Of a stretch of 60,860 bases of DNA, positions 1-60,860 are shown one piece after another. This stretch comes from Candidatus Saccharimonadales bacterium. GTDB taxonomy: Bacteria; Patescibacteriota; Saccharimonadia; Saccharimonadales; 2-12-FULL-41-12. The notes beneath the pieces were generated by a model. The model was not told the origin of the DNA, ran no database searches, and saw only the letters and a program-made list of their open reading frames with translations. A program made the translations under genes and the position numbers. Position 1 is the first letter of the stretch. Every line of letters begins with the position of its first letter. The stretch covers positions 1 to 60,860 of the forward strand of contig JBFIJM010000004.1 of NCBI GenBank assembly GCA_041600715.1, given 5' to 3'.

Positions 1-40
1 ATAAAAACATGTAATTTAATGGTTGGATAAATCTAGAAAA

Positions 41-991
41 ATGAATTCGTATATTAATTATTCAATGTCGACGCCCGTAGCAAAATCTCAAATTTACATG
101 ACGGAATTAATGAAGTCAAAATTAATAGGTGTCATCTGTATTGACATTATCAAATACGTAGATTTACTCGAAGGTACTCTGCAACATAAACATATACATA
201 CTAATACAATTAATTGTATTATTCAACTCCAAGATGGTCGGCTGGCGAGTTGTGGTAAAACAATCATTATTTGGAACCTGGATGGTAAAATTATTCATAA
301 TTTTACACATACCGATTGGGTGGTACGTTTTGTCATTCAACTCCAAGATGGTCGGTTGGCAAGTTGTAGTGAAGATAGGTCAATAATTATTTGGAACCTG
401 GATGGTAAAATTATAAATAATTTTACACATACCGATTGTATATATTCTGTCATTCAACTCCAAGATGGTCAGCTGGCAAGTTGCAGTGGTAAAACAATTA
501 TTATCTGGACCCTGGATGGTAAAATTATGAATAAACTTACTGGGCATACCGATTGGATAAATTCTATGATTCAACTTCAAGATGGTCGACTGGTGAGTTG
601 TGGTTGGGATAAATCAATCATTATTTGGAACTTGGATGGTAAACAAATTAGCCAACTTACGGGGCATACCGATGATGTATATTCTGTCATTCAACTTCAA
701 GATGGTCGGTTGGCGTGTTGCAGTGGTAAATCAATTATTATCTGGACCCTGGATGGTAAACAAGTTAACCAACTCACGGGGCATACCGGTTCGGTAAATT
801 CTCTAATTCAACTTCAAGATGGTCGGTTGGCGAGTTGTAGTTGGGATAAATCAATCATTATTTGGACACCGGATGGTAAACAAGTTAGCCGACTTACGGG
901 GCATACCGATTATATATATTCTATCATTCAACTCCAAGATGGTCGGCTGGCGAGTTGCAGTAGGGATAAATCAATGATTATCTGGGGATAG
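41..991 (+). CDS. F-box-like / WD40-repeat protein, 7 blades (array copy 1)
   Basis: The track ORF 23..991 opens on TTG. The first ATG is at 41, and the ATG conserved across paralogs is at 65. Seven ~41-aa repeats fit the consensus LTGHTDxVxSxIQLQDGRLASCSxDKSIIIWxLDGK (WD40-like GH...IIW blades). The N-terminal segment ELMKSKLIGVICIDIIKYVDLL looks F-box-like. Confidence 0.8.
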   Translation: MNSYINYSMSTPVAKSQIYMTELMKSKLIGVICIDIIKYVDLLEGTLQHKHIHTNTINCIIQLQDGRLASCGKTIIIWNLDGKIIHNFTHTDWVVRFVIQLQDGRLASCSEDRSIIIWNLDGKIINNFTHTDCIYSVIQLQDGQLASCSGKTIIIWTLDGKIMNKLTGHTDWINSMIQLQDGRLVSCGWDKSIIIWNLDGKQISQLTGHTDDVYSVIQLQDGRLACCSGKSIIIWTLDGKQVNQLTGHTGSVNSLIQLQDGRLASCSWDKSIIIWTPDGKQVSRLTGHTDYIYSIIQLQDGRLASCSRDKSMIIWG

Positions 992-1239
992 ATGAATTAT
1001 TTTAGGTATGTATAAAATAGGGTTTCCGCCATCGACCCCCGAGGCTAACCCAAAGACAGCATTTTCCTAAGGTTAAAGCATGATTTCTCTAAAATGCCCT
1101 AAGTAAGTTAGGCCCGAGGGTCGACAAAACACGTTTTTTTGACACCCCATTTTTCGGGGGTTTTCCGCAGAAGGTCAACAATATTATTTCTCCCGAAATC
1201 AAACCATAATGCTTTAAAATTAGTCTTGATAAAAAAAAA
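992..1239. repeat. Non-coding spacer of the tandem gene array, copy A (GC-richer core 1020..1185)
   Basis: Near-identical to 2101..2358, with point differences and small indels. It contains no ORF. There is an imperfect inverted repeat: TCGACCCCCGAGGC at 1032..1045 and GCCCGAGGGTCGA at 1112..1124. Confidence 0.8.
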
Positions 1240-1296
1240 CATGTAATTTAATGGTTGGATAAATCTAGAAAATTGAATTCGTATATTAATTATTCA

Positions 1297-2100
1297 ATGT
1301 CTTCGCCAATAGCTAAATCTCAAATCTACATGACAGAATTAATGAAGTCAAAATTAATAGATGTCATCTGCATTGACATTATCAAATACGTAGATTTACT
1401 CGAAGGTACTCTGCAACATAAACTTGTATCTGACACAATCGACCAAATTATTCAACTTCAAGATGGTCGGTTGGCGAGTTGTTGTAGTGAAGATATGTCA
1501 ATAATTATTTGGAACCTGGATGGTAAACAACTTACGGGGCATATCGATTATATACGTTCTGTCATTCAACTCCAAGATGGTCGGTTGGCGTGTTGCAGTT
1601 GGGATAAATCAATTATCTGGACCCTAGATGATAAAATTATTCATAATTTTACACATACCGATGATGTATATTCTATCATTCAACTTCAAGATGGTCGGTT
1701 GGCGAGTTGTAGTGAAGATAGGTCAATTATTATTTGGACCCTAGACGGTAAAATTATGAATAAACTTACGGGGCATACTGATTATATATATTCTATCACT
1801 CAACTTCAAGACGGCCGGTTGGCGAGTTGTAGTGAAGATGGGTTAATTATTATCTGGAACCTGGATGGTAAACAAATTAGCCAACTTACGGGGCATACCG
1901 ATGCTGTATATTCTATCATTCAACTTCAAGATGGTCGGTTGGCGTGTTGCAGTGATAAATCAATTATTATCTGGGCCCTGGATGGTAAAATTATGAATAA
2001 ACTTACGGGGCATACCGATGCTGTACTCTATATCATTCAGCTTCAAGATGGTCGGTTGGCAAGTTGCAGCTTGGATAAATCAATCATTATCTGGGGATAG
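1297..2100 (+). CDS. F-box-like / WD40-repeat protein, 6 blades (array copy 2)
   Basis: Paralog of 41..991. The upstream ATG of copy 1 is TTG here (1273..1275), so the first usable ATG is 1297 (MSSPIAKSQIYM, equivalent to ATG 65 of copy 1). There are six IQLQDGRLA(S/C)C blades. Confidence 0.75.
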   Translation: MSSPIAKSQIYMTELMKSKLIDVICIDIIKYVDLLEGTLQHKLVSDTIDQIIQLQDGRLASCCSEDMSIIIWNLDGKQLTGHIDYIRSVIQLQDGRLACCSWDKSIIWTLDDKIIHNFTHTDDVYSIIQLQDGRLASCSEDRSIIIWTLDGKIMNKLTGHTDYIYSITQLQDGRLASCSEDGLIIIWNLDGKQISQLTGHTDAVYSIIQLQDGRLACCSDKSIIIWALDGKIMNKLTGHTDAVLYIIQLQDGRLASCSLDKSIIIWG

Positions 2101-2358
2101 ATGAATTATTTTATATATACCTAAAATAGGGTTTCCGCCATCGACCCTCGAGGCTAACCCAAAGATAGCATTCCCCTAAGGTTAAAGCATGATTTCTCTA
2201 AAATGCCCTAAGTAAGTTAGGCCCGATGGTCGACAAAACATGTTTTTTTGACATCCCGTTTTTCGGGGGTTTTCCGCAGAAGGTCAATACAATAATATTA
2301 TTTCTCCCGAAATCAAACCATAATGCTTTAAAAAATTAGTCTTGATAAAAAATAAAAA
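2101..2358. repeat. Non-coding spacer of the tandem gene array, copy B
   Basis: Direct repeat of 992..1239, including GGGTTTCCGCCATCGACC...GGGGGTTTTCCGCAGAAGGTCAA. Confidence 0.8.
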
Positions 2359-2390
2359 CATGTAATTTAATGGTTGGATAAATCTAGAAA

Positions 2391-2640
2391 AATGAATCGT
2401 ATATTAATTATTCAATGTCGACGCCCGTAGCAAAATCTCAAATTTACATGACGGAATTAATGAAGTCAAAATTAATAGATGTCATCTGTCTTGACATTAT
2501 CAAATACGTAGATTTACTCGAAGGTACTCTGCAACATAAACATATACATACTAATGCAATTAATTGTATTATTCAACTCCAAGATGGTCGGCTGGCGAGT
2601 TGTGGTAAAACAATCATTATTTGGACCCTGGATGGTAGAC
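2391..2640 (+). pseudogene. Frameshifted and truncated third copy of the WD40 paralog
   Basis: The promoter-proximal sequence matches copies 1 and 2, but ATGAATTCG has become ATGAATCG (1-nt deletion) at 2391. Homology to copy 1 stops near 2637, after the first blade. The remaining ORF (2415..2699) reads into unrelated sequence. Confidence 0.7.
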
Positions 2641-2642
2641 AA

Positions 2643-2740
2643 ATCCTGTTTTCGCCGCTAGAAAAAAGAGGTTTTTTTTCTGGCGGCACGCGGCTGTGAC
2701 AACACTATCGACCCCGAAGAGTAACTATAAAAAACAGGAT
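2643..2740. mobile_element. MITE-like 98-bp element with perfect 10-bp terminal inverted repeats
   Basis: ATCCTGTTTT at 2643..2652 is the exact reverse complement of AAAACAGGAT at 2731..2740. An internal hairpin pairs GCCGCTAGAAAAAA with TTTTTTTTCTGGCGGC (2654..2687). The element starts right where paralog homology ends. Confidence 0.3.
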
Positions 2741-2769
2741 ATTATAGGAATTATTAAAAAAATAATCGA

Positions 2770-3477
2770 TCAATATCTAACTCTGGCCATATCGCTGTCG
2801 ATAAATAAATCTTTATCAATAAATGTACCAGTCATATTGGCTCTGGTAAGATTTGCATGGAAAAAGATTGCGCGAAATAAATCTGTATTACTAAAATTAG
2901 CACCTATAAGAGTAGCATGAGTGAAATCTGCAGATCCTAAATCGACTTCAGAAAGATTGACGTAAGATAGATTGGAGTGGTTGAATTTAACGTCTGCTAA
3001 ATAAAATAGTGAGCGTTGAGTTGTTATCGTATAATCACCGGTATAGAAATGATCAAACGCGAATCCTCTGATATCGAGATAAGATAGATCTAAAGGCCTT
3101 GCAAAATCGGTGATGAGATTTTCACCCAAGACATCTACCAAGTCAACGATGATGGTGCTGAGGTCAACATACTCAGCAACTGAATTCACTAAATATTTCG
3201 GAAGTTTGGCAGAGGTCGTGATGACTGAAGTAACGGCGTTACGTCGATGGGCGTCAGCAACTTCCTTGAAATCTAATTCCGGACACGCATCAGCATAACC
3301 AATATAACTATAAACTATATCACAAATACAATCAGGTAAAACCGTGGCAACTGAAATTACCGAGGTAAAGAGTTTATGCCTGTGATTGGATACAGTTTTG
3401 AGGATTTTCTCATCGGAGGTTAGAACCACTTGGGCGCCGACAGAGGGCGAAGCCTGAACAATGGTAGAACTTGCCAT
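2770..3477 (-). CDS. Pentapeptide-repeat protein
   Basis: The C-terminal half is a run of A(D/N)LxX-type pentapeptides (LSYVNLSEVDLGSADFTHATLIGANFSNTDLFRAIFFHANLTRANMTG). The N-terminus carries two copies of a TSVIxxxxxLPxxxxxxVxxY motif. ATG at 3475..3477. Confidence 0.8.
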   Translation of the reverse strand: MASSTIVQASPSVGAQVVLTSDEKILKTVSNHRHKLFTSVISVATVLPDCICDIVYSYIGYADACPELDFKEVADAHRRNAVTSVITTSAKLPKYLVNSVAEYVDLSTIIVDLVDVLGENLITDFARPLDLSYLDIRGFAFDHFYTGDYTITTQRSLFYLADVKFNHSNLSYVNLSEVDLGSADFTHATLIGANFSNTDLFRAIFFHANLTRANMTGTFIDKDLFIDSDMARVRY

Positions 3478-3566
3478 CGAACTTTATTACTGATACAAAA
3501 ATCAATTTTTTATGGAAAGATTAACAATTACACTTTCAACAAGGCTAAATTATTACTTATATATAG

Positions 3567-3974
3567 ATGAAGGTATGCGAACTTTTGATATGGACATTTG
3601 TAATTATACTTGTAATTGTACTTTGTCTTATACTTATATCTGAATGTAAAATAACAACTGAGGGGTTTGTTGCACCTAACGGAGATTTCTTTGAAACTGA
3701 GGATGATTACATAAGATTTTGTAAGCTTAATCCTGCCAAATGCATACCGTATTCTTTACCATATAATGCACCATATATACCATATGTACCATATGGTGGC
3801 GCTGGATATGGTAGACAACGTGCATATGGTAGAGGATATGAATCTGCATATGGGACAGGATATGGTCGAGGTATTTATTATGGTGGACAAAACGTTCCTC
3901 ACATGGTTTACGATCAGGGAGGAGGAGGTCGCCGAGGACTTCATGATGGAGACACTGGATATAGATTTAGATAA
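3567..3974 (+). CDS. Small membrane-anchored or secreted Gly/Tyr-rich protein
   Basis: Hydrophobic N-terminus (LLIWTFVIILVIVLCLILI). The C-terminus is rich in YG(R/T)GY repeats. TATATATAG lies directly upstream of the ATG. Confidence 0.6.
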   Translation: MKVCELLIWTFVIILVIVLCLILISECKITTEGFVAPNGDFFETEDDYIRFCKLNPAKCIPYSLPYNAPYIPYVPYGGAGYGRQRAYGRGYESAYGTGYGRGIYYGGQNVPHMVYDQGGGGRRGLHDGDTGYRFR

Positions 3975-4418
3975 AAAATAACACATCCGTATCTATGGGG
4001 TTTTCGTTTCTATCACAACTGATCATATTCATGCTTCATCATTATTTTCCCAATTATCAGCCATCTTCGCAACCTTGCATGTCATCATCTGGAATACCGA
4101 TCGGTATATATGGATCAACCATGCCAGCTGGAGGTGCAGAATTTTTTTTTATCGGTACGGGTGTATATTTAATTTCTACTAGACTTTTATTCTTCATCAA
4201 AGAACTAGTCTTCAGATAATCATCTATAATTTTTTTAGGATTCCCACCGGACCAATATTTTTTTTCTCTTGATTTCTTTTTGACATTTTTTACATTTTTT
4301 TCTTTTGATTTTTGTTCTTAGGTTTAATGGTATCTGTTTGCACTGTAATAATTGGAAGTTGGTCACTTTCTATCATATTCAATATAACGAATATGTCTTT
4401 CTTAATTTTTATATAGAA

Positions 4419-4754
4419 ATGTGGGGGTTATCGACGTTGGTTGTTTTTGTTATAATGACATTATTAATATTGCACTTGTATAATACAGCATACGCCACGA
4501 GGGTGTACTTTTTTCACAGTGAATCATGTAAATATTGTATCGACCTTGAACCTGCTTGGGATATGTTTATTAATAGTTCTCCATCAAGTGTTCGTCCTAT
4601 GAAGATAGATAAAAATGCCAACACCAAGATGGCTGAGAATTTTGGTGTATCTTCTGTGCCGCATATTGTTAAAGTCCAGGGAGATAATCGATATGTTTAT
4701 GATGGCGATCGGTCAGCTGAAGATTTACTTAGATGGGCGAAGCGTGATGAATAA
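4419..4754 (+). CDS. Thioredoxin-fold protein with N-terminal membrane anchor
   Basis: The track ORF opens on TTG at 4305; the first ATG is 4419, preceded by TATATAGAA. CxxC motif in FHSESCKYCIDLEPAW, and a downstream FGVSSVPHIVKV typical of thioredoxins. Confidence 0.75.
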   Translation: MWGLSTLVVFVIMTLLILHLYNTAYATRVYFFHSESCKYCIDLEPAWDMFINSSPSSVRPMKIDKNANTKMAENFGVSSVPHIVKVQGDNRYVYDGDRSAEDLLRWAKRDE

Positions 4755-4830
4755 AAATTGAATTGATATTATAAATCAATTATTATATGGCTCAAATATC
4801 ATATAAATAATAGTTATATTTTTTTAAATA

Positions 4831-5424
4831 ATGCAGATATCAAATGCCGAAACTATGCAGTTAAATAAAATATACAGGAATGAACATTATATACGACAAC
4901 ATGAAGCTATTACAAAGGAAATGGAAATGCGAAAAAAAGGACTAGATCTTATCATCGCTTATCAGGCCGAAGCAATAAACCGTTTAAAAGCCCTTAATCT
5001 TGTCGAACAAGCCCAGAAGACTGAATATACAATTGCTCGAGAACAAGAAGCTACTGAAATGATGAGAATTATAGGAGTTGAGAGTAAAAAACATCAAATG
5101 GAAGTCTGTAATGCTCAGGCTGAAGCTGTTAAATCACATAATTTAGCGAGATACTTTCAAGGTCTTGCTGATCACTTTGACTCACAAATACCACGTACAG
5201 GTGATGTTATTAATTTTACAATTACACCCATTGGAGAAGATCCAACTCAAGGAGGCGCTGTCTTGTTGCCGGCAAACAACGTCGTTGCCCCAGTCAGTAA
5301 CGTTATTACCCCATCTAGTGAAGAAGACTCGACAACATCATCTAGTCATGGTGATGGTGATGGTGTATCATGTGGGGATACCATCGATAGTGACCGTGAT
5401 AATGTAAAGCATCCTTTACCCTAA
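4831..5424 (+). CDS. Hypothetical protein (helical N-terminal half, Ser/Asp-rich tail)
   Basis: 197-aa ORF with an ATG start and an AT-rich upstream region. No recognisable motif. Confidence 0.6.
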   Translation: MQISNAETMQLNKIYRNEHYIRQHEAITKEMEMRKKGLDLIIAYQAEAINRLKALNLVEQAQKTEYTIAREQEATEMMRIIGVESKKHQMEVCNAQAEAVKSHNLARYFQGLADHFDSQIPRTGDVINFTITPIGEDPTQGGAVLLPANNVVAPVSNVITPSSEEDSTTSSSHGDGDGVSCGDTIDSDRDNVKHPLP

Positions 5425-5433
5425 AGTTGTGCG

Positions 5434-6240
5434 CTAGCACACTTCAATAAATGAACCAAGGGTACATAACCACTTCAAAATAGGACCTATCATTTCTATC
5501 TTCTTCTCGACAGATAGATAATTTTTTTCAAAGTCATCATTAAACCTGTCATATTGTAAAATTTTATTTTGTACACCTGCAAATCTTGTCTTGCTAATGT
5601 CAACACCTTTCGATGCAAAAAATTCTCCCTGAACTTTTAGTAAAGACATAATTGAAGACAATAATACATCTACCTTACCAAGATCTTTACTTTCATTATG
5701 GACTCTTCTAAGATATGACGATGCATCGGTATTTTTTAATTCTATCTTTATTTTCGATATGTTTGAGTAAAATTCCCTATAGGGATTTACTGGAATCATA
5801 AAACCATGTTTTTCATTGATAAAAGCATTAACGATCACTCTCGACACGCCGCTTAATGAGTCAACTTTATACCACTGGTCATTAACCCTTTTTAATCCAA
5901 AGATATGCCCTTGATTAAATACAAATATAAAATCCCCCTTGAGATTTTTCAATAGGGTCTCAACTGTAAGTCGATGACCTGGTTGAATCCAATGTATCCG
6001 ACAATGTACACCATATTTCTTCATAATGTACGATACGAGATTTTCACGGCAAAAGTATGAAAAATCCCATGAATCGCAACTCATACCATTGTAACATTTA
6101 TAATTTTTTAGCTGGTCGTCAAATTCTTTTTTATACTTGGCAAAAACTTCTTGGCTAATTTCAGATCTACCAAAATAGGCATTGCAAGCATGCATACGAC
6201 ATAACCCACCAATTTGTCTTTCATAAAAAATCCCGTCCAT
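5434..6240 (-). CDS. Josephin-domain (MJD-family) cysteine protease, putative deubiquitinase
   Basis: The N-terminus MDGIFYERQIGGLCRMHACNAYFG parallels ataxin-3 MESIFHEKQEGSLCAQHCLNNLLQ (catalytic Cys in context). Later, FNQGHIFGLKRVNDQWYKVDSL parallels YKEHWFTVRKLGKQWFNLNSL (catalytic His, with Asp in place of Asn). Confidence 0.75.
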   Translation of the reverse strand: MDGIFYERQIGGLCRMHACNAYFGRSEISQEVFAKYKKEFDDQLKNYKCYNGMSCDSWDFSYFCRENLVSYIMKKYGVHCRIHWIQPGHRLTVETLLKNLKGDFIFVFNQGHIFGLKRVNDQWYKVDSLSGVSRVIVNAFINEKHGFMIPVNPYREFYSNISKIKIELKNTDASSYLRRVHNESKDLGKVDVLLSSIMSLLKVQGEFFASKGVDISKTRFAGVQNKILQYDRFNDDFEKNYLSVEKKIEMIGPILKWLCTLGSFIEVC

Positions 6241-6259
6241 TATATATTAAAACGAATAG
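6241..6259. promoter_or_regulatory. 19-nt divergent intergenic region beginning TATATAT
   Basis: Lies between the ATG of 5434..6240 (-) and the ATG of 6260..6934 (+). Confidence 0.35.
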
Positions 6260-6934
6260 ATGTTTAAGTCAGACGAGGGGACTAATGCAAATACAGGTCA
6301 ACCGTGGGGGAGAATTTTAATATCCCTAGTGCTTGTAATTATCATCTTGATAATCGGCGCACTAATGGCAAGTAAGCGTGTGGATATTCTTAAACTTGAA
6401 GGTCGGTACTCTTCGTTAGGCGGGGCAAAATCTTCAGAATTAGCCATCAAAAAAAGCGACCAAGGGATGTTTACTGTTCTTGCAACATTTAATGGAGTCA
6501 CCACGGAGAACTCTATTTACGGGACGAGATTAAGTCTCGCTACTAAATTAGGTGACCCATCTTCTGTGGTATCGTATACATTTGCTTTGGTTGGGTCAAA
6601 TATTGTTTTTACACCTGTTCCGGGGTCACCTGGATCGGGTTTACCTATTACTTTTGTTACTATTGAAGGATATGAAACGCGTCTAGGGGGTACTAGTTCT
6701 TGGGGGTTTAAAGATCTTGCTGGTAATCTATACGCACCCCCACCATGGGATTATGATAACCATTCATGTACACAATGTCATATGAAATATCTAACTACTT
6801 CACGAATAGGGTCTAGTTGCCGACTACATGATCACAATGCCGACAGTCAACGATATATTGACAAGGTGGCTCAGGATATTGATTTACGAATAAGAAACCA
6901 GAGATATTATGGATATCATGGACCACGTGGTTAA
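6260..6934 (+). CDS. Hypothetical type-II membrane protein
   Basis: 224-aa ORF with one N-terminal TM segment (ILISLVLVIIILIIGALMA). It diverges from 5434..6240 across a 19-nt TATATAT-containing spacer. Confidence 0.65.
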   Translation: MFKSDEGTNANTGQPWGRILISLVLVIIILIIGALMASKRVDILKLEGRYSSLGGAKSSELAIKKSDQGMFTVLATFNGVTTENSIYGTRLSLATKLGDPSSVVSYTFALVGSNIVFTPVPGSPGSGLPITFVTIEGYETRLGGTSSWGFKDLAGNLYAPPPWDYDNHSCTQCHMKYLTTSRIGSSCRLHDHNADSQRYIDKVAQDIDLRIRNQRYYGYHGPRG

Positions 6935-7456
6935 TTATACGAATATTTCATTGAACGGTACCGGATTTAGGAAAGGTCCATTCCAGACAACCTGACCATC
7001 ATCATTCTTGATCGAGACCTTTACACCTTTCATTTTATCTAGATGACTATCATCAGCTCCTATATGGATGTTTTTAATACGCACATCTGTTCCAAGATCC
7101 AACTCGACCGATGACCCAATATCCATACTCCCATATGATAATTTACCAGGATACCCCGGAACCTTTATACTTGTAATAGGGATAGGTGTTTCGGAAAATT
7201 TATAAACAGAGACATATCTCCCTTCGATTTCTTTTTTATGTTTAAAACCTTCTCCAATGGGAGAAATTATTCGATCGTCTAATTTACAGTGGTTGGTTGT
7301 TTGTGCAAAACAATACCATATTAAGACTAATAATAGTAGTATAACAAATGTAAAAACTGCCCGATACACTTGTTTATTCAATGCCTCTATACATATCTCT
7401 GGTATTTTTGACACCCTGACCGGACCATGTTTAGTTTCGATAGTTTCTTCACTCAT
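6935..7456 (-). CDS. Hypothetical membrane-anchored protein
   Basis: 173-aa ORF with a TM segment (AVFTFVILLLLVLIWYCFA) and a beta-rich C-terminal domain. Confidence 0.6.
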   Translation of the reverse strand: MSEETIETKHGPVRVSKIPEICIEALNKQVYRAVFTFVILLLLVLIWYCFAQTTNHCKLDDRIISPIGEGFKHKKEIEGRYVSVYKFSETPIPITSIKVPGYPGKLSYGSMDIGSSVELDLGTDVRIKNIHIGADDSHLDKMKGVKVSIKNDDGQVVWNGPFLNPVPFNEIFV

Positions 7457-7495
7457 AAGTATATTAACACAAAAAAATTATAAGGCTTTATCCAA

Positions 7496-8464
7496 TTACT
7501 TGTTAGTGGGTATAATAAATGTCTCAGGTGGGACAGCGATCGATGAGGTCGATGAGGTCGGTGAGGTCGGTGAGGTTACCCAAGACGAATTCTTCTTCAA
7601 TTCCTCCATCATGTTTTCAACGGGGCCAACTTTTCGCAGGTAGAACGCGAAATATGCATGGAGTTTTTTTGCTAACACTGGCATATCGAGGTAGTGGACT
7701 GTAAGAATCATATTAGTCAAACACTCCATGAAGTTCTCAGATTTAGAGATTGGTCCATTGATAATGGCATAATCGCTACCAAGGATACCCTCTAAGGTTG
7801 AATTCTTGTCTAATGGTTGTCGTGGTGCAGGCAATTCTTCGCCATTTAGATCACAGTGTTTAATATAATCATACATGAGATTATAACCTTCTTTAAATCC
7901 TTCTTTAAGTTCAACTTTAGATTCTTTGAACCCGCCTCCTTCAAGTGCTGAGTAAAATACGCCAATCATTTTGGCCGATCGTTTAGATATTGGGTATTTT
8001 GTATCTTTAAACACCAAAGTATAAATTTCATCAGCATCGTCATCAAGACCACCCATTTCTTCTTGCTTTTCGTCGGCGCGAAGTTTATTGAATATCAATG
8101 ATTTTTCGATACGTGAAGTATATGTTCGGAGATGTTTTAGTTCTTTTTTTGACCAGGTTAGTAGATTAATTTGGTCCATGTCGGATATTTTTTTAGTCTT
8201 CGCTGCCTCAGTTAATTGAGCATTGAAGAGTTTCAACATATCATCTTCTTTTTTACCTTTGGCCTGACTCGCGTTAGCCCACAAGGCCGCGGCTGATCGT
8301 AATTTAAGCCCATTAATTAATTCATCAGAAGCTCCAATCAACGATATGCAGATAGATATTTTTGCTTCCAGGGTAGGGTCCTTTACTTTTTTCTTAATTT
8401 CCTGATGAAATTTCTTGAGGGCTGCGGCGGCTTTAATATCTTCATTATCGAGACTCTTAGACAT
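7496..8464 (-). CDS. Hypothetical protein, possibly BTB/SKP1-like C-terminal half
   Basis: 322-aa ORF. The region YTLVFKDTKYPISKRSAKMIGVFYSAL...LMYDYIKH loosely fits a BTB/POZ pattern. The C-terminal TSPTSPTSSTSS is encoded by a 9-bp repeat at 7542..7577. Confidence 0.55.
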   Translation of the reverse strand: MSKSLDNEDIKAAAALKKFHQEIKKKVKDPTLEAKISICISLIGASDELINGLKLRSAAALWANASQAKGKKEDDMLKLFNAQLTEAAKTKKISDMDQINLLTWSKKELKHLRTYTSRIEKSLIFNKLRADEKQEEMGGLDDDADEIYTLVFKDTKYPISKRSAKMIGVFYSALEGGGFKESKVELKEGFKEGYNLMYDYIKHCDLNGEELPAPRQPLDKNSTLEGILGSDYAIINGPISKSENFMECLTNMILTVHYLDMPVLAKKLHAYFAFYLRKVGPVENMMEELKKNSSWVTSPTSPTSSTSSIAVPPETFIIPTNK

Positions 8465-8532
8465 AATAGTGATAGATCAAATATACAGTATGTGTATTTC
8501 AATTTTTAGATTAATATAATATATAGTGTTTA

Positions 8533-8841
8533 ATGCAATACATACTTGTGGTTGTTATTTTAGTTGTTTTCCTTTTCCTGACATCACCATGTACATCATG
8601 TATGGGAGAGAAAGAAAATTTTATGGCCGGACATGGTGGTAATTTTAAATTAGATGATGCTAATGTGTTCGATCCAGAACCGGCAAGCTTTCGATCGCAC
8701 GATGCTCAATATCGTTACCCCAATCAACGACATGTATGGATCCCACCGCCGTCCCATCAATATTCGCCAGGAACTAATTGGGGTTATATTTACACACGAG
8801 CAGCTCGACCGCATTGGCTTAACCATCATAATGCTCATTAA
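8533..8841 (+). CDS. Small secreted or membrane protein
   Basis: 102-aa ORF with an N-terminal signal-like segment (MQYILVVVILVVFLFLTSPCTSC) and TATATAG upstream. Confidence 0.5.
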   Translation: MQYILVVVILVVFLFLTSPCTSCMGEKENFMAGHGGNFKLDDANVFDPEPASFRSHDAQYRYPNQRHVWIPPPSHQYSPGTNWGYIYTRAARPHWLNHHNAH

Positions 8842-8864
8842 TCTTAGGCTTATAAGTTTAAGAA

Positions 8865-9617
8865 TTATTCCGTCTGGAAAATAAACTGGGCACTCCATGG
8901 TTTTTTATTCAGATCAAGAACGTTTCCCTTGTCATCCTCCAATATAAAATCAATATCATTTTGATACGTCTGCTTCAAGTTTAGCTCAAATTGGGCGTCG
9001 ATAGGTTCGTGTATGATTATATCCGTGGGATTGCCCTTGGTCGGTATAGCGCATAATATATTTTTTCCGTCTTCGCTTGACGCTGTTGCAGAGGGGGAAG
9101 ACGCATATTGAGTCAGCAAATTTGACCGTAATAATAGATAGTTAGGACCGTGTAAACATAACACAGAGTCTCCAACATTTGACGTTGCCACTGCGGAATC
9201 AACGGTAAACCCTAAAATTGGTGCGATATTATTGGCTGCACTGGTCAGTACGGCAAATGCTCCAGCCGCTGCAATGGTCAGTTTATGGGTTGAATTACTA
9301 TATGTAACTGTATAAGGGCCTCCACCTATAGCGTCAAGAGTTGTTTTTAGGGCGGTAGCGAACGTACCCGCTGTGTAGTTTCCAGGGGCAACCGCGCCTG
9401 TTCCGGCAGTTACTTCAGCGATATTATTGGTGGCATTGACCGCATAATATGTGAATGGTATTTGTACTGACGCTAACCTAATGATCTTAACCCGATCAAT
9501 CTTTCTATCTAGGGTATATGTGAAATTTGTTGTGGTTGTAGTTGTCTTGTTATCTCTCTTATCGGCATCAATAACGACACGTGTATACTCTTGCTTTGGT
9601 CTTAAGATCTGATCCAT
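8865..9617 (-). CDS. Hypothetical protein, beta-rich; possibly a structural (penton-like) protein
   Basis: 250-aa ORF. Its composition and size are compatible with a single jelly-roll capsid accessory protein, but no diagnostic motif was seen. Confidence 0.55.
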   Translation of the reverse strand: MDQILRPKQEYTRVVIDADKRDNKTTTTTTNFTYTLDRKIDRVKIIRLASVQIPFTYYAVNATNNIAEVTAGTGAVAPGNYTAGTFATALKTTLDAIGGGPYTVTYSNSTHKLTIAAAGAFAVLTSAANNIAPILGFTVDSAVATSNVGDSVLCLHGPNYLLLRSNLLTQYASSPSATASSEDGKNILCAIPTKGNPTDIIIHEPIDAQFELNLKQTYQNDIDFILEDDKGNVLDLNKKPWSAQFIFQTE

Positions 9618-9646
9618 CCTATATGATGAAAAAAATAAAGCATAAA

Positions 9647-10552
9647 CTAAACCGAGATAGGAAGTTGCATATACCCATTTATAATTCGGTCTCGAATGGC
9701 GTCGAATGGATCTTTACTCGCCGATGGTTGTGGAAAAAGCTGCTTACTCACCGAAAGTGGGGCGGTTGCCGTCGTTAGTTGTGGCTGATGGATTTCTTTG
9801 CTCTCGTCAAGGTCACTCTCACTATCTTCTTTACTCTCGTCAAAGTCGCTCCCACTATCTTCGGACGAGGAACAGTTGATAATGAGACCTTTCATATTCA
9901 GTTCAAGACTAGATAAAGACGAATGCAGGTGATTGGTGGGCGCATTCCTCAGATTATTGACGGCTTGTAAAACATTCGACGATGCTCCAGTAAACATGTA
10001 GTCGGTTATGGACATGGATGTTTGATGTGGTATATTACTATCCAAAGTAACAACAACTTGTCCACCGTCTCGACGCCAGAACACAGGCTCGACTTCGAAG
10101 AAATACTTGGCGAACATTTCTGGCCAACGAAGAACGACAAACTGGAAGTCTGAAATCGCCTCCATGGCATACGGCGACCGAAAGTCGTGTCGTGGTAGAC
10201 TAATACCTCCTCCTGGCATAAACCGCGGCTTTAACCTCATCGGTTCCATAATGACGAGAGATTCGGCGGACGGTATTAGTGGAAATGCATACAATGAACC
10301 TAACACTATAGAAACTGGGTTAATCTGCTCGGTTAACTCTCGCATTTGATCTAACGTAGTCGCTTTGTTAGCTAGTATTAGTATGTTAACGAGATCCTGA
10401 TATGCCCGACCATTTCTCAAGTTTCCTCTTGGGATAAGCGCTGCGTTCGTCATGGCAAAATATACATTAAGTTGAGCTTCCTCCGTCAACCTCTTCCCAG
10501 TGAGGAATGGAATCATCGACTGGGGCATTTGGATATACCTAATGTCTTGCAT
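9647..10552 (-). CDS. Hypothetical protein with acidic Ser/Asp/Glu-rich C-terminal region
   Basis: 301-aa ORF with an ATG start. Confidence 0.6.
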   Translation of the reverse strand: MQDIRYIQMPQSMIPFLTGKRLTEEAQLNVYFAMTNAALIPRGNLRNGRAYQDLVNILILANKATTLDQMRELTEQINPVSIVLGSLYAFPLIPSAESLVIMEPMRLKPRFMPGGGISLPRHDFRSPYAMEAISDFQFVVLRWPEMFAKYFFEVEPVFWRRDGGQVVVTLDSNIPHQTSMSITDYMFTGASSNVLQAVNNLRNAPTNHLHSSLSSLELNMKGLIINCSSSEDSGSDFDESKEDSESDLDESKEIHQPQLTTATAPLSVSKQLFPQPSASKDPFDAIRDRIINGYMQLPISV

Positions 10553-10622
10553 TGTAAGTGTATATGGATATTAGACTTGTATTTTTCAATTTTTTAAGAG
10601 CAGTCGAAGACATGGTCAAGGT

Positions 10623-11453
10623 TTAAAGGGTTACCCAAGATTGATCAACATGTTTACTAGGTGCATGGATGCAACTCATATCATATCCTCGGATAGGAAC
10701 GAGCTTACTTGAATTACGATAATCATAGTCTCTTAAGCCCTCATTACTCCGGTCATAATGTCGAAGATTCATAGTTCGTTGCCATGGGGGAATACGATTA
10801 TTATAGCGAAAATTTTTGTTCCATACTTTAGTTTCTTGGAGACGCCAAACATCTAAGGTTCTGTAGTCGTCCACAGTCATATCGATTGGTGTCTTCATGA
10901 TGGGGCCACCACAACCTTGTTGACCCACTTCACTTGGCCCTACTAACTGTGATCGTCTAAAAACGTTTACGTCAGGCTCAAGGTCACCACATCCTCTTGT
11001 TTCTGAAATCTTAAATTCAGCGTCGTCGTCTTCTCTTATGTCACCATATCGTCGACGATCATCCGCTTCAGTTTCCTGGAAAGTTGCACCTCTACTCCTA
11101 ATTCGTTGAGTAAAATATTTATCATGCCGTTTAACGAATTCCATGTTGGCCTTTGATATAACCTCGACCCAGTTACTACCACAAGCATACTCAAATTGAC
11201 GTAGATCAACGACGTCGGCCCATGCATTCATAAGCATTGGAACGTGCTTCTGAAAAACAGAAAGAGCTTTTTTACCGTCGGCACCTACATGGAGTATATA
11301 TTGTTCTTTAATTACGAATCGAATATTACTTTTGCTTAAGAAGACATCTTTAAGATATGGAGCAACTGTTCCAGCGACCTTTGTCGCGACATTCATCTCA
11401 TCCTTGACGCTGATGAGAGATCTTGGTACGTATATGTAACTTCTTTCTGTCAT
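10623..11453 (-). CDS. Hypothetical protein
   Basis: 276-aa ORF with an ATG start and TAATATAGTA upstream. Confidence 0.6.
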   Translation of the reverse strand: MTERSYIYVPRSLISVKDEMNVATKVAGTVAPYLKDVFLSKSNIRFVIKEQYILHVGADGKKALSVFQKHVPMLMNAWADVVDLRQFEYACGSNWVEVISKANMEFVKRHDKYFTQRIRSRGATFQETEADDRRRYGDIREDDDAEFKISETRGCGDLEPDVNVFRRSQLVGPSEVGQQGCGGPIMKTPIDMTVDDYRTLDVWRLQETKVWNKNFRYNNRIPPWQRTMNLRHYDRSNEGLRDYDYRNSSKLVPIRGYDMSCIHAPSKHVDQSWVTL

Positions 11454-11528
11454 TACTATATTAAAACTATAATAATAATAAACATATTAAGACATGTTAA
11501 GTTAGAAAATGTGTTTCCAAAAGACACC

Positions 11529-11771
11529 CTACGTAGGCTTACCAAATAAAGCTCGGTTAACCGCAGTGTCTACACAAAAAGCTTTATGAGCGATGATACT
11601 TACCAAGATGAGCACGAGGAAAATAAGGAAGGTATTCATATCCGAGAAATATCCAATGGCAATACTAAGGGCGACCGTCGCTAGCACATCCACAATGGCG
11701 ACATTCATAAATCTATATGAGTGGACACCTTCCCTCGGCTTACCGAAAATATCTTTATACTCGCATAACAT
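11529..11771 (-). CDS. Small two-TM membrane protein
   Basis: 80-aa ORF with two hydrophobic segments (VAIVDVLATVALSIAIGYF and FLIFLVLILVSIIA). Confidence 0.5.
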   Translation of the reverse strand: MLCEYKDIFGKPREGVHSYRFMNVAIVDVLATVALSIAIGYFSDMNTFLIFLVLILVSIIAHKAFCVDTAVNRALFGKPT

Positions 11772-11797
11772 TGTATATGTATTTTTTATACTATATA

Positions 11798-12526
11798 ATG
11801 ATTTGGATATTCATTATTACACTTATACTTGTTATTTATGTATGTCGAAAAGATATGTTTGTTAAAATACCGTCGCCGCGAAATTGGGTGACATGTTTAC
11901 CGGCCGACGCGGATGCAAGTGAGGAATCAGAATCGGAATCGGAATCGGAATCGGAATCGGGAAGCACGATGGATCTATTTTCATCAATCCCATCACCAAT
12001 TCCATTAATACCATCTTTGAACGATGTATTTGCAGATAAGGTGTCAAAATTATGTGGATGGAACATTTCATTTATCTGTGAGGTCAACAATAATAAATTA
12101 TTTCTTGGGAATTGGGTGGGTAGTGCAAATAAAAATATTCTTCGTGAACTTGGGATAAAAAAAATACTATGCCTAAATAAATACAAGAAGCCCGAATATT
12201 TACTCAACACGTATGAAGAATTAGGAATTGAACATAAACATATAGATATTAATGATCATGCTGAAGAAAATATTGCACAATACTTTGACGAGTGTTATGA
12301 TTTTATTGATAAACCTCTTCCCGCGGGCGCAGGTATATTTATTCATTGCACAGCCGGCATCTCTAGATCATCAACCATAACTATCATGTATTTGGCCAGA
12401 AAAAATAACTGGTCTATTGATGAAGCATATCAATTTGTCAGCGCGCAAAGAAATTGTATTCAGCCTAACGATGGATTTATGCAACAACTACAGGCCGATG
12501 CAAATGCTCGTGTAATAGCTGCGTAG
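11798..12526 (+). CDS. Dual-specificity protein phosphatase with N-terminal membrane anchor
   Basis: Active-site loop HCTAGISRS (HCxxGxxR, nt 12344..12370) in a DSP-like context (IFIHCTAGISRSSTITIMYL). ATG 11798 was chosen because TATACTATATA lies directly upstream; ATG 11777 is an alternative. The (ES)6 repeat is encoded at 11924..11959. Confidence 0.8.
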   Translation: MIWIFIITLILVIYVCRKDMFVKIPSPRNWVTCLPADADASEESESESESESESGSTMDLFSSIPSPIPLIPSLNDVFADKVSKLCGWNISFICEVNNNKLFLGNWVGSANKNILRELGIKKILCLNKYKKPEYLLNTYEELGIEHKHIDINDHAEENIAQYFDECYDFIDKPLPAGAGIFIHCTAGISRSSTITIMYLARKNNWSIDEAYQFVSAQRNCIQPNDGFMQQLQADANARVIAA

Positions 12527-12539
12527 CCGAAAGCAGAGT

Positions 12540-13646
12540 CTAAAGGGAGCATCTAGCATCAGTATCAATAATCTCAATGGCACAGTTTCCCTTGAATATA
12601 TTACTCATCCGGTGCTGAGTATCCCCAACACTTGGGCCATGATGGATACTACCCATGGGAATTAATGGCTTAAATTCTGGCTTGTTTTGTCGGGCATCAT
12701 CGAAAAACGCACAGTCGTTAGCGACAGTTCTCTTTATCTTTTGTTTTCTTTTTTTTCCTTTCCTTTCAGGAACTGGCTTGGTTGCCGTCCCACTACTACT
12801 AAGTCTCAACGCATTAGCTTCAACTTCGCCAATATGGTCGCTACCAGCCCCGATGCCAGCCAATCCACCTTCTCCACCTACGCCCTCAAGCGCCTTGAGT
12901 CGGGCGGCCGTTGTTTTTTGTTTTATCTCCGTAGCCTCTCCTCCCCATTCAGGAGTCGGTTGATATGTAAGTCTGTCTAGTGGTTCATATGGCGATGGTC
13001 CATATTTTCGCGGAAGAACATCCTGCATCCCAGGGAAAATATCTTTTCTAATAGCATTAATAACTCTGTCAATTCGGCCAATATCTAACCGACCATTTCT
13101 ACATTTGGCCGACTTAGACAATGAAATTAAAGCTTCGACATGTTTGGTGATCTCGAAAATATAATAATCTTTGACCCCTCCAGACTCTTCGGCGTCTTGA
13201 TCATTTTCATATTTGACATCGGCAAACCTAGTTGTTTTATTGATAGGGTTATAAAGATCTGTACTTGTTCCGACTGTGCTGGCCGATAGGTCGTTATCTC
13301 TAAGGTACTTCTGGAGGTCACGTTTAATATTTACCAGGTCATCGGAATATTTTTTACAGTCCCTCTCTTTAATACTTTGTTCAATATTTTCCAGGTTATC
13401 CCTTAAACCCATTAGGTAATGCAAAAATACTTCATCGCTGACTGTTGTTGGGCCATCAATTGTATCAACATCAACACCAAGTCCTTGTTCACCTTCTCTG
13501 TCGGATGATCTATAAATTCTGCCTACTCTTATATCGTTTTTTGTCTGCACGTAAGATAAAAGAATCCACGCAACAATCACAATAATACACAAAGCAACAA
13601 TGTACACGTAATTAGCATATACTTCATCTGTATTACTTTTCGCCAT
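12540..13646 (-). CDS. Hypothetical type-II membrane protein
   Basis: The track ORF opens on TTG at 13691; the first ATG is 13646, preceded by CTATATAAGC. TM segment: VYIVALCIIVIVAWILLSYV. Confidence 0.6.
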   Translation of the reverse strand: MAKSNTDEVYANYVYIVALCIIVIVAWILLSYVQTKNDIRVGRIYRSSDREGEQGLGVDVDTIDGPTTVSDEVFLHYLMGLRDNLENIEQSIKERDCKKYSDDLVNIKRDLQKYLRDNDLSASTVGTSTDLYNPINKTTRFADVKYENDQDAEESGGVKDYYIFEITKHVEALISLSKSAKCRNGRLDIGRIDRVINAIRKDIFPGMQDVLPRKYGPSPYEPLDRLTYQPTPEWGGEATEIKQKTTAARLKALEGVGGEGGLAGIGAGSDHIGEVEANALRLSSSGTATKPVPERKGKKRKQKIKRTVANDCAFFDDARQNKPEFKPLIPMGSIHHGPSVGDTQHRMSNIFKGNCAIEIIDTDARCSL

Positions 13647-13702
13647 GCTTATATAGTCATCTGTATATTCTATTAAATTTGAAAACGTCAAATTAATATA
13701 CG

Positions 13703-16675
13703 ATGAATCGATATCTTAAAGAAAACTCAGATGAACTTGGTCGGATAGTATGGTTTAAAAAAACTCCCGGTATCGATTATTCTGTAAGTGGCGGGTCTGC
13801 CGAGTCTGCCGAGTCTGCCGAGTCTGCCGAGTCTGCCGGGTCTGCCGGGTCTGCCGAGGCAAATATTAAACGTTTGATAAAATTCAAAGGCACCAATGAT
13901 CACTTATACGACCGATTCATATCAATTATAAATAATAAAAGTAGGAACATTGAATTCCCCAAGGGTACGTCTCATCGCGATTTCAGAAATAAATTTCTTG
14001 AAATTGTAGAATCAACGAAAAACGACGATGAATTTTTCAAAGTGTTTGGAAAATATTTTCGGGATATATCTGCCGAATCAAAATTCACCGAATTCGCTCG
14101 TGGTGAGAATCGAGCCAAAAACTTAAAGGGTAAATTTCCATTTGACGGTCGGTTCAATAGTAAATCAAGATATTTAGACTTCGGTACATTTAGAGGAGAA
14201 ATCGCTAAGGCAATTGCTAGTGAATATGGTATCGCGCCATCTAACATATATGGGGTCGACATAAAAAAACAAAAAGACCTGAAAGGTATTAAATTCAGCC
14301 TTATTAAGAAGGATGGAAAAATACCCCATAAAGATAATTACTTCGATCTTATAACTTGTCTTATGGTTTTACATCATGTCGATAAAGATTCATTGATATT
14401 TACTCTAAGCGAAATATTCAGGGTATTAAAACCAGGTGGTATACTTATCTTACGTGAACATGATTTAACAGGGATCGACTCACGCGAGTTTAGTATAATA
14501 TTAGATTTACTTCATCGATTCTATGACCAGTTGTGGGAACCAACAAGTTCATGGGATCAATGTGGTGATGATCATTCAACGAATTATATGTCAATAACAT
14601 GGCTTACTTCTAGAATGAAGGAAGTCGGTTTTGTCCAAGGAGGTGTATTCAATAATAAAAATTATAAGTACAATCCATTTAACACATATGATGTTGTTTT
14701 TACGAAATCTCTCGAAGGCGGATATACCCGTTCACCTACTAAATGTCAGTCGTCAAGTAGTAATTTGCCCGGTTGTAAGCCGTCAAGTGGGGTTTTATCA
14801 AAAAGCACATCGTCGCAGATCACAAAGCTAGATTTAACTACAGAATGCATTATCGATAGTATTCTTGATATTAAACCCAACAATGATCCTCCGTATGAAA
14901 TCTCCGACATAAAAAAAACAATTCCCTACGAATGCCATAGAGGATTTTTTAATATGAACGTTCACTACGGTCAAAGAAAATTACTACTGACCGAAATAGA
15001 ATTTTATTCTAAATGTCTCATCCGGCAGCAAGGAAATATTGTCATATACGCTGGGTCGGCATCGGGGGAACATACCCCTATTATCCTAGATATGTATAAA
15101 CATCTGAAATTTATTTTCATAGATCCCAACTACCACTCATTTGATAAATACACCTACCAATACATCTACCAAAATACACCTGTTATATTAAAGGATAACC
15201 TAAAACAGTTCAAACGTGGTGAAAAATATAAACATCTAACCAAAGTCGATTTCCTATATGGCGGAAGGGCAAATGTCATAGATACAGCTGTTCAATACCA
15301 AACAACATCAGTCGAAGATCCATTTATTGTTAAGTCACGTGAAGATTTCGAAGGGGGTTTATATAAAAATTTAATCTCGGACATTATGCAGAGCAAGCAT
15401 AGGGTTTTTATCATTCAAGATTATATGACTATTAAATTGACTGAGATGTTCAAGGAGTCGCTTGATATTTATAATGAGGTTAAGAAACTGAAGGGTGGAG
15501 TTGGAGTTGGAGTTGGAGTTGGAGTTGGAGTTGGAGTTGGAGTTGGAGCTAGCGGCGGCGGTCGCAAGGTGCCCAAAAAATCCGCGGCCGCGAAGATCGC
15601 TATTAAGAAGATTAATGACGACGACTCGTCGCCACTTGTATCGACACCATCGCCGGCATCATCGCCAAATGTAGAGCTATATTTTCTAACGGATATCCGG
15701 ACAAATTTATTCCAAGACTCGCCGCATGATATTGAAGTATTGTGGAACTACGCCCTTCAGGTTATATTCCTAAAAATTCTTCAACCAACCTACAGTATGT
15801 TAAAATTTCGCCCTCCATATTTCGGAGAACTAAAAAGTGAACTTACTCGAGGATTTACTCTTCTTATGGAAGACGACGAGGAGTATAAAAAAATTATACC
15901 ATCAGGTAAACATATGATTTCAAATGTGATTAAGGGTGATTTGAAATTTGTTCATGAAAATTATGGTCTTGACTTGTTCGGTAATTACTTAAATGATAAT
16001 TTTACTTATTTAGACAATGATTTTATCTACATACAGCCTTGGTCACCGAAGGGTTCAACAGAGACACGTTTGTTCATTTCTAGAAAAACTTTGTCCAAGC
16101 CATATATTATTTATGATCAATATGCTTGGGAAGATAAATTCTTCTATCTAAGATATTATAAAAATTACGCATACCATGGTGTGTTTTATGAAAAGATTAA
16201 AGATATGAATACAATTTATGATGGATGTTACGACTGCACCCGGGAGCTGATGATTTTAGGAGGGTACATGTTGTCTTTGAAAAACATAGATAAATTTACA
16301 ACTGTTCCAAAAAAATATGATCTCCAAGAGATAGCTAAAATATTTGATTCTCCGAAAAACATCAAAACTTTATTGAAGTTATCTCAAACCATCGAAAGAT
16401 ACACTTGGAGTAAACTTGGGGTTGATCAAAAATCAAGTTGGCATGGAATATTAAATAAACCACCCTCACAAATTATCTTGAATACTATTAAAAGACCTGG
16501 TGATAGTATTCAAGGATATTTATTGAATAAAAAAACCCGCAAGGCGGATTTGATTTACTCATATACTAGTCCTATATGTAAGGCAGTCGATCGGCTGCGC
16601 GCAAAAAACGCCAGAGACATATGCATGCAAAACTTCAAAGTAGTTAATGACCCATGGAGACTTGAACCAATTTAA
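13703..16675 (+). CDS. Fusion of a class I SAM-dependent methyltransferase with a poxvirus VP39-like cap-specific 2'-O-methyltransferase
   Basis: The N-terminal part carries FDLITCLMVLHHV...IFRVLKPGGILILREHD (Methyltransf_11-like). The C-terminal part carries HYGQRKLLLTEIEFY...IVIYAGSASGEHTPIIL...IFIDPN, matching the VP39 pattern GQLKLLLGELFFL...VVYIGSAPGTH. In-frame repeats: (SAE/SAG)7 at 13795..13857 and (GV)8 at 15497..15544. Confidence 0.7.
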   Translation: MNRYLKENSDELGRIVWFKKTPGIDYSVSGGSAESAESAESAESAGSAGSAEANIKRLIKFKGTNDHLYDRFISIINNKSRNIEFPKGTSHRDFRNKFLEIVESTKNDDEFFKVFGKYFRDISAESKFTEFARGENRAKNLKGKFPFDGRFNSKSRYLDFGTFRGEIAKAIASEYGIAPSNIYGVDIKKQKDLKGIKFSLIKKDGKIPHKDNYFDLITCLMVLHHVDKDSLIFTLSEIFRVLKPGGILILREHDLTGIDSREFSIILDLLHRFYDQLWEPTSSWDQCGDDHSTNYMSITWLTSRMKEVGFVQGGVFNNKNYKYNPFNTYDVVFTKSLEGGYTRSPTKCQSSSSNLPGCKPSSGVLSKSTSSQITKLDLTTECIIDSILDIKPNNDPPYEISDIKKTIPYECHRGFFNMNVHYGQRKLLLTEIEFYSKCLIRQQGNIVIYAGSASGEHTPIILDMYKHLKFIFIDPNYHSFDKYTYQYIYQNTPVILKDNLKQFKRGEKYKHLTKVDFLYGGRANVIDTAVQYQTTSVEDPFIVKSREDFEGGLYKNLISDIMQSKHRVFIIQDYMTIKLTEMFKESLDIYNEVKKLKGGVGVGVGVGVGVGVGVGASGGGRKVPKKSAAAKIAIKKINDDDSSPLVSTPSPASSPNVELYFLTDIRTNLFQDSPHDIEVLWNYALQVIFLKILQPTYSMLKFRPPYFGELKSELTRGFTLLMEDDEEYKKIIPSGKHMISNVIKGDLKFVHENYGLDLFGNYLNDNFTYLDNDFIYIQPWSPKGSTETRLFISRKTLSKPYIIYDQYAWEDKFFYLRYYKNYAYHGVFYEKIKDMNTIYDGCYDCTRELMILGGYMLSLKNIDKFTTVPKKYDLQEIAKIFDSPKNIKTLLKLSQTIERYTWSKLGVDQKSSWHGILNKPPSQIILNTIKRPGDSIQGYLLNKKTRKADLIYSYTSPICKAVDRLRAKNARDICMQNFKVVNDPWRLEPI

Positions 16676-16690
16676 TTTCATCGTCTCATA

Positions 16691-17035
16691 TTAGACAAGA
16701 TCTGGTCTTATTTTTTCCATACGTTCCTTGATGACAAAAATTAAATCGTTTCTTTTCTTTTTTATCGGAGAGCAAGGTTTTAATTTATGCGCACCCTTAT
16801 GAAATTCTTTCATCTCAGTGAACACACCCGCGAGTTGATTAGGTTGTGATTTAATCGGTTTGTTTGTTGATTTGATAGATTCATTGGTACTCGACGTATT
16901 ATCCGTTAGTAGTGGAATGGGTGAGTCAGCACATTTCTCATCATCTTGGGATTCGACAGAGGAGGGCCAAAAGTAATACACTCCGGAAATTGTTGCGGTT
17001 GCAAGAGCAACTGCACTAGATATAACAAGAGCCAT
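16691..17035 (-). CDS. Small membrane-anchored protein
   Basis: 114-aa ORF with an N-terminal TM segment (ALVISSAVALATATISGVYYF). Confidence 0.55.
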   Translation of the reverse strand: MALVISSAVALATATISGVYYFWPSSVESQDDEKCADSPIPLLTDNTSSTNESIKSTNKPIKSQPNQLAGVFTEMKEFHKGAHKLKPCSPIKKKRNDLIFVIKERMEKIRPDLV

Positions 17036-17097
17036 GATAATATATGAACTAAATTAAATTTGATTTAACAAATACAATATAGCTTAGGTTTTGGAAA

Positions 17098-19848
17098 ATG
17101 CTATCCAATGTACTAAGTCAGGTCGGCGGACTCGTCGAAAAAGGTGAATCGCTGGAGATAGAACTTAGATTGCTTATAGATTCCCGAGGGAATATTCCTA
17201 AATTTACTCCTCCGGTTTTTATAGATACTAAAGAATTCGTTGGAAGTGTAATAAAAAAATACTGTACGTCTTCGACATGTAGTATACTTGAACATATAGA
17301 CTTTTTTCAGTCCGCAAACATAGGAAGCGAACCATATCAACGTGTTCGCAATATTAAAACACTTGTGTTTAAAAATGGAGAGCAACAAAAATCCCTGAAA
17401 CATCTTCATAAAAAACGCACACTATTAAATCCAATTTATGTTACTGCCCCTGGTAAAATATCATATAAAGTAGGTGCATCTGCCGAATCTAAATCTGAAA
17501 TTGAAGTGACAACCCCTGATTTGGTTCGCGGAAAACTTCGCCTAAGCATTGTAGATCCTAAATTAAAAGGTTGGCGCATCGATATCACTCTAACAAAGAC
17601 TCTTGAAAAAGCCAGCACTTTCACCGAGGTTAAAAAAATAAGGGATAATCTACTGGTCAAGGGAATAAATATTGATAATTTTATGGAAAAAGCCCCATGG
17701 GAATATGCCGATTTAGTAGAGTTCGAATTAGAATGGATCGGTAAAAAATCAGTTACCCCCATTGATTTCTTAGTAGTGGATACATTATTATCTGAGAGAG
17801 AAAGCTATTTATCCTCAGAACTTGGTGAAAATAAAAACTACCTATTTGAAATATCTCAAATCATCGACCCTAAAATATCCTACTATTTTAAGAATACATC
17901 TAATGTATTGGATAAGTTAAGTCGAGGTAGTATTAAAAGATTATGGAACAACCCCATTGAACTATCAAAACAATCATATTATGATGAGGTTTATGAACCA
18001 ACGCTTGCAGGTGATCAATTCTACCTGACTGATAAGGCTGATGGATTTAGAGCGTTTTTACGCCTTGGCGAACGTGCGGATTTAATAGTATCAAATCCAG
18101 CAGCCACTGATGTATCTGAACATGAGAAGAAACTAACAGACGCTTTGGTCAAAGCCTCGAAAGGGAAACTAGATGAGGGATTAAGCAAATCATCAAGCAA
18201 ATCATCAAGCAAATCATCAGGTAAAATACATATTGCGGATGTTGAGGTCACCCCCCACGGTGTATTTATATTCGATGCCATCAAATATAATGGTGAAAAT
18301 ATTTCACACCTGTCATTTAAAGATAGACTTAAGTACTTCGACAAGATAGCGAAACAAATAGGAGATAAAAAATTACTTTCTTCAAAAGATTTTATTCTTG
18401 TTGCTGGAAAAGAGAAGGATATAAAAAAATCGATCCTTTCAATTCAAGGAACATTATCAAAAAAACCTTATGAAACAGATGGTATGATATTTTCATCAGC
18501 CGAAGGTTCCTATAGTCGAACAAAACATTACAAACACAAACCAGTAGAGAAGATGACCATCGACTTTTTGGTAAAAGAATGTCCCAAGGGTCTTCTGGGC
18601 ATAGCGCCGTATGTAAAAAAACCAAATTATATCTTGTTCTTCCTATTTGTAGGTGTTAATCGGGGGATGTTCCGCATGCTGAACATGGATAGGGTTAAAC
18701 GCTATAGTGAACTTTTTCCAGAATCCCATGGCGACTACTTCCCTATACAATTCTCACCATCGAGTAAACCGTTAGCCTATTTATATTGGCATCCGACATC
18801 GGCTACCTCGACTGAAGATGTGAAGAATCATGTATGTGAAATGCATTATGATGTGAAAAAGGAAGAGTGGTCCTTACACAGGATCAGGACAGATAAAGAT
18901 ACAGACGTTGCGAAAGGAATCGCGTTCGGTAATGATTTTCGCATTGCTGAGCTGATATGGAGGAACTACCAAAATCCGCTAACTGTTCAAGATCTATACA
19001 TTAAGCCACCTGGTGGTTACTTTAAACAACATGATAACCCCAGATACAAGACTACTAGAGCGTTTAATAGTTTTGTTAAAGGTCATCTACTTGAGCAATT
19101 CTCGGGGACTGATTGGACAGTTGATATGGGCGGCGGCAAGGGGCAGGATCTATTTAGATACGCCAAATACGAGTTTAAAAATGTTGTATTCTTAGAGATT
19201 GACGACGATGCAATATCTGAGTTGATCAACCGCAAGTATTCCTTAGGTAAGACGAATGCCAACATGGGCGTACATGTACTTAAGATGGACCTAAATAATA
19301 AAGCAGATGCTAATATACAAAAGATAAAAGACGTCAGATTTGGAATGTCACATAAAGGAGCCCAACTTATCGTTTGTAATTTTGCATTTCATTATTTCAT
19401 TAACGGAAGTGCCGCCGTTAAGAATATTGTATCTTTAGTGGCGGGATTGTTGGCACCAGGTGGTCGATTTATATTTACAGCGTTCGACGGTCGGGCTGTA
19501 TTTAATCTCCTAGCGCGTAACTCAGGCGAATGGACTGTAAAGGAGGATGGCGTTGTTAAATATTCTATCAAGCGTGCTTATAAATCTAACAGCCTAACAG
19601 GATCGGGACAAAAAATTGAGGTTATTCACCCCTTCAGCGATGGTAAATATTACGAGGAAACCCTTGTGAATAATAGCTACATTGAAAGCGCCTTTGGTAA
19701 AGTAAAGATGCGACGTGAATTATACGATTCTTTTGGAACTCTGTTTGGGCGATTTCAGAAAGAAAACCCATCTATGTCAGCGGGATTAAGTTCTGCAGAC
19801 AAAGATTATATTGGTTTATATTATTATTGTTCTTACTTCAAGGCTTAA
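17098..19848 (+). CDS. Tri-functional mRNA capping enzyme (RNA triphosphatase, guanylyltransferase, cap N7-methyltransferase)
   Basis: The N-terminal LEIELRL is a triphosphate-tunnel-type beta strand. The KxDG nucleotidyl-transferase motif LTDKADGFRAFL is at nt 18034..18045. The C-terminal SAM motif I is VDMGGGKGQDL, near nt 19130. The 916-aa length fits ASFV and giant-virus single-chain capping enzymes. Confidence 0.85.
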   Translation: MLSNVLSQVGGLVEKGESLEIELRLLIDSRGNIPKFTPPVFIDTKEFVGSVIKKYCTSSTCSILEHIDFFQSANIGSEPYQRVRNIKTLVFKNGEQQKSLKHLHKKRTLLNPIYVTAPGKISYKVGASAESKSEIEVTTPDLVRGKLRLSIVDPKLKGWRIDITLTKTLEKASTFTEVKKIRDNLLVKGINIDNFMEKAPWEYADLVEFELEWIGKKSVTPIDFLVVDTLLSERESYLSSELGENKNYLFEISQIIDPKISYYFKNTSNVLDKLSRGSIKRLWNNPIELSKQSYYDEVYEPTLAGDQFYLTDKADGFRAFLRLGERADLIVSNPAATDVSEHEKKLTDALVKASKGKLDEGLSKSSSKSSSKSSGKIHIADVEVTPHGVFIFDAIKYNGENISHLSFKDRLKYFDKIAKQIGDKKLLSSKDFILVAGKEKDIKKSILSIQGTLSKKPYETDGMIFSSAEGSYSRTKHYKHKPVEKMTIDFLVKECPKGLLGIAPYVKKPNYILFFLFVGVNRGMFRMLNMDRVKRYSELFPESHGDYFPIQFSPSSKPLAYLYWHPTSATSTEDVKNHVCEMHYDVKKEEWSLHRIRTDKDTDVAKGIAFGNDFRIAELIWRNYQNPLTVQDLYIKPPGGYFKQHDNPRYKTTRAFNSFVKGHLLEQFSGTDWTVDMGGGKGQDLFRYAKYEFKNVVFLEIDDDAISELINRKYSLGKTNANMGVHVLKMDLNNKADANIQKIKDVRFGMSHKGAQLIVCNFAFHYFINGSAAVKNIVSLVAGLLAPGGRFIFTAFDGRAVFNLLARNSGEWTVKEDGVVKYSIKRAYKSNSLTGSGQKIEVIHPFSDGKYYEETLVNNSYIESAFGKVKMRRELYDSFGTLFGRFQKENPSMSAGLSSADKDYIGLYYYCSYFKA

Positions 19849-19887
19849 GTAAAAAAAAAGTGAATTTTTTTGTGCTAGTAAAGTTCA

Positions 19888-21336
19888 ATGGCAAGTTCCG
19901 CCTTTGATCTGACTTCGGTCCAAGCTGGAGCCTCTCGGGCTCCAGCTTTCTCTGATGATGAGCTTATTGCATCCGCTATGTTAGCCATCATTGATGAACG
20001 CGAGAATGAAGAAGCGTCTTTGAAGCTTGTGCGTCAACTCCAAAAGGAAGAAAAGCGTAAATTGATCCAAATAAAGAAAGATTTAAAGCTTGCTAAGAAA
20101 TTAGAGCGCAAATCCGCACATCCTTCTCAGCGCAAATCCGCACATCCTTCTCAGCACAAATCCGCACATGAGTTAAGTGCGGAAGAAATTGAGTTTCTCA
20201 AGAGCAAAGAAGAGTCTTGGAAGCTTGTGCGTCAACTCCAAAAGGTCGAAGAGAGTCGACAGATCCAAATACTGGAAGATTTAAAGCTTGCTCAAAAATC
20301 CCAGCTCGCCTTCGAATATCATCCTCAGCTCGCCCCCGAATATCCTCCTCAGCTCACCCCTGCACGGGTTGAACGAAAAGCTTGTCAGTCGCCTCAAAAG
20401 TACCCGAACATTCATTTACCTGTCCCCGAGAAGTTTGCTGTGGGTCGAAGTACTCGGATGCCGGAAAATTTTGGACACAGTAGCGCATGTGCAATTAATG
20501 CTATTCTGGCTGCCGGTAATGATGACATTACTCTTCAGAATATTTGGGATTGCCTCGTTGCAGCGAAGACGAAATTTCCAGGCACGATGAAAGAAGCCAA
20601 GGGAGGTAAGCAGATCGGAGAACCTATTTTCATGATTTGTTACCATCTCCTATTCCCCACGGGAAGAGGATCGTTTTCGATCTTGGCGTATCGCGGCATT
20701 AACCAAGAGACCGGCAAGCACTCGTCCACCACCTTGGTTACTGTCGGTTCTTCTGACGGTCCTCACTTTGACTTCATGCAAACGCACCTGTCTAGCCAAT
20801 GGCGTAACCAGCCGGTTGCTCACGAAAGAGCTACTGCATCGCTCGGACATTGGGTTTGTGTTAATGGGGATGATAGTCGATATATTGAGGCGCTTCAAAA
20901 CAACTTTGATGAGAAGTACCAAGATGGCGATGTCGGTTATTGCGAGGCATGGCATTATTCCGCGATTGGAACTGCAACAGATTATGAAAATGGTGACTCA
21001 GTTGCACGAAATTCTCCAAACTTCCTAGCAGCTCAAGCCCGAGCCCGAGCGCCAGCCCGAGCGCCAGCCCGAGCGCCAGCCCAAGCGCCATCCCGAGCGC
21101 CAGCCCAAGCGCCATCCCGAGCGCCATCCCGAGCGCCAGCCCGAGCGCCAGCCCAAGCGCCAGCCCGAGCGCCATCCCGAGCGCCATCCCGAGCGCCATC
21201 CCGAGCGCCATCCCGAGCGCCATCCCGAGCGCCATCCCGAGCGCCATCCCGAGCGCCATCCCGAGCGCCATCCCGAGCGCCAGTCCGAGCGCCATCCCGA
21301 GCGCCAGCGTTTGCCTATGATCCACACTTTCTTTAG
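19888..21336 (+). CDS. Hypothetical protein: duplicated LVRQLQ helix motif, Cys/His domain, (SRAPA)n tail
   Basis: 482-aa ORF. It has two copies of (S)(L/W)KLVRQLQK(E/V)EE...DLKLA, a central region with GHSSACAINAIL and LGHWVCV, and a C-terminal run of about 17 units of a 15-bp repeat at 21036..21308. Confidence 0.6.
   Translation: MASSAFDLTSVQAGASRAPAFSDDELIASAMLAIIDERENEEASLKLVRQLQKEEKRKLIQIKKDLKLAKKLERKSAHPSQRKSAHPSQHKSAHELSAEEIEFLKSKEESWKLVRQLQKVEESRQIQILEDLKLAQKSQLAFEYHPQLAPEYPPQLTPARVERKACQSPQKYPNIHLPVPEKFAVGRSTRMPENFGHSSACAINAILAAGNDDITLQNIWDCLVAAKTKFPGTMKEAKGGKQIGEPIFMICYHLLFPTGRGSFSILAYRGINQETGKHSSTTLVTVGSSDGPHFDFMQTHLSSQWRNQPVAHERATASLGHWVCVNGDDSRYIEALQNNFDEKYQDGDVGYCEAWHYSAIGTATDYENGDSVARNSPNFLAAQARARAPARAPARAPAQAPSRAPAQAPSRAPSRAPARAPAQAPARAPSRAPSRAPSRAPSRAPSRAPSRAPSRAPSRAPSRAPVRAPSRAPAFAYDPHFL
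21036..21308. repeat. 15-bp in-frame tandem repeat (CCCGAGCGCCA[G/T]C-type), ~17 units
   Basis: Read directly from the sequence. It encodes (A/S)RAP(A/S) in 19888..21336. Confidence 0.9.
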
Positions 21337-21381
21337 TAATAGTTATAGATTTAGTAATAGTTATAGTTAGTAGTCTAATGT

Positions 21382-21395
21382 AAAAAAATTTTTTT
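21382..21395. terminator. Palindromic A7T7 between convergent genes (putative bidirectional T-run terminator)
   Basis: AAAAAAATTTTTTT lies between the stop of 19888..21336 (+) and the stop of 21401..22423 (-). T-runs of 7 or more act as terminators in asfarviruses. Confidence 0.4.
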
Positions 21396-21400
21396 ATTTT

Positions 21401-22423
21401 TTATCTCTTCGATTCTCCAAGTACAGGATCAATAAATTTTGCCGATGCAGATGTCTCCGGGGCAAGATGTCGCACCATAGGCATTAAATGTTTCATCCTT
21501 TCGAGCTCAGTCTCTTTTTTGGAGATTATCCTGACACCTACGCCCTCGGCTGATGGTAATAACTTGACTGGTTTAAGGATATCTTGAACCGTCAGCCTAT
21601 GATTAGATTTTACCTCGTTCTGATCACACGCTTCCTTAAAAAGATTAACCATTTTATCCTTTCTTTGTTGATAAACTTGGACACGCAAGACTTCGACCAG
21701 ACTTCGAGTGTCTTCTTCTGGGAGTTTTTGTATTCCTGTTCGAATTCGATTGGTCAACTCTTGAACTAACTCAGCGCGATTTTCTTTTTCTTCGATCTCT
21801 ATACGTGACTCAGCCTGCTTGTGCATGTCGCGGAAGTCAGCAAATTCTTTCCGGAGAGATTTATATGTTTGCTCCCATACGTCCTTTGCCTCTTTCATAC
21901 CTAAATTCCTAATAAGACTGCCGTCATTACATGCTGCCCATAAATATTTAACGTAATCGGCTTGGCGTTTGCACCAATTATCTTCACGTTCACCCTTCTC
22001 AGAAATACTACTGGGGGTTGACTCGACGTTTTTTACTTTCTTTAAGTAAAGTCTAAAAGCAGATTCTTTATACTGTCCCATACATAACATATATCTGCAT
22101 ACTATCGGAAATTCATGTTGGAACTCTTTATGTTCTTTTTGCACCCATTCAATACGACTTTCTTCGCTTGATTCCTTGAACGACGGGTCGGATTTAATTC
22201 TGTCCAATATCTTTTTCCATATAACCCCGGCCTCACTAGTTGCCTTTTCAATATACTCTTCGGGTGTTTGACCGATATGTTCTTGTTTTTCTTGTACTTC
22301 GACGCCCTTGACTAATTTATTTACAATCTCAACTGGTGTGAGTTGAGATGGGGTTGCAACCAATTCTGAACCTGTTGGTTCAGAATTGGTTTGCTTTTTA
22401 GCGCGTTGCTTTTTTCTGGGCAT
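21401..22423 (-). CDS. Hypothetical protein with basic N-terminus
   Basis: 340-aa ORF starting MPRKKQRAKKQ. No recognisable catalytic motif. Confidence 0.6.
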   Translation of the reverse strand: MPRKKQRAKKQTNSEPTGSELVATPSQLTPVEIVNKLVKGVEVQEKQEHIGQTPEEYIEKATSEAGVIWKKILDRIKSDPSFKESSEESRIEWVQKEHKEFQHEFPIVCRYMLCMGQYKESAFRLYLKKVKNVESTPSSISEKGEREDNWCKRQADYVKYLWAACNDGSLIRNLGMKEAKDVWEQTYKSLRKEFADFRDMHKQAESRIEIEEKENRAELVQELTNRIRTGIQKLPEEDTRSLVEVLRVQVYQQRKDKMVNLFKEACDQNEVKSNHRLTVQDILKPVKLLPSAEGVGVRIISKKETELERMKHLMPMVRHLAPETSASAKFIDPVLGESKR

Positions 22424-22451
22424 TATTAAATAGTATTTTCAGTTGTTTAAA

Positions 22452-23024
<573 letters not shown>

Positions 23025-23057
23025 ATATTATGATATAAAAAAATAGTTTAGATAAAT

Positions 23058-23312
23058 CTATTCTACAGACAGTTTGCTTTGTAAGATATCATCCATTTTC
23101 TTGATCTGGCTGCGTACGAAATTATAAAGCACATGTACTAGTTCGTCAGACGCATGTTTTGTCATAAATTGAGTTCCTGCACCCTTCTCTTTGATGTACT
23201 TGGTGTTCATTGATGAGTTTATCAATATTTGCAGAAACTCCACGCGATTAGGTTTGGTTAGATATTCGATGTTCGCTCCGATGTACACGAGTTCTTGTCC
23301 ACGACGTGACAT
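23058..23312 (-). CDS. Hypothetical small protein
   Basis: 84-aa ORF with an ATG start and a T-run (minus strand) downstream at 23037..23043. Confidence 0.5.
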   Translation of the reverse strand: MSRRGQELVYIGANIEYLTKPNRVEFLQILINSSMNTKYIKEKGAGTQFMTKHASDELVHVLYNFVRSQIKKMDDILQSKLSVE

Positions 23313-23324
23313 TATATTTATGGA

Positions 23325-24257
23325 TTATTTTTTATTTAAATTATACAATTTCCATACTAGTCTGGCCCTTTCGGCGGCTTCACGTGTTGGGTAAGTTTCA
23401 AGTAGATCACATATCAACTGCAGGTATTTATAGTGTTTAAGTAAGCATCTAGTTGCAACCGTCAACATTGATTCCTCCTTAACTGGCAATTTTAATTCGG
23501 GATCATCCTTAGAGTAATATATTTTCCACTCTGAATGGTTCGTCTCAATCGGATCATATACATAACCCTCGTTAATATTTAGCAATTCACCATATGCAAG
23601 TCCTTTAATTTTCTTAGGGGACTTTTGCTCTTTATGAAAAGGATACACTAATTTAGTAAAGAATGTATATCCTTGTTTACTCTTACCTGCCAGATGTTGT
23701 AATTTTTTTGATACGTTTTCAATTTCTTCTATCATGTCGCGCATGTATTGTTTTTCTATATCGCTAGCCGGAGTGGTAATTTTATATACATAATTCTCCT
23801 CCCAAAGGGGTACAAATGGTATGGCAACAACTGTTATTTTATTCTTACCTGGAGTATACCCTGCCGTTCTGACAATGACAGGAACAGTTTCACCCGTGAC
23901 ATATGGGTCAAACATGTGGCGGTTGTATATTTTAAACTCGGAGTATTTATGGGACGCGGATATATCAGCATCTTTTCGTCCAATTTTACAGAAGATAACA
24001 TCGTTTTTATTAAAAATCACAGCTTTAACCTTGAACATAACTGTCGCCATTGCATTTGCCGTATTACTATCAGTGAATTTCCTTGTCGGTGAATTTAACA
24101 CTTCTAAAACTTCCAATATGAAACAAGACATGTAACACTTGCCAAGATACTTTTCTTTTAGTAATCGCATACAAATTTCCTTCGGATTTTGTCCGAAAAT
24201 GTCAGTGCTTGATACCTCGAGTTCAAGCACATCCGTAAGTGTTTTAATGACGATCAT
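23325..24257 (-). CDS. Putative RNA polymerase subunit Rpb7-like (extended form)
   Basis: The N-terminus MIVIKTLTDVLELEVSSTDIFGQNPKEICMRLLKEKYLGKCYMSCFILEV...VMFKVKAVIFNKNDVIFCKI follows the Rpb7 pattern MFF..L...I.L.P..FG......L...EGKC....G.I......V.FKA.VFRP..GEV. The 310-aa length resembles the long Rpb7 homologs of asfarviruses. Confidence 0.45.
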   Translation of the reverse strand: MIVIKTLTDVLELEVSSTDIFGQNPKEICMRLLKEKYLGKCYMSCFILEVLEVLNSPTRKFTDSNTANAMATVMFKVKAVIFNKNDVIFCKIGRKDADISASHKYSEFKIYNRHMFDPYVTGETVPVIVRTAGYTPGKNKITVVAIPFVPLWEENYVYKITTPASDIEKQYMRDMIEEIENVSKKLQHLAGKSKQGYTFFTKLVYPFHKEQKSPKKIKGLAYGELLNINEGYVYDPIETNHSEWKIYYSKDDPELKLPVKEESMLTVATRCLLKHYKYLQLICDLLETYPTREAAERARLVWKLYNLNKK

Positions 24258-24361
24258 TATATTATATTATAGGTTTCAAATTTAGCATGAATTCCTATAT
24301 CCGTCTAAAAAAAAATTGAATACATAATATGTATTATTAAACAACCTCTAATTAAGAGATT

Positions 24362-25357
24362 ATGCAGTCAACTGAAGAAACTATGCGGGCCATTAACGAT
24401 ATGATGAGCGACGCAGTAAAGTGGGACGCCTCTGACGACATTTTTAAAGGTAGAGTTAACAAACTGGTTGAAGGATTTTCTTTGGAATTACAAATAAATC
24501 TCCTTAAAATCGCCAACATAGACATTAAAAAATTGACCAAGCAATATCTCTTGCAGTTTATTGTGAACGAACTTTACGTAAACTTCCGCAAAGAGGCTGC
24601 AATCGCGGAATCTGATACGGTTACTCCGGTCACGACCACGACCACGACCGCCGCTACGACCACGACCGCCGCTACGACCACGACCGCCGCTACGACCACG
24701 ACCGCCGCTACGACCGCCGCTACGACCGCCGCCACTACCGCCGCCACGACCGCCGCTACGACTCCACATGTCGCAGGTAAAGCTGTGCAGAATTGGAATA
24801 TGATCTTAGGAGGCAATACTTCCGTACCAGAGGGTAAAATTATCAACTATGCCAAATCTAAAACGCCTCAAGTTAATGCAATGCAAGTTAGACGCTCGGC
24901 TGGTCAATGGGGTAGCAAGTCGACGTGGGGACACCTTTCCGATCAAAAAGGATGGTCTGTTGCTCTACCTAGAAGAGGTCGAGTTGACAACATATCCGGG
25001 AAAGGGTCACCGACTCGCCCTGATCAAAACGTCACCGCGGTTCGACCTGTAGCACCTGTCAGATCATTGGCTACATCAACTCTACCAGTTACAGGAAGGC
25101 ACTGGGATACAGATAAAACTCGGACAAGCACCTGTAAGTTTTACTTAACTGGTGTCTGTCCAAGACTATCCACCGATTGTATGTATCTTCATAAAACCAC
25201 ATACATGATGGTCGCTGGTAAAAAGATTGAAAAGCCCGTGGGTTGGACCGAAGAGAGCGAAGATGAGAATGGTCAATGGTACTTCAGACCTAACCGACGA
25301 TCTCCCGACTGGTACACCAAGGTAGCATCTGGCAAATGGACCCTATATGTTGAGTAA
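24362..25357 (+). CDS. Hypothetical protein with (TTAA)n repeat and a CCCH-type zinc-finger-like motif
   Basis: 331-aa ORF. The Thr/Ala repeat is encoded at 24630..24762. The C-terminal CKFYLTGVCPRLSTDCMYLH gives C-x7-C-x6-C-x3-H spacing. Confidence 0.6.
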   Translation: MQSTEETMRAINDMMSDAVKWDASDDIFKGRVNKLVEGFSLELQINLLKIANIDIKKLTKQYLLQFIVNELYVNFRKEAAIAESDTVTPVTTTTTTAATTTTAATTTTAATTTTAATTAATTAATTAATTAATTPHVAGKAVQNWNMILGGNTSVPEGKIINYAKSKTPQVNAMQVRRSAGQWGSKSTWGHLSDQKGWSVALPRRGRVDNISGKGSPTRPDQNVTAVRPVAPVRSLATSTLPVTGRHWDTDKTRTSTCKFYLTGVCPRLSTDCMYLHKTTYMMVAGKKIEKPVGWTEESEDENGQWYFRPNRRSPDWYTKVASGKWTLYVE

Positions 25358-25372
25358 GGAATAAAAAATGTA

Positions 25373-25381
25373 TTTTTTTTT
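25373..25381 (+). terminator. T9 run 16 nt downstream of the stop of 24362..25357
   Basis: Read directly from the sequence. Confidence 0.4.
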
Positions 25382-25400
25382 CATTGAATAATATATTTCA

Positions 25401-25853
25401 ATGGGACAATCAGAAATCATTGGACTTTGCATCGTAATATTGTTACTCATATTATTACTATCATGGTCTTGTATGGAACCAGATCACCACCCTCGAAGGG
25501 TAGTGTATGTTGTTGAAGGAGCATCGCAGCCCAACTTAGCGCAAAAGTGGAAGTTAGACACGACGTTAGGAGGTATACCGGTTAACGCTTTGTCTATTAG
25601 CGAACCAAGAAACGCTCCGGGGTCAATAATGATACCAAATAGCATGACATCGCTGCGCAAATTACAAGATGACAGTGACAATGTTACAATGGATGACCCG
25701 GCTAAAAATCGTCTTCAAGAAGGATTCCCCGATATGTCATCCATGCACATGCATAGGAGTTTTTTAAAGAATTCTAATTTTAAAGCAGTGCCAACCGGTG
25801 GCACGGTAAACCGCCGTTTACAAATCGATTCAAATCCTCGCAATGGATTCTGA
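25401..25853 (+). CDS. Small membrane or secreted protein
   Basis: 150-aa ORF with an N-terminal hydrophobic segment (IIGLCIVILLLILLLSWSC). Confidence 0.55.
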   Translation: MGQSEIIGLCIVILLLILLLSWSCMEPDHHPRRVVYVVEGASQPNLAQKWKLDTTLGGIPVNALSISEPRNAPGSIMIPNSMTSLRKLQDDSDNVTMDDPAKNRLQEGFPDMSSMHMHRSFLKNSNFKAVPTGGTVNRRLQIDSNPRNGF

Positions 25854-25857
25854 GCGA

Positions 25858-28122
25858 TTATAATTTTTCCTTCTTTAAGATCCACTCAGTTAGTTGGGGT
25901 ATTAATGGATTGTCGCTTTCAATAGGCATGTAACCTTTTACTTGATCATCGTATTCATAAATGGATATTTTACGGGACCCCTTCTCTTCAATAGCATAGT
26001 AGTATTTTTTCCCCAACTCATTGATAATAATTTCCTTTACTTTCACTTGCTCCTTCTCAAATTCTTGACATGGGTCGTCAAGAATTACATCCTTTGATAA
26101 GATAGGGTAGTATAATTTTTTGTTTGTTGGCGCACATATTTTGCATCGAATTTGAGAGCGAATTTTCTTGGTGAATTTTTTTTCATGCACACTACAATCG
26201 ATCGATGCCTCAGCTAAGGCGGTCATGAAAGACCCAATCAACACTCCACCCTTCATGGCACGAACATATAATTCAATATCTGTCGTCATCTCTTTTTTGT
26301 CTTTTTCTTCGACCGTCGTTGGGTAGTCTGATAAATAAGTGTATGATTGAATTGTTCTATCTTTTTTAGGTAGATCTTCGTGACTTTTATATCTGGCACC
26401 TCGGGCATCGATCTGATCATGAATCATTTTATTCCACGGGCCTTCTAGTTTATGATTATGTCTGCTATTTTTGAGCTCTATACCTTGCGATCCGGCCTTA
26501 CTAAGTAGCACGAGGGATATGATGTCGCCATTTATATTATCTTTGCTTCCGTAGACATCTTGTATCTGAGTTCTTTCTTCGTATGAGACTTCTCCAGATA
26601 TAACCGCATACTTACGTTTAGCTTTGGTTTTAGGTGTTGCCTTTAACTTACTACCTCCTTCGATGTCGTCTGCGAAATCAAGTAATTCGCTATAATCACC
26701 TACGACATCGGAAGGGTCCTCAATGGCACCGCCTTTGCTTTTGCTTTTGCTTTTGCTTTTGCTTTTGCTTTTGCTTTTACCCTTTACCCCGAAAACATAA
26801 TCTATACTACTCTTAGTGTCTTCAACACTTGTTGGTTGCCATCGCTCCCATCCATTAGCTTCAAGCATCATAGAGAAAATACCTAATCCTTCCGCGTATA
26901 CAAATTCAGAAGACACATAACCAGGGAGTCCTTTATATTTTTCTATATTTTCCAGGACTTTTTTAAACTTCGGGCTATATTTAGATAAATTCTCACCCTG
27001 AAGATCAGTAGGCGTAATTTTATCAAGTTCCTTTGAACGCATTTTCTTCCCTATTCGTGGTCCACGCGCTTTCTCGGGAATAAAGAAATTGCTTATTTGT
27101 CTGGACTTAATCCGATAACTAGAATGCGATATGCCCTTTGATGAAAATCTAGTAGCTTGCCCAGCAAAAGCTGGGATTTCTTTTTGTTCAGCATCTCTAG
27201 CTTCTGAATACGCGATGTATTGTGGTATACTCATGGGAATCTTGACAACAATATCAGGCGGAGTGCTTGGGAAGAACTCCGAAGCTTCATCGAAATACAA
27301 AGACCCATAATAACTGTACAATCCTAATATACGATTCTGAAAGCGGCTTTTGTTTTTTATACTACCCGTTGTGTAGTCAATAAAATAGTTGTCAAAGTCT
27401 TCTTTTAATTCAGGAAATAAAGTGATAGTTTGCCCCTGAGATACTTGAATAGGACCTCGTAACATATTAAAACAAGGGACAAGTTCGAACGGTGAATTAA
27501 CCATAGGCGTTCCGGTCAAAAAGATTAATTTGATGTTTTTTGCATTCATAATCTTATCATACAAATTGATAGCGTTCATCGAGCCATTTGTGATAGCGTT
27601 GAAAAAATTATGTGCCTCATCGATGATTAACACTACCCCTTCAAGAAAATCTTGGTCGGTTAATTCGTCTAGGTCTTTTAGTTGTTTCTCGAAAGAGATT
27701 TCTTCCTTAGATTTTTTTATCTTACTCATTTGACTATACATATTCGAAGCGTTAAGGCTAATAAATTTATAATTACTATCAATATGTGCATTAACATCAA
27801 TGCTGGACATATCTGGATTTTTGTTCAACAGTCGCTTTCTAATATTATCCTTCATGTTGTCAACTAACCCCTTCGCCAATAGTACGACAATCTGACGGGT
27901 ATTATCTTGCTCCTTATAAAAATTAGCCAGCTCATCTGCCGTCATAGATTTACCATAACCCATACTATATGCACAAAGAATACCCCTAGACATGGGATTA
28001 TTGATGATAAATTCTCTGGTGATGAACTGATGATACTGTAAAAATTCTCCTTTACCATATTTTAAGCTTAGTAAATAGTTTTTATTAAGGATTGAGAAAT
28101 TTGTGTTATCGAATTTCTCCAT
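25858..28122 (-). CDS. D6/D11-like SNF2-type SF2 helicase (VETF small-subunit-like)
   Basis: Motif I SMGYGKSMTA, motif II LIIDEAHNF, motif III FLTGTPMVNSPFEL, motif V SKAGSQGIELKN, motif VI QIDARGARYKSH. The (KS)7 repeat is encoded at 26734..26775, between the two RecA-like lobes. Confidence 0.8.
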   Translation of the reverse strand: MEKFDNTNFSILNKNYLLSLKYGKGEFLQYHQFITREFIINNPMSRGILCAYSMGYGKSMTADELANFYKEQDNTRQIVVLLAKGLVDNMKDNIRKRLLNKNPDMSSIDVNAHIDSNYKFISLNASNMYSQMSKIKKSKEEISFEKQLKDLDELTDQDFLEGVVLIIDEAHNFFNAITNGSMNAINLYDKIMNAKNIKLIFLTGTPMVNSPFELVPCFNMLRGPIQVSQGQTITLFPELKEDFDNYFIDYTTGSIKNKSRFQNRILGLYSYYGSLYFDEASEFFPSTPPDIVVKIPMSIPQYIAYSEARDAEQKEIPAFAGQATRFSSKGISHSSYRIKSRQISNFFIPEKARGPRIGKKMRSKELDKITPTDLQGENLSKYSPKFKKVLENIEKYKGLPGYVSSEFVYAEGLGIFSMMLEANGWERWQPTSVEDTKSSIDYVFGVKGKSKSKSKSKSKSKSKGGAIEDPSDVVGDYSELLDFADDIEGGSKLKATPKTKAKRKYAVISGEVSYEERTQIQDVYGSKDNINGDIISLVLLSKAGSQGIELKNSRHNHKLEGPWNKMIHDQIDARGARYKSHEDLPKKDRTIQSYTYLSDYPTTVEEKDKKEMTTDIELYVRAMKGGVLIGSFMTALAEASIDCSVHEKKFTKKIRSQIRCKICAPTNKKLYYPILSKDVILDDPCQEFEKEQVKVKEIIINELGKKYYYAIEEKGSRKISIYEYDDQVKGYMPIESDNPLIPQLTEWILKKEKL

Positions 28123-28136
28123 GGTCTATATTAATC

Positions 28137-28145
28137 AAAAAAAAA
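28137..28145 (-). terminator. Minus-strand T9 run downstream of the stop of 28163..28669
   Basis: A9 on the plus strand, 18 nt beyond the minus-strand stop. Confidence 0.4.
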
Positions 28146-28162
28146 CAACATCCTCTCGGTAA

Positions 28163-28669
28163 TCAACTTTCGGTAAGCAACTTAGACAAATGATTAATGT
28201 TCAACTTGACAATCTTTTTTTCTGCAATGGCTAACAAAATTTCATTTTCTTTTTCGGTAATCTTGCAATTCAGATGAGACATTTTATTTTCAAGCTCGTC
28301 AATAGCCGACATCAAATAATTTTGATCAACCCCCCCGGCTCCAGATACTTCAATGGTAGTAGTCAATTTTGGTTGATCCACCTGGAAGTCTTGTATGTCA
28401 ATAGTCCTTTCAAGGGGAAGAATATTTTTTACCCAGATACCTTCAAGATTAACAACGTATCCAGGTGGTGGTTTGGTTGGTGTACCTGAACTTTGAGTAA
28501 ATAGTCGGCGCGCACTAGATGGGTGAGTTCTAGATCGACGTATGCTGGATCGGGAGGATTGGGAGAGGCGATCATATGGCATTGGTCGGGTCATTCGGAT
28601 TTTGTCAGCCTTATGCCGTGCCCTTTCTTCATATGGACATGGTGGTGATCGAATCTGCGTAGCACTCAT
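28163..28669 (-). CDS. Hypothetical protein
   Basis: 168-aa ORF with an ATG start and a minus-strand T9 downstream (28137..28145). Confidence 0.55.
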   Translation of the reverse strand: MSATQIRSPPCPYEERARHKADKIRMTRPMPYDRLSQSSRSSIRRSRTHPSSARRLFTQSSGTPTKPPPGYVVNLEGIWVKNILPLERTIDIQDFQVDQPKLTTTIEVSGAGGVDQNYLMSAIDELENKMSHLNCKITEKENEILLAIAEKKIVKLNINHLSKLLTES

Positions 28670-28684
28670 GATACTTATATCCTC

Positions 28685-29032
28685 ATGTTTTATTCAATTT
28701 TTTTAAGTTTCACATATGTTATTCAAGAAGCGTTATGTCTGTTAAAAAACAAGAAGCGATTGATATTCACTGCAAAAATTGAACTACTTATCTTAATATT
28801 TAGCTTAATATTTAGCTTGATAATAATGCTCTATCCAATAAGTTTCATTGTGGGTTTATTATTAGGTGTATATATGACATCTGAGTTATACCGGAGAGAA
28901 GAAAGGATTCGAAGCACTGCCATTCTTAAAGAAGTCAAAAAAATAAGAGCATGTATTGACGAGGAAACCAATGAGTCTCGGTACGACTACTATCCGACTA
29001 CCGTTGGCCGTGCCCGTAGTAAAACGAGTTGA
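28685..29032 (+). CDS. Small multi-TM membrane protein
   Basis: 115-aa ORF with several hydrophobic segments and an internal duplication LIFSLIFSLI. Confidence 0.5.
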   Translation: MFYSIFLSFTYVIQEALCLLKNKKRLIFTAKIELLILIFSLIFSLIIMLYPISFIVGLLLGVYMTSELYRREERIRSTAILKEVKKIRACIDEETNESRYDYYPTTVGRARSKTS

Positions 29033-29110
29033 TTACTCCTCCCTCCCCCAACAGTGACAACGGCCGCCAACGAACTGGACAACTGAACGTGCAATCTAAC
29101 GTTGGGCTAA

Positions 29111-32100
29111 TTAAGGTTGATATTCATAACTAAAATAAAACCATTTAATCTTTGTTTTTTTGATTCGTTCTTTAAGCTCATTATAAATAAGCTTAGTTCT
29201 TATTCTATCACAGAGAGATTCCACATTGATCTTATCCTTAGGTGTAATACCGAGTTTATTCGCTATTTCCTTAAGAAAAGTTTTGCTCTTTGAATGAGCA
29301 CATACACTACCCTTCTCCATTTTACGAACGTCTTTAAATTTTTTGGCCTTATGCGCCGGGGGGCGAATTTTAAATCGGATATGTACCCCAGTTTCAGTCT
29401 TTTCATCATACCCAATAATAAGGTCATTCTCTTTATAATGCTCGCTTGGCTTAATATATTCCGGTAAGTCATACCAACCACCTTCTTTCTCAGGGTGATA
29501 GAATCTGGGGATCTTCCTGAAAAAATGGCCAACGGGTAACAAATCGGCCGAAACTTTTTGAGGCTTCTTCGACTTTTTAAACTTACCACTAAATAATGCC
29601 AATGATAGCTCAAGATTATTTTTAAAGTGGGCTTTTGCCTCAGATGGTGCCCAATTGAGTAAAGTAGTATTGATGGACGATTTCAACAGGTTGATAACGC
29701 CCGATGTCGACAATTTAGCCTCACCACTTGTCTCTTTTTTAAAGTCAACAAGCATATCAGACTTGTCTAAGATGCTGATGTTGATCGGAGTGACATATTT
29801 TTCATATGACTTTGCCACCATTTCCTTTGATGTATGTGCCCAAATAATCAGGCTTCTTAAATTATAATAGTACAACATTTTGAAGTAAAACTCATGATAC
29901 TGAGATTTTTTTGATCCGACCTCTGTCCAAATAGAGAACACATACTCAATACATTCTTCAAGAAATTGCACATGAAAGTCCGTCCCAAAATCGCAAACAG
30001 CATCTTCCAGATTTTCGATGGAGATATTCGCCCATTTATCATGGAACCTATGTTTCTTCTCAGTATAATCAAATAGTCCTGCTGACCCCTCTAGAAAACC
30101 TCGAATATTGATACTTTGATCGGCTCCAATAAGATCATGGTTGAGATATCCTTCCATATCGATGATGGGTTCTTTTGTTGAAGGGTCAACCTTAAATAAA
30201 ATATAGTAATTGTCTACTTGACAAATGATATAATATTCCCCCATAAAAATCAACTTATCTTCAGGATCGAACAATGATCGAACTGTACTTTGCTCTCGAA
30301 AAATCAAAGGTTCAATAGAATCGGATGATTTTACATAAGTAAGTTTATGAAGCGCAATTATAAAAGAACATTCATCAAAGATACTAGACTTAAATTCTAC
30401 ATCAAATGGTGGCGATCGCACAGCCTCCCATAATTTATCGCGAGTCCATACTGGACTAACTTGAATAAACAATCTTTTTATAATATACACGATGTAATTC
30501 ACCTCTTTCTCGGCAAAATAAACATTAAATGTCGACATTTGTAGCTTGTCTAAATTAATGTCAGCAGGTGTGTATTCTGGTTTAAAAGGTAATATGTCGA
30601 ATGTTCGGAGAGGGTCAGAAGGTCCCTTGGACTTGCTCGACCCCTTGGACTTGCTAAGCACGTCTTCTCTATTAATTAACTCGTAATTAATGGCACTATC
30701 ATAAGCAACCTCGTGAAATACTTTCTCAATTTGCTGGATTATTTTGTAGTCATCCATTTTTAACATATATTTCTCCTCCTCATAGCTTAATTTTTTATTA
30801 GGCAAACAAGTTGTATAGATGCGATATTCGATATGTCGCATGCTGGGAGGAAGATTTCTATGTGACCCATTACGGTTACCTCTACCAAAAACTTGCTTTA
30901 AACTTGATATATTATCGGGTCTACCGATAATCCATTCTTGTGTTACATCAAATAAGTTGTATGCTTCTTTGATGATTTTGGCACCTACTAAAATCATTAC
31001 TTCTGCTCCACGTGAATTGCTTGGTCGATTATATTTTTCTAAGCTACGTAATAAGCTCGTACGATCAATGTCTGAATGTATAATTGCATATCTTACTGGT
31101 GTAAATTCGTGCTCTTTATTAGCATCAATAATATTACCGGTCTTATCGGGTTTACCACCCCTTGACACTCTCTTGAGAAGAGCTTTTGTTAAATCCTTCT
31201 CAGATTCGTTCTGTGCTATTTCAATATCAGTATAGTAGATGTACTTTCCATAACTGATAGGTTTAAATTTTATCTTTTCAAGAGCATTGTGCAAATCTAT
31301 ACTTTCCGGTAAAGTCTCTATTACGATTGGTTTACCAGAGACATTATGTGCTGAATCAGCTAATCGCTTTCCCATGTCTAGTTTATTATGCTTTCGTACT
31401 AGGTCGAATATTTTTCCAACTGGCATTGCATCAATATTAATATCGCCGACATGTATATGTACTGCATCCGGGTCGATTTGAAACTCGCAAATGAGTACCC
31501 CATCAACGTCACTAATAATTTTAACAGCGTGCGTTGTCTCGACGTATCTTATTCCTTCTTTACCTTTAATTAATTGTTTGCCTCTTGCCCCACCATCTTT
31601 ACTAGTATGAGCATCGCGTGGTTTTCCGCAAATACACAATGTACTCGATGAACTGCCGCCGAATTCACCAATAACTCCGTTCTTTAGCAAAACTTGCTCC
31701 ATGAACAAAACGCCAGACATCTGTACTACTGGGTGAAATATCAAAAACTTACCTGTTTTATCCTTTATACATTTAAGTAAATCGCTCATAATCGTGTGAT
31801 ATTTGGACGAAATATCGTAGAGATTTTCTAATTTAAGTGCGTCCCCAACTATTCTACCATTAATAAAATCCAGACCCTTCTCTCTTTTCCACTTGGGGTT
31901 GGCGCTAGTTAACATCTTTTTTATTGTTTGTGTTTGATATAATCTATCGTCTTGATTTTTAGGATTGGGACCGGTTTTCGACTCTGGGTTAGGCAAGGCG
32001 AAATCAACCAAATATTGGCCATCGGGGGGCAACGTTCCAGTATAGACTTTTTTATAAGTAGCATAATGCCCCGGAGACATTGGACATCTAATAAATTTTA

Positions 32101-33139
32101 AATAATCAATATTGGGGATAGTTTCCCCAACTAAGCTTCGACTGGGGAAATACTTAGGGTTGTCGTCGCGTAAAAAACTAATCCTCCCCCGACATAGATC
32201 CTTAATTTTTTCAAGCGCGCCGGGCTTAAGTTTTCTGTCTAAGAACAAATTACTCTTTATAAGTTTTTTGCCAGTCAGAATACTTAACAGGTCAATGATC
32301 TCTTCAGGGTTATTGTTTAATGGAGTGGCGCTCATTAAAGCAGCGTTAACGCTAGGGATGTTATCTAAGATATACTGCAGGGCAGTGCCCCAGTTATTTT
32401 TCTCAGCACTATTATAGACGTTATGTATCTCATCACATATTACTGTGGAGTTCTTAAACAAATTCAGGAATTCATGGTTAATAGTTATTTCTCCGGTCTT
32501 TATCTTTTCCTCTATCTCATTTTTGCTAAGAGCATATAATTTAATACTGATGCTTGTTATGAATAGTTTATTTACTAATGCCTTGTATCCGATGAATTTA
32601 AAGAATCCATTTCCTTTTCGGTTGCTAAATCGTTTTTTGATTTTTATAGATAGCTCCCTAAGTTTATCTTTTTCATGTGTCATACCTGAAGATATTAATT
32701 TCTTAAGTTTGTCGATTTCACCCATTTCTTGATCGGTGATGAAGCCTAATTCGGGAAATTGCAGGAGCTGATTTTTAAAGGTATGCTCCGAGAAGCCAAG
32801 AATAAATACCGACCCAGGATCTGACACCCCGGCTAACTCTCGTCGGCGCATATATGGTATAAACTCAAGGGCAATTGCCGTAGCACCCAATGTTTTGCCA
32901 ACACCTGTTGACCATTTAACAAGTATCCTATTGATGTTTGTGTTCGGATTTACGAAGGCTCCCAGCGCTAACTGACTTGACCGAAACCTTAAGAATCTCG
33001 CCCCACTAATAAAACCTTTGATATTATACCAGTCTTCCCGAGCAGGTATTTTTGCAACACTCTTCATAAACATTACAAACTCTTTGCGGGAATTTACATC
33101 CCCAAGGATATTTTTATCCTCAATCTGTGGGTATGCCAT
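29111..33139 (-). CDS. Large D6/D11-like SF2 helicase
   Basis: Motif I WSTGVGKTLGA, motif II VICDEIHNVY, motif III LMSATPLNNNPEEI, motif VI QVFGRGNRNGSH. There is an insertion of about 190 aa between the lobes and a long C-terminal extension (1342 aa in total). Confidence 0.8.
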   Translation of the reverse strand: MAYPQIEDKNILGDVNSRKEFVMFMKSVAKIPAREDWYNIKGFISGARFLRFRSSQLALGAFVNPNTNINRILVKWSTGVGKTLGATAIALEFIPYMRRRELAGVSDPGSVFILGFSEHTFKNQLLQFPELGFITDQEMGEIDKLKKLISSGMTHEKDKLRELSIKIKKRFSNRKGNGFFKFIGYKALVNKLFITSISIKLYALSKNEIEEKIKTGEITINHEFLNLFKNSTVICDEIHNVYNSAEKNNWGTALQYILDNIPSVNAALMSATPLNNNPEEIIDLLSILTGKKLIKSNLFLDRKLKPGALEKIKDLCRGRISFLRDDNPKYFPSRSLVGETIPNIDYLKFIRCPMSPGHYATYKKVYTGTLPPDGQYLVDFALPNPESKTGPNPKNQDDRLYQTQTIKKMLTSANPKWKREKGLDFINGRIVGDALKLENLYDISSKYHTIMSDLLKCIKDKTGKFLIFHPVVQMSGVLFMEQVLLKNGVIGEFGGSSSSTLCICGKPRDAHTSKDGGARGKQLIKGKEGIRYVETTHAVKIISDVDGVLICEFQIDPDAVHIHVGDINIDAMPVGKIFDLVRKHNKLDMGKRLADSAHNVSGKPIVIETLPESIDLHNALEKIKFKPISYGKYIYYTDIEIAQNESEKDLTKALLKRVSRGGKPDKTGNIIDANKEHEFTPVRYAIIHSDIDRTSLLRSLEKYNRPSNSRGAEVMILVGAKIIKEAYNLFDVTQEWIIGRPDNISSLKQVFGRGNRNGSHRNLPPSMRHIEYRIYTTCLPNKKLSYEEEKYMLKMDDYKIIQQIEKVFHEVAYDSAINYELINREDVLSKSKGSSKSKGPSDPLRTFDILPFKPEYTPADINLDKLQMSTFNVYFAEKEVNYIVYIIKRLFIQVSPVWTRDKLWEAVRSPPFDVEFKSSIFDECSFIIALHKLTYVKSSDSIEPLIFREQSTVRSLFDPEDKLIFMGEYYIICQVDNYYILFKVDPSTKEPIIDMEGYLNHDLIGADQSINIRGFLEGSAGLFDYTEKKHRFHDKWANISIENLEDAVCDFGTDFHVQFLEECIEYVFSIWTEVGSKKSQYHEFYFKMLYYYNLRSLIIWAHTSKEMVAKSYEKYVTPINISILDKSDMLVDFKKETSGEAKLSTSGVINLLKSSINTTLLNWAPSEAKAHFKNNLELSLALFSGKFKKSKKPQKVSADLLPVGHFFRKIPRFYHPEKEGGWYDLPEYIKPSEHYKENDLIIGYDEKTETGVHIRFKIRPPAHKAKKFKDVRKMEKGSVCAHSKSKTFLKEIANKLGITPKDKINVESLCDRIRTKLIYNELKERIKKTKIKWFYFSYEYQP

Positions 33140-33150
33140 CTTATATATGT

Positions 33151-33158
33151 AAAAAAAA
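33151..33158 (-). terminator. Minus-strand T8 run downstream of the stop of 33168..33431
   Basis: A8 on the plus strand, 10 nt beyond the minus-strand stop. Confidence 0.4.
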
Positions 33159-33167
33159 GATCTAGTT

Positions 33168-33431
33168 TTAAACGCTTACTGATGGATTTAATAAAGGTCC
33201 CGACTGATCAGACTCTTGCCCACGTGGTTTGCGATCCCACCACTCGCCGCATGATTTTTGTTCAACAATTAACCACCATGCAAGATAAGTTATGACGGTA
33301 GATGCGGCTGTGCAAAATGAAACTACGGCGTCTGCAACGCAACGTGTATCATCATTTAGCTCGCACCCGGTTAATACACAAAAGGAAAATACGAGCACCG
33401 ATAAGTTTATTACAAATAGGGAATTTTTCAT
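33168..33431 (-). CDS. Small Cys-containing membrane or secreted protein
   Basis: 87-aa ORF with a signal-like N-terminus (LFVINLSVLVFSFCVLTGC). It diverges from 33440 across 8 nt (AGTATATA). Confidence 0.5.
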   Translation of the reverse strand: MKNSLFVINLSVLVFSFCVLTGCELNDDTRCVADAVVSFCTAASTVITYLAWWLIVEQKSCGEWWDRKPRGQESDQSGPLLNPSVSV

Positions 33432-33439
33432 AGTATATA

Positions 33440-34891
33440 ATGGGTATAATAATAATTCTTCTGCTACTATTGGTATCCATCATCTTCGTTGGTCGATTAT
33501 GGGATGATGGGCGAGGCGACGGGCAAAGCGACGGGCAAAGCGACAGGCAAAGCGACGGGCAAAGCGACTGGCAAAGCGACGGGCAAAGCGACGGGCAAAG
33601 CGACGGGCGAGGTGGTGTATGCAATATTGGATCGGTCGATTCTGGTTCAGGGACTCTTGTGCATGGTGTACTAAAACTTCCGCCTCTACTTAATGTGATG
33701 AAATATGAGAACGACTCAGACTTATACGGGGTCGAATATTTAACTGATAAAGACATTGCAGCTGGTGAATTCGGTGTTCGCCATTCTAGTGATGATTTTT
33801 ACAAGCTTCGAACAGAAAATGAACAGTCTACACATGGTGATACTGGCACACAAACATTTGGGCAATCTGGAGGGTCGGGAGGGTTTGAATATGAAGAATC
33901 TCCTGCAGAAAAACCTACTTCAATTACTGGAGAGGCTGCCGACGATGCTGCAGCTGCTAACTTAGGAGTCGACGATGACTCGGGTGACTCAGGGATTAAT
34001 ACAGGGTCAAACGATAACGGAGCAAATAGTGCAGTGACAACACCACCCCGTCCATATGAAAATGAATTAGCCGGATGGACATATGGGGGTGGTGGCGGAA
34101 AGCCTTATCCTGGAGGTGGAGTACCTGGTGGGCGAGCTGGTGTAGGTATACCAGAGGCAGTATTCGGAGCCATTAACCCTGATTATTTATCAAGAGCCAA
34201 GAGTCATCTTGGATGGAGACTACAAAGTCCTGGGTTATTACCTGCTGACATACTAAATAGAGAGCGCAAATATATGGGGATTCCGCATAATGGGCAATCA
34301 AGTCGATACGGTGGGCCGCTAGGGGCGTCGGCATACGGTGGTATCGTAAGCCCATCGGCATACGGTGGTATCGTAAGCCCATCGGCATATGACGATCCTT
34401 ATGCACTACGATCAGGCCCAAGAGAACCTAGAGTTTTAAAATTATACAGGGCCAAAAAATTCGTCGGTAAGTTTAAAGATATGGAGAGGGGCAAAAAATA
34501 TTTGATCATGCGTCAACTACCGGGTAAACTTAAGTATGAATATAATTATTTGTCAATGATCGCACGAGGTCATGAATATGATATGATCTTTTTCAAGGTC
34601 ACTAAGAATTACGAAAACGATCCTGAACCGAAGACAGAATTTTTCTTCAAATCACCCTCTGACATAAACAATATGCATGAATACTTATTTCGCGAGAGAA
34701 TATTGAAGCAGACAAGTACAAGTTTTCATAAATTTATCGAGATTGGCGTGTTCTGGTTGGAAAGGGAAGAATATATGCAGTTTAAAAAACGTGTGGGTAA
34801 ATCGGTTGATAGAGACCTTGAGAGTTGTATTATAAGAAATAAAACACTAGGACATAGCCATGAAGAAAGTGTTGACATATGTACTCGATAA
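33440..34891 (+). CDS. Hypothetical membrane-anchored protein with (GQSD)n repeat
   Basis: 483-aa ORF with an N-terminal TM segment. A 12-bp repeat x8 lies at 33516..33611 and a 30-bp repeat (SAYGGIVSP) at about 34326..34392. Confidence 0.65.
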   Translation: MGIIIILLLLLVSIIFVGRLWDDGRGDGQSDGQSDRQSDGQSDWQSDGQSDGQSDGRGGVCNIGSVDSGSGTLVHGVLKLPPLLNVMKYENDSDLYGVEYLTDKDIAAGEFGVRHSSDDFYKLRTENEQSTHGDTGTQTFGQSGGSGGFEYEESPAEKPTSITGEAADDAAAANLGVDDDSGDSGINTGSNDNGANSAVTTPPRPYENELAGWTYGGGGGKPYPGGGVPGGRAGVGIPEAVFGAINPDYLSRAKSHLGWRLQSPGLLPADILNRERKYMGIPHNGQSSRYGGPLGASAYGGIVSPSAYGGIVSPSAYDDPYALRSGPREPRVLKLYRAKKFVGKFKDMERGKKYLIMRQLPGKLKYEYNYLSMIARGHEYDMIFFKVTKNYENDPEPKTEFFFKSPSDINNMHEYLFRERILKQTSTSFHKFIEIGVFWLEREEYMQFKKRVGKSVDRDLESCIIRNKTLGHSHEESVDICTR

Positions 34892-35074
34892 TATAATTCT
34901 CATATTCTCAGTTCTTTATGTTTATCGTATCCGACTCAGTATATAGATTATATAACGAAAACATGTACTCGAACATTTAATTTTACATCACCGACTGAAG
35001 CGACTAGTTAATGTATCTTTTGTTAAATAATTATTTTCTTTTAAATTTCATCCTCTAATATACATCTACTAAAA

Positions 35075-35308
35075 ATGTCTGGTAAAATTTCTGATTTGTC
35101 CATGAGCGAGCTTGGTCATTATGTTGGCGTGTCGCTTCTTGTCGTCGGCACACTTATCCTTGTATACATGATTAGTTATACTTTTGAATTGTATCCATCT
35201 GAGCCCATGAGCGAAGGGGTTTTATGGTTGGTTGGTGCACTTACATATGGAGTCGGTGTTTACTGTTATAGGAATTACGACAGTCCCCCTGCGGGTATTG
35301 GATTCTAA
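35075..35308 (+). CDS. Small two-TM membrane protein
   Basis: 77-aa ORF with two hydrophobic segments. Confidence 0.5.
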   Translation: MSGKISDLSMSELGHYVGVSLLVVGTLILVYMISYTFELYPSEPMSEGVLWLVGALTYGVGVYCYRNYDSPPAGIGF

Positions 35309-35326
35309 GTAAAAAAATAAACACTA

Positions 35327-36373
35327 TTACACGTAGTCCTTTAAGCATACTTTAGCAAGAGCAATTGCGGATATCATGTTGGTTGTCGCGCTGATAAATC
35401 TATTTTTATGAATGAAAATGATGTCTTTTTTTGCCACTCCGCGCTTCATAAGAGTTTCTTTATCATGAATAAGTCTACGAGGGGTAAATGACCGATCATT
35501 GACTGTGCCGATTCTCCATTCCTCTTTATATGGATATATACAAAACCAAACTAGTGGAGACTTATTGGTTTTTTTTTCGTACTCTCCAAGAACTCGTCGC
35601 CAATTTCGATAGTTCTGTCGGCAAAATACAATATGACCAGATGGATGAGTTTCAAATCTTTTATCAAGATCTTCAATTATTTGTATTTTTTCTGTATTGT
35701 ACCCTACAGTATCGATCCAACATTTACGAATTTTTAATATAAGTATGTTAAGAGATAAAATCATTGCTTCCTTAAATAAATGTGATTGTTTGCTGTCATC
35801 GGATGTATTCACATAGTTCATCCCACCGATAAGCGATGTTAAATTGTTTGTTATTGGGTATTCAGGTGTGGTCGATAGATCAGTCGCAGCCCATTGTCGG
35901 ACACCATTATCTATAGCGTCAATCTCTCTAAAGAATTCTTTGTATACTTGCCAATAAATTTGTTGTGTCAACGCGGAAATGGTTTTTTTATCAACCCCTC
36001 CAAGCAGACCTTCTTCTTTAAGCACGATCAGAAGAAGCTTCTTGCCATAATATTTATATACCATCCCAGCTGATGACATCGGTATTTTACTCCAATTATT
36101 AGTATAATCGTGAGTAAATGTCAAATCGCAATCGTCTTGATGGTGGTCAAATCGACCAGCATCAGCATCATATATGCCGCCGACATCAACTACAATATGT
36201 GAACTATTAATAATTGATTGATTTCGTGTCCTTGTAATAATATTATTAGGGTGTATTTTTCCTATAATCGCGCAAGCAACAATCTCATCTGCGTGAAATT
36301 TACCATCATGCGTAGCGATTTGTATCGATGTGGATTTGATCTTGGGCATCGATGTGGACTTGATCTTGGGCAT
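35327..36373 (-). CDS. MYG1 / UPF0160-family metal-dependent hydrolase (DHH-like exonuclease family)
   Basis: IATHDGKFHADEIVACAII followed by VVDVGGIYDADAGRFDHHQ matches the MYG1 signature (THxGxFHADE...DVGG.YD....RFDHHQ). The start region is a 24-bp tandem repeat that gives two in-frame ATGs (36373 and 36349). Confidence 0.8.
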   Translation of the reverse strand: MPKIKSTSMPKIKSTSIQIATHDGKFHADEIVACAIIGKIHPNNIITRTRNQSIINSSHIVVDVGGIYDADAGRFDHHQDDCDLTFTHDYTNNWSKIPMSSAGMVYKYYGKKLLLIVLKEEGLLGGVDKKTISALTQQIYWQVYKEFFREIDAIDNGVRQWAATDLSTTPEYPITNNLTSLIGGMNYVNTSDDSKQSHLFKEAMILSLNILILKIRKCWIDTVGYNTEKIQIIEDLDKRFETHPSGHIVFCRQNYRNWRRVLGEYEKKTNKSPLVWFCIYPYKEEWRIGTVNDRSFTPRRLIHDKETLMKRGVAKKDIIFIHKNRFISATTNMISAIALAKVCLKDYV

Positions 36374-36411
36374 CGATGTGGATTTATGTTATAAAAAAAT
36401 CAAATTCAATT

Positions 36412-38853
36412 TTAGAATTGTTCATTCTCATAATACATGTTATGCACATGAAGTCTAGAAGTGCGGCCGATTCTGTAAGCTCGACCAAGTGCTTGGGTTT
36501 TATTATTGTTATCTCTGACTGAATGCATGAAGACAATATCGGTGGCGGTCTGGAGATTTCGCCCGGCACAATGTTTATCAAATAGTAGTACTGCACTTTT
36601 ACTACTTTGAAATTTCTTAGCAGCTTCTTCCATTTTATCAGCAGTTCCATCAAGCCGAAGATATTCTATTTTTTCTGCGTTGAAACGTTCTACTAGCAAA
36701 TTAGTCGTCTCTTTAAAATTAGCGTATATGATAATTTTACGTGGTATCTCAGGTGGAATTGCTTGGAAGGGCAATGAGTCGGGTTGCCCTTGTATTAAAT
36801 TACAAGAGTTTTCGTGGAAATTGACCTCTTTCTTTTCTTTGGGGATTATTCCTTTAATCAGCTCAATAACAGCAAGAATCTTTGATCGTTCCTCAACATT
36901 ACTCGGACTTCCATCGATGTCCTTTTCTTTTTTACTCTCTTTAACAACCGTCGACGTAATAATAGTCTCTAGATCCATCTCTGCGTTGATGTAAATTATA
37001 TCCTTGACGTTTATCTCTTGGCGACACATTGGGCAAGCTGATGATTTTAACTTTTGTTTAGACCCGTCGAATATAATACTAAAACAACAAGTAGCACAGC
37101 AAATACTCCCGCAACATTTAAGAATTACATTACCTCGTTTATCTGATTCAGACAATAATATGTCGGCAAATCCAGCTAGTTCCTCAAGTTCACTATCACT
37201 ATCGCTGGGGGGGTCTTGGTCTTGGGTTTGGTCTTGGTCAAGACTATGATTCCGAGAATCCTTTGCTATTGTATCTCGACATATAATGCATTTACCTTCG
37301 ATAAAGTTATCCTTAACACGTTTAAGAGCAACTCCAGTACGTCTATGTATTAGTTCTTGCTCTTCTCTAGTTGTTTCCAGTAGGCTTTTTAAAGCGGGGT
37401 AATTATATTTAATCTCACGTCCATTCATCAAATCTTTCTTACCATATGTATCACCTTTAGGTGCGCGAGTATATGGTAACCTTGATTTGATGTCGCCCAA
37501 ACTGTCCATAAAATCTAAAACTTTTTCAGCATCTCTATGAGCATAATAATGTTTACCGAGTATCTGTCTGAATATGTCACCAACGTTGTCAGTCTTTATA
37601 CCTGCACGCTCGGCCGCCGTTTCTATTGCGTCACCATTCAACATTTCAACAATTTCTTCCGCCTCGTCATCGCCTATAGATGTAAGTAGTTTCATATAAG
37701 AGTCGCTTTTATTTATAAATATATAGTTGAAAACTCTGGGGGTTTTTAAATTTATAGTATCTTGTATGAATTTTTTTGTGCATTTAACATTAAAGTAATC
37801 AAATAAAAGTTTATTATTCATAACTCGACCACAGCCATAATCGGCATGTAGTAACATGTCAGAGGTTTTTGTAAACTGCTTGGTTGTTGTTATAGATTTA
37901 TTCCGCATTGTTTTTTGTGTTGATGAAATATACCACGTGAATAAGGCATTAATAACGCCTGCGTTATGCGGCATACCGATTACATCGACATCATCAACTA
38001 CAACCCTTCCCCAACAATAAGTCCGCATATTTGATATGATGTTGTAAATATACGGACCGCTAATTTTATTTTTATCCTCACAAATTATGTCGTCGGGAAA
38101 ATCGACACCTCGGGACACCTTTGAATTTTTTACAAGCACAATATTGTATCTATTTATTATCTTAGACGACATCTTGTCCAGTAAATTTTGAAGATCTCGG
38201 ACATCTCTGACCGTAAACACGTTTAATATAGGATCAGTGTATGTTTTGATTGTTGTTTCCCACTGGCCAAGGACCGATTTTCCCACAAATATAAGGGTCG
38301 GTTTTAAAATAGATGAAAATCGTCGACGAATAGTTGAAGCTGCTGTTATATTTCCGTAGTAGTTGGTGAATATACCCTCGAGAATATTTTCACTTGTGGA
38401 TATAGGAAATTGTCTGATATTGCATATATCAGCTACAACCTTTGGCAATTTCTGGGTAAGTATAACCCCAAGGATAGAAAATGTTTTACCACTACCTACA
38501 GGATCCGACATAACACCAGCTGATGTTGTCACGCGGACATTGCAAGTACCATAACCATATGGTGTACAATTATCATATGTTGTTCTATTATTTTCAAGAT
38601 CACACATCGCTTTAATGACTCTTTGTTGAGTAGGATAAAGTATAACATTGAGACCTGGTACATTTTCTATGGCTTCATACGTTTCATCGAGATCCTGTGA
38701 AGGGGGTGAAGCTCTTTGATTAAACCAAAGGAGTGATTTTCTTGTTTCTACCCATGATTTCATTGATGGACACGGAGTTTTAGACTCACCAAGGTCGCTA
38801 ACTTTTTTAAAAGATCTTTTTACTTTCATCGATGTTTCTTTTATAGTGCTCAT
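36412..38853 (-). CDS. SNF2-family ATPase with embedded RING-like zinc finger (Rad5/Rad16-like architecture)
   Basis: The track ORF opens on TTG at 38883; the first ATG is 38853. Motifs: PVGSGKTFS (motif I), VVVDDVD (motif II-like), and C-terminal LFDKHCAGRNLQTATDIVFMH...QALGRAYRIGR (motifs V and VI). The RING-like cysteines CIIC...CCGSICCATCC...CPMCR lie between the lobes. Confidence 0.75.
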   Translation of the reverse strand: MSTIKETSMKVKRSFKKVSDLGESKTPCPSMKSWVETRKSLLWFNQRASPPSQDLDETYEAIENVPGLNVILYPTQQRVIKAMCDLENNRTTYDNCTPYGYGTCNVRVTTSAGVMSDPVGSGKTFSILGVILTQKLPKVVADICNIRQFPISTSENILEGIFTNYYGNITAASTIRRRFSSILKPTLIFVGKSVLGQWETTIKTYTDPILNVFTVRDVRDLQNLLDKMSSKIINRYNIVLVKNSKVSRGVDFPDDIICEDKNKISGPYIYNIISNMRTYCWGRVVVDDVDVIGMPHNAGVINALFTWYISSTQKTMRNKSITTTKQFTKTSDMLLHADYGCGRVMNNKLLFDYFNVKCTKKFIQDTINLKTPRVFNYIFINKSDSYMKLLTSIGDDEAEEIVEMLNGDAIETAAERAGIKTDNVGDIFRQILGKHYYAHRDAEKVLDFMDSLGDIKSRLPYTRAPKGDTYGKKDLMNGREIKYNYPALKSLLETTREEQELIHRRTGVALKRVKDNFIEGKCIICRDTIAKDSRNHSLDQDQTQDQDPPSDSDSELEELAGFADILLSESDKRGNVILKCCGSICCATCCFSIIFDGSKQKLKSSACPMCRQEINVKDIIYINAEMDLETIITSTVVKESKKEKDIDGSPSNVEERSKILAVIELIKGIIPKEKKEVNFHENSCNLIQGQPDSLPFQAIPPEIPRKIIIYANFKETTNLLVERFNAEKIEYLRLDGTADKMEEAAKKFQSSKSAVLLFDKHCAGRNLQTATDIVFMHSVRDNNNKTQALGRAYRIGRTSRLHVHNMYYENEQF

Positions 38854-38896
38854 CTGTAGTAATTTATAATAATATCTTTTCAAATTTTATATAGTA

Positions 38897-39640
38897 ATGG
38901 ACAGAGACCCAGAAAAGGTTATATTTAGAACAACAAGTTCATCAAAACTTACAACCCCCCCTAATGATAACTTGCTTTTAATGTTAGAACCCAAATCAGA
39001 ATCGGTAGTCGACTCAAAACTTCTGAGCACAAAAACCAGGGAAGATTCAACTAGAGAGTTACAATCCATGAAATCCATCGCTAAAGCAGCTGAAGCCGAC
39101 GCCCTAGCGTCTTTAAAAAGAGTAAAAACTGCCGAGAAAGCCCGGCAGTCGGCAAAAGCAGCCGTAACAATAGCTGCAAATAGAGCCAAAGAAGCCGAAG
39201 CACTTGCATTGGCTACTCAGATAGAGGCAAAAAAAGCTCGTCACGCTGAATCTAAGGCAAAAAGTAATGTAGCTAATGTATTAGCAGATGCCGATATTTC
39301 TAAAGCCTCTGCTGAATTTGAGGAGCTTATGGGGTTGTTAAAAACAATAACAATTAAAGATATTAGCGACCTTGTACCTGTTGTCATACCTATGATGGAT
39401 GCGGCGGCTGAGTTTAAAAAACTTAAAGGTTTCGAGAAGAAGAAATTAATTATCACTGTTGTATTAAAATGTATTAAAGAATCTGATGATCTGGATGACA
39501 CAACTAAGACTATCATTTTTGGGGTTGCCGAAAAATTGCTGCCAAGTATTGTCGATGGGTTGTTTAGCGCCAATCAAGGATTACATAAATTTAAAAAGAA
39601 AACTAGGAAGTGTGTGTTCGGATGTCTAGGAAAAAAGTAA
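38897..39640 (+). CDS. Hypothetical protein (Ala/Lys-rich helical centre)
   Basis: 247-aa ORF with TATATAGTA directly upstream of the ATG. Confidence 0.6.
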   Translation: MDRDPEKVIFRTTSSSKLTTPPNDNLLLMLEPKSESVVDSKLLSTKTREDSTRELQSMKSIAKAAEADALASLKRVKTAEKARQSAKAAVTIAANRAKEAEALALATQIEAKKARHAESKAKSNVANVLADADISKASAEFEELMGLLKTITIKDISDLVPVVIPMMDAAAEFKKLKGFEKKKLIITVVLKCIKESDDLDDTTKTIIFGVAEKLLPSIVDGLFSANQGLHKFKKKTRKCVFGCLGKK

Positions 39641-39761
39641 ATCTACATCATATTAATGTTAATACAGGATAGATTTATGACGATATTATTTCTAATATGC
39701 TAAAAAAATTGATTTTTTTTTCCTAGTTAACGTTTAGCCTGGATTTCCGGTAAACATTTTC

Positions 39762-40109
39762 ATGTCATCCTTCATTGATGGTATGCGCTTTTGCCTTGGT
39801 GCATGCTTCACAATGTTAATGCTATACATGTGCGTGTATGGCATTATTGCGTTGTTATTGAAGCGTGCATCTTCGCAGGTTTGTACATCACGTGCATTGA
39901 TTGTGGCGGTCTCGCTTGAATATGCTTCATTTTCCAACGAAGTTATTGGTTTTGAATCAGTTTCTGTAAATATTATCAAGATTACTGGGAAAGTGATGAA
40001 ACCGGATCAAGTACGTGAATATATTAAAAATCAATATAAAGATAACATCAAGTTCCGAAAACGTGAAGAATTTTTGAAAAACCTATTGAACAGAATAACC
40101 ATTAGTTAG
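39762..40109 (+). CDS. Hypothetical small protein (uncertain)
   Basis: 115-aa ATG-initiated ORF with a hydrophobic N-terminus. The competing minus-strand ORF 39734..39979 opens on TTG. The stop codon lies in the first unit of the 12-bp tandem repeat. Confidence 0.35.
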   Translation: MSSFIDGMRFCLGACFTMLMLYMCVYGIIALLLKRASSQVCTSRALIVAVSLEYASFSNEVIGFESVSVNIIKITGKVMKPDQVREYIKNQYKDNIKFRKREEFLKNLLNRITIS

Positions 40110-40157
40110 TTGCTTAGTTAGTTGCTTAGTTAGTTGCTTAGTTAGTTGCTTAGTTAG
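40102..40157. repeat. Intergenic 12-bp tandem repeat (TTAGTTAGTTGC) x ~4.6
   Basis: Read directly from the sequence. Every unit carries TAG twice on the plus strand and TAA twice on the minus strand. Confidence 0.9.
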
Positions 40158-40182
40158 CCATTTTTTTTGTCGTGTATTAAAA

Positions 40183-42030
40183 ATGAATACAATCAATAGT
40201 ATATCAGTGATGTCCCGCGCAGTTGTCTCCCATGCAGTTTTGACTCGAAGTGGATTATTTATTGATGAGGAGTATTTTGCTAATAAGGGACAAATTGGCA
40301 AGGTAAAGAAAAGTTTTACAGTCACTGTCATTGAACTAAAAAAATACATTAAGACAATGTCATTATTTAAGTATAGTAAAGTGGGTGGAGCCAAATATGT
40401 GATACTCCCAAGACACGGAGGTGTAAAAATTCTTAAGGGTTTAGAGAAAAAGTTGGGATTACCCCCACTCATAGTCGACAACCAAATGATGTCGGGCGAA
40501 CCACCTAAATTTACCTTTACCCGTGAAGGTAAATTTCGAGGTAACCAAAAAATCATTTTCGATCATATTATGAAGAATTATTTTAGTCCATCAATGGTAT
40601 CGAGGGGGTTGGCCAGTTTAATCCTTCAACTAGATACTGGCCAGGGTAAAAGTTATATCGGGGCCGCCCTCATTGCTCATCTACAGGTTAAGACTCTTAT
40701 TATTTGTCATAGTACCGCTGTTGCATCAGACTGGATTGATAAAACTCTTCGGGGGGAATTTCCGAACAATGTGATTGGCCAGTATAATGGTAGCTCGAAA
40801 AAAGACGGGGACATAGTTGTTGCTATTGTAAATAGTCTTATCATGGACGATATGAAAGTTTTGACAAATAAGTCGAAGAAAACATACGTGAAAATGACTC
40901 CGACAGACTTTTTTAGTCGGTTTGGTCTTATTATCTATGATGAAACACAAAAATATAATAGTAAAAGCTTTAGCAAAGTATTTTGGCGAGCGCAGGCCCC
41001 TTATGTTATAGGGCTTAGTGCAACCCCATCCCGACATGAATTCCATAAAATATCAAAGTGGGGAATAGGCGATGTCTTAGACGCGAAGACAATCCCGGGA
41101 TATTCAACAAAAAAGAGTAAATTTAAAGGCGAGGTTGGTATGATAAAATATCACGCACCCGCGAAGTATTCCCAACTATTACTCAATGAGAAACTGGAAA
41201 TATTAAATGTCGCTGCCACAATAAATATGATAACTGAGGACCCTTATAGAAATAGTATCATTATTGATAAGATGACCGAGCTAATTTCCGAAGGCCTAAA
41301 CATATTCGTATTCTCCGATAGAAAGGCTCACCTACATGAACTAAAGGCTGGGCTAATCGAAAACGGTAAACGATATGTGAAATCAATAGAAAATCCCTTA
41401 ACTGCTCATGGAATCCCTAAAACAGTAGTTGCATTGATACGAAAATATGTATTCTATTGTCATTCGTCGATTCTTATTGGAGGCGGGGGTAGTGGCAAAG
41501 TCGGGCGCGAACGTATGGAGAAGGCTGAGAGATTTTCCAATGTAATCTTAACAACATACCCATATATGGACACTGGTAAATCCATTCCAAAGATGAACGC
41601 TATTATGTTATGTACACCTCGCAAGAATAATAGTGAGCAATCGATAGGGCGTATCTTGAGGTTAGGCTCAGATGAAAGTACTGTTCGGCAAATAATAGAT
41701 GTTGTTGACTGGGGTACTCGACTTAAAAATCAATGGTACACACGTAAAAAATTTTATACATCTCGGGGATATGAAATCGCATCGACAGAATATGACTGCC
41801 GGGATAGATTCATTGGCGACGCCCGACAAGATGATTGTGTGGTTGGATCAAGTATTATTTCTAAGACAAAACCGGTAAAAAATACGACTATTAATAGTAG
41901 CGAGGCTGATAACTCCGATTCAGAGTCGGGGTCTGCTTCTGAATCTGAAGAAGCCATACGCGAACGAGGGAAGGATATGTTTAAGAAGTACTCTGCGTTC
42001 TTAGATCAGGACTCTTCGGGGTCGGATTAG
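40183..42030 (+). CDS. A18/XPB-like SF2 DNA helicase
   Basis: Motif I LDTGQGKSYIGA, motif II LIIYDETQKY, motif III GLSATPSR, motif VI QSIGRILRLG. Acidic Ser-rich tail. Confidence 0.75.
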   Translation: MNTINSISVMSRAVVSHAVLTRSGLFIDEEYFANKGQIGKVKKSFTVTVIELKKYIKTMSLFKYSKVGGAKYVILPRHGGVKILKGLEKKLGLPPLIVDNQMMSGEPPKFTFTREGKFRGNQKIIFDHIMKNYFSPSMVSRGLASLILQLDTGQGKSYIGAALIAHLQVKTLIICHSTAVASDWIDKTLRGEFPNNVIGQYNGSSKKDGDIVVAIVNSLIMDDMKVLTNKSKKTYVKMTPTDFFSRFGLIIYDETQKYNSKSFSKVFWRAQAPYVIGLSATPSRHEFHKISKWGIGDVLDAKTIPGYSTKKSKFKGEVGMIKYHAPAKYSQLLLNEKLEILNVAATINMITEDPYRNSIIIDKMTELISEGLNIFVFSDRKAHLHELKAGLIENGKRYVKSIENPLTAHGIPKTVVALIRKYVFYCHSSILIGGGGSGKVGRERMEKAERFSNVILTTYPYMDTGKSIPKMNAIMLCTPRKNNSEQSIGRILRLGSDESTVRQIIDVVDWGTRLKNQWYTRKKFYTSRGYEIASTEYDCRDRFIGDARQDDCVVGSSIISKTKPVKNTTINSSEADNSDSESGSASESEEAIRERGKDMFKKYSAFLDQDSSGSD

Positions 42031-42087
42031 CATATAAAAAAATTGAAAAAATATAATGCTATATAGTACTAACAGTACATAAAGATA

Positions 42088-42849
42088 ATGGCTTATCGTT
42101 CGGCTTCCAACCAAACACCTACCATCCCCTATAATGGACAGGGTCAAAAATATAACCAATATACTTCTCGTCACCACCTTTGTAGATGTGATCAATGCAT
42201 GCACCCGCGACCATTTCAGCATCATGCCGATCACCATGATAATAAATCTACAGGGTATAATACTGGACCCCACCCCGACCATCGGCAACCACGTGCACCA
42301 CGGCAGCTACGTGCACCACGGCAACCACGTGCACCACGGCAACCACATCATCCTAGTCAAGATTCGCCCCATTCTCAGCGTAGCAGTAGTCCGGCACAGC
42401 CTAAACAACCACAAGCTATGGCTAAATCTAAGAAGTTAGGTGTGGACACTGTAATGGCAATAGTTAACATTGATAAGGGTACTGTATTCGTGCGAGTCTC
42501 AAATAAGGGGCAGATATCAGTCCAAGCTGCGATGGCCAAGCGTGGCGAGACTCAATTCAACACCGTTGAGCGGGTCTTAATGGACGAAACTGGTAATCGC
42601 CCGAGATCTAATAGCGAACTCACCTCTTTAAAGAGCGAGAAGTTTCCTGAGGTCGCGTTCGTTGCTTTCCAGGATCCGTCATTCGAGCTTCGTCATTTTC
42701 GTCCGTCCCATTATTTCAAGGATAAAATACAATGCTTAATTGAAGTCCCACTTGCCGACCTTGCTAAAGGTGCTGTCACGGATCAGATGCGAGTTCCTCC
42801 ACACGCCCTTGCCGTTGAGTTTGCACAACTCCTCCTTGCGAAAAAGTGA
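42088..42849 (+). CDS. Hypothetical protein with His/Pro/Gln-rich N-terminus and (PRAPRQ)n repeat
   Basis: 253-aa ORF. An 18-bp repeat lies at 42284..42347. Confidence 0.6.
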   Translation: MAYRSASNQTPTIPYNGQGQKYNQYTSRHHLCRCDQCMHPRPFQHHADHHDNKSTGYNTGPHPDHRQPRAPRQLRAPRQPRAPRQPHHPSQDSPHSQRSSSPAQPKQPQAMAKSKKLGVDTVMAIVNIDKGTVFVRVSNKGQISVQAAMAKRGETQFNTVERVLMDETGNRPRSNSELTSLKSEKFPEVAFVAFQDPSFELRHFRPSHYFKDKIQCLIEVPLADLAKGAVTDQMRVPPHALAVEFAQLLLAKK

Positions 42850-42884
42850 AAAAATAATGTTTGATTTTTTTACAAATACTTACA

Positions 42885-43445
42885 TTATACATTGGAAAGT
42901 TGCTTATATAATCCTGCAAACCATACCCATCCGAACAGTTGAAGTACAACACCTGTTAATTTTAAGCAATGCGATGAAAGTAGAAACATTTGATAAGAAA
43001 AGATAACGACGCGGAATATCAAAAATGATATCATTTCGATAATAATCCAACATCTAATATTTTTTTTACCGAAGTTCGACGTGTGATGAATTATTGCATA
43101 TGCGAAATACAGAGGTATATTAGACAGCTCTAGTATAAAAAATGAATACATGCATATGGATTTATCTATTCCAAATTCAGAGCTTAGTAAATATATAGAT
43201 CCTAAGTGATGTAAGAAGTACATACTTAATATTCGCGAATTAAATAGATCATATACAAAAAATCCAATCGATATATTTGTATTTATATCTGATGAGTTTA
43301 TTAAATATTGTAACAGAACACTTGCACAATGAATAATACTCACCATATTTATATGGAATTTATTAGACTGTATAGGAAATATAAAAGGCAACGTCTTATG
43401 GATGATCATCCATAGAATGGTATATTGAACAACGGTGTCGATCAT
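42885..43445 (-). CDS. Multi-pass integral membrane protein
   Basis: 186-aa ORF with about six hydrophobic segments. Confidence 0.6.
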   Translation of the reverse strand: MIDTVVQYTILWMIIHKTLPFIFPIQSNKFHINMVSIIHCASVLLQYLINSSDINTNISIGFFVYDLFNSRILSMYFLHHLGSIYLLSSEFGIDKSICMYSFFILELSNIPLYFAYAIIHHTSNFGKKNIRCWIIIEMISFLIFRVVIFSYQMFLLSSHCLKLTGVVLQLFGWVWFAGLYKQLSNV

Positions 43446-43469
43446 TATGTATATGCAAATAATTATCCA

Positions 43470-45086
43470 TTATCCATTACTTAAATCATAAATATTATAT
43501 TTGTCTCCTCGAAATGTAACAACCTTGATTATTTTATATGTTGCAAAGAGTTTATTCGATATTAAATTATCAATATCAACCATTGCTAAGATCTTCAACT
43601 TTGGAAATTCTCCGATGAAGATAGGTAATATTTCCTTACCATATCCTTTACCTTGATATGGAGCATCGATTAATATACGAATAAATCTCTTATCTTTAAG
43701 GAATTTATGTTCAAATCCAGCGATGTAGTATCCTATAAATCCAATTAATTCGCCAGGTTGACATCTATCATTCAAACATATAGCGTAAAATCTGGCATAT
43801 GTTTCATTTTTATACTCCCGGATGTAGTTTGTCAACTGCACACGGACCTGAGATAGATTTTTAGTCTTGCCTGACGCTATATACTTCATGTTGTCCGGAT
43901 TATTTTGTATATCGTACATGCGCGGAAGGTCGGCCATTGTAAATTCACGAAGGGATATTCTTGATTTTTTTGTTGATGATTTGGTCGACTTAACTTTACT
44001 TTCTGACTTAACCTTACCTCCAGTTTTATCCTTAATAGTCTTAGCCTTTGACCAAATAAACATAGGTTGAGCTCGGGAAGTTTTGTGTTTTTCCGCGTAT
44101 GGAATAATACCCATATATTTAGCCTTAAATTTAGGGTCTTCCATATATTTTATCATCTCGTGAACATAGGTTTCATAACTCATACTATTTATCACCATAC
44201 ACATTATACCTTTCCCGTCATCCTTCACATTATCCCAAGCCTTTTCAAGATAAGGCTTGAAGAATTCTTCGGTCCATTTAGACTCGGATGTATGCTTAAT
44301 CGTTGACTGTTTCGCGTCTTGGGAGTATATCTCCATCTTAAAGTATGGTGGAGATGTGAACACAAGATCATACTTAGGTAAGTCCGGTGGCCGAACAAAC
44401 TCTTCAAATGGCATCTCAAATAGTTGGACTTGTCCGCCTAAATCAACCTCAAAGAACTCACATATATCTTTATATCGTGGGTGTACGACGGGATTAGGAT
44501 CGACTCCTGTGTAACTAGAGCCTGTTGCTATAGCGGCAATTAATCGGTCGCCCCATCCGGCTGACGGGTCAAGGACAGATATTGGAGAGGTTTTATAGGA
44601 CGGGAAAAATAGCTGTATTATTGCTATCATATTTGATGGGCGGAAGCTAGTACATTCGCGGGCATCTTTGATGGCCCACCGTGTCTCGATCAAATTTGGT
44701 CCGTCAATCACCCCATATTCTTTAAGACATTTCTCAGCTAGTTCCTTTGTCTTGCTATGAAAATACTCCCATGGTGAATACTTTGATCCAGCAAATTTAC
44801 ACTTCATGCGTTCCTCTTCCATGAACATGTCAGATAAGATATTAAAATCTTCGTAGTCACTTGGAAGATTTAATAGTAGCTTATTTTCTCCCTTGAATCC
44901 TGGTGTAACCTTAATATTGGCTATGGTATACTTCAGAGTCTTAAATCGAGATTTAAAGTTATATTCTTTTAAATTAGCCATCATATCCTTAATATCATCA
45001 TCTGTCTTGTTATCTCTTTTCGTAGGGAACTTGATAAGACCCTTCTTGAAATCTTTTAAAAATTGATTTACATCATTGTACATCAT
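43470..45086 (-). CDS. Fusion of a (D/N/S)PPY-family SAM-dependent methyltransferase with a GNAT acetyltransferase
   Basis: The N-terminal two-thirds carry SVLDPSAGWGDRLIAA (SAM motif I) followed by DLVFTSPPYF (motif IV, SPPY). The C-terminal ~170 aa carry the GNAT motif A, IDAPYQGKGYGKEIL. A Lys/Ser-rich linker joins them. Confidence 0.7.
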   Translation of the reverse strand: MMYNDVNQFLKDFKKGLIKFPTKRDNKTDDDIKDMMANLKEYNFKSRFKTLKYTIANIKVTPGFKGENKLLLNLPSDYEDFNILSDMFMEEERMKCKFAGSKYSPWEYFHSKTKELAEKCLKEYGVIDGPNLIETRWAIKDARECTSFRPSNMIAIIQLFFPSYKTSPISVLDPSAGWGDRLIAAIATGSSYTGVDPNPVVHPRYKDICEFFEVDLGGQVQLFEMPFEEFVRPPDLPKYDLVFTSPPYFKMEIYSQDAKQSTIKHTSESKWTEEFFKPYLEKAWDNVKDDGKGIMCMVINSMSYETYVHEMIKYMEDPKFKAKYMGIIPYAEKHKTSRAQPMFIWSKAKTIKDKTGGKVKSESKVKSTKSSTKKSRISLREFTMADLPRMYDIQNNPDNMKYIASGKTKNLSQVRVQLTNYIREYKNETYARFYAICLNDRCQPGELIGFIGYYIAGFEHKFLKDKRFIRILIDAPYQGKGYGKEILPIFIGEFPKLKILAMVDIDNLISNKLFATYKIIKVVTFRGDKYNIYDLSNG

Positions 45087-45150
45087 TGGATTATTTTGTT
45101 GCTCTTAGTAACAAAATTGTCTATATATACTGTTGAATTCAAATTTTAAC

Positions 45151-48100
45151 ATGTCCAAACCAACATTTATTATAGATGCAGGCGCAGGCGAGGATAAATC
45201 GACTGGATCAAACATGTCCCTGAATTTAAAAAAAGCATATATTCTTAAGCGTAAACTAGAGATGTTTGGATGGAAAGATGTTGGTGTTAGACTGGGTAAA
45301 CCACCAAAATTCGTCGACTTGCTCTATCTCGACTCGTTCGCCGATTGGAGAAAATATAAAAACACTCGATGTTATTTTAAAAACCTAGTCAAAGATTCAA
45401 TACTGTCCATAAGTGATAAATCTTTACTATATCATAACTTAGGCAAAATCGATTCGCATATAAGGGACACTTTCATGATGAGACAAATTGACGTTAACAT
45501 TACAGACTCGTCAAGCATCGAGGCATGTGAAAAATTGTTCGATGGGAGGATGTGGATTTTTAAACCAGTCGCCGGATGGAGTGGTAAAGGTATACAAGTT
45601 TTTAATAGTTACAACGGATTTAAAGAATACGCAGAATCGATTGACGTAGAAAACTGGAAATTTTTTAAATCAAAATCTTCAAGAGCTTCAATTTGGGTAC
45701 TCTCTGAATATATAGAAAATCCATTACTTATAGACGGCCATAAATTTCACTTGAGGCTTTATTTTACAGTGTATAAAAATACTAAAGGAGTAAAATCGTT
45801 CCTACACAACACTGGAATTATAATGGTGTCTAAATTTAAATATGATTTGTCATCCAGCGACATAGTAATACATAGTGTTCATAGCGACGACTCAGAAAAA
45901 CACGAGTTTCCTCGTGAGTATATTAAGTACTTCACTGAAAAAAATGCTAAAAAATTACATAACGACCTCCTAAAAATATTCAAAGCAGTCTCGAAGATAG
46001 ATTTTATGGAATGTTTTGAGGAGTCAAAAAAATGTTTTTATGATTTTGGATGTGATGTTATGATCACGGATAAATATGAGACCAAGCTTATCGAGATAAA
46101 CGACAAAGCTGGCATATCAAGTTTCATAACTATCGATAAATTTGGTAAATGTTATGTACCAAATTTGATGAAATTGATATTTGATCCTGTATTCTTTCCT
46201 AAATTGACCAACCCCGAGAAAAAAATACGGTATACCGATACGGATTATACTCTTATAAGTGTTGGAGAAGGTGGAGATGTAAATAAATCTACCACAAAAA
46301 CCTTTACAGTTTATCTATACAATACAGACACAGGATTTCAAAAACATTCTATTGATTATTTTAATAGATATGGATGGACACACATCCCCATTAGTCGAAA
46401 CATGAAGGGTCATATTAATTATCTCGACTATTCTCTAGACCATTGGCGATATTTTCAGAATGTAACTTCAGACATACGTTCGTCAGCTGACCCCTCACGA
46501 AAAAGATGGAAAGATAAATCTAGTCTATACAATGTTTTGGGGTCGACCCCACGGGGTAAACTTATCCGTGACAAATTCATGATGAAGCAATATGATGTTG
46601 ATTCGAATAATATCATGGGTGAATCGAAGCAATCCGAGAAGTTTAAAGAATTTAAGAACATATTTGATGGACGGAAATATATATTAAAACCAATAACAGG
46701 ATGGAAGGGTCTTGGTATAAAAATTACGGCATCACATAATGAAGCGTTGAAACATTTTAACCAAACTAACCAAATGGACTGGATTTATCACAAAGATAAA
46801 CAATCTGAATCAACTAAATGGGTTATTGCTGAGTACATTGATAACCCTCTTTTAATCCAAGGATGTAAATTTCATATCAGGGCATATTTTATGGTCTACC
46901 TGGATTCAGGATTTAAGACTGGAGCCACTCCGAAAATTAAAGGATATTTATTTAAGACAGGAATAATTATGCAAGCCATAAAAAAGTATAGACCGTCAAA
47001 TTACGATGACGATCAGGTACATAATATCCACGCTGGCAATTCAATAAAAAAAATATATCCAAATACTTTTATAAAAGAATTTGGACTCGCAACCACCAAT
47101 AAAATTAATACTAATATGCAGGAGTATTTTATTGAATTGTTCAATATTATAAACACAGGTTGTTACCCTGAAACTAAGAATTGCTTTACTCTTTACGGCG
47201 CTGACATCATGTTTGATGCGTCGTTTAATGTGAAAATACTCGAGATAAATTCATCTATCGGACGCAAATCTTTATCTGAAAAAAAAGAAGCATATGAATT
47301 TATGAACAACATATTTTCCATATGTATCGTACCAAACTATGGAAAACCTGCGAAATGGAAAGACCTCAAAGCTTATTGGGTAATCGGAGAAAAGTGTATC
47401 GATGATAAAAAATCGGCAGGTTCGATTGGTAAAATATCAGGGTCGGAGCGTCAAAAAACATATCTTATAGATTTAAAAGTCAAAGATTCTAAACCGTTTG
47501 AAAAGCAATTAACGAAGTATCTTGACGATAATGGGTGGGTTAACCACTTAGATTTATTTGCACCAGATGATGGAATCGACCACACAGTCGGTCTACTAAT
47601 ACATAAAAAATATGATTGGAAATCATATGACAAATATAAATCCACAATCCATGCATCTACAGAAAATGAACGGTCAATCACAAATAAATCAGCAATTTAT
47701 GATATCTCCGGAATAAAAAAATATATGATGCCCCAGTATACTATTGATTCAAGGAACAGCGATGATCTTGAAAGGGTGAAGAAATATTTTACTGGTAAAA
47801 TTCGATTTATAGTTAAACCTATGATGGGGTCCATTGGAATGGGTATATTTATAGCAAATACCCATCAAGCGTTGTTGAAAAATTTAGGTAGTAGCCATGT
47901 AGTGATTTATGATATGTATAAAAAAAGCGCTGATGTATATAGATGGATATTAGCCGAATATATTGAAAACCCTCTACTACTCAAGGGGCGTAAGTTTCAT
48001 ATACGTGTATTCTATCTTGTGACTGTGATTAATGGCGTCATTCGAGCATACATATATGGTAAAAATTACATAATGTACGCGACAAAGAAATATAATAAAA

Positions 48101-49698
48101 CATCAACTGACATACTGGTGCATAATATACATTCCGATAATTCTTCTAAATGTGTATTTCCCAAATGCTACACCGACGAATTTGGTCAAGCGAAGACTGA
48201 TAAATTAATAAAAGACTTGAAGGATATCTTTACTATTATTTTTAAGGTGTATAAATCTAAATGTTATGATAGCTCGGACCATTGTTACAACGTTTTTGGT
48301 GCTGACATAATGGTTACCGATAAATATGAAACGAAAATCATAGAGCTAAATCAAGAACCTGGTAAAAAGTATTTATCTGAGTCGACCGAATTATTCGATC
48401 ATTATACGCAAAATCTACAAGAGCTTGTGATTAATCCAGTATTTGGCCCTCCAACCACTGAGTGGAAAGATAAACATTCATATGTGCAAGTTGGTGGGCC
48501 TAAGCTCAGCAATGGTAAATCTTCATCATCGCAGATAGGAGGAGATAGAGATGCGAGTGATGCGAGTGATGCGAGTGATGACGAAACTAAAAAACAAATT
48601 TATGAAGGTGAAAAACACACCTTCGCCGTTGAGTCGGATTATTTTGCCCCATACCTAAATAAGAAAATAATAGAACTTGGTGCTGGGATGTGGGAAGAAT
48701 TTTCTTTATCGTCGTCGGCCAGACAAGGTGATCAAAAAATATCATTCCTCTACATGGATAATCTATCACTTCCTTGGAAAAAATATAAAAATACCCATGC
48801 AACTGTAAAAAATGTAGTCGATAATACTAAATATAGCATTGCCGATAAAGCAAACTTATATCAAAATCTTGCCGGGCCTGTGCGTAAGAAATTTATGCCA
48901 CTTCAGTATACGATAGATTTAGGTACAGAACCGGATGGCTTCACCAAATGGTGTGAGTGTAACTGTGAGAAATATCGTAAAATTATTAAACACGACATGT
49001 GGATGCTTAAACCAGTAACTGGGTACAAAGGTATTGGGATAAAAATGGTGGATAATTTCGGCGACTTCAAACGTCATCTTAGAGAGCATCGTCAAGAAGA
49101 TCATGCACATGGGTCTGAGCGATCCAAACGAGTTGGTGTATGGGTCCTATCTAAATACATAGATCCACCGCTGCTGTTTAAAGGGCATAAATTTCATATA
49201 CGTCTATATTATTTAGTTAGTCAAATCGAGGGCAAAGTACATGGGTATATATTTAAATCTGGCCACCTTTATATTTCAAAAAAGAAATATAAAATGTCTA
49301 GCCATTCGACAGACATCCATAATTTGCATCTTGATAATTCTAACATAGATTTATTCCCTGAAAGTTACGCCAAAGAATTTGGTGTTGATGCATGTGTTAA
49401 ATTATACACGGAAATCTATAAAATGTTTCAAGGAGTATTCGACATAACTAAAATTGGATGTTTCGACGACTCTTCAAATTGTTACTATATCTATGGAGCC
49501 GACATTATGGTTACAGAAGACGGGTGTCCCAAACTACTGGAGGTTAATACCTCTCCACATCTTGGTGTTATGAACATTAATAAAACGTTAGCCAACCGAT
49601 ATGTCACTAATATATTCTCATTAGTATTAAATCCTATATTCGGCGAACCACCTGGATTTCCTAAGAATAATGATTATATTCTCATTGGGGAGAAATAA
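45151..49698 (+). CDS. Protein with four tandem tubulin-tyrosine-ligase-like (TTL, ATP-grasp) modules
   Basis: The track ORF opens on TTG at 45133; the first ATG is 45151. Four modules start at about nt 45151, 46290, 47455 and 48610. Each carries W(I/M)xKP..G..G.GI, WV(L/I)(S/A)(E/K)YI(E/D).PLL..G.KFH(L/I)R.Y and (F/Y)G.D(V/I)M......K(L/I)(L/I)E(I/L/V)N. Confidence 0.8.
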   Translation: MSKPTFIIDAGAGEDKSTGSNMSLNLKKAYILKRKLEMFGWKDVGVRLGKPPKFVDLLYLDSFADWRKYKNTRCYFKNLVKDSILSISDKSLLYHNLGKIDSHIRDTFMMRQIDVNITDSSSIEACEKLFDGRMWIFKPVAGWSGKGIQVFNSYNGFKEYAESIDVENWKFFKSKSSRASIWVLSEYIENPLLIDGHKFHLRLYFTVYKNTKGVKSFLHNTGIIMVSKFKYDLSSSDIVIHSVHSDDSEKHEFPREYIKYFTEKNAKKLHNDLLKIFKAVSKIDFMECFEESKKCFYDFGCDVMITDKYETKLIEINDKAGISSFITIDKFGKCYVPNLMKLIFDPVFFPKLTNPEKKIRYTDTDYTLISVGEGGDVNKSTTKTFTVYLYNTDTGFQKHSIDYFNRYGWTHIPISRNMKGHINYLDYSLDHWRYFQNVTSDIRSSADPSRKRWKDKSSLYNVLGSTPRGKLIRDKFMMKQYDVDSNNIMGESKQSEKFKEFKNIFDGRKYILKPITGWKGLGIKITASHNEALKHFNQTNQMDWIYHKDKQSESTKWVIAEYIDNPLLIQGCKFHIRAYFMVYLDSGFKTGATPKIKGYLFKTGIIMQAIKKYRPSNYDDDQVHNIHAGNSIKKIYPNTFIKEFGLATTNKINTNMQEYFIELFNIINTGCYPETKNCFTLYGADIMFDASFNVKILEINSSIGRKSLSEKKEAYEFMNNIFSICIVPNYGKPAKWKDLKAYWVIGEKCIDDKKSAGSIGKISGSERQKTYLIDLKVKDSKPFEKQLTKYLDDNGWVNHLDLFAPDDGIDHTVGLLIHKKYDWKSYDKYKSTIHASTENERSITNKSAIYDISGIKKYMMPQYTIDSRNSDDLERVKKYFTGKIRFIVKPMMGSIGMGIFIANTHQALLKNLGSSHVVIYDMYKKSADVYRWILAEYIENPLLLKGRKFHIRVFYLVTVINGVIRAYIYGKNYIMYATKKYNKTSTDILVHNIHSDNSSKCVFPKCYTDEFGQAKTDKLIKDLKDIFTIIFKVYKSKCYDSSDHCYNVFGADIMVTDKYETKIIELNQEPGKKYLSESTELFDHYTQNLQELVINPVFGPPTTEWKDKHSYVQVGGPKLSNGKSSSSQIGGDRDASDASDASDDETKKQIYEGEKHTFAVESDYFAPYLNKKIIELGAGMWEEFSLSSSARQGDQKISFLYMDNLSLPWKKYKNTHATVKNVVDNTKYSIADKANLYQNLAGPVRKKFMPLQYTIDLGTEPDGFTKWCECNCEKYRKIIKHDMWMLKPVTGYKGIGIKMVDNFGDFKRHLREHRQEDHAHGSERSKRVGVWVLSKYIDPPLLFKGHKFHIRLYYLVSQIEGKVHGYIFKSGHLYISKKKYKMSSHSTDIHNLHLDNSNIDLFPESYAKEFGVDACVKLYTEIYKMFQGVFDITKIGCFDDSSNCYYIYGADIMVTEDGCPKLLEVNTSPHLGVMNINKTLANRYVTNIFSLVLNPIFGEPPGFPKNNDYILIGEK

Positions 49699-49701
49699 AG
49701 G

Positions 49702-51006
49702 TTATTTTATAATCACCGGATGTAGTTTATCAAAATTATTTATTAACTCGACCAAATATGTCGGTCTATATTTCTGCCGGATCTTTCTATATAATAAATA
49801 TTTATTATACAATGACAATTTGTAGTTGTCGTCCATATATTTTTTTTTTATATATTCAATATTTTCGGGTGTCACTAAAAATTTATGTTCATCGGTATAT
49901 TTTTTAAACTCTGCGGAATTCTCATCGATAGTGGGTGGATTTTTAACAAGTTCTTGCATCTTTATATTCGTACGAAATAAAATCATCGCTAAGAGGGCAA
50001 CTCTGAACCCTTTATTTTCATCTAACTGCATATCTTTCATGAAATCGCCCACATCAATAATTGGATTTGCCAATGTAAATAATATAATAAATAAAGACCA
50101 CGACTTACATAATTCATCGTTACCTTGTAATGTTATTAAGTTTCCCTTCCATTTCCACCGGCGAATCCCGAATTTGTCGAAAGTTCTGTAAAACCACTTT
50201 TTTACAATATTATATCTTATATCGCTACCCGTTTCTGGATTAGCGTCGGGATTACCTTCAATATTTATGCCACCATGTGGCTCAAAATAATAAATTGTCT
50301 TAGTTTTAGAATTGATCAATATAGTATTGCTATGCGATGCCACTATACCAGCGTACGACCATGATAAATTAATCACTGATATTTCATCAGACGTGAAAGA
50401 CTTAACCATAAATCTTTCCAATTCATTCATTTGATTAACTATATGACCTACATTGGTTAAATCAAAAAAGGACACACGGTATCTTTTATATTCATCTGGC
50501 TCTGTTATAGATGTTATGGGGATATGCAAATCTTGTAATTTCTCCGCTACATCGTAAGGTTTAAACGCGGCTTGTAATGTAAAAGAAAGCACCTGTTTGC
50601 CAATAACTAGGTTAATAACTTGATCAATGCGATTGGTCCTGTCGGCTATAAACGATGCTATATTTCCGAACATACCCTTTTCTTCACCGCGGTTGTTTAT
50701 AAAATCATAGAATTGACGCTTGATCAGTGAATCTCCAGACTTAAAAATAGTAGAATATTCCTGCGGCCATGGATAGTTATAATAATATATAGTGCGTGAT
50801 GTTAAAAATTGACCTATCCAAAAGAATGGAGAATTTGAAAAATTAGTTGATTGTCCTAACGGAATAGCTAATTTATAATTACTTTGACATTTAATATTAC
50901 ATTCCTCAAATGTAAGTCTTCCATGGTAAGGATGTCGTTCACATTTAAACTTATCCTTTTTGACATAACAATAATAATCTTCTGGTGGAGTAGGTATAAA
51001 TTCCAT
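49702..51006 (-). CDS. Putative Ulp1/SUMO-protease-like (adenain-fold) cysteine protease
   Basis: ASHSNTILINSKTKTIYYFEPHGG fits H.....(I/L)......(I)YY(F)(D/E)..G, and LQGNDELCKSWSLFII fits Q.N..(D/E)C......, giving His-Asp/Glu-Gln-Cys order as in C48, poxvirus I7 and ASFV S273R-type proteases. Confidence 0.5.
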   Translation of the reverse strand: MEFIPTPPEDYYCYVKKDKFKCERHPYHGRLTFEECNIKCQSNYKLAIPLGQSTNFSNSPFFWIGQFLTSRTIYYYNYPWPQEYSTIFKSGDSLIKRQFYDFINNRGEEKGMFGNIASFIADRTNRIDQVINLVIGKQVLSFTLQAAFKPYDVAEKLQDLHIPITSITEPDEYKRYRVSFFDLTNVGHIVNQMNELERFMVKSFTSDEISVINLSWSYAGIVASHSNTILINSKTKTIYYFEPHGGINIEGNPDANPETGSDIRYNIVKKWFYRTFDKFGIRRWKWKGNLITLQGNDELCKSWSLFIILFTLANPIIDVGDFMKDMQLDENKGFRVALLAMILFRTNIKMQELVKNPPTIDENSAEFKKYTDEHKFLVTPENIEYIKKKYMDDNYKLSLYNKYLLYRKIRQKYRPTYLVELINNFDKLHPVIIK

Positions 51007-51012
51007 TATATA
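51007..51012. promoter_or_regulatory. TATATA as the entire spacer between two divergent ATGs
   Basis: The sequence reads CAT(51004..51006) TATATA ATG(51013..51015). The same motif sits 0-25 nt upstream of many other ATGs in the window. Confidence 0.35.
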
Positions 51013-51246
51013 ATGATAAATTATTATGATTTATTATTTGCTTTTATTATTGTACTGTTGATATTATCAATATGTATATTTGCTCTTGATTATGGCATCA
51101 ATTTATTCGAATCTATAGAAAAATCAAAAAAAATGACAGGACTAGTATTATCTATAACACTACTGATAGGTGTATTTATTATTCGACGTACTGTTTTTTA
51201 TTACCAAACATCATCAAATACAATTATAGGATCTATGGAAGATTAA
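51013..51246 (+). CDS. Small two-TM membrane protein
   Basis: The track ORF 50884.. overlaps the protease gene. The first non-overlapping ATG is 51013, separated from the divergent ATG (51004..51006) by only TATATA. Confidence 0.45.
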   Translation: MINYYDLLFAFIIVLLILSICIFALDYGINLFESIEKSKKMTGLVLSITLLIGVFIIRRTVFYYQTSSNTIIGSMED

Positions 51247-51247
51247 T

Positions 51248-51484
51248 TTAATCAAAAGGATATAAAAATGGCCACAAGCATATAAATTTAACGCATCGTT
51301 GTCTTTTTTTCATATTCATATATTCTTCTAATGTATACACTGATGCTTTATTAGTTATGTGCCATTCTCTTTTATACGTTACCAAGTTTGGTGATGTTAT
51401 ATAATTTATAGTAGCGCCTGTTCCCATATACACGATTAACGGAGATATAGTCTTGTTAAGGTATCGAATAACGTTGCTCACCAT
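51248..51484 (-). CDS. Hypothetical small protein
   Basis: 78-aa ORF with an ATG start. Confidence 0.4.
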   Translation of the reverse strand: MVSNVIRYLNKTISPLIVYMGTGATINYITSPNLVTYKREWHITNKASVYTLEEYMNMKKRQRCVKFICLWPFLYPFD

Positions 51485-51511
51485 TTTATATGTTAAAAAA
51501 ATTACATACCT

Positions 51512-52123
51512 TTAGATGTATAAGCCGCATTTGATACATATCCATGTTGTCTGAGTAGACACATGGAGGTCGACGCCATAGAATACTCCCATATTATGAA
51601 AGGCGTCGGTTTCTAAATTCACAGATCGATATTCCCAAGTGTGTTCTGGGGGAGACAGACGTTGGCGACTAGCGAGTTCCCGGGCACTCTGAGTTGTACA
51701 TGCTGTAATTTTATCAAGAGTTTTTCGCATTGCTGTGAGGCCGTAGCTGTATTCTTGATGCCTTACACGTAAGTTGGAGATTGCAAGCTCACGGTTCTCA
51801 AGACACGTGATTGTCGGTACAATATCGTCGTCAGCCTGCAGACTTAAACAAGCATTGGTTATGTTTTTATCATGTTTAGTTACCGCTTTAGATATTCCCG
51901 ACAAGATGATCTGGGTAGTTATGATATGGCCTGCTCTACATTTAATAGCATTACTTACTTGCCCGTCGTATAAATTTACAGTTCGATGGGTGTCCGGATC
52001 GTTTGACGTTGCGACCACAACTGGAGGGACCCATTTCGACTCACTTGAGGTGGTCGAGGTGGTCGAGGTGGTCGAGGTGGTCGAGGTGGTCGAGGTGGTC
52101 GAGGTGGTCGAAGACGAAAACAT
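51512..52123 (-). CDS. Hypothetical Cys-rich protein with N-terminal (TST)n repeat
   Basis: The track ORF opens on TTG at 52165; the first ATG is 52123. A 9-bp repeat x7 lies at 52047..52109. Confidence 0.55.
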   Translation of the reverse strand: MFSSSTTSTTSTTSTTSTTSTTSTTSSESKWVPPVVVATSNDPDTHRTVNLYDGQVSNAIKCRAGHIITTQIILSGISKAVTKHDKNITNACLSLQADDDIVPTITCLENRELAISNLRVRHQEYSYGLTAMRKTLDKITACTTQSARELASRQRLSPPEHTWEYRSVNLETDAFHNMGVFYGVDLHVSTQTTWICIKCGLYI

Positions 52124-52170
52124 AGTCTTAGAATCACTTGCTGATACTATAAAAAAAATATTCAATTTTT

Positions 52171-52758
52171 TTAATTAACATTGTCATCGTTTTCGCCGCC
52201 ACCTTCACCGGGTGTGATATCGATTACTTGATCATCACCCAAGATGCTGATGACTTCATTATTTTCCTCTCTGTTTCTGATTTTAGAGTACATGTCTACA
52301 CATTCGGCGTGTTTTTCATCGACAGGTATAAGTGATTGGTCGTTGTTTTCAAAAATTCGCATGCTTCCGCTAGCATCATAATATACTCCGCTACCACTTT
52401 CATTATCGCCAGGCCACCCGTTATAGTCGTAAAACACGCCTGTCGGTCCACGAAAAATTCGCAAACGCCAGTCTGGAGATATCCCTTCCCAATCAGGGAG
52501 GTCGTCGTCAGAATTGTCCTCGTCATCTTCATCATCTTCATCATCGCCATTATCAACCTTCATAAGCTGATATAGATCGCATTTTTCTTCGATGCCATAT
52601 ATATCGTCGAGATCTTTATATATCATATCAAACAATCGATTTCGGTCTTCATTTTTTAAGTCTGATATTCTTTTTTTACGTTCCGCCTCGGTATCTTCGC
52701 TCGGAAAATCAATGATTTCTGGCTCAGTCGCGAGTAACAGTTTCTTAAGTGCCTCCAT
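52171..52758 (-). CDS. Hypothetical acidic protein
   Basis: 195-aa ORF with a DDEDDEDDED stretch. Confidence 0.55.
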   Translation of the reverse strand: MEALKKLLLATEPEIIDFPSEDTEAERKKRISDLKNEDRNRLFDMIYKDLDDIYGIEEKCDLYQLMKVDNGDDEDDEDDEDNSDDDLPDWEGISPDWRLRIFRGPTGVFYDYNGWPGDNESGSGVYYDASGSMRIFENNDQSLIPVDEKHAECVDMYSKIRNREENNEVISILGDDQVIDITPGEGGGENDDNVN

Positions 52759-52799
52759 CGTGCAGTTTATAGATATATTGAGTAAGATGTTTTCAATTT

Positions 52800-55187
52800 T
52801 TATAAGAGAGATTCGAGGAATTCATCATCACTCATAGTTTTCCGTTCATATTTTTGACATATTAAGTACCTAACCATATTCTCCAAGTTAGAGAATGAAC
52901 AATGTATACACCACTCTTCTCCTGTTAATAAATTTAATACCCGAAGGTTAGTTATGTTAGCGAGCCACCCGTATACTGCGCATTGTAGAAAATGGGTATC
53001 TGTGAGGGTATGTACACATTTTAATTCCCATATCACTTGATCGGTCGACGTGGTCGACGTGGTCGACGTGGTCGACGTGGTCGACGTGGTCGACGTGGTC
53101 GACGTGGTCGACGTGGTCGACGTGGTCGACGTGGTCGACGTGGTCGACGTGGTCATACTCCTGCCCATCGCCAATACATCTACGCGTCCAATAATAGTCC
53201 TCCCAAGGATATGTTTACTATACTCAACTTCGAAGCGAGCATTTTTGGACAACCTATTTGATAAACGAGCGACAGCTGCCATCAATTTCTTTTTACCAAT
53301 CCACGTATAATTATGTATCTGGTTTAATTTATGTACGTAGTTTGACTGTGTAGCGCAATATTCATTAGCAAGTTTAAGAAGAGTTTGTGGGTTGAATGGT
53401 ATAGGCTTTTCACCGATAGTCATTTTCCCGGTCATCTTATATTCAAGGAATGCCGGTATAGCAACGCCGGTGATTTCCCCAACCTGTTCATATAGATCTT
53501 GTTGTTTTGTCTTGATCGGTATATCAATAATAACACCTGGGTCAACGGTTTGTTCAGGTACAATATAGCTTAATGCATGGTTGATAACTTTTTGAGGGAG
53601 ATGTTTAAGTAGGTTAGTTACGCCGATCTTATTATTTTCGCCACCATCGCTTATCTTTGGAGCGATTCTATTCATAAGCCTAAAAGCACACGTCTTCGGT
53701 ACTTGCTCGACATTTATAAATGGCAAATAATCATGCTCGTAGTGGTGAAATAACGTTAATAATTCGGTTGCTCTAGTAATTGCTACGTATAATGTATTTG
53801 GGCAGACCATTGGATTTTCTCCCCTGGCGTAGAATTTAAAGTAACTTTCATCGAAATTAAATACAATAATACATTTACGCTCAAGCCCTTTCGCTTGATG
53901 AAAGGTAATGAATGATAACTTACCCTTAAGCACGTCATCATCGAGTCTTTCCTCGTCAGACCCCGGCACAAATATGGGTATACCAAAACCTGATAAAGTG
54001 TTCGCCAGTCGTATCACCGGTGATTTTGATGATTTAACACTAGGACTAAGTATAAAGATGTCTTCAGGTTTGTATCTGATAAGATACAGTTGAAGAATCT
54101 CGGCCACCCTGCTTGAAAAAGCATTACACACGTAGTATTGAACATCTGGCCCGGATTTCACCGCATTCATGCGGTTACCTTTGAGGCATGCCAGGTTAAT
54201 AAAATTTGCCATCTGATGTGTTATACGGTATGAAGTCGATAATTTCTTAGATGTCCAGGTAGCTGGTTGTGAGCCTGCCGAACTAACCGGCAAGCTCCAT
54301 ATTCTATCGACGAGAGTAATAAATCGATGGTCCGCCCCGTTAAATTGATATATTGACTGATTCTTATCTCCAAGTATTATAAGTTGACATATACCATTTT
54401 GTCGTATTATCATCGACATGAATTTATAATATAATAAAGACATGTCTTGGGCTTCATCGATGATTATAATGTCATAATGCCGGCTTGGTAAATCTTCCTC
54501 ACCTAAATCTATGGGGTCAAGATCATCGCTCGACTCTTCGTCTTCGTCTTCGTCTTCGTCTTCGTCTTCGTCTTCGTCTTCGTCTTCGTCTTCGTCTTCG
54601 TCTTCCGACCCGATGGCAAATTTTTTACCTGCTTCGTTATCATCTATGTCACTACCATCTCCATACATGGAGACTGTATTTGTTGATTTCGTCTTTATTG
54701 AGTTGCGAACTACTCTGATTAATCCAGCATCGGTCGAGCACGACGTGTTATAATATTTATACCCGTACGAATGGTAACTATGTACTTCGATATTTTTTAA
54801 ACCTATTTGTTGCACTTTTACTCGGGTCTCCATTTTTAGTTTAGCATTATAGGTTATCAGAAGGATTTTTTTATCCAAGTTAGCCCTAGCGAGATGTAGA
54901 ATTGTGGTTGTCTTTCCACTGCCGGCAATCGCATCAACAACAATATTACCCTTTACCTCTATAATTTCCTTCTGCTCTAGTGAGGGTTTCGGTAAAATAC
55001 TCACCCACATGGATGATCGGGATATTTTTTTATCAGTCGGAGGATGCTCACCAAAAATGTACTTGTACTCAGGGAGCGAGGTTAATATTTTACCCTCGCA
55101 CATATTAGTAAACACTAACTCATCAGAGTCTTCGTCAGATTCATCATCTGAATCGATCATGGAACGTACGAGTTTTAGTCTACTCAT
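52800..55187 (-). CDS. UvrD/Rep-like SF1 helicase fused to a C-terminal PD-(D/E)xK (RecB/Cas4-like) nuclease
   Basis: Walker A AIAGSGKTTT (nt ~54911..54927), motif II IIIDEAQD, FITFHQAKGLE, LYVAITRATE. The C-terminus has GRVDVL ... ELKCV ... QCAVYGW (D, ExK and QxxxY nuclease motifs). The (ED)n repeat is at 54535..54600 and the (TST)12 repeat at 53044..53151. Confidence 0.8.
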   Translation of the reverse strand: MSRLKLVRSMIDSDDESDEDSDELVFTNMCEGKILTSLPEYKYIFGEHPPTDKKISRSSMWVSILPKPSLEQKEIIEVKGNIVVDAIAGSGKTTTILHLARANLDKKILLITYNAKLKMETRVKVQQIGLKNIEVHSYHSYGYKYYNTSCSTDAGLIRVVRNSIKTKSTNTVSMYGDGSDIDDNEAGKKFAIGSEDEDEDEDEDEDEDEDEDEDEDEESSDDLDPIDLGEEDLPSRHYDIIIIDEAQDMSLLYYKFMSMIIRQNGICQLIILGDKNQSIYQFNGADHRFITLVDRIWSLPVSSAGSQPATWTSKKLSTSYRITHQMANFINLACLKGNRMNAVKSGPDVQYYVCNAFSSRVAEILQLYLIRYKPEDIFILSPSVKSSKSPVIRLANTLSGFGIPIFVPGSDEERLDDDVLKGKLSFITFHQAKGLERKCIIVFNFDESYFKFYARGENPMVCPNTLYVAITRATELLTLFHHYEHDYLPFINVEQVPKTCAFRLMNRIAPKISDGGENNKIGVTNLLKHLPQKVINHALSYIVPEQTVDPGVIIDIPIKTKQQDLYEQVGEITGVAIPAFLEYKMTGKMTIGEKPIPFNPQTLLKLANEYCATQSNYVHKLNQIHNYTWIGKKKLMAAVARLSNRLSKNARFEVEYSKHILGRTIIGRVDVLAMGRSMTTSTTSTTSTTSTTSTTSTTSTTSTTSTTSTTSTTSTDQVIWELKCVHTLTDTHFLQCAVYGWLANITNLRVLNLLTGEEWCIHCSFSNLENMVRYLICQKYERKTMSDDEFLESLL
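53044..53151. repeat. 9-bp in-frame tandem repeat (GTCGACGTG) x12
   Basis: Counted unit by unit. It encodes (TST)n on the minus strand, inside the nuclease domain of 52800..55187. Confidence 0.95.
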
Positions 55188-55229
55188 TATAATGAGTACT
55201 TGTAATTAGTATAGAGGGTATTCAAATTT

Positions 55230-55931
55230 TTACCATATAAAGTATAATACTCCAACCGCTATAATAGCTAGAACTGTTGATGTGTATACGAAGTCAATGC
55301 CGACAACTGACGTCGTAGGTAGAGGCGTTGCGTTTTTTTCCGGCAACTCTAGTATTTTTATTACTTTGTCTATGAATTCACTTGTGTAATTATTTATAAC
55401 TGTTGTCACCGGGGTGATTTTGTCCAGGGATTGCTCAGATTTATGCATTACAACATTATATTTTTGATCGCCTAGGTCACTTGGGTCGCCATTTGAGTTG
55501 ATAAATGCTGGGGGAATAGGTTTAATTTTAATCACAAGCCCACCCATTTGGTAAATAGCATCAGCTTCATCTTGATATCGAATCCCCTCGATTACATAAT
55601 TTCGCCCTTTATTTTCAAGATTGCTTAATTCTCTAATCATACATTTGACCCATATGTCAGAGAATTTACCCATTACTTGGGGTAGAAATTCTCGACAAAC
55701 TTCTGTCCCAAATTTTTGAAGGAACTCGCGGGCGGATACTTTCCAATATTTATTTATCTCTAGTTTTTGTTCCTGAGTACCCCATAATTGATGATGTTCA
55801 AAGCCAATGACCGCCGCTATCTCCTTGAGTGGTTTGGCCATCTCATATTTCGTGAACCCATAATCATTCGTTAATATAGATGTTATGTATGTTTTGCCAG
55901 ATCCTATATTTCCACATATGCCAACAATCAT
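55230..55931 (-). CDS. P-loop dNMP-kinase-like protein with C-terminal TM anchor
   Basis: MIVGICGNIGSGKTY (Walker A), followed by FAKPLKE-like MAKPLKEIAAVIG and REFLQKFGTEVCR, as in T4-type deoxynucleotide monophosphate kinases. Hydrophobic C-terminus: VLAIIAVGVLYFIW. Confidence 0.65.
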   Translation of the reverse strand: MIVGICGNIGSGKTYITSILTNDYGFTKYEMAKPLKEIAAVIGFEHHQLWGTQEQKLEINKYWKVSAREFLQKFGTEVCREFLPQVMGKFSDIWVKCMIRELSNLENKGRNYVIEGIRYQDEADAIYQMGGLVIKIKPIPPAFINSNGDPSDLGDQKYNVVMHKSEQSLDKITPVTTVINNYTSEFIDKVIKILELPEKNATPLPTTSVVGIDFVYTSTVLAIIAVGVLYFIW

Positions 55932-55989
55932 ATTGTACTAAACAGAAAATTGAAATATACATATAACATATAACATATAACAATTTTAG

Positions 55990-57417
55990 ATGGCAAAAGA
56001 ACAAGCTCTATCGGGCATATCGGGCGACTGGAAGAAGGTGTTGAACGGCGGAAAAGCCGCTAAACTACTAGTAAAAGTGTTTGAAGAACTCAAGGACGTT
56101 GATGAAAAAACCTTGTGTCCAAGCATAAAGGACATCTTTAATGCGTTTAGATTCCCATTTGAGCAAGTATCGGTGATTATCATAGGACAAGATCCATATC
56201 ATACCCCTGGCCACGCTCATGGTTTAAGTTTTAGCTCTTTGGCAGACACGGTACCGCCATCCCTTCACAAAATTTATAAATGTCTACAGACAGATGGATT
56301 AATTGGGTCAGATGCAGGTCCCGCATCGGGGGACCTGACCCCTTTGCGAGATCAAGGGGTACTTTTACTCAATAGTGCATTGACTACTGTTCACGGTAAA
56401 CCTGGTGCTCATATTAAGATTTGGAGTGCCTACATCGACTCCGTAATACATCGAATAAACGCTCTTTCTCTAAAGAAAGATAATAAACTTATATACTTGC
56501 TTTGGGGCGCCGATGCGCAGAAAAAGGCTGATGCAAAAAAGAAAAACCTAATGGACAAACACATAGTACTTACTGCAGCGCATCCAATGGCTTACCTAAA
56601 AGATTCCGACGAATTATCGTTCGTCCAGTGCGGACACTTCCTGCAGGCGAATAAATTGCTGAAGGGCATGGATAAACATGTTATTGACTGGGATTGGTCG
56701 TCTTCGTCGTCTTCGTCGCCTGAGTCGCCTGCGTCGCCTGAGTCGCCTGCGTCGCCTGCGTCGCCTGCGTCGCCTGCGTCGCCTGCGTCGCCTGCCGTGA
56801 CTACAGAAAAATCCAGGGCACAGATTCGCAGATATTTTACAGGAGGTGAACGAACATGTGTATGCTTTACCGATGGGTCATGCAGTCCAAATAAGAGATG
56901 TCCGGAAGCGCAAGGTGGATACGCAACTGTATTTACTCAAGGATTGTTAAACGATACTCGCATCTACGGATCTCTAAATACTGAAAAGAACTTTGCGTCA
57001 AATATGCGTGCAGAAGGATATGCTATTCTTCGAGGTCTTCAATATGCAAGTGATGAAAAGCATATTGAAGACTGGGATGTCTTTGTTGTCGTCACCGATA
57101 ATCTTAAATGGATGGAAATGATAACTCAGGACATGGCATCTTGGTCACCAGAAAAATTCGCCACTCAGTCAAATCCGGATATTACTTTACCACTATGGCA
57201 GCTATGGAAGAAGATGGAGTTTGAAAATGAAAAGAAGATGATTATTCTCCACATGAAATCCCACGATAAAGATGGGTGGAGCAGGTACCCTGATGGTAGC
57301 TACGAGAAATATTGTTACGAGCAAAATAAGTACGTAGATATTTTAGCTAAATATGCTCGTGAAGAAATGGACCGAGGTGATGAGTCTATTGATGCAGCTG
57401 AATATGAATCAGAATAA
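55990..57417 (+). CDS. Fusion of a family-1 uracil-DNA glycosylase with RNase H1
   Basis: UDG part: VIIIGQDPYHTPGHAHGLSFS (water-activating GQDPYH loop) and TAAHPMAYL (HPSPLS-equivalent). RNase H part: CFTDGSC...GGYATVF, NMRAEGYAILRGLQYA, VVVTDNLKWMEMI, HMKSH...NKYVDILAKYA (D-E-D-D pattern). The (SPA/SPE)9 linker is encoded at 56716..56796. Confidence 0.8.
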   Translation: MAKEQALSGISGDWKKVLNGGKAAKLLVKVFEELKDVDEKTLCPSIKDIFNAFRFPFEQVSVIIIGQDPYHTPGHAHGLSFSSLADTVPPSLHKIYKCLQTDGLIGSDAGPASGDLTPLRDQGVLLLNSALTTVHGKPGAHIKIWSAYIDSVIHRINALSLKKDNKLIYLLWGADAQKKADAKKKNLMDKHIVLTAAHPMAYLKDSDELSFVQCGHFLQANKLLKGMDKHVIDWDWSSSSSSSPESPASPESPASPASPASPASPASPAVTTEKSRAQIRRYFTGGERTCVCFTDGSCSPNKRCPEAQGGYATVFTQGLLNDTRIYGSLNTEKNFASNMRAEGYAILRGLQYASDEKHIEDWDVFVVVTDNLKWMEMITQDMASWSPEKFATQSNPDITLPLWQLWKKMEFENEKKMIILHMKSHDKDGWSRYPDGSYEKYCYEQNKYVDILAKYAREEMDRGDESIDAAEYESE

Positions 57418-57430
57418 ACAGTCACACCTA

Positions 57431-57437
57431 TTTTTTT
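57431..57437 (+). terminator. T7 run 14 nt downstream of the UDG-RNase H stop
   Basis: Read directly from the sequence. Confidence 0.4.
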
Positions 57438-57489
57438 ATTAGTGTAAATAAATTTTGTAAGGGTATTTTGCTTTGGTAATATAGGCAAT

Positions 57490-59985
57490 ATGGAAAAAGC
57501 ATTGCGCGATTTGATAAAAACTCGTTGGATCCAACTAAATGTTTACAACGGCATGTTATTTAATGACTTCTTTAGCCCAGTGTCTCTGAAAAAACCTAAA
57601 GCATATTATATTAAGGCCCGGCAGATTTTAGAGAGAAATCTCTCGGATATCCAGAATCAAGCTAAGAAAACACCAGTTCATTTACATAAAGGTTTACTAG
57701 ACAGGGTGAACCGATTATTTGACTCATATAAGAGTATACTCAATGATAACTTTGCTAAACATGTTATAGATACCGAACGAGTAGAAATTAAGACACCTCG
57801 TACACAACCTTTACCAGATATTGTCTATAAAGGAGTCGACGTAAAGCAGTTTAGTAAAAGTGAGGAGGCCCATATGAAAGCAATCCGAGAGGCTAAATTG
57901 GCGGACGCAATCAATCGGCATAAAGCTGTAATTGATGCCAAGAATCAGGCTAACGCGTTGCTACAACAGATGGAACAAAACCTAAGCAACTTAAATAAGA
58001 TGCTACAAAATATCCGTGAATTGGAAGATAAAATTAAAGAAGAAGAGGATAAATGGGTACGAGCTAAGGCTGAAGCTAATTCAGTTATTTTGGAAGCTCA
58101 GCGGAAAGCTGAGGAAGCTCAGCGGGAAGCTGAGGAAGCTCAGCGGAAAGCTGAGGAAGCTAGGTTGGAAGCTCAGCGGGAAACTAGGTTGGAAGCTCAG
58201 CGGAAAGCTGAGGAAGCTAAGCTGAAATCTGAGAAAGCTGAGCGGGAAGCTCAGCGGGAAGCTCAGCGGAAAGCTGAGGAAGCTCAGCGGAAAGCTGAGG
58301 AAGCTCAGCGGAAAACTCAGCGGGAAGCTGAGGAAGCTCAGCGGGAAGCTAAGCAGAAAGCTGAGGAAGCTGAGCGGGAAGCTAAGCAGAAAGCTGAGGA
58401 AGCTAAGCAGAAAGCTGAGCGGGAAGCTAAGCAGAAAGCTGAGCGGGAAGCTAGGTTGGAAGCTGAGCGGGAAGCTAAGCAGAAAGCTGAGCGGGACGCT
58501 AGGTTGAAAGTTGAGCGGGAAGCTAGGTTGGATGCTGAGGTAGCTAAGTGGAAAGCTGAGAGAGCTAAGTTGAAAGCTGAGGAAGCTCAGCGGGAAGCTG
58601 AGCGGGAAGCTGAGGAAGCTAAGTTGAAAACTCAGCGGGAAGCTGAGGAAGCTAAGTTGAAAGTTGAGCGGGAAGCTAGGTTGGATGCTGAGGTAGCTAA
58701 GTGGAAAGCTGAGGAATCTGAGCGGGAAGCTAAGCAGAAAGCTGAGCGGGACGCTAGGGTGAAAGATCAGATAATTAAGTTGGCAGCTGAGTTGAAAGAT
58801 GAGAGAGCTAAGCAGGAAGCTGAGCGGAAAGCTGAGGAAGCTAAGTTGAAAACTAAGCATGAAGCTGAGCGGAAAGCTGAGCGGGAAGATAAACCGGAGG
58901 AGATAAAAACAGAAGCTCAAAGTAGTAAAACGAAGGCGGAAGCGACCTGGATTGAACAAACTAGTCATGGTCCTGCGAAATCAAAATCCACTTCTAATGT
59001 CGAAAGTGTTCAAGAATACCTTTTAAATCAACAAAAAAAATCAGAAATGGCATTCAAACAATGCTTAACTGAAGAATTCAAATGGGTGGATAGAATAGGC
59101 AATCCTTATTTCGGTGTGGAACATACTGAAAAATTCGTGACAGATATGATTCATAGAGAACATTGCTTTAAGCTATTGAATATTATGAATTGGTACTCTG
59201 AAAAATTAAAAAAAATTAAGAGTTCTAAAAAATCGAGTATTGATTTGAGTGATCTTAAACAAGAAGAGACGATGATGATAGGTGCTGAGCAAAAAAAGTA
59301 TTTAGTCTCTAAAGAAGAAAAAATCAAGTATCTTATGAATAAATATCCGGAAATTTTCCGGAAACGTGAAGAGCATAAGAAACGTTTGGAAAAAAAAAAG
59401 AAAAAAGATTTATTAGTAAAGGAACATAAAGGGTATACGGAACTTTTGGAAGAAAAAAAGAAAGAAAAAGAATTATTGGTACCAAAATACTCCTCATTTA
59501 TCTCGCCCATATCCATAAAACAGATAAATGAGATAACTAAATTAGATAAGGAAATTAGTAAGCTGGAAAGTAAGGTTAGATTACTCAGGGAACGAATAGA
59601 ATTAATTAATATTACAGGAGGTCGTAATGAGTCGTCACCGAGCACATCAATAGAAAGAAAACATTTATTAAAACAATCTGATGTAGACGATGCCTCGCCA
59701 ACTTCATTGTCTACACCTCTTTTAATCGAACCCACAACAGAAGATTCATCTACCAACATGTTGTATGTAAACAACCCAAACATATTTACATCGGGAGGAA
59801 GAACAAAATATACGGGGGGGCAAGAAATTAATGATGTCGATCCGACTAGCGCAATCATATTAGGAGTGGGATGTGGGATGGCATTTATTATGCAGAACAT
59901 TTTAGTATTTATAATAATAGCTCTTATTATTATTATATATTATACTTGTACACCTTTACTGGTTCAAAATGAAGTCTGCGTCTGA
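57490..59985 (+). CDS. Tail-anchored long coiled-coil protein with ~270-aa E/A/K/R/Q 8-residue repeat region
   Basis: 831-aa ORF. The repeats (AQRKAEEA / AEREAKQK) are encoded at about 58081..58900. C-terminal TM segment: ILGVGCGMAFIMQNILVFIIIALIIIIYY. Confidence 0.7.
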   Translation: MEKALRDLIKTRWIQLNVYNGMLFNDFFSPVSLKKPKAYYIKARQILERNLSDIQNQAKKTPVHLHKGLLDRVNRLFDSYKSILNDNFAKHVIDTERVEIKTPRTQPLPDIVYKGVDVKQFSKSEEAHMKAIREAKLADAINRHKAVIDAKNQANALLQQMEQNLSNLNKMLQNIRELEDKIKEEEDKWVRAKAEANSVILEAQRKAEEAQREAEEAQRKAEEARLEAQRETRLEAQRKAEEAKLKSEKAEREAQREAQRKAEEAQRKAEEAQRKTQREAEEAQREAKQKAEEAEREAKQKAEEAKQKAEREAKQKAEREARLEAEREAKQKAERDARLKVEREARLDAEVAKWKAERAKLKAEEAQREAEREAEEAKLKTQREAEEAKLKVEREARLDAEVAKWKAEESEREAKQKAERDARVKDQIIKLAAELKDERAKQEAERKAEEAKLKTKHEAERKAEREDKPEEIKTEAQSSKTKAEATWIEQTSHGPAKSKSTSNVESVQEYLLNQQKKSEMAFKQCLTEEFKWVDRIGNPYFGVEHTEKFVTDMIHREHCFKLLNIMNWYSEKLKKIKSSKKSSIDLSDLKQEETMMIGAEQKKYLVSKEEKIKYLMNKYPEIFRKREEHKKRLEKKKKKDLLVKEHKGYTELLEEKKKEKELLVPKYSSFISPISIKQINEITKLDKEISKLESKVRLLRERIELINITGGRNESSPSTSIERKHLLKQSDVDDASPTSLSTPLLIEPTTEDSSTNMLYVNNPNIFTSGGRTKYTGGQEINDVDPTSAIILGVGCGMAFIMQNILVFIIIALIIIIYYTCTPLLVQNEVCV

Positions 59986-60860
59986 GGCGAAACAGTTCGT
60001 CAATTCATTTTTTAATATGATGCGCGAAAAAAACGAAAACACTCGTTCTGTGGAATTTTCTGTCGCTCATAAACATATCCTGCAAGACATTGACAATGAG
60101 CTACATCTTTTTAATGTTGGGAAGGGAGTATATAAAGGATTAACCACACCTCAGAAAGAAAAAAAATACCGAGCAACTCTTAAGCATATTTTATCAAAGA
60201 CATATAATGGGTATAAAAGTCATATAGAGGATGTTTTTGTTGAAACTGACACATCAGTGACTTATACTGAGGAAGAATTGGAACAAAAAATCATTGAGAA
60301 AGAACGACTAATAACTAGAATTATTGAACCGCGTCCATATGAATCTGGACAATACTTAGATGAAATAATAAAAAATCAGGAAGCCGCCATTCGCAATGAG
60401 CACGAGCTGCTTAATGACCTTGAAGCTAAAAATACTATTGTTGTAGATGATATCCGAAAAGCCGCTGGCGTGGACCCGGAAAATCCACAAACGGTCGACG
60501 AAATAATAAAATTTAACAGCGAATATCGTGCGGCTAAGCTCGAAAAATTGCAGGTTGTACGGGAGCAGAAAAGTGGAATTGATGAATTAGTTCGGCTAAC
60601 CAAGCTAATTCAAGGTTTAAAAGGCGACCCAGTACAGTTCAATGAAGTTGTTAAAGAGATACATCGTATAATTAAAAAAACCGAGGAAAAAATTGACGAC
60701 AACCTAAAAATACTACATGAAAAACACTTAAAAGAAGGAAAAGTGCGTATAACAAAAGAAGAAGAAGAAAACACAGCCCGACAAGAGGAGGAGGAGGAGG
60801 AGGAGGCGCGACGTAAAGCGGATGCGGAGGCGCGACGTAAAGCGGATGCGGAGGCGCGAC
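59969..60860 (+). CDS. Hypothetical coiled-coil protein, 5' partial (runs off window end); absent from supplied ORF track
   Basis: I translated by hand from ATG 59969 (MKSASEAKQFVNSFFNMMREKNE...) and found no stop up to 60860. It ends in poly-Glu and a 24-bp repeat encoding ARRKADAE. It overlaps the upstream gene by 17 nt. Confidence 0.6.
   Translation, partial: MKSASEAKQFVNSFFNMMREKNENTRSVEFSVAHKHILQDIDNELHLFNVGKGVYKGLTTPQKEKKYRATLKHILSKTYNGYKSHIEDVFVETDTSVTYTEEELEQKIIEKERLITRIIEPRPYESGQYLDEIIKNQEAAIRNEHELLNDLEAKNTIVVDDIRKAAGVDPENPQTVDEIIKFNSEYRAAKLEKLQVVREQKSGIDELVRLTKLIQGLKGDPVQFNEVVKEIHRIIKKTEEKIDDNLKILHEKHLKEGKVRITKEEEENTARQEEEEEEEARRKADAEARRKADAEAR

Follow-up and report, generated by a model that had tools for sequence, protein, structure and literature searches.

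A giant-virus gene joining four tubulin tyrosine ligase-like modules beside a divergent methyltransferase-GNAT gene

What would a virus do with four tubulin tyrosine ligase-like (TTL-like) modules in a single polypeptide, and on what would they act? These questions are raised by one gene in the window, that is, the whole 60,860-nt stretch of DNA that was analyzed, which is that of a mimivirus-like giant virus (Nucleocytoviricota).

Four modules in one ORF

The frame is open over 45133..49698 on the plus strand and encodes 1521 aa if translation begins at a TTG, whereas a start at the ATG at 45151 gives a protein of 1515 aa (45151..49698, stop codon included; ~175 kDa, pI 9.05). That this single ORF holds four complete TTL-like modules, as a sequence-only reading had claimed, is borne out by the ORF listing, by Pfam matches in each module and by the positions of the 12 motif strings quoted in that reading, every one of which is present exactly once in the protein (block 1 at aa 135, 510, 886 and 1284; block 2 at aa 182, 557, 932 and 1331; block 3 at aa 299, 682, 1049 and 1448). 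Module 1 (aa 1-372) occupies 45151..46266, module 2 (aa 373-748) 46267..47394, module 3 (aa 749-1130) 47395..48540 and module 4 (aa 1131-1515) 48541..49695, all on the plus strand, with HMM limits at aa 2-366, 373-748, 753-1116 and 1132-1515. While the proposed layout of four modules of ~375 aa holds, modules 2-4 truly start 8-22 codons upstream of the earlier estimates, at nt 46267, 47407 and 48544 by HMM. The abutting modules are joined by linkers of 10-40 aa in which we could read no extra domain. The linker preceding module 4 is rich in Ser/Asp and contains a 9-nt in-frame tandem repeat (GATGCGAGT x3.4; 48550..48580, plus strand) coding for DASDASDAS. Individually, the modules are basic (pI 8.0-9.4), and the C-terminal end of module 2 (...YWVIGEK) resembles that of the whole protein (...YILIGEK).

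As had also been proposed, the modules have diverged yet keep their motifs, with 30-33% pairwise identity at the protein level. No DNA similarity longer than ~60 nt at ~70-75% identity was found between modules, so repeats are absent at the DNA level, and the ORF lies within 11,949 nt that match an independent Logan contig at 100% identity; together, these observations effectively exclude an assembly artefact. Moreover, the single frame runs uninterrupted through 4.5 kb at ~35% GC, and AT-rich spacers and promoter octamers are absent from the junctions.

Family, fold and active sites

Each module alone is assigned to the TTL family (Pfam PF03133), with scores of 94.3, 85.9, 98.9 and 104.7 bits for modules 1-4 against a cut-off of 20.1 (E 1e-26, 3.6e-24, 4e-28 and 6.9e-30, spanning 1e-24 to 1e-30). 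Every per-module score for RimK, GSH-S, YheCD, ATPgrasp_ST and Dala_Dala_lig is under the gathering cut-off (12-27 vs 21-31 bits), so the modules do not belong with RimK or glutathione synthetase. Module 3, the one that we modeled with AlphaFold2 (pLDDT 86.4, pTM 0.86), displays the three-domain ATP-grasp fold of the TTL family and superposes on both TTL and yeast Pby1; Foldseek aligns it with TTL chains at full length (E 6e-17, TM 0.63-0.71 over ~385 columns) and with Pby1 6y3p at E 6e-16.

The active site is conserved throughout. A K-K-H-R-D-E-N set is intact in all four modules (K138, K198, H200, R202, D302, E315 and N317 in module 1; K513, K573, H575, R577, D685, E698 and N700 in module 2; K889, K948, H950, R952, D1052, E1065 and N1067 in module 3; K1287, K1347, H1349, R1351, D1451, E1464 and N1466 in module 4), and it comprises the phosphate-binding Lys, the Arg that holds the substrate carboxylate (TTL R202) and the Mg-binding Asp/Glu/Asn (TTL Asp318/Glu331/Asn333). 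The Asp-13 residues-Glu-x-Asn spacing is common to the four modules and TTL. In addition, each module retains 33-35 of the 39 positions conserved in the clade, a number matched by stand-alone members (clade mean 34.9). Conservation of active-site residues despite ~30% overall identity is the pattern predicted by selection on catalysis, and the four maintained ligase active sites suggested earlier are a fair reading of these residues. The four modules thus appear to be complete, catalytically intact members of the TTL family. Of the three outcomes that the sequence-only reading had named as fatal to it, namely placement in another ATP-grasp family, loss of the ATP/Mg-binding residues from most modules and an assembly artefact, none was found.

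One residue of this set sets the protein apart from the tubulin-modifying members, in which the Asp of KFD(L/I/V)R stands where all four modules have a His (H200, H575, H950 and H1349). The KFH(L/I)R motif had been noticed as a departure from the canonical family, and rightly so since the corresponding motif of the solved TTLL3/7/6 is KFD(V/L)R, but it is not peculiar to this protein. The complete K-K-H-R-D-E-N set recurs in 142 of 184 clade modules, and fungal Pby1 also carries the His. Judging by the aligned sequences, KFH(I/L)R is a signature of the whole viral clade, common to yeast Pby1.

A viral clade and its partner genes

Several lines of evidence place the protein in a TTL clade of the Nucleocytoviricota. 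Viral hallmark genes in the window encode a capping enzyme, a VP39-like methyltransferase, and SNF2 and UvrD helicases. The octamer AAAATTGA, which we take to be the mimivirid early-promoter motif, occurs 20 times in the window, mostly just upstream of ORF starts, where 9.6 copies are expected (20 were reached in none of 100 shuffles); there are zero copies within the four-module ORF, and one at 45059..45066 (plus strand), 85 nt upstream of the ATG, is a candidate early-promoter element. The top structural matches in BFVD are "TTL family" proteins of Hokovirus, Gaeavirus, Marseillevirus-like, ChoanoV1 and CroV origin, the best of these giant-virus matches (e.g. Hokovirus HKV1 A0A1V0SG79) reaching E 2e-24 and TM 0.69-0.74, and relatives sit in IMG/VR GVMAG loci and virus-like contexts. 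Viral TTL proteins have already been annotated and discussed, including as a "deep viral clade" of TTL (J Virol 2025, PMC11915834).

The notion that each TTL chain contains one catalytic domain is true of the solved TTL/TTLL enzymes but not of the viral relatives, since the best 150 cluster representatives include 28 with two modules, 3 with three and 2 with four. Relatives also bear separate TTL genes in tandem, 3-6 to an array. Given this recurrence of fusions and arrays, the four fused modules appear, from the sequences compared, to be the extreme of a clade-wide trend toward multiplication. The four-module protein has no close ortholog, the best match being 37% identical. In the literature that could be searched, we found neither an architecture of several modules described nor the methyltransferase-GNAT link presented below.

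A new lead from this analysis is the neighboring gene (43470..45086, minus strand), divergent from the TTL ORF and 64 bp away. Its 538-aa product has a helical region at the N-terminus, then a class-I SAM methyltransferase domain and, at the C-terminus, a GNAT acetyltransferase domain. The methyltransferase-like region (aa 20-346; 44049..45029, minus strand) has no significant sequence match to a named family, but its alignment shows motif I (LDPSAGWGDRL) and motif IV (FTSPPYF), and its AlphaFold2 model (pLDDT 75.9) has a class-I methyltransferase fold with Trm11, METTL16, METTL5 and MnmM among its Foldseek neighbors. The GNAT domain (aa 376-513; 43548..43961, minus strand) is of the RimJ/RimL type (Pfam Acetyltransf_3, E 7e-12).

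This link is recurrent, though not universal. In L002/L012, three TTL genes in tandem have an ortholog of the partner beside them (38% identity, E 5e-98), the partner's methyltransferase domain is fused with TTL modules in six proteins (P0045, P0064, P0098, P0086, P0005 and P0074), and GNAT-TTL fusions are seen in 12 of 40 extended representatives. Independent metagenomic lineages that have the link are L021, the L038 group, L043 and L088. Of the 22 dereplicated locus groups with >=6 kb of sequence, only 4 show the methyltransferase link. The four-module protein probably works together with its methyltransferase-GNAT neighbor. Other TTL fusions among relatives, with one or two representatives each, involve FtsJ, Poly_A_pol_cat, XRN_N and DEAD helicase domains. 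A NUDIX gene adjoins one three-module relative.

Activity and target

Our preferred reading, to which we give a probability of roughly 0.6, is that this is a genuine single giant-virus gene encoding four TTL-family ligase modules from a virus-specific clade, which probably work with the neighboring gene's product on a target other than tubulin. The gene would have arisen by duplication and fusion within that clade, which seems habitually to amplify the enzyme as tandem arrays or as fusions of two to four modules. Homology to TTL and Pby1 suggests that every module would bind ATP-Mg, phosphorylate a carboxylate and ligate to it the amine of an amino acid. The conserved Arg would hold the acceptor, either a protein C-terminus or the side chain of a Glu. 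One polypeptide would thereby carry four independent active sites. Most likely these share a single target or a few targets, on which they might, for instance, start and extend a chain or modify several sites.

The default reading of viral TTL genes is instead that of a tubulin-code writer, whose modules would add tyrosine, glutamate and/or glycine to the tails of host tubulin and so reshape microtubules to serve the transport of virus or the formation of factories. We regard it as unlikely here, though it has family membership and the TTL fold in its favor, as well as the basic character of the modules, which is expected for binding acidic tails. Since alpha-TAT1, a GNAT-fold enzyme, modifies tubulin, pairing a ligase with an acetyltransferase is not absurd either. 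However, the partner's GNAT is of the RimJ/L and not the alpha-TAT type, and linkers this short could not accommodate the additional domains that TTLL glutamylases require for binding microtubules. Published commentary also presumes a cytoskeletal role, but modules of the clade are fused to RNA-processing enzymes and to an N-methyltransferase-like domain, not to cytoskeletal domains. In addition, a module profile ranks Pby1 (6y3p, E 1.7e-22; 6y3z, E 4.3e-16) above TTLL3/7/6 and TTL (1e-11 for TTL). Pby1 shares the KFH; it reportedly does not act as a tubulin ligase, and it has no known substrate.

Host tubulin, one of two targets floated earlier, thus has nothing pointing to it. Kinship with Pby1, together with fusions to methyltransferase, RimJ/L-type GNAT, FtsJ, poly(A) polymerase, XRN and DEAD domains, leads away from it, so that the target is probably not tubulin and may rather lie among proteins of the gene-expression machinery or be otherwise non-cytoskeletal. 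The second suggestion, that the modules act on many acidic repeat tails encoded in the window, fares little better. Four or five ORFs do have D/E-rich runs, but three of these are internal and a fourth is near the end of an edge-cut ORF, so no complete C-terminal tail was seen, and nothing supports such targets beyond a handful of acidic repeats, most of them internal.

It is improbable, in our estimation, that some or all of the modules mainly bind or scaffold, as has been suggested for Pby1, making the protein a multivalent adaptor. In yeast, the Pby1 catalytic-Glu mutant E693Q still suppressed a growth defect while a Dcp2-binding mutant did not, no member of the KFH clade, Pby1 included, has demonstrated enzymatic activity, and the NUDIX gene beside the three-module relative would suit such a role. 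That every module here, like 142 of the 184 clade modules, retains all seven active-site residues at ~30% identity argues against it. Still less probable is a ribosome-independent assembly line, in which the four modules would build a short peptide or polyamide that the neighboring methyltransferase-GNAT N-methylates or N-acetylates. Four ligase sites are indeed genetically linked with an N-methyltransferase-like domain and an acyltransferase, and ATP-grasp enzymes include free amino-acid ligases. To our knowledge, however, all characterized TTL-family members act on protein carboxylates; the Arg that holds this carboxylate is conserved, and the surrounding genes include no evident transporter or precursor gene. 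Finally, that separate tandem TTL genes were merged, or a repeat collapsed or expanded in assembly, is most improbable given the identical Logan contig, inter-module similarity too short to misassemble and the uninterrupted frame, even though relatives carry separate tandem copies (e.g. L002 5283-6455, 6532-7701 and 7869-8912) and ...IGEK ends both module 2 and the whole protein.

How, then, does the protein of our preferred reading compare with known systems? Its best solved sequence relative is the C-terminal ATP-grasp domain of Pby1 (6y3p, 6y3z), which aligns across nearly the whole module and has a KFHIR motif with the same catalytic set, the KFHxR Arg and Asp/Glu/Asn of the modules aligning with R533 and D647/E660/N662. 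In the Pby1 paper, E660 is treated as the counterpart of TTL E331 and R533 as that of TTL R202; we extend the equivalence to TTL D318 because the D-13-E spacing is identical in TTL. Identity is only ~19-25%, and Pby1, which binds Dcp2, carries just one ATP-grasp domain, preceded by a SurE-like domain at the N-terminus. We considered and rejected a Pby1 ortholog since Pfam found no SurE domain in the four-module protein, for which "Pby1-like chemistry" is the better description.

TTL and TTLL3/6/7 share with the modules the three-domain fold, phosphate-binding Lys, substrate-binding Arg and Mg-binding Asp/Glu/Asn, and have about the same size (solved chains of ~380 aa). TTL itself is 377 aa long. 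In contrast to the four-module protein with its KFH(L/I)R, the solved enzymes have KFD(L/V)R, a single catalytic domain per chain and E-values to the module profile 5-11 orders of magnitude weaker than that of Pby1. Bacteria modify ribosomal proteins with RimK, an ATP-grasp glutamyl ligase, the GNATs RimJ/RimL and the NPPY methyltransferases PrmB/PrmC. The same three classes are linked here (ATP-grasp ligase, Acetyltransf_3 GNAT and xPP[YF] methyltransferase), as a functional analogy only, the ligase being TTL-type and not RimK-type by its Pfam score. Nearest in kind are the giant-virus TTL proteins (Hokovirus HKV1 A0A1V0SG79 and entries from CroV, ChoanoV1, Gaeavirus and ChlorV), of the same Pfam family and kind of genome, and the metagenomic clade members, which share the KFH(I/L/F)R signature. 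While the annotated giant-virus examples are 300-900 aa long and labeled only "TTL family, possibly cytoskeletal", the protein described here joins four intact modules.

Architecture and active sites of the four-module protein

The window ORF 45133..49698 (+), counted from its first ATG at 45151, encodes a 1515-aa protein with a computed mass of ~175 kDa and a computed pI of 9.05. All twelve motif strings listed for it in the sequence-only reading were recovered by exact matching, with block 1 at aa 135/510/886/1284, block 2 at aa 182/557/932/1331, and block 3 at aa 299/682/1049/1448, the motif periods being 375, 376, and 398 aa. A profile made from the four modules delimits them to aa 2-366, 373-748, 753-1116, and 1132-1515, and as working limits we used aa 1-372, 373-748, 749-1130, and 1131-1515. 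Pairwise alignment gives 30-33% identity among the modules (~37% in the catalytic core vs. ~25% in the N-terminal domain) with an intact catalytic set in all four. The module 3-module 4 linker contains the sole tandem repeat within the ORF, a 9-nt unit (x3.4) coding DASDASDAS. The C-terminal end of module 2 (...YWVIGEK) resembles that of the whole protein (...YILIGEK), and these shared ...IGEK ends would fit a fusion of formerly separate genes via stop-codon loss.

That the ORF is an assembly artefact, produced from a collapsed or expanded tandem gene family, can be discounted. DNA comparison of the modules found nothing above ~60 nt at roughly 70-75% identity, so they contain no repeat able to collapse or expand in assembly, and an independently assembled 11.9-kb Logan contig (run SRR29257383), identical at 100% to 40128-52076 of the window, bears the same 1515-aa gene. 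Downstream, a 434-aa ORF within 49702-51006 (-), with no Pfam or NCBIfam match, is convergent with the TTL gene and 3 nt away from it.

As for the family assignment, Pfam TTL (PF03133) matches modules 1-4 individually with E values of 1e-26, 3.6e-24, 4e-28, and 6.9e-30, and the models for RimK, glutathione synthetase, YheC/D, ATPgrasp_ST, and D-Ala-D-Ala ligase all score under their curated thresholds for each module, so that assignment to a different ATP-grasp family was rejected. An AlphaFold2 model of module 3 (pLDDT 86.4, pTM 0.86), computed from a 75-sequence alignment, can be overlaid along its whole length on chains of tubulin-tyrosine ligase (E 6e-17, TM 0.63-0.71) and likewise on Kluyveromyces lactis Pby1. 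It is Pby1 that emerges as the closest solved relative when sequence profiles are compared with solved structures (E 1.7e-22 for 6y3p and 4.3e-16 for 6y3z), the other matches being TTLL3 (1.3e-16), TTLL7 (1.4e-14), TTLL6 (2.4e-14), and TTL (1.1e-11).

In the profile alignment, the arginine of the module KFHxR motif falls on Pby1 R533, and the G-x-D...(13 residues)...E-x-N block falls on Pby1 D647/E660/N662. According to the Pby1 paper, E660 and R533 correspond to E331 and R202 of TTL, and the neighbouring Mg-binding residues (Pby1 D647 and N662) are conserved too; the correspondence with TTL D318 follows from the identical D-13-E spacing. In TTL, two Mg ions are bound by D318 and E331, and the substrate carboxylate is held by R202. 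The equivalent set, consisting of the phosphate Lys, the Lys and His of KFH, and the Arg, Asp, Glu, and Asn, comprises K138, K198, H200, R202, D302, E315, and N317 in module 1; K513, K573, H575, R577, D685, E698, and N700 in module 2; K889, K948, H950, R952, D1052, E1065, and N1067 in module 3; and K1287, K1347, H1349, R1351, D1451, E1464, and N1466 in module 4. Moreover, 39 columns show a conservation of 75% or more across 71 stand-alone relatives; modules 1-4 retain 35, 33, 33, and 34 of them, the relatives themselves averaging 34.9, and each module therefore appears constrained like a free-standing enzyme. Such retention is the best available substitute for dN/dS at this divergence, where the nearest homolog is at most 37% identical, the modules are ~31% identical to each other, and synonymous sites are saturated. 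We consequently rejected the possibility that some modules are degenerate or pseudo-enzymes, since all four keep the catalytic set and the clade-conserved columns.

The KFH(L/I)R motif, which the sequence-only reading had set against a canonical KFD(L/I)R, is indeed a departure from solved TTLL3, TTLL7, and TTLL6, all of which show KFD(V/L)R at the aligned position, but the histidine is common to the clade and is thus nothing peculiar to the four-module protein. KFHIR is present in both Pby1 structures. The best 150 cluster representatives supplied 184 modules, of which 142 have the pattern K-K-H-R-D-E-N and a further 21 have R-K-H-R-D-E-N, so that KFH marks a subfamily. The Pby1 structural study reported a conserved ATP site and conserved catalytic residues, and Pby1 binds a Nudix decapping enzyme; a mutant with Gln in place of the catalytic Glu was still able to rescue the yeast phenotype, which a Dcp2-binding mutant failed to do. 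Any mechanism for the four-module protein carries the main caveat that activity has yet to be demonstrated for a member of the KFH branch.

Multiplication of TTL modules in the clade

A word-index homolog search with the full-length protein matched only the protein itself, and one with the 75-sequence profile gave six metagenomic proteins. Since such a search is blind at this divergence, we relied on an exhaustive HMMER search with a module profile, which returned 9136 representatives with E<1e-3, 204 of them with E<1e-30. After merging of split hits, the best 150 include 112 single-module, 28 two-module, 3 three-module, and 2 four-module proteins, in a list that over-represents multi-module proteins; because bit scores sum over modules, a protein would be expected to appear there whenever it has four modules of reasonable similarity. 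The second four-module protein (P0119, 1663 aa, on a 70-kb virus-like contig) deviates at the KFH motif in two of its modules, and the window protein is the only one of these best 150 with four canonical modules.

Multi-module proteins contribute 72 modules, 28 of which have their best BLAST match in another module of the same protein, and other two- and three-module architectures are common to several proteins. Judged by these comparisons, module duplication has occurred many times in the clade. The modules of the window protein are mutual best matches, marginally (161-187 bits vs. up to 184 bits to outsiders), and it is therefore probable that their duplications are specific to the lineage and either old or fast-evolving.

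Multiplication also takes the form of gene arrays. The related giant-virus genome GVMAG-M-3300005613-6 (locus L002, also L012 and L019) has three tandem single-module TTL genes, 47-59% identical to each other and 29-37% to the window modules; four consecutive TTL ORFs occupy 5423-12783 of L025/L026; and contig Ga0214919_10000288 (L023 4663-16815, L029) carries at least five consecutive TTL paralogs of ~1000 aa each. The L023 copies show weak GNAT matches behind the TTL domain and long unannotated C-terminal regions. The L002 locus also encodes, at 11906-16654, a ribonucleotide reductase large subunit with an intein (LAGLIDADG homing endonuclease) and an inserted glutaredoxin domain.

Methyltransferase-GNAT neighbour and viral setting

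Divergent from the TTL ORF, 64 bp upstream on the opposite strand, lies a gene (43470-45086) for a 538-aa protein whose C-terminal part is a RimJ/RimL-type GNAT domain (Acetyltransf_3, E 7e-12). Its N-terminal part displays, in alignment, the methyltransferase motifs LDPSAGWGDRL and FTSPPYF, and the model of this part (pLDDT 75.9) adopts a class-I SAM methyltransferase fold with structural neighbours including Trm11, METTL16, METTL5, and MnmM, several of which we take to be N-methyltransferases with a (D/N)PP(Y/F) motif. For this methyltransferase part, PDB and NCBIfam sequence searches gave no significant match, and Foldseek recognised a generic class-I methyltransferase fold. An ortholog in L002/L012 (38% identity over the full length, E 5e-98) directly follows the three tandem TTL genes and precedes a second GNAT gene, and a locus search with the two-sequence alignment of the neighbour matched this same GVMAG only. 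Next to the pair, 42088-43445 contains a 253-aa ORF and a 186-aa hydrophobic ORF, neither with a Pfam or NCBIfam match.

The same domains are joined to TTL modules elsewhere, in the orders methyltransferase-GNAT-TTLx2 (P0045, P0064), GNAT-methyltransferase-FtsJ-TTLx2 (P0098), methyltransferase-TTLx2 (P0086), TTLx2-methyltransferase (P0005), TTL-methyltransferase (P0074), and TTLx2-GNAT (P0009). Acetyltransf_3 is found in 12 of the 40 representatives having at least 130 aa of extra sequence. Among metagenomic loci, L021 and the L038 group have the methyltransferase domain fused to TTL, L043 has it adjacent, and in L088 it is divergent from TTL exactly as in the window, so that the link is seen in 4 of 22 dereplicated locus groups (those with at least 6 kb of sequence). 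The association is not universal, yet it recurs across lineages and domain orders, as functional coupling predicts. Other fusions in the clade involve FtsJ (n=2), a poly(A) polymerase catalytic subunit (n=1), an XRN 5'-3' exonuclease (n=1), and a DEAD-box helicase (n=1); P0013, P0098, P0095, and P0039 are the representatives with FtsJ (of the cap-type 2'-O-methyltransferase kind), poly(A) polymerase, and DEAD-box fusions, the XRN domain being in one other representative. A NUDIX gene lies beside a three-module TTL relative at L013 5383-6183. Although few in number, these fusions and the NUDIX neighbour all point in one direction, mRNA metabolism, recalling Pby1-Dcp2.

The window itself has tightly packed genes, 33-48% GC, and no tRNAs. 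The octamer AAAATTGA, which we take to be the mimivirid early-promoter motif, occurs 20 times vs. 9.6 expected (0/100 shuffles reached 20), for example at 3502-3509(-), 4754-4761(+), 24312-24319(+), 42039-42046(+), 45059-45066(+), and 55946-55953(+), and most copies precede an ORF start by some tens of bases. This enrichment suggests a mimivirid-type early promoter and an Imitervirales-like virus. The TTL start codon has a copy 85 nt upstream of it, and the TTL ORF itself contains none, which fits a single transcription unit. An mRNA capping enzyme (17098-19848) adjoins a 990-aa ORF at 13703-16675 (+), in which a class-I methyltransferase (aa 150-310) is fused to a poxvirus VP39-like poly(A)-polymerase regulatory/cap 2'-O-methyltransferase domain (aa 395-507). 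Also encoded are several SNF2/D6-D11-type helicases, one UvrD helicase, a dNMP kinase, and WD40, pentapeptide-repeat, and dual-specificity-phosphatase proteins, together with a 475-aa single-ORF fusion of uracil-DNA glycosylase (aa 59-219) and RNase H (aa 290-454) at 55990-57417 (+) and, unexpectedly for a viral genome, an ORF at 35327-36373 (-) with strong homology, over its full length, to the MYG1 exonuclease family (UPF0160, E 7e-66).

Repeats are frequent in these genes. The two neighbouring WD40-repeat genes 41-991 and 1297-2100 (repeats at 221-985 and 1529-2094) are built of ~120-nt units still roughly 80% identical in DNA, and hence young or homogenised. Many ORFs also contain short tandem repeats that stay in frame and have a period between 6 and 33 nt (21044-21306, 22547-22814, 24638-24762, 53043-53154, 54535-54605, 56697-56795, and 58092-58845), an (ED)n run within the UvrD-type helicase being one example, and an unannotated 831-aa ORF (57490-59985) carries a long Glu/Ala/Lys-type repeat in a region of strong GC skew (0.30) and AT skew (0.28).

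Possible targets and relation to known TTL systems

The comparisons show, at the level of sequence, four intact TTL-type ATP-grasp modules in one chain, an amplification-prone viral clade, and a genetic link to a methyltransferase-GNAT protein. By family chemistry, each module would convert a protein carboxylate, held by the conserved Arg, into an acyl-phosphate before ligating an amino acid to it. The four sites may serve one target or a few, for instance by initiating and elongating chains or by modifying several sites; on tubulin, distinct TTLLs initiate and elongate chains. The neighbour, in turn, could place methyl and acetyl marks on the same target. We tentatively propose, with a probability of about 0.3, that the ligase and the methyltransferase-GNAT protein form an unrecognised giant-virus post-translational modification system, a "tail-writing" cassette adding amino acids, methyl, and acetyl groups to mRNA-processing or translation proteins rather than tubulin, the four sites dividing the work between initiating and elongating chains or between different amino acids. 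If so, the cassette would open a first way into the chemistry of the Pby1-type (KFH) TTL branch, so far an orphan.

Tubulin, the substrate that the family name evokes, seems to us the less likely target, in view of the kinship with Pby1, the kinds of domain found fused to TTL modules, and a chain that leaves no room for accessory microtubule-binding domains; should it be modified nonetheless, a tubulin ligase with four heads would write the tubulin code in a new way. The acidic repeats of the window, put forward as possible substrates in the sequence-only reading, found no support. Acidic runs occur in four or five ORFs (among them 22452-23024, 52171-52758, 52800-55187, and one starting at 59969), mostly as internal low-complexity inserts, and the last run is close to where the window edge truncates its ORF; in-frame repeats of this sort are many in the window.

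The TTL enzyme family and its occurrence in giant viruses are already known, and in structural comparison the closest viral matches are proteins labelled "TTL family" from Hokovirus, Gaeavirus, Marseillevirus-like MAGs, ChoanoV1, and CroV. A 2025 study (J Virol, PMC11915834) counted TTL among giant-virus eukaryotic signature proteins and described a deep viral clade, and a 2026 paper annotated a ChlorV TTL gene, a microtubule role being assumed in both. These two annotation-level mentions are all that a literature search on multi-TTL-domain proteins and viral TTL biochemistry returned; the literature that could be searched gives no description of multi-module TTL proteins, of the KFH/Pby1-type signature of the viral clade, or of the recurrent coupling to methyltransferase-GNAT and mRNA-processing domains. 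Should the enzymes be active, they would constitute a virus-encoded protein-modification system, and their soluble, self-contained modules would be a tractable set for learning the role of the orphan KFH branch. Giant-virus TTL genes are currently read as microtubule tools from the family name alone, whereas the Pby1-type active-site variant, the repeated amplification in tandem arrays and in fusions of up to four modules, and the ties to an N-methyltransferase-like domain, a RimJ/L-type acetyltransferase, and, in a few representatives, mRNA-processing enzymes suggest otherwise. The locus represents no new principle, yet it corrects the tubulin reading that is applied by default, and it gives experiments a concrete way into a TTL-family branch that is still an orphan.

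What the first reader, a model, noticed from the sequence alone, without database searches (positions are those of the whole stretch)
55990..57417. Uracil-DNA glycosylase and RNase H1 in one polypeptide, joined by a microsatellite-encoded (SPA)n linker
Residues 1 to ~235 carry family-1 UDG hallmarks (GQDPYH loop; an HP-containing intercalation loop, AAHPMAYL, diverged from HPSPLS). Residues ~280-475 carry the RNase H1 D-E-D-D pattern (TDGS, RAEG, TDN, VDILA). The two halves are joined by SSSSSS plus (SP[A/E])9, encoded by a 9-bp repeat at 56716..56796. Both enzymes remove non-canonical residues from DNA: uracil in one case, ribonucleotides or RNA primers in the other. I do not know of such a fusion. 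It would couple two nucleotide-sanitising steps, and the slippage-prone linker hints at a fairly recent or length-variable junction.
Basis: partly seen in the sequence, partly recalled or inferred. Interest (0 to 1): 0.7.

Follow-up and report, generated by a model that had tools for sequence, protein, structure and literature searches.

The report
Giant-virus uracil glycosylase–RNase H fusion enzyme
A giant-virus gene joins an intact uracil-DNA glycosylase to an intact RNase H through a floppy repeat-encoded spacer; the fusion is real, old and widespread in uncultured giant viruses, yet I found no paper that describes it.

Summary
ORF 55990..57417 (+) encodes 475 aa: a family-1 uracil-DNA glycosylase (residues 1-236), a disordered Ser/Pro/Ala linker encoded by a 9-bp repeat in 11 copies, and a type-1 RNase H (residues ~289-460). 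Both halves pass Pfam's curated cut-offs. Both give confident models that superpose on solved UNG and RNase HI/H1 structures, and both keep every catalytic residue.

The window is giant-virus DNA, probably Imitervirales-like. The fusion is not unique or recent. All 150 best 50%-identity cluster representatives in an exhaustive search are co-linear two-domain proteins, and DEDD is intact in at least 147 of them. Seven IMG/VR contigs carry the fusion, three of them named giant-virus MAGs. A divergent dNMP-kinase neighbour is conserved. Linkers range from 2 to 271 aa with unrelated repeats, so the spacer is hypervariable and the junction is ancient.

The "diverged" intercalation loop (Leu to Tyr) matches the catalytically active mimivirus UNG. 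Type-1 RNase H cuts RNA tracts (primers, R-loops), not single ribonucleotides.

Most likely function: an early-expressed, two-headed enzyme for cleaning DNA at the replication fork. Nine literature searches found no description of it. I rate it a new variant of known kinds, of moderate interest.

The parts
55946..55953 (+). AAAATTGA octamer, 36 nt upstream of the ATG; Mimiviridae-type early-promoter motif
   Evidence: 20 hits in the window against 9.6 expected, and 0 of 100 shuffles reach 20. 12 of 40 genes have it correctly oriented within 100 nt upstream of the start, against about 0.7 expected. The meaning of the motif is taken from PMC5294985.
55955..55982 (.). 7-bp tandem repeat ATATAAC, 4.1 copies, in the 58-bp divergent intergenic region
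   Evidence: TRF; function unknown.
55990..57417 (+). Whole UDG-linker-RNase H gene, 475 codons plus stop
55990..56697 (+). Family-1 uracil-DNA glycosylase (UNG) domain, residues 1-236
   Evidence: NCBIfam ung equivalogs 1e-49. PDB sequence match to 3tr7 at 4e-35. AF2 pLDDT mostly above 90. Foldseek target-normalised TM-score 0.79-0.84 to solved UNGs.
56185..56202 (+). Water-activating loop GQDPYH (catalytic D68, Y70)
   Evidence: D and Y invariant in 44 of 44 fused homologs. D in 144 of 150 and Y or F in 146 of 150 representatives.
56581..56598 (+). Minor-groove intercalation loop HPMAYL (H198; Tyr202 in place of the wedge Leu), followed by a 3-residue insertion
   Evidence: H198 is invariant. 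The wedge position is L, M, Q, Y or V in the family. The active mimivirus UNG also has Tyr here. The loop has lower pLDDT, about 59.
56698..56853 (+). Inter-domain linker, residues 237-288; predicted disordered at 240-276
   Evidence: pLDDT below 50 for residues 240-272 and 274-276. The linker is 2-271 aa in relatives.
56697..56795 (+). 9-bp microsatellite GTCGCCTGC, 11 copies, encoding S6(SP[A/E])9
   Evidence: TRF score 156. It is one of about 25 in-frame repeat arrays in the window.
56854..57369 (+). Type-1 RNase H catalytic domain, residues 289-460 (D295, E342, D370, H425, N446, D450)
   Evidence: Pfam RNase_H. Profile against PDB: bacterial RNase HI 5e-16, human RNase H1 1.7e-14. AF2 pLDDT 96.4. 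Foldseek target-normalised TM-score 0.81 to E. coli RNase HI and 0.78-0.79 to human RNase H1. Catalytic positions are conserved in 147-150 of 150 representatives.
55230..55931 (-). Divergently transcribed dNMP kinase (DNMK) gene; conserved neighbour of the fusion gene
   Evidence: Pfam PF21448. The same divergent pairing occurs in L001/L002/L003, L004 and L005.

Best explanation
The gene encodes a bifunctional DNA-maintenance enzyme of a giant virus (Nucleocytoviricota, probably Imitervirales-like). The N-terminal head is a catalytically competent family-1 uracil-DNA glycosylase. The C-terminal head is a catalytically competent type-1 RNase H of the cellular RNase HI/H1 kind, with a handle region but no hybrid-binding domain. 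A disordered spacer of freely varying length ties the two together.

Shown: the architecture, both folds, the conservation of every catalytic residue across a large family, the disordered linker, the conserved locus and a correctly placed early-promoter-type motif.

Inferred: the protein is made early and works in the viral factory at or behind replication forks. The RNase H head removes Okazaki RNA primers and R-loop RNA. The UNG head excises misincorporated dUMP and deaminated cytosine from nascent or exposed single-stranded and double-stranded DNA. The abasic sites then pass to virus-encoded AP endonuclease, polymerase and ligase.

The selective advantage of the fusion would be co-delivery in a 1:1 ratio, with one head holding the other on the same stretch of DNA. 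E. coli achieves this by docking both Ung and RNase HI on the SSB tail. Eukaryotic RNase H1 achieves it with its N-terminal hybrid-binding domain on a flexible linker.
For: Domains pass curated thresholds. The UDG half matches solved UNGs by sequence (4e-35) and by fold (target-normalised TM-score 0.79-0.84). The RNase H half matches RNase HI/H1 by profile (5e-16 to 1.7e-14, stronger than its retroviral RNase H matches at 1e-5 to 1e-9) and by fold (0.78-0.81; model pLDDT 96).

Catalytic residues: UNG D, Y, F, N and H, and RNase H D, E, D and N, are conserved in 44 of 44 fused homologs; RNase H H425 is conserved in 43 of 44 and D450 in 41 of 44, the other three having Glu. In the 150 cluster representatives, 129 have the exact full set, 12 more differ only by Tyr to Phe, and RNase H D-E-D-D is conserved in 147-150.

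The fusion is conserved and co-linear in all 150 best representatives of 1.84 billion clusters (the 150th scores E = 6e-105). It is present in 7 IMG/VR contigs, including 3 GVMAGs. It lies in giant-virus neighbourhoods with a capping enzyme, SNF2 helicases, AP endonucleases, ligase and PNK.

The linker is disordered and varies from 2 to 271 aa. The early-promoter octamer sits 36 nt upstream. The Tyr wedge has a precedent in the active mimivirus UNG. E. coli Ung and RNase HI both belong to the SSB interactome, and RNase HI colocalises with the replisome (the 3uf7 Ung-SSB-Ct co-crystal is listed).
Against: No biochemical or expression data exist for any member. Activity, timing and localisation are all inferred. 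The intercalation loop carries Met-Ala-Tyr in place of Ser-Pro-Leu plus a 3-residue insertion, and it is modelled with low confidence (pLDDT about 59), so efficiency on double-stranded DNA is uncertain. AAAATTGA is not exclusive to Mimiviridae; an iridovirus promoter contains it too. The lineage could not be named, because the best capping-enzyme homologs are only 39% identical and unnamed. A standalone RNase H of the same subfamily exists (P0122), so the fusion is not obligatory for function. Reads across the window's own repeat could not be inspected.
Confidence: 0.7

Rival explanations
1. Assembly or annotation artefact: two adjacent genes (udg, rnh) were joined because a repeat collapsed or a stop or frameshift was lost inside the microsatellite.
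For: The junction lies in a slippage-prone 9-bp array. Reads for this window cannot be checked.
Against: The same N-to-C fusion occurs in at least 150 independent sequence clusters and many independent assemblies, with unrelated linkers as short as 2-5 aa. The 9-bp period keeps the frame at any copy number. There is no in-frame Met between the linker and catalytic D295. The one apparent 'RNase-H-only' hit, P0031, is a fused gene cut by a contig end.
Confidence: 0.03
2. The UDG half serves mainly as a DNA- or replisome-docking module, as vaccinia D4 does when it forms the polymerase processivity factor with A20, or as the hybrid-binding domain does in eukaryotic RNase H1. On this reading the physiologically important activity is RNase H, delivered processively to the fork.
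For: RNase H catalytic residues are even more strictly conserved than those of UDG: 147-150 of 150, against 144 of 150 for the UDG Asp, with three representatives showing K, S or N at that position. The UDG sits exactly where the HBD sits in eukaryotic RNase H1, on a flexible linker. Viral UDGs repeatedly associate with replisomes (D4-A20, PMC4889955; HCMV UL114-UL44, title listed).
Against: The UNG catalytic and uracil-pocket residues are conserved in at least 94% of representatives, which argues that uracil excision itself is selected. D4 is also catalytically active, so docking and catalysis are not exclusive. No A20-like partner was looked for.
Confidence: 0.15
3. Dedicated R-loop surveillance: RNase H degrades the RNA of transcription-replication R-loops while the tethered UNG, which prefers single-stranded DNA, removes uracils formed by cytosine deamination on the displaced strand. 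The two heads would act on one structure rather than independently.
For: Type-1 RNase H is the main R-loop-removing enzyme. UNGs act on ssDNA, and mimivirus UNG was reported to prefer it. The tether would keep both heads on the same lesion-prone structure. Viral factories transcribe and replicate at the same time (general knowledge).
Against: This is purely inferential and nothing in the sequence distinguishes it from fork-coupled action. Very short linkers (2-10 aa in 25 of 150 representatives) and very long ones both persist, so no fixed reach between the heads is required.
Confidence: 0.12

Closest known systems
Family-1 uracil-DNA glycosylases (UNG: E. coli Ung, human UNG, herpesvirus UL2/UL114, mimivirus L249 UNG)
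   Same: Same fold and the same five motifs: GQDPYH, a Pro-rich loop (TVPPS), LLLN, a Gly-Ser-type loop (GA, as in mimivirus) and an HP-loop. Catalytic Asp/His, the Tyr/Phe/Asn uracil pocket, and the Tyr wedge seen in mimivirus UNG are all present.
   Different: It carries a C-terminal RNase H domain. It has no N-terminal PCNA/RPA-binding extension as in human UNG2 and no N-domain or motif-I as in mimivirus UNG. By sequence it is much closer to cellular UNGs (E 1e-30 to 1e-35) than to mimivirus UNG (3e-12). The HP-loop is HPMAYL plus a 3-residue insertion.
Type-1 RNase H (E. coli RNase HI; catalytic domain of human RNase H1)
   Same: The D-E-D-D active site plus the His124 and Asn130 equivalents, the handle or 'basic protrusion' region with its conserved Trp, and the same fold.
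   Different: Sequence identity is only about 18-20%, and single-sequence phmmer finds no PDB match. There is an insertion of about 15 residues between the catalytic His and the final Asn-x3-Asp, containing the subfamily motif KSHxKDGW...YCYxQN. There is no hybrid-binding domain; a UNG domain occupies that N-terminal position.
Eukaryotic RNase H1 architecture (HBD - flexible variable linker - catalytic domain)
   Same: An N-terminal nucleic-acid-binding module is tethered to the RNase H catalytic domain by a disordered linker of variable length.
   Different: Here the N-terminal module is an enzyme (UNG), not the about 50-aa HBD. No HBD-family hit was returned by Pfam.
E. coli SSB-tail hub, which recruits both Ung and RNase HI to the fork
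   Same: It brings the same two activities together at replication forks (3uf7).
   Different: Recruitment there is non-covalent, through a third protein. Here the link is covalent.
Vaccinia D4 uracil-DNA glycosylase (processivity factor with A20)
   Same: A viral UDG is physically coupled to replication machinery.
   Different: D4 is a divergent UDG that binds A20, and no nuclease is fused to it. A partner for the present protein is unknown.

Membership tests
Family-1 UDG (UNG) | Water-activating loop GQDPY[HP] with the catalytic Asp | tested here: met
   66-GQDPYH-71. D68 is conserved in 44 of 44 homologs and 144 of 150 representatives.
Family-1 UDG (UNG) | Uracil pocket: Tyr (GQDPY), Phe (GLSFS), Asn (LLLN) | tested here: met
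   Y70, F81 and N128 align with E. coli Y66, F77 and N123.
Family-1 UDG (UNG) | HPSPLS loop: catalytic His plus an intercalating Leu | tested here: inconclusive
   H198 and P199 are invariant, but the loop reads HPMAYL with Tyr202 at the Leu position and a 3-residue insertion. The Tyr wedge is found in the catalytically active mimivirus UNG (PMC5538708), so the change is compatible with activity but is not canonical.
Family-1 UDG (UNG) | UNG alpha/beta fold | tested here: met
   AF2 model with Foldseek target-normalised TM-score 0.79-0.84 to more than 40 UNG structures.
Family-1 UDG (UNG) | Uracil excision activity; inhibition by Ugi | not testable with these tools
   Needs an enzyme assay.
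Type-1 RNase H (RNase HI/H1) | D-E-D-D carboxylate tetrad | tested here: met
   D295, E342, D370 and D450 align with E. coli D10, E48, D70 and D134. They are conserved in 147-150 of 150 representatives.
Type-1 RNase H (RNase HI/H1) | Flexible-loop His (E. coli H124) and Asn130 | tested here: met
   H425 and N446 are each conserved in 149 of 150 representatives.
Type-1 RNase H (RNase HI/H1) | RNase H fold with a handle (basic protrusion) | tested here: met
   pLDDT 96 model. Target-normalised TM-score 0.81 to E. coli RNase HI and 0.78-0.79 to human RNase H1. The handle region aligns, including the conserved Trp and N-x-D.
Type-1 RNase H (RNase HI/H1) | Cleavage of RNA in RNA/DNA hybrids | not testable with these tools
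   Needs an enzyme assay.
Eukaryotic RNase H1 (full architecture) | N-terminal hybrid-binding domain (HBD) | tested here: not met
   Pfam reports only UDG, RNase_H and a sub-threshold RVT_3 hit. Residues 1-236 are UNG.
Retroelement/retroviral RNase H | Best match to RT-associated RNase H, with an RT domain nearby | tested here: not met
   RVT_3 scores 13.7 bits, below the cut-off of 21.6. Retroviral RNase H hits are weaker by several orders of magnitude or more (E 1e-5 to 1e-9, against 1e-14 to 1e-16 for cellular type-1 enzymes). There is no RT in the ORF.
Conserved giant-virus UDG-RNase H fusion family (undescribed, defined here) | Co-linear UNG then RNase H in one ORF, with the subfamily RNase H motifs (NPD[IL]T, KSHxKDxW, C[YF]xxN) | tested here: met
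   The query is 28-46% identical over its full length to the family members in alignment A1 (41% over 99% of its length to the best database hit). The motifs are present. The DNMK synteny is shared.

The most novel reading that the evidence does not exclude
The covalent UNG-RNase H pairing defines a virus-specific repair and replication module in which the two heads act on one substrate. One version is RNA-primer or R-loop removal coupled to uracil excision on the exposed or newly made strand. Another is that UNG replaces the hybrid-binding domain as the targeting and processivity module of RNase H. On this reading the fusion is a 'Rosetta-stone' indication of a functional UNG-RNase H1 partnership that also holds in cells, where E. 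coli SSB recruits both enzymes.
Probability: 0.2. Interest if true: 0.7.

Novelty: new variant of a known kind. Interest (0 to 1): 0.48.

Why it matters
Both enzymes are textbook activities, but a conserved covalent fusion of them is not described in the literature I could search. Such a fusion is strong comparative evidence that uracil removal and RNA/DNA-hybrid removal are functionally coupled at replication forks or R-loops in giant-virus factories. The family offers many natural variants, with linkers from 2 to 271 aa, for testing how tethering two DNA-processing heads affects repair. It also shows that automated annotation hides the RNase H half, because every fused hit that JGI names is called only 'uracil-DNA glycosylase'. 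For this particular genome the gene is an ordinary member of that family. The microsatellite linker reflects a genome-wide habit of in-frame repeats rather than a recent fusion event.

Tried and rejected
1. Single-sequence phmmer of the RNase H half against PDB found nothing. A family profile was needed.

2. Naming the virus lineage failed. The capping-enzyme search returned only unnamed metagenomic proteins at 39% identity or less. The cluster look-up gave no organism names. The NCBI records are large unnamed assemblies.

3. The IMG/VR scan with the full-length alignment was swamped by ordinary phage, herpesvirus and giant-virus UDGs. A tighter alignment, A3, worked.

4. P0031 looked like a split 'RNase H only' gene but is a fused gene cut off by the contig end, so I rejected it as evidence for the split arrangement. 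P0122 is a real standalone RNase H. It is 55-59% identical to the RNase H halves of some fused proteins, more than those halves are to the query, so it looks like a secondary split or a loss of the UDG half.

5. I considered and rejected a retroelement origin for the RNase H half. I rejected misassembly (see the rival explanations). I also rejected a prokaryotic origin or distribution, because there were no hits in 185,579 species-representative genomes.

6. The first large MAFFT run timed out and was repeated with a faster mode. The few aberrant residues at UDG D68 in that fast alignment (K, S, N in three sequences) may be alignment errors.

7. Nine literature searches found no description of the fusion. 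The library lacks most subscription journals, so absence is not proof.
Full report
OBSERVATION. The window contains an uninterrupted ORF at 55990..57417 (+) encoding 475 aa. Tandem Repeats Finder reports GTCGCCTGC in 11.0 copies (93% matches, score 156) at 56697..56795. Because the period is 9, slippage changes linker length but never the frame. There is no in-frame Met between the linker and the first RNase H catalytic Asp (D295), so the C-terminal half cannot be a separate translation product from an internal ATG.

DOMAINS. Pfam places UDG (PF03167) on residues 59-219 and RNase_H (PF00075) on residues 290-454, both above their curated cut-offs. NCBIfam ung equivalogs cover residues 10-236 at E about 1e-49. 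The N-terminal half matches solved family-1 UNGs by sequence: Coxiella 3tr7 at 4e-35, and E. coli and human at about 1e-30 to 1e-31. It is much further from mimivirus UNG (5x55, 3e-12).

An AlphaFold2 model built on a 37-sequence family alignment has mean pLDDT 87, with two confident domains and a disordered segment at residues 240-276. Foldseek places the N-terminal domain on UNG structures with a target-normalised TM-score of 0.79-0.84. The C-terminal half is too diverged for single-sequence phmmer against PDB. A 29-sequence profile hits bacterial RNase HI (3h08 at 5e-16, E. coli at about 1e-15) and the human RNase H1 catalytic domain (1.7e-14), much better than retroviral RNase H domains (1e-5 to 1e-9). 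A separate model of this half has pLDDT 96.4. It superposes on E. coli RNase HI (0.81) and human RNase H1 (0.78-0.79).

CATALYTIC RESIDUES. In an alignment with E. coli Ung and RNase HI, the query has UNG D68, Y70, F81, N128 and H198, and RNase H D295, E342, D370, H425, N446 and D450. These correspond to Ung D64, Y66, F77, N123 and H187, and to RNase HI D10, E48, D70, H124, N130 and D134. All are conserved in 41-44 of 44 fused homologs.

The intercalating Leu of HPSPLS is Tyr202 here (HPMAYL, followed by a 3-residue insertion), and the family uses L, M, Q, Y or V at this position. The crystal-structure paper on the catalytically active mimivirus UNG reports the same Leu-to-Tyr replacement (HPSPYS, Y322), GQDPYP, and a 'GA' Gly-Ser loop (PMC5538708). 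Its unusual residues and low model confidence (pLDDT about 59) still leave its efficiency on double-stranded DNA open.

WHAT GENOME THIS IS. The window encodes:
- a three-domain mRNA capping enzyme;
- a methyltransferase/PARP_regulatory (VP39-like) protein;
- several SNF2/DEAD helicases and a UvrD-like helicase;
- a dNMP kinase;
- a multi-TTL protein, MYG1, a dual-specificity phosphatase and WD40 proteins.
Genes are densely packed on both strands at about 38% GC.

The octamer AAAATTGA occurs 20 times against 9.6 expected. In 12 of 40 genes it lies correctly oriented within 100 nt upstream of the start codon, against about 0.7 expected. For the fusion gene it lies 36 nt upstream. This is the motif described upstream of about 45-50% of mimivirus genes and associated with early expression (PMC5294985). 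The same paper notes a similar element in an iridovirus promoter, so the motif is suggestive of lineage but not diagnostic.

The lineage is deep. The best capping-enzyme homologs are only 39% identical and unnamed. I conclude that this is a giant virus (Nucleocytoviricota), probably Imitervirales-like, whose exact family is undetermined.

THE FUSION IS A CONSERVED FAMILY. The word-indexed search returned more than 40 proteins carrying both Pfam domains, the best only 41% identical to the query. The exhaustive HMMER search of 1.84 billion cluster representatives returned 150 best hits that are all co-linear two-domain matches, and the 150th still scores E = 6e-105. The family therefore spans at least 150 clusters at 50% identity.

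Among those 150 representatives:
- 129 have the exact full catalytic set;
- 12 more differ only by Tyr to Phe in GQDPY;
- 3 are N-terminally truncated fragments;
- the RNase H D-E-D-D, His and Asn positions are conserved in 147-150.

Seven IMG/VR contigs carry the fused ORF, including three GVMAG giant-virus bins and contigs of 85-261 kb. No bacterial or archaeal species-representative genome carries this RNase H subfamily. The gene neighbourhoods of homologs are giant-virus-like: capping enzyme, SNF2 helicases, NUDIX, PNK3P, AP endonucleases of both families, DNA ligase, Rpb5 and topoisomerase IB. The divergent dNMP-kinase neighbour of the window is conserved in L001-L005.

One apparent RNase-H-only hit, P0031, is a fused gene cut off by the contig end. 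One true standalone gene exists: P0122, 195 aa, whose upstream neighbour is a zinc-finger protein. P0122 is 55-59% identical to the RNase H halves of several fused proteins, more than those halves are to the query. That pattern fits a secondary split or loss of the UDG half better than an ancestral unfused state.

THE LINKER. Across the family the inter-domain segment is 2-271 aa with a median of 31. Many lineages have their own unrelated repeats, for example acidic DDDKENNSDEDSDED units in P0002, KKPKVDIDAKKTESD in P0003, DKPDKPKKS in P0006 and VKYKDDEQKN in L096. The junction is therefore ancient, and the spacer is a tolerant, repeatedly expanding segment.

In the window the SPA array is one of about 25 in-frame tandem-repeat arrays. 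All have periods divisible by 3 and many are GC-rich relative to the genome. Examples are the (TST)n and (DE)n arrays in the neighbouring UvrD-like helicase. The microsatellite reflects a genome-wide habit and is not a mark of a recent fusion.

MECHANISM. The following points are shown:
- there are two intact catalytic heads;
- the tether is disordered;
- the two-domain architecture is under purifying selection;
- an early-type promoter motif is correctly placed;
- the conserved neighbour is a nucleotide-metabolism gene.

The rest is inferred from established knowledge. Type-1 RNase H cleaves RNA tracts of about 3-4 or more ribonucleotides, that is Okazaki primers and R-loops, and not single rNMPs, which are RNase H2/HII substrates (PMC11253446). 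UNG removes misincorporated dUMP and deaminated cytosine from single-stranded and double-stranded DNA. In E. coli both Ung and RNase HI dock on the SSB C-terminal tail, and RNase HI colocalises with the replisome (the Ung-SSB-Ct co-crystal 3uf7 is listed). Viral UDGs repeatedly associate with replisome processivity factors, as with vaccinia D4-A20.

The most economical reading is a two-headed enzyme for cleaning DNA at the fork. Covalent linkage guarantees co-delivery and lets one DNA-bound head retain the other on the same stretch of DNA. This is analogous to the hybrid-binding domain, flexible linker and catalytic domain layout of eukaryotic RNase H1, whose HBD is absent here and whose position is taken by UNG. 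The rival readings are a mainly docking role for UNG, R-loop-specific cooperation, and an assembly artefact. They are listed with their tests, and the artefact is effectively excluded by the family evidence.

NOVELTY. Nine full-text searches found no paper describing a UDG-RNase H fusion. In mimivirus the two functions are separate genes (PMC8097291). Every fused hit that JGI names is called only 'uracil-DNA glycosylase'. The library omits most subscription journals, and I could not query InterPro architectures, so prior mention cannot be excluded.

I rate the finding a new variant of known kinds: known enzymes in an undescribed but widespread architecture. This window's gene is an ordinary member of that family. 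Interest is moderate, because the fusion is a clean and testable indication of coupling between uracil excision and RNA/DNA-hybrid removal, but neither activity is new.

Noticed in passing
window-wide; e.g. 53043-53154, 54535-54605, 21044-21306, 22549-22814, 24631-24762, 33516-33608, 13795-13858: About 25 tandem-repeat arrays lie in 60 kb. All periods are multiples of 3 (6, 9, 12, 18, 24 and so on), they sit inside ORFs, and many are GC-rich against a genome of about 38% GC. Examples are (TST)n and (DE)n inside the UvrD-like helicase. This looks like a genome-wide tendency to grow in-frame low-complexity inserts.
   Followed up: partly
window-wide; e.g. 3502-3509(-), 8499-8506(-), 24312-24319(+), 42039-42046(+), 52793-52800(-), 55946-55953(+): AAAATTGA is enriched (20 hits against 9.6 expected). 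It sits 24-69 nt upstream of 11 of the 40 gene starts in the correct orientation (and overlaps the listed start of a twelfth gene). This is the Mimiviridae-type early-promoter signature.
   Followed up: yes
55230-55931 (-): The dNMP kinase (PF21448) ends in a strongly hydrophobic C-terminal stretch (VVGIDFVYTSTVLAIIAVGVLYFIW), which may be a membrane tail-anchor. The gene is a conserved divergent neighbour of the fusion gene in relatives.
   Followed up: partly
57490-59985 (+): An 831-aa ORF has no Pfam hit. It contains a long (EAQRKAE)-type charged repeat (21/33-bp DNA periodicity at 58092-58881) and a hydrophobic C-terminal segment. A long shadow ORF lies on the opposite strand at 58081-58968.
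   Followed up: no
45133-49698 (+): A 1521-aa protein carries several tubulin-tyrosine-ligase/ATP-grasp domains (5 TTL stretches, E = 3e-102), which is unusual for a virus.
   Followed up: no
35327-36373 (-); 11717-12526 (+); 23-991 and 1255-2100 (+); 2770-3477 (-): Other cellular-type genes are present: a MYG1 exonuclease homolog (7e-66), a dual-specificity phosphatase, two WD40 proteins with 120-bp DNA periodicity, and a pentapeptide-repeat protein.
   Followed up: no
database hits P0029, P0076, P0082, P0085, P0091 (UDG+EndoIII); P0097, P0106, P0110, P0116, P0118 (UDG+PIF1-like helicase); P0053, P0064 (UDG+photolyase); P0113 (UDG+beta-CASP): UNG domains related to this one also occur fused to other DNA-repair modules in metagenomic proteins. 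UNG therefore seems to be a frequent fusion partner in these or similar genomes. I did not determine their genomic origin.
   Followed up: no
L098 4128-5645 (IMGVR_UViG_3300045996_000834, 261 kb): This fused homolog has GEDPY in place of GQDPY and an HPVAYK loop like the window's HPMAYL. A capping-enzyme homolog of the window (P0127, 36% identical) also comes from a contig of exactly 261,301 bp, possibly the same one, so this may be among the nearest relatives of the window's virus.
   Followed up: partly
L090 2396-2983: A standalone 195-aa RNase H of the same subfamily has a C2H2-like zinc-finger gene upstream instead of a UDG. It appears to be a secondary split of the fusion or a loss of the UDG half.
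   Followed up: yes
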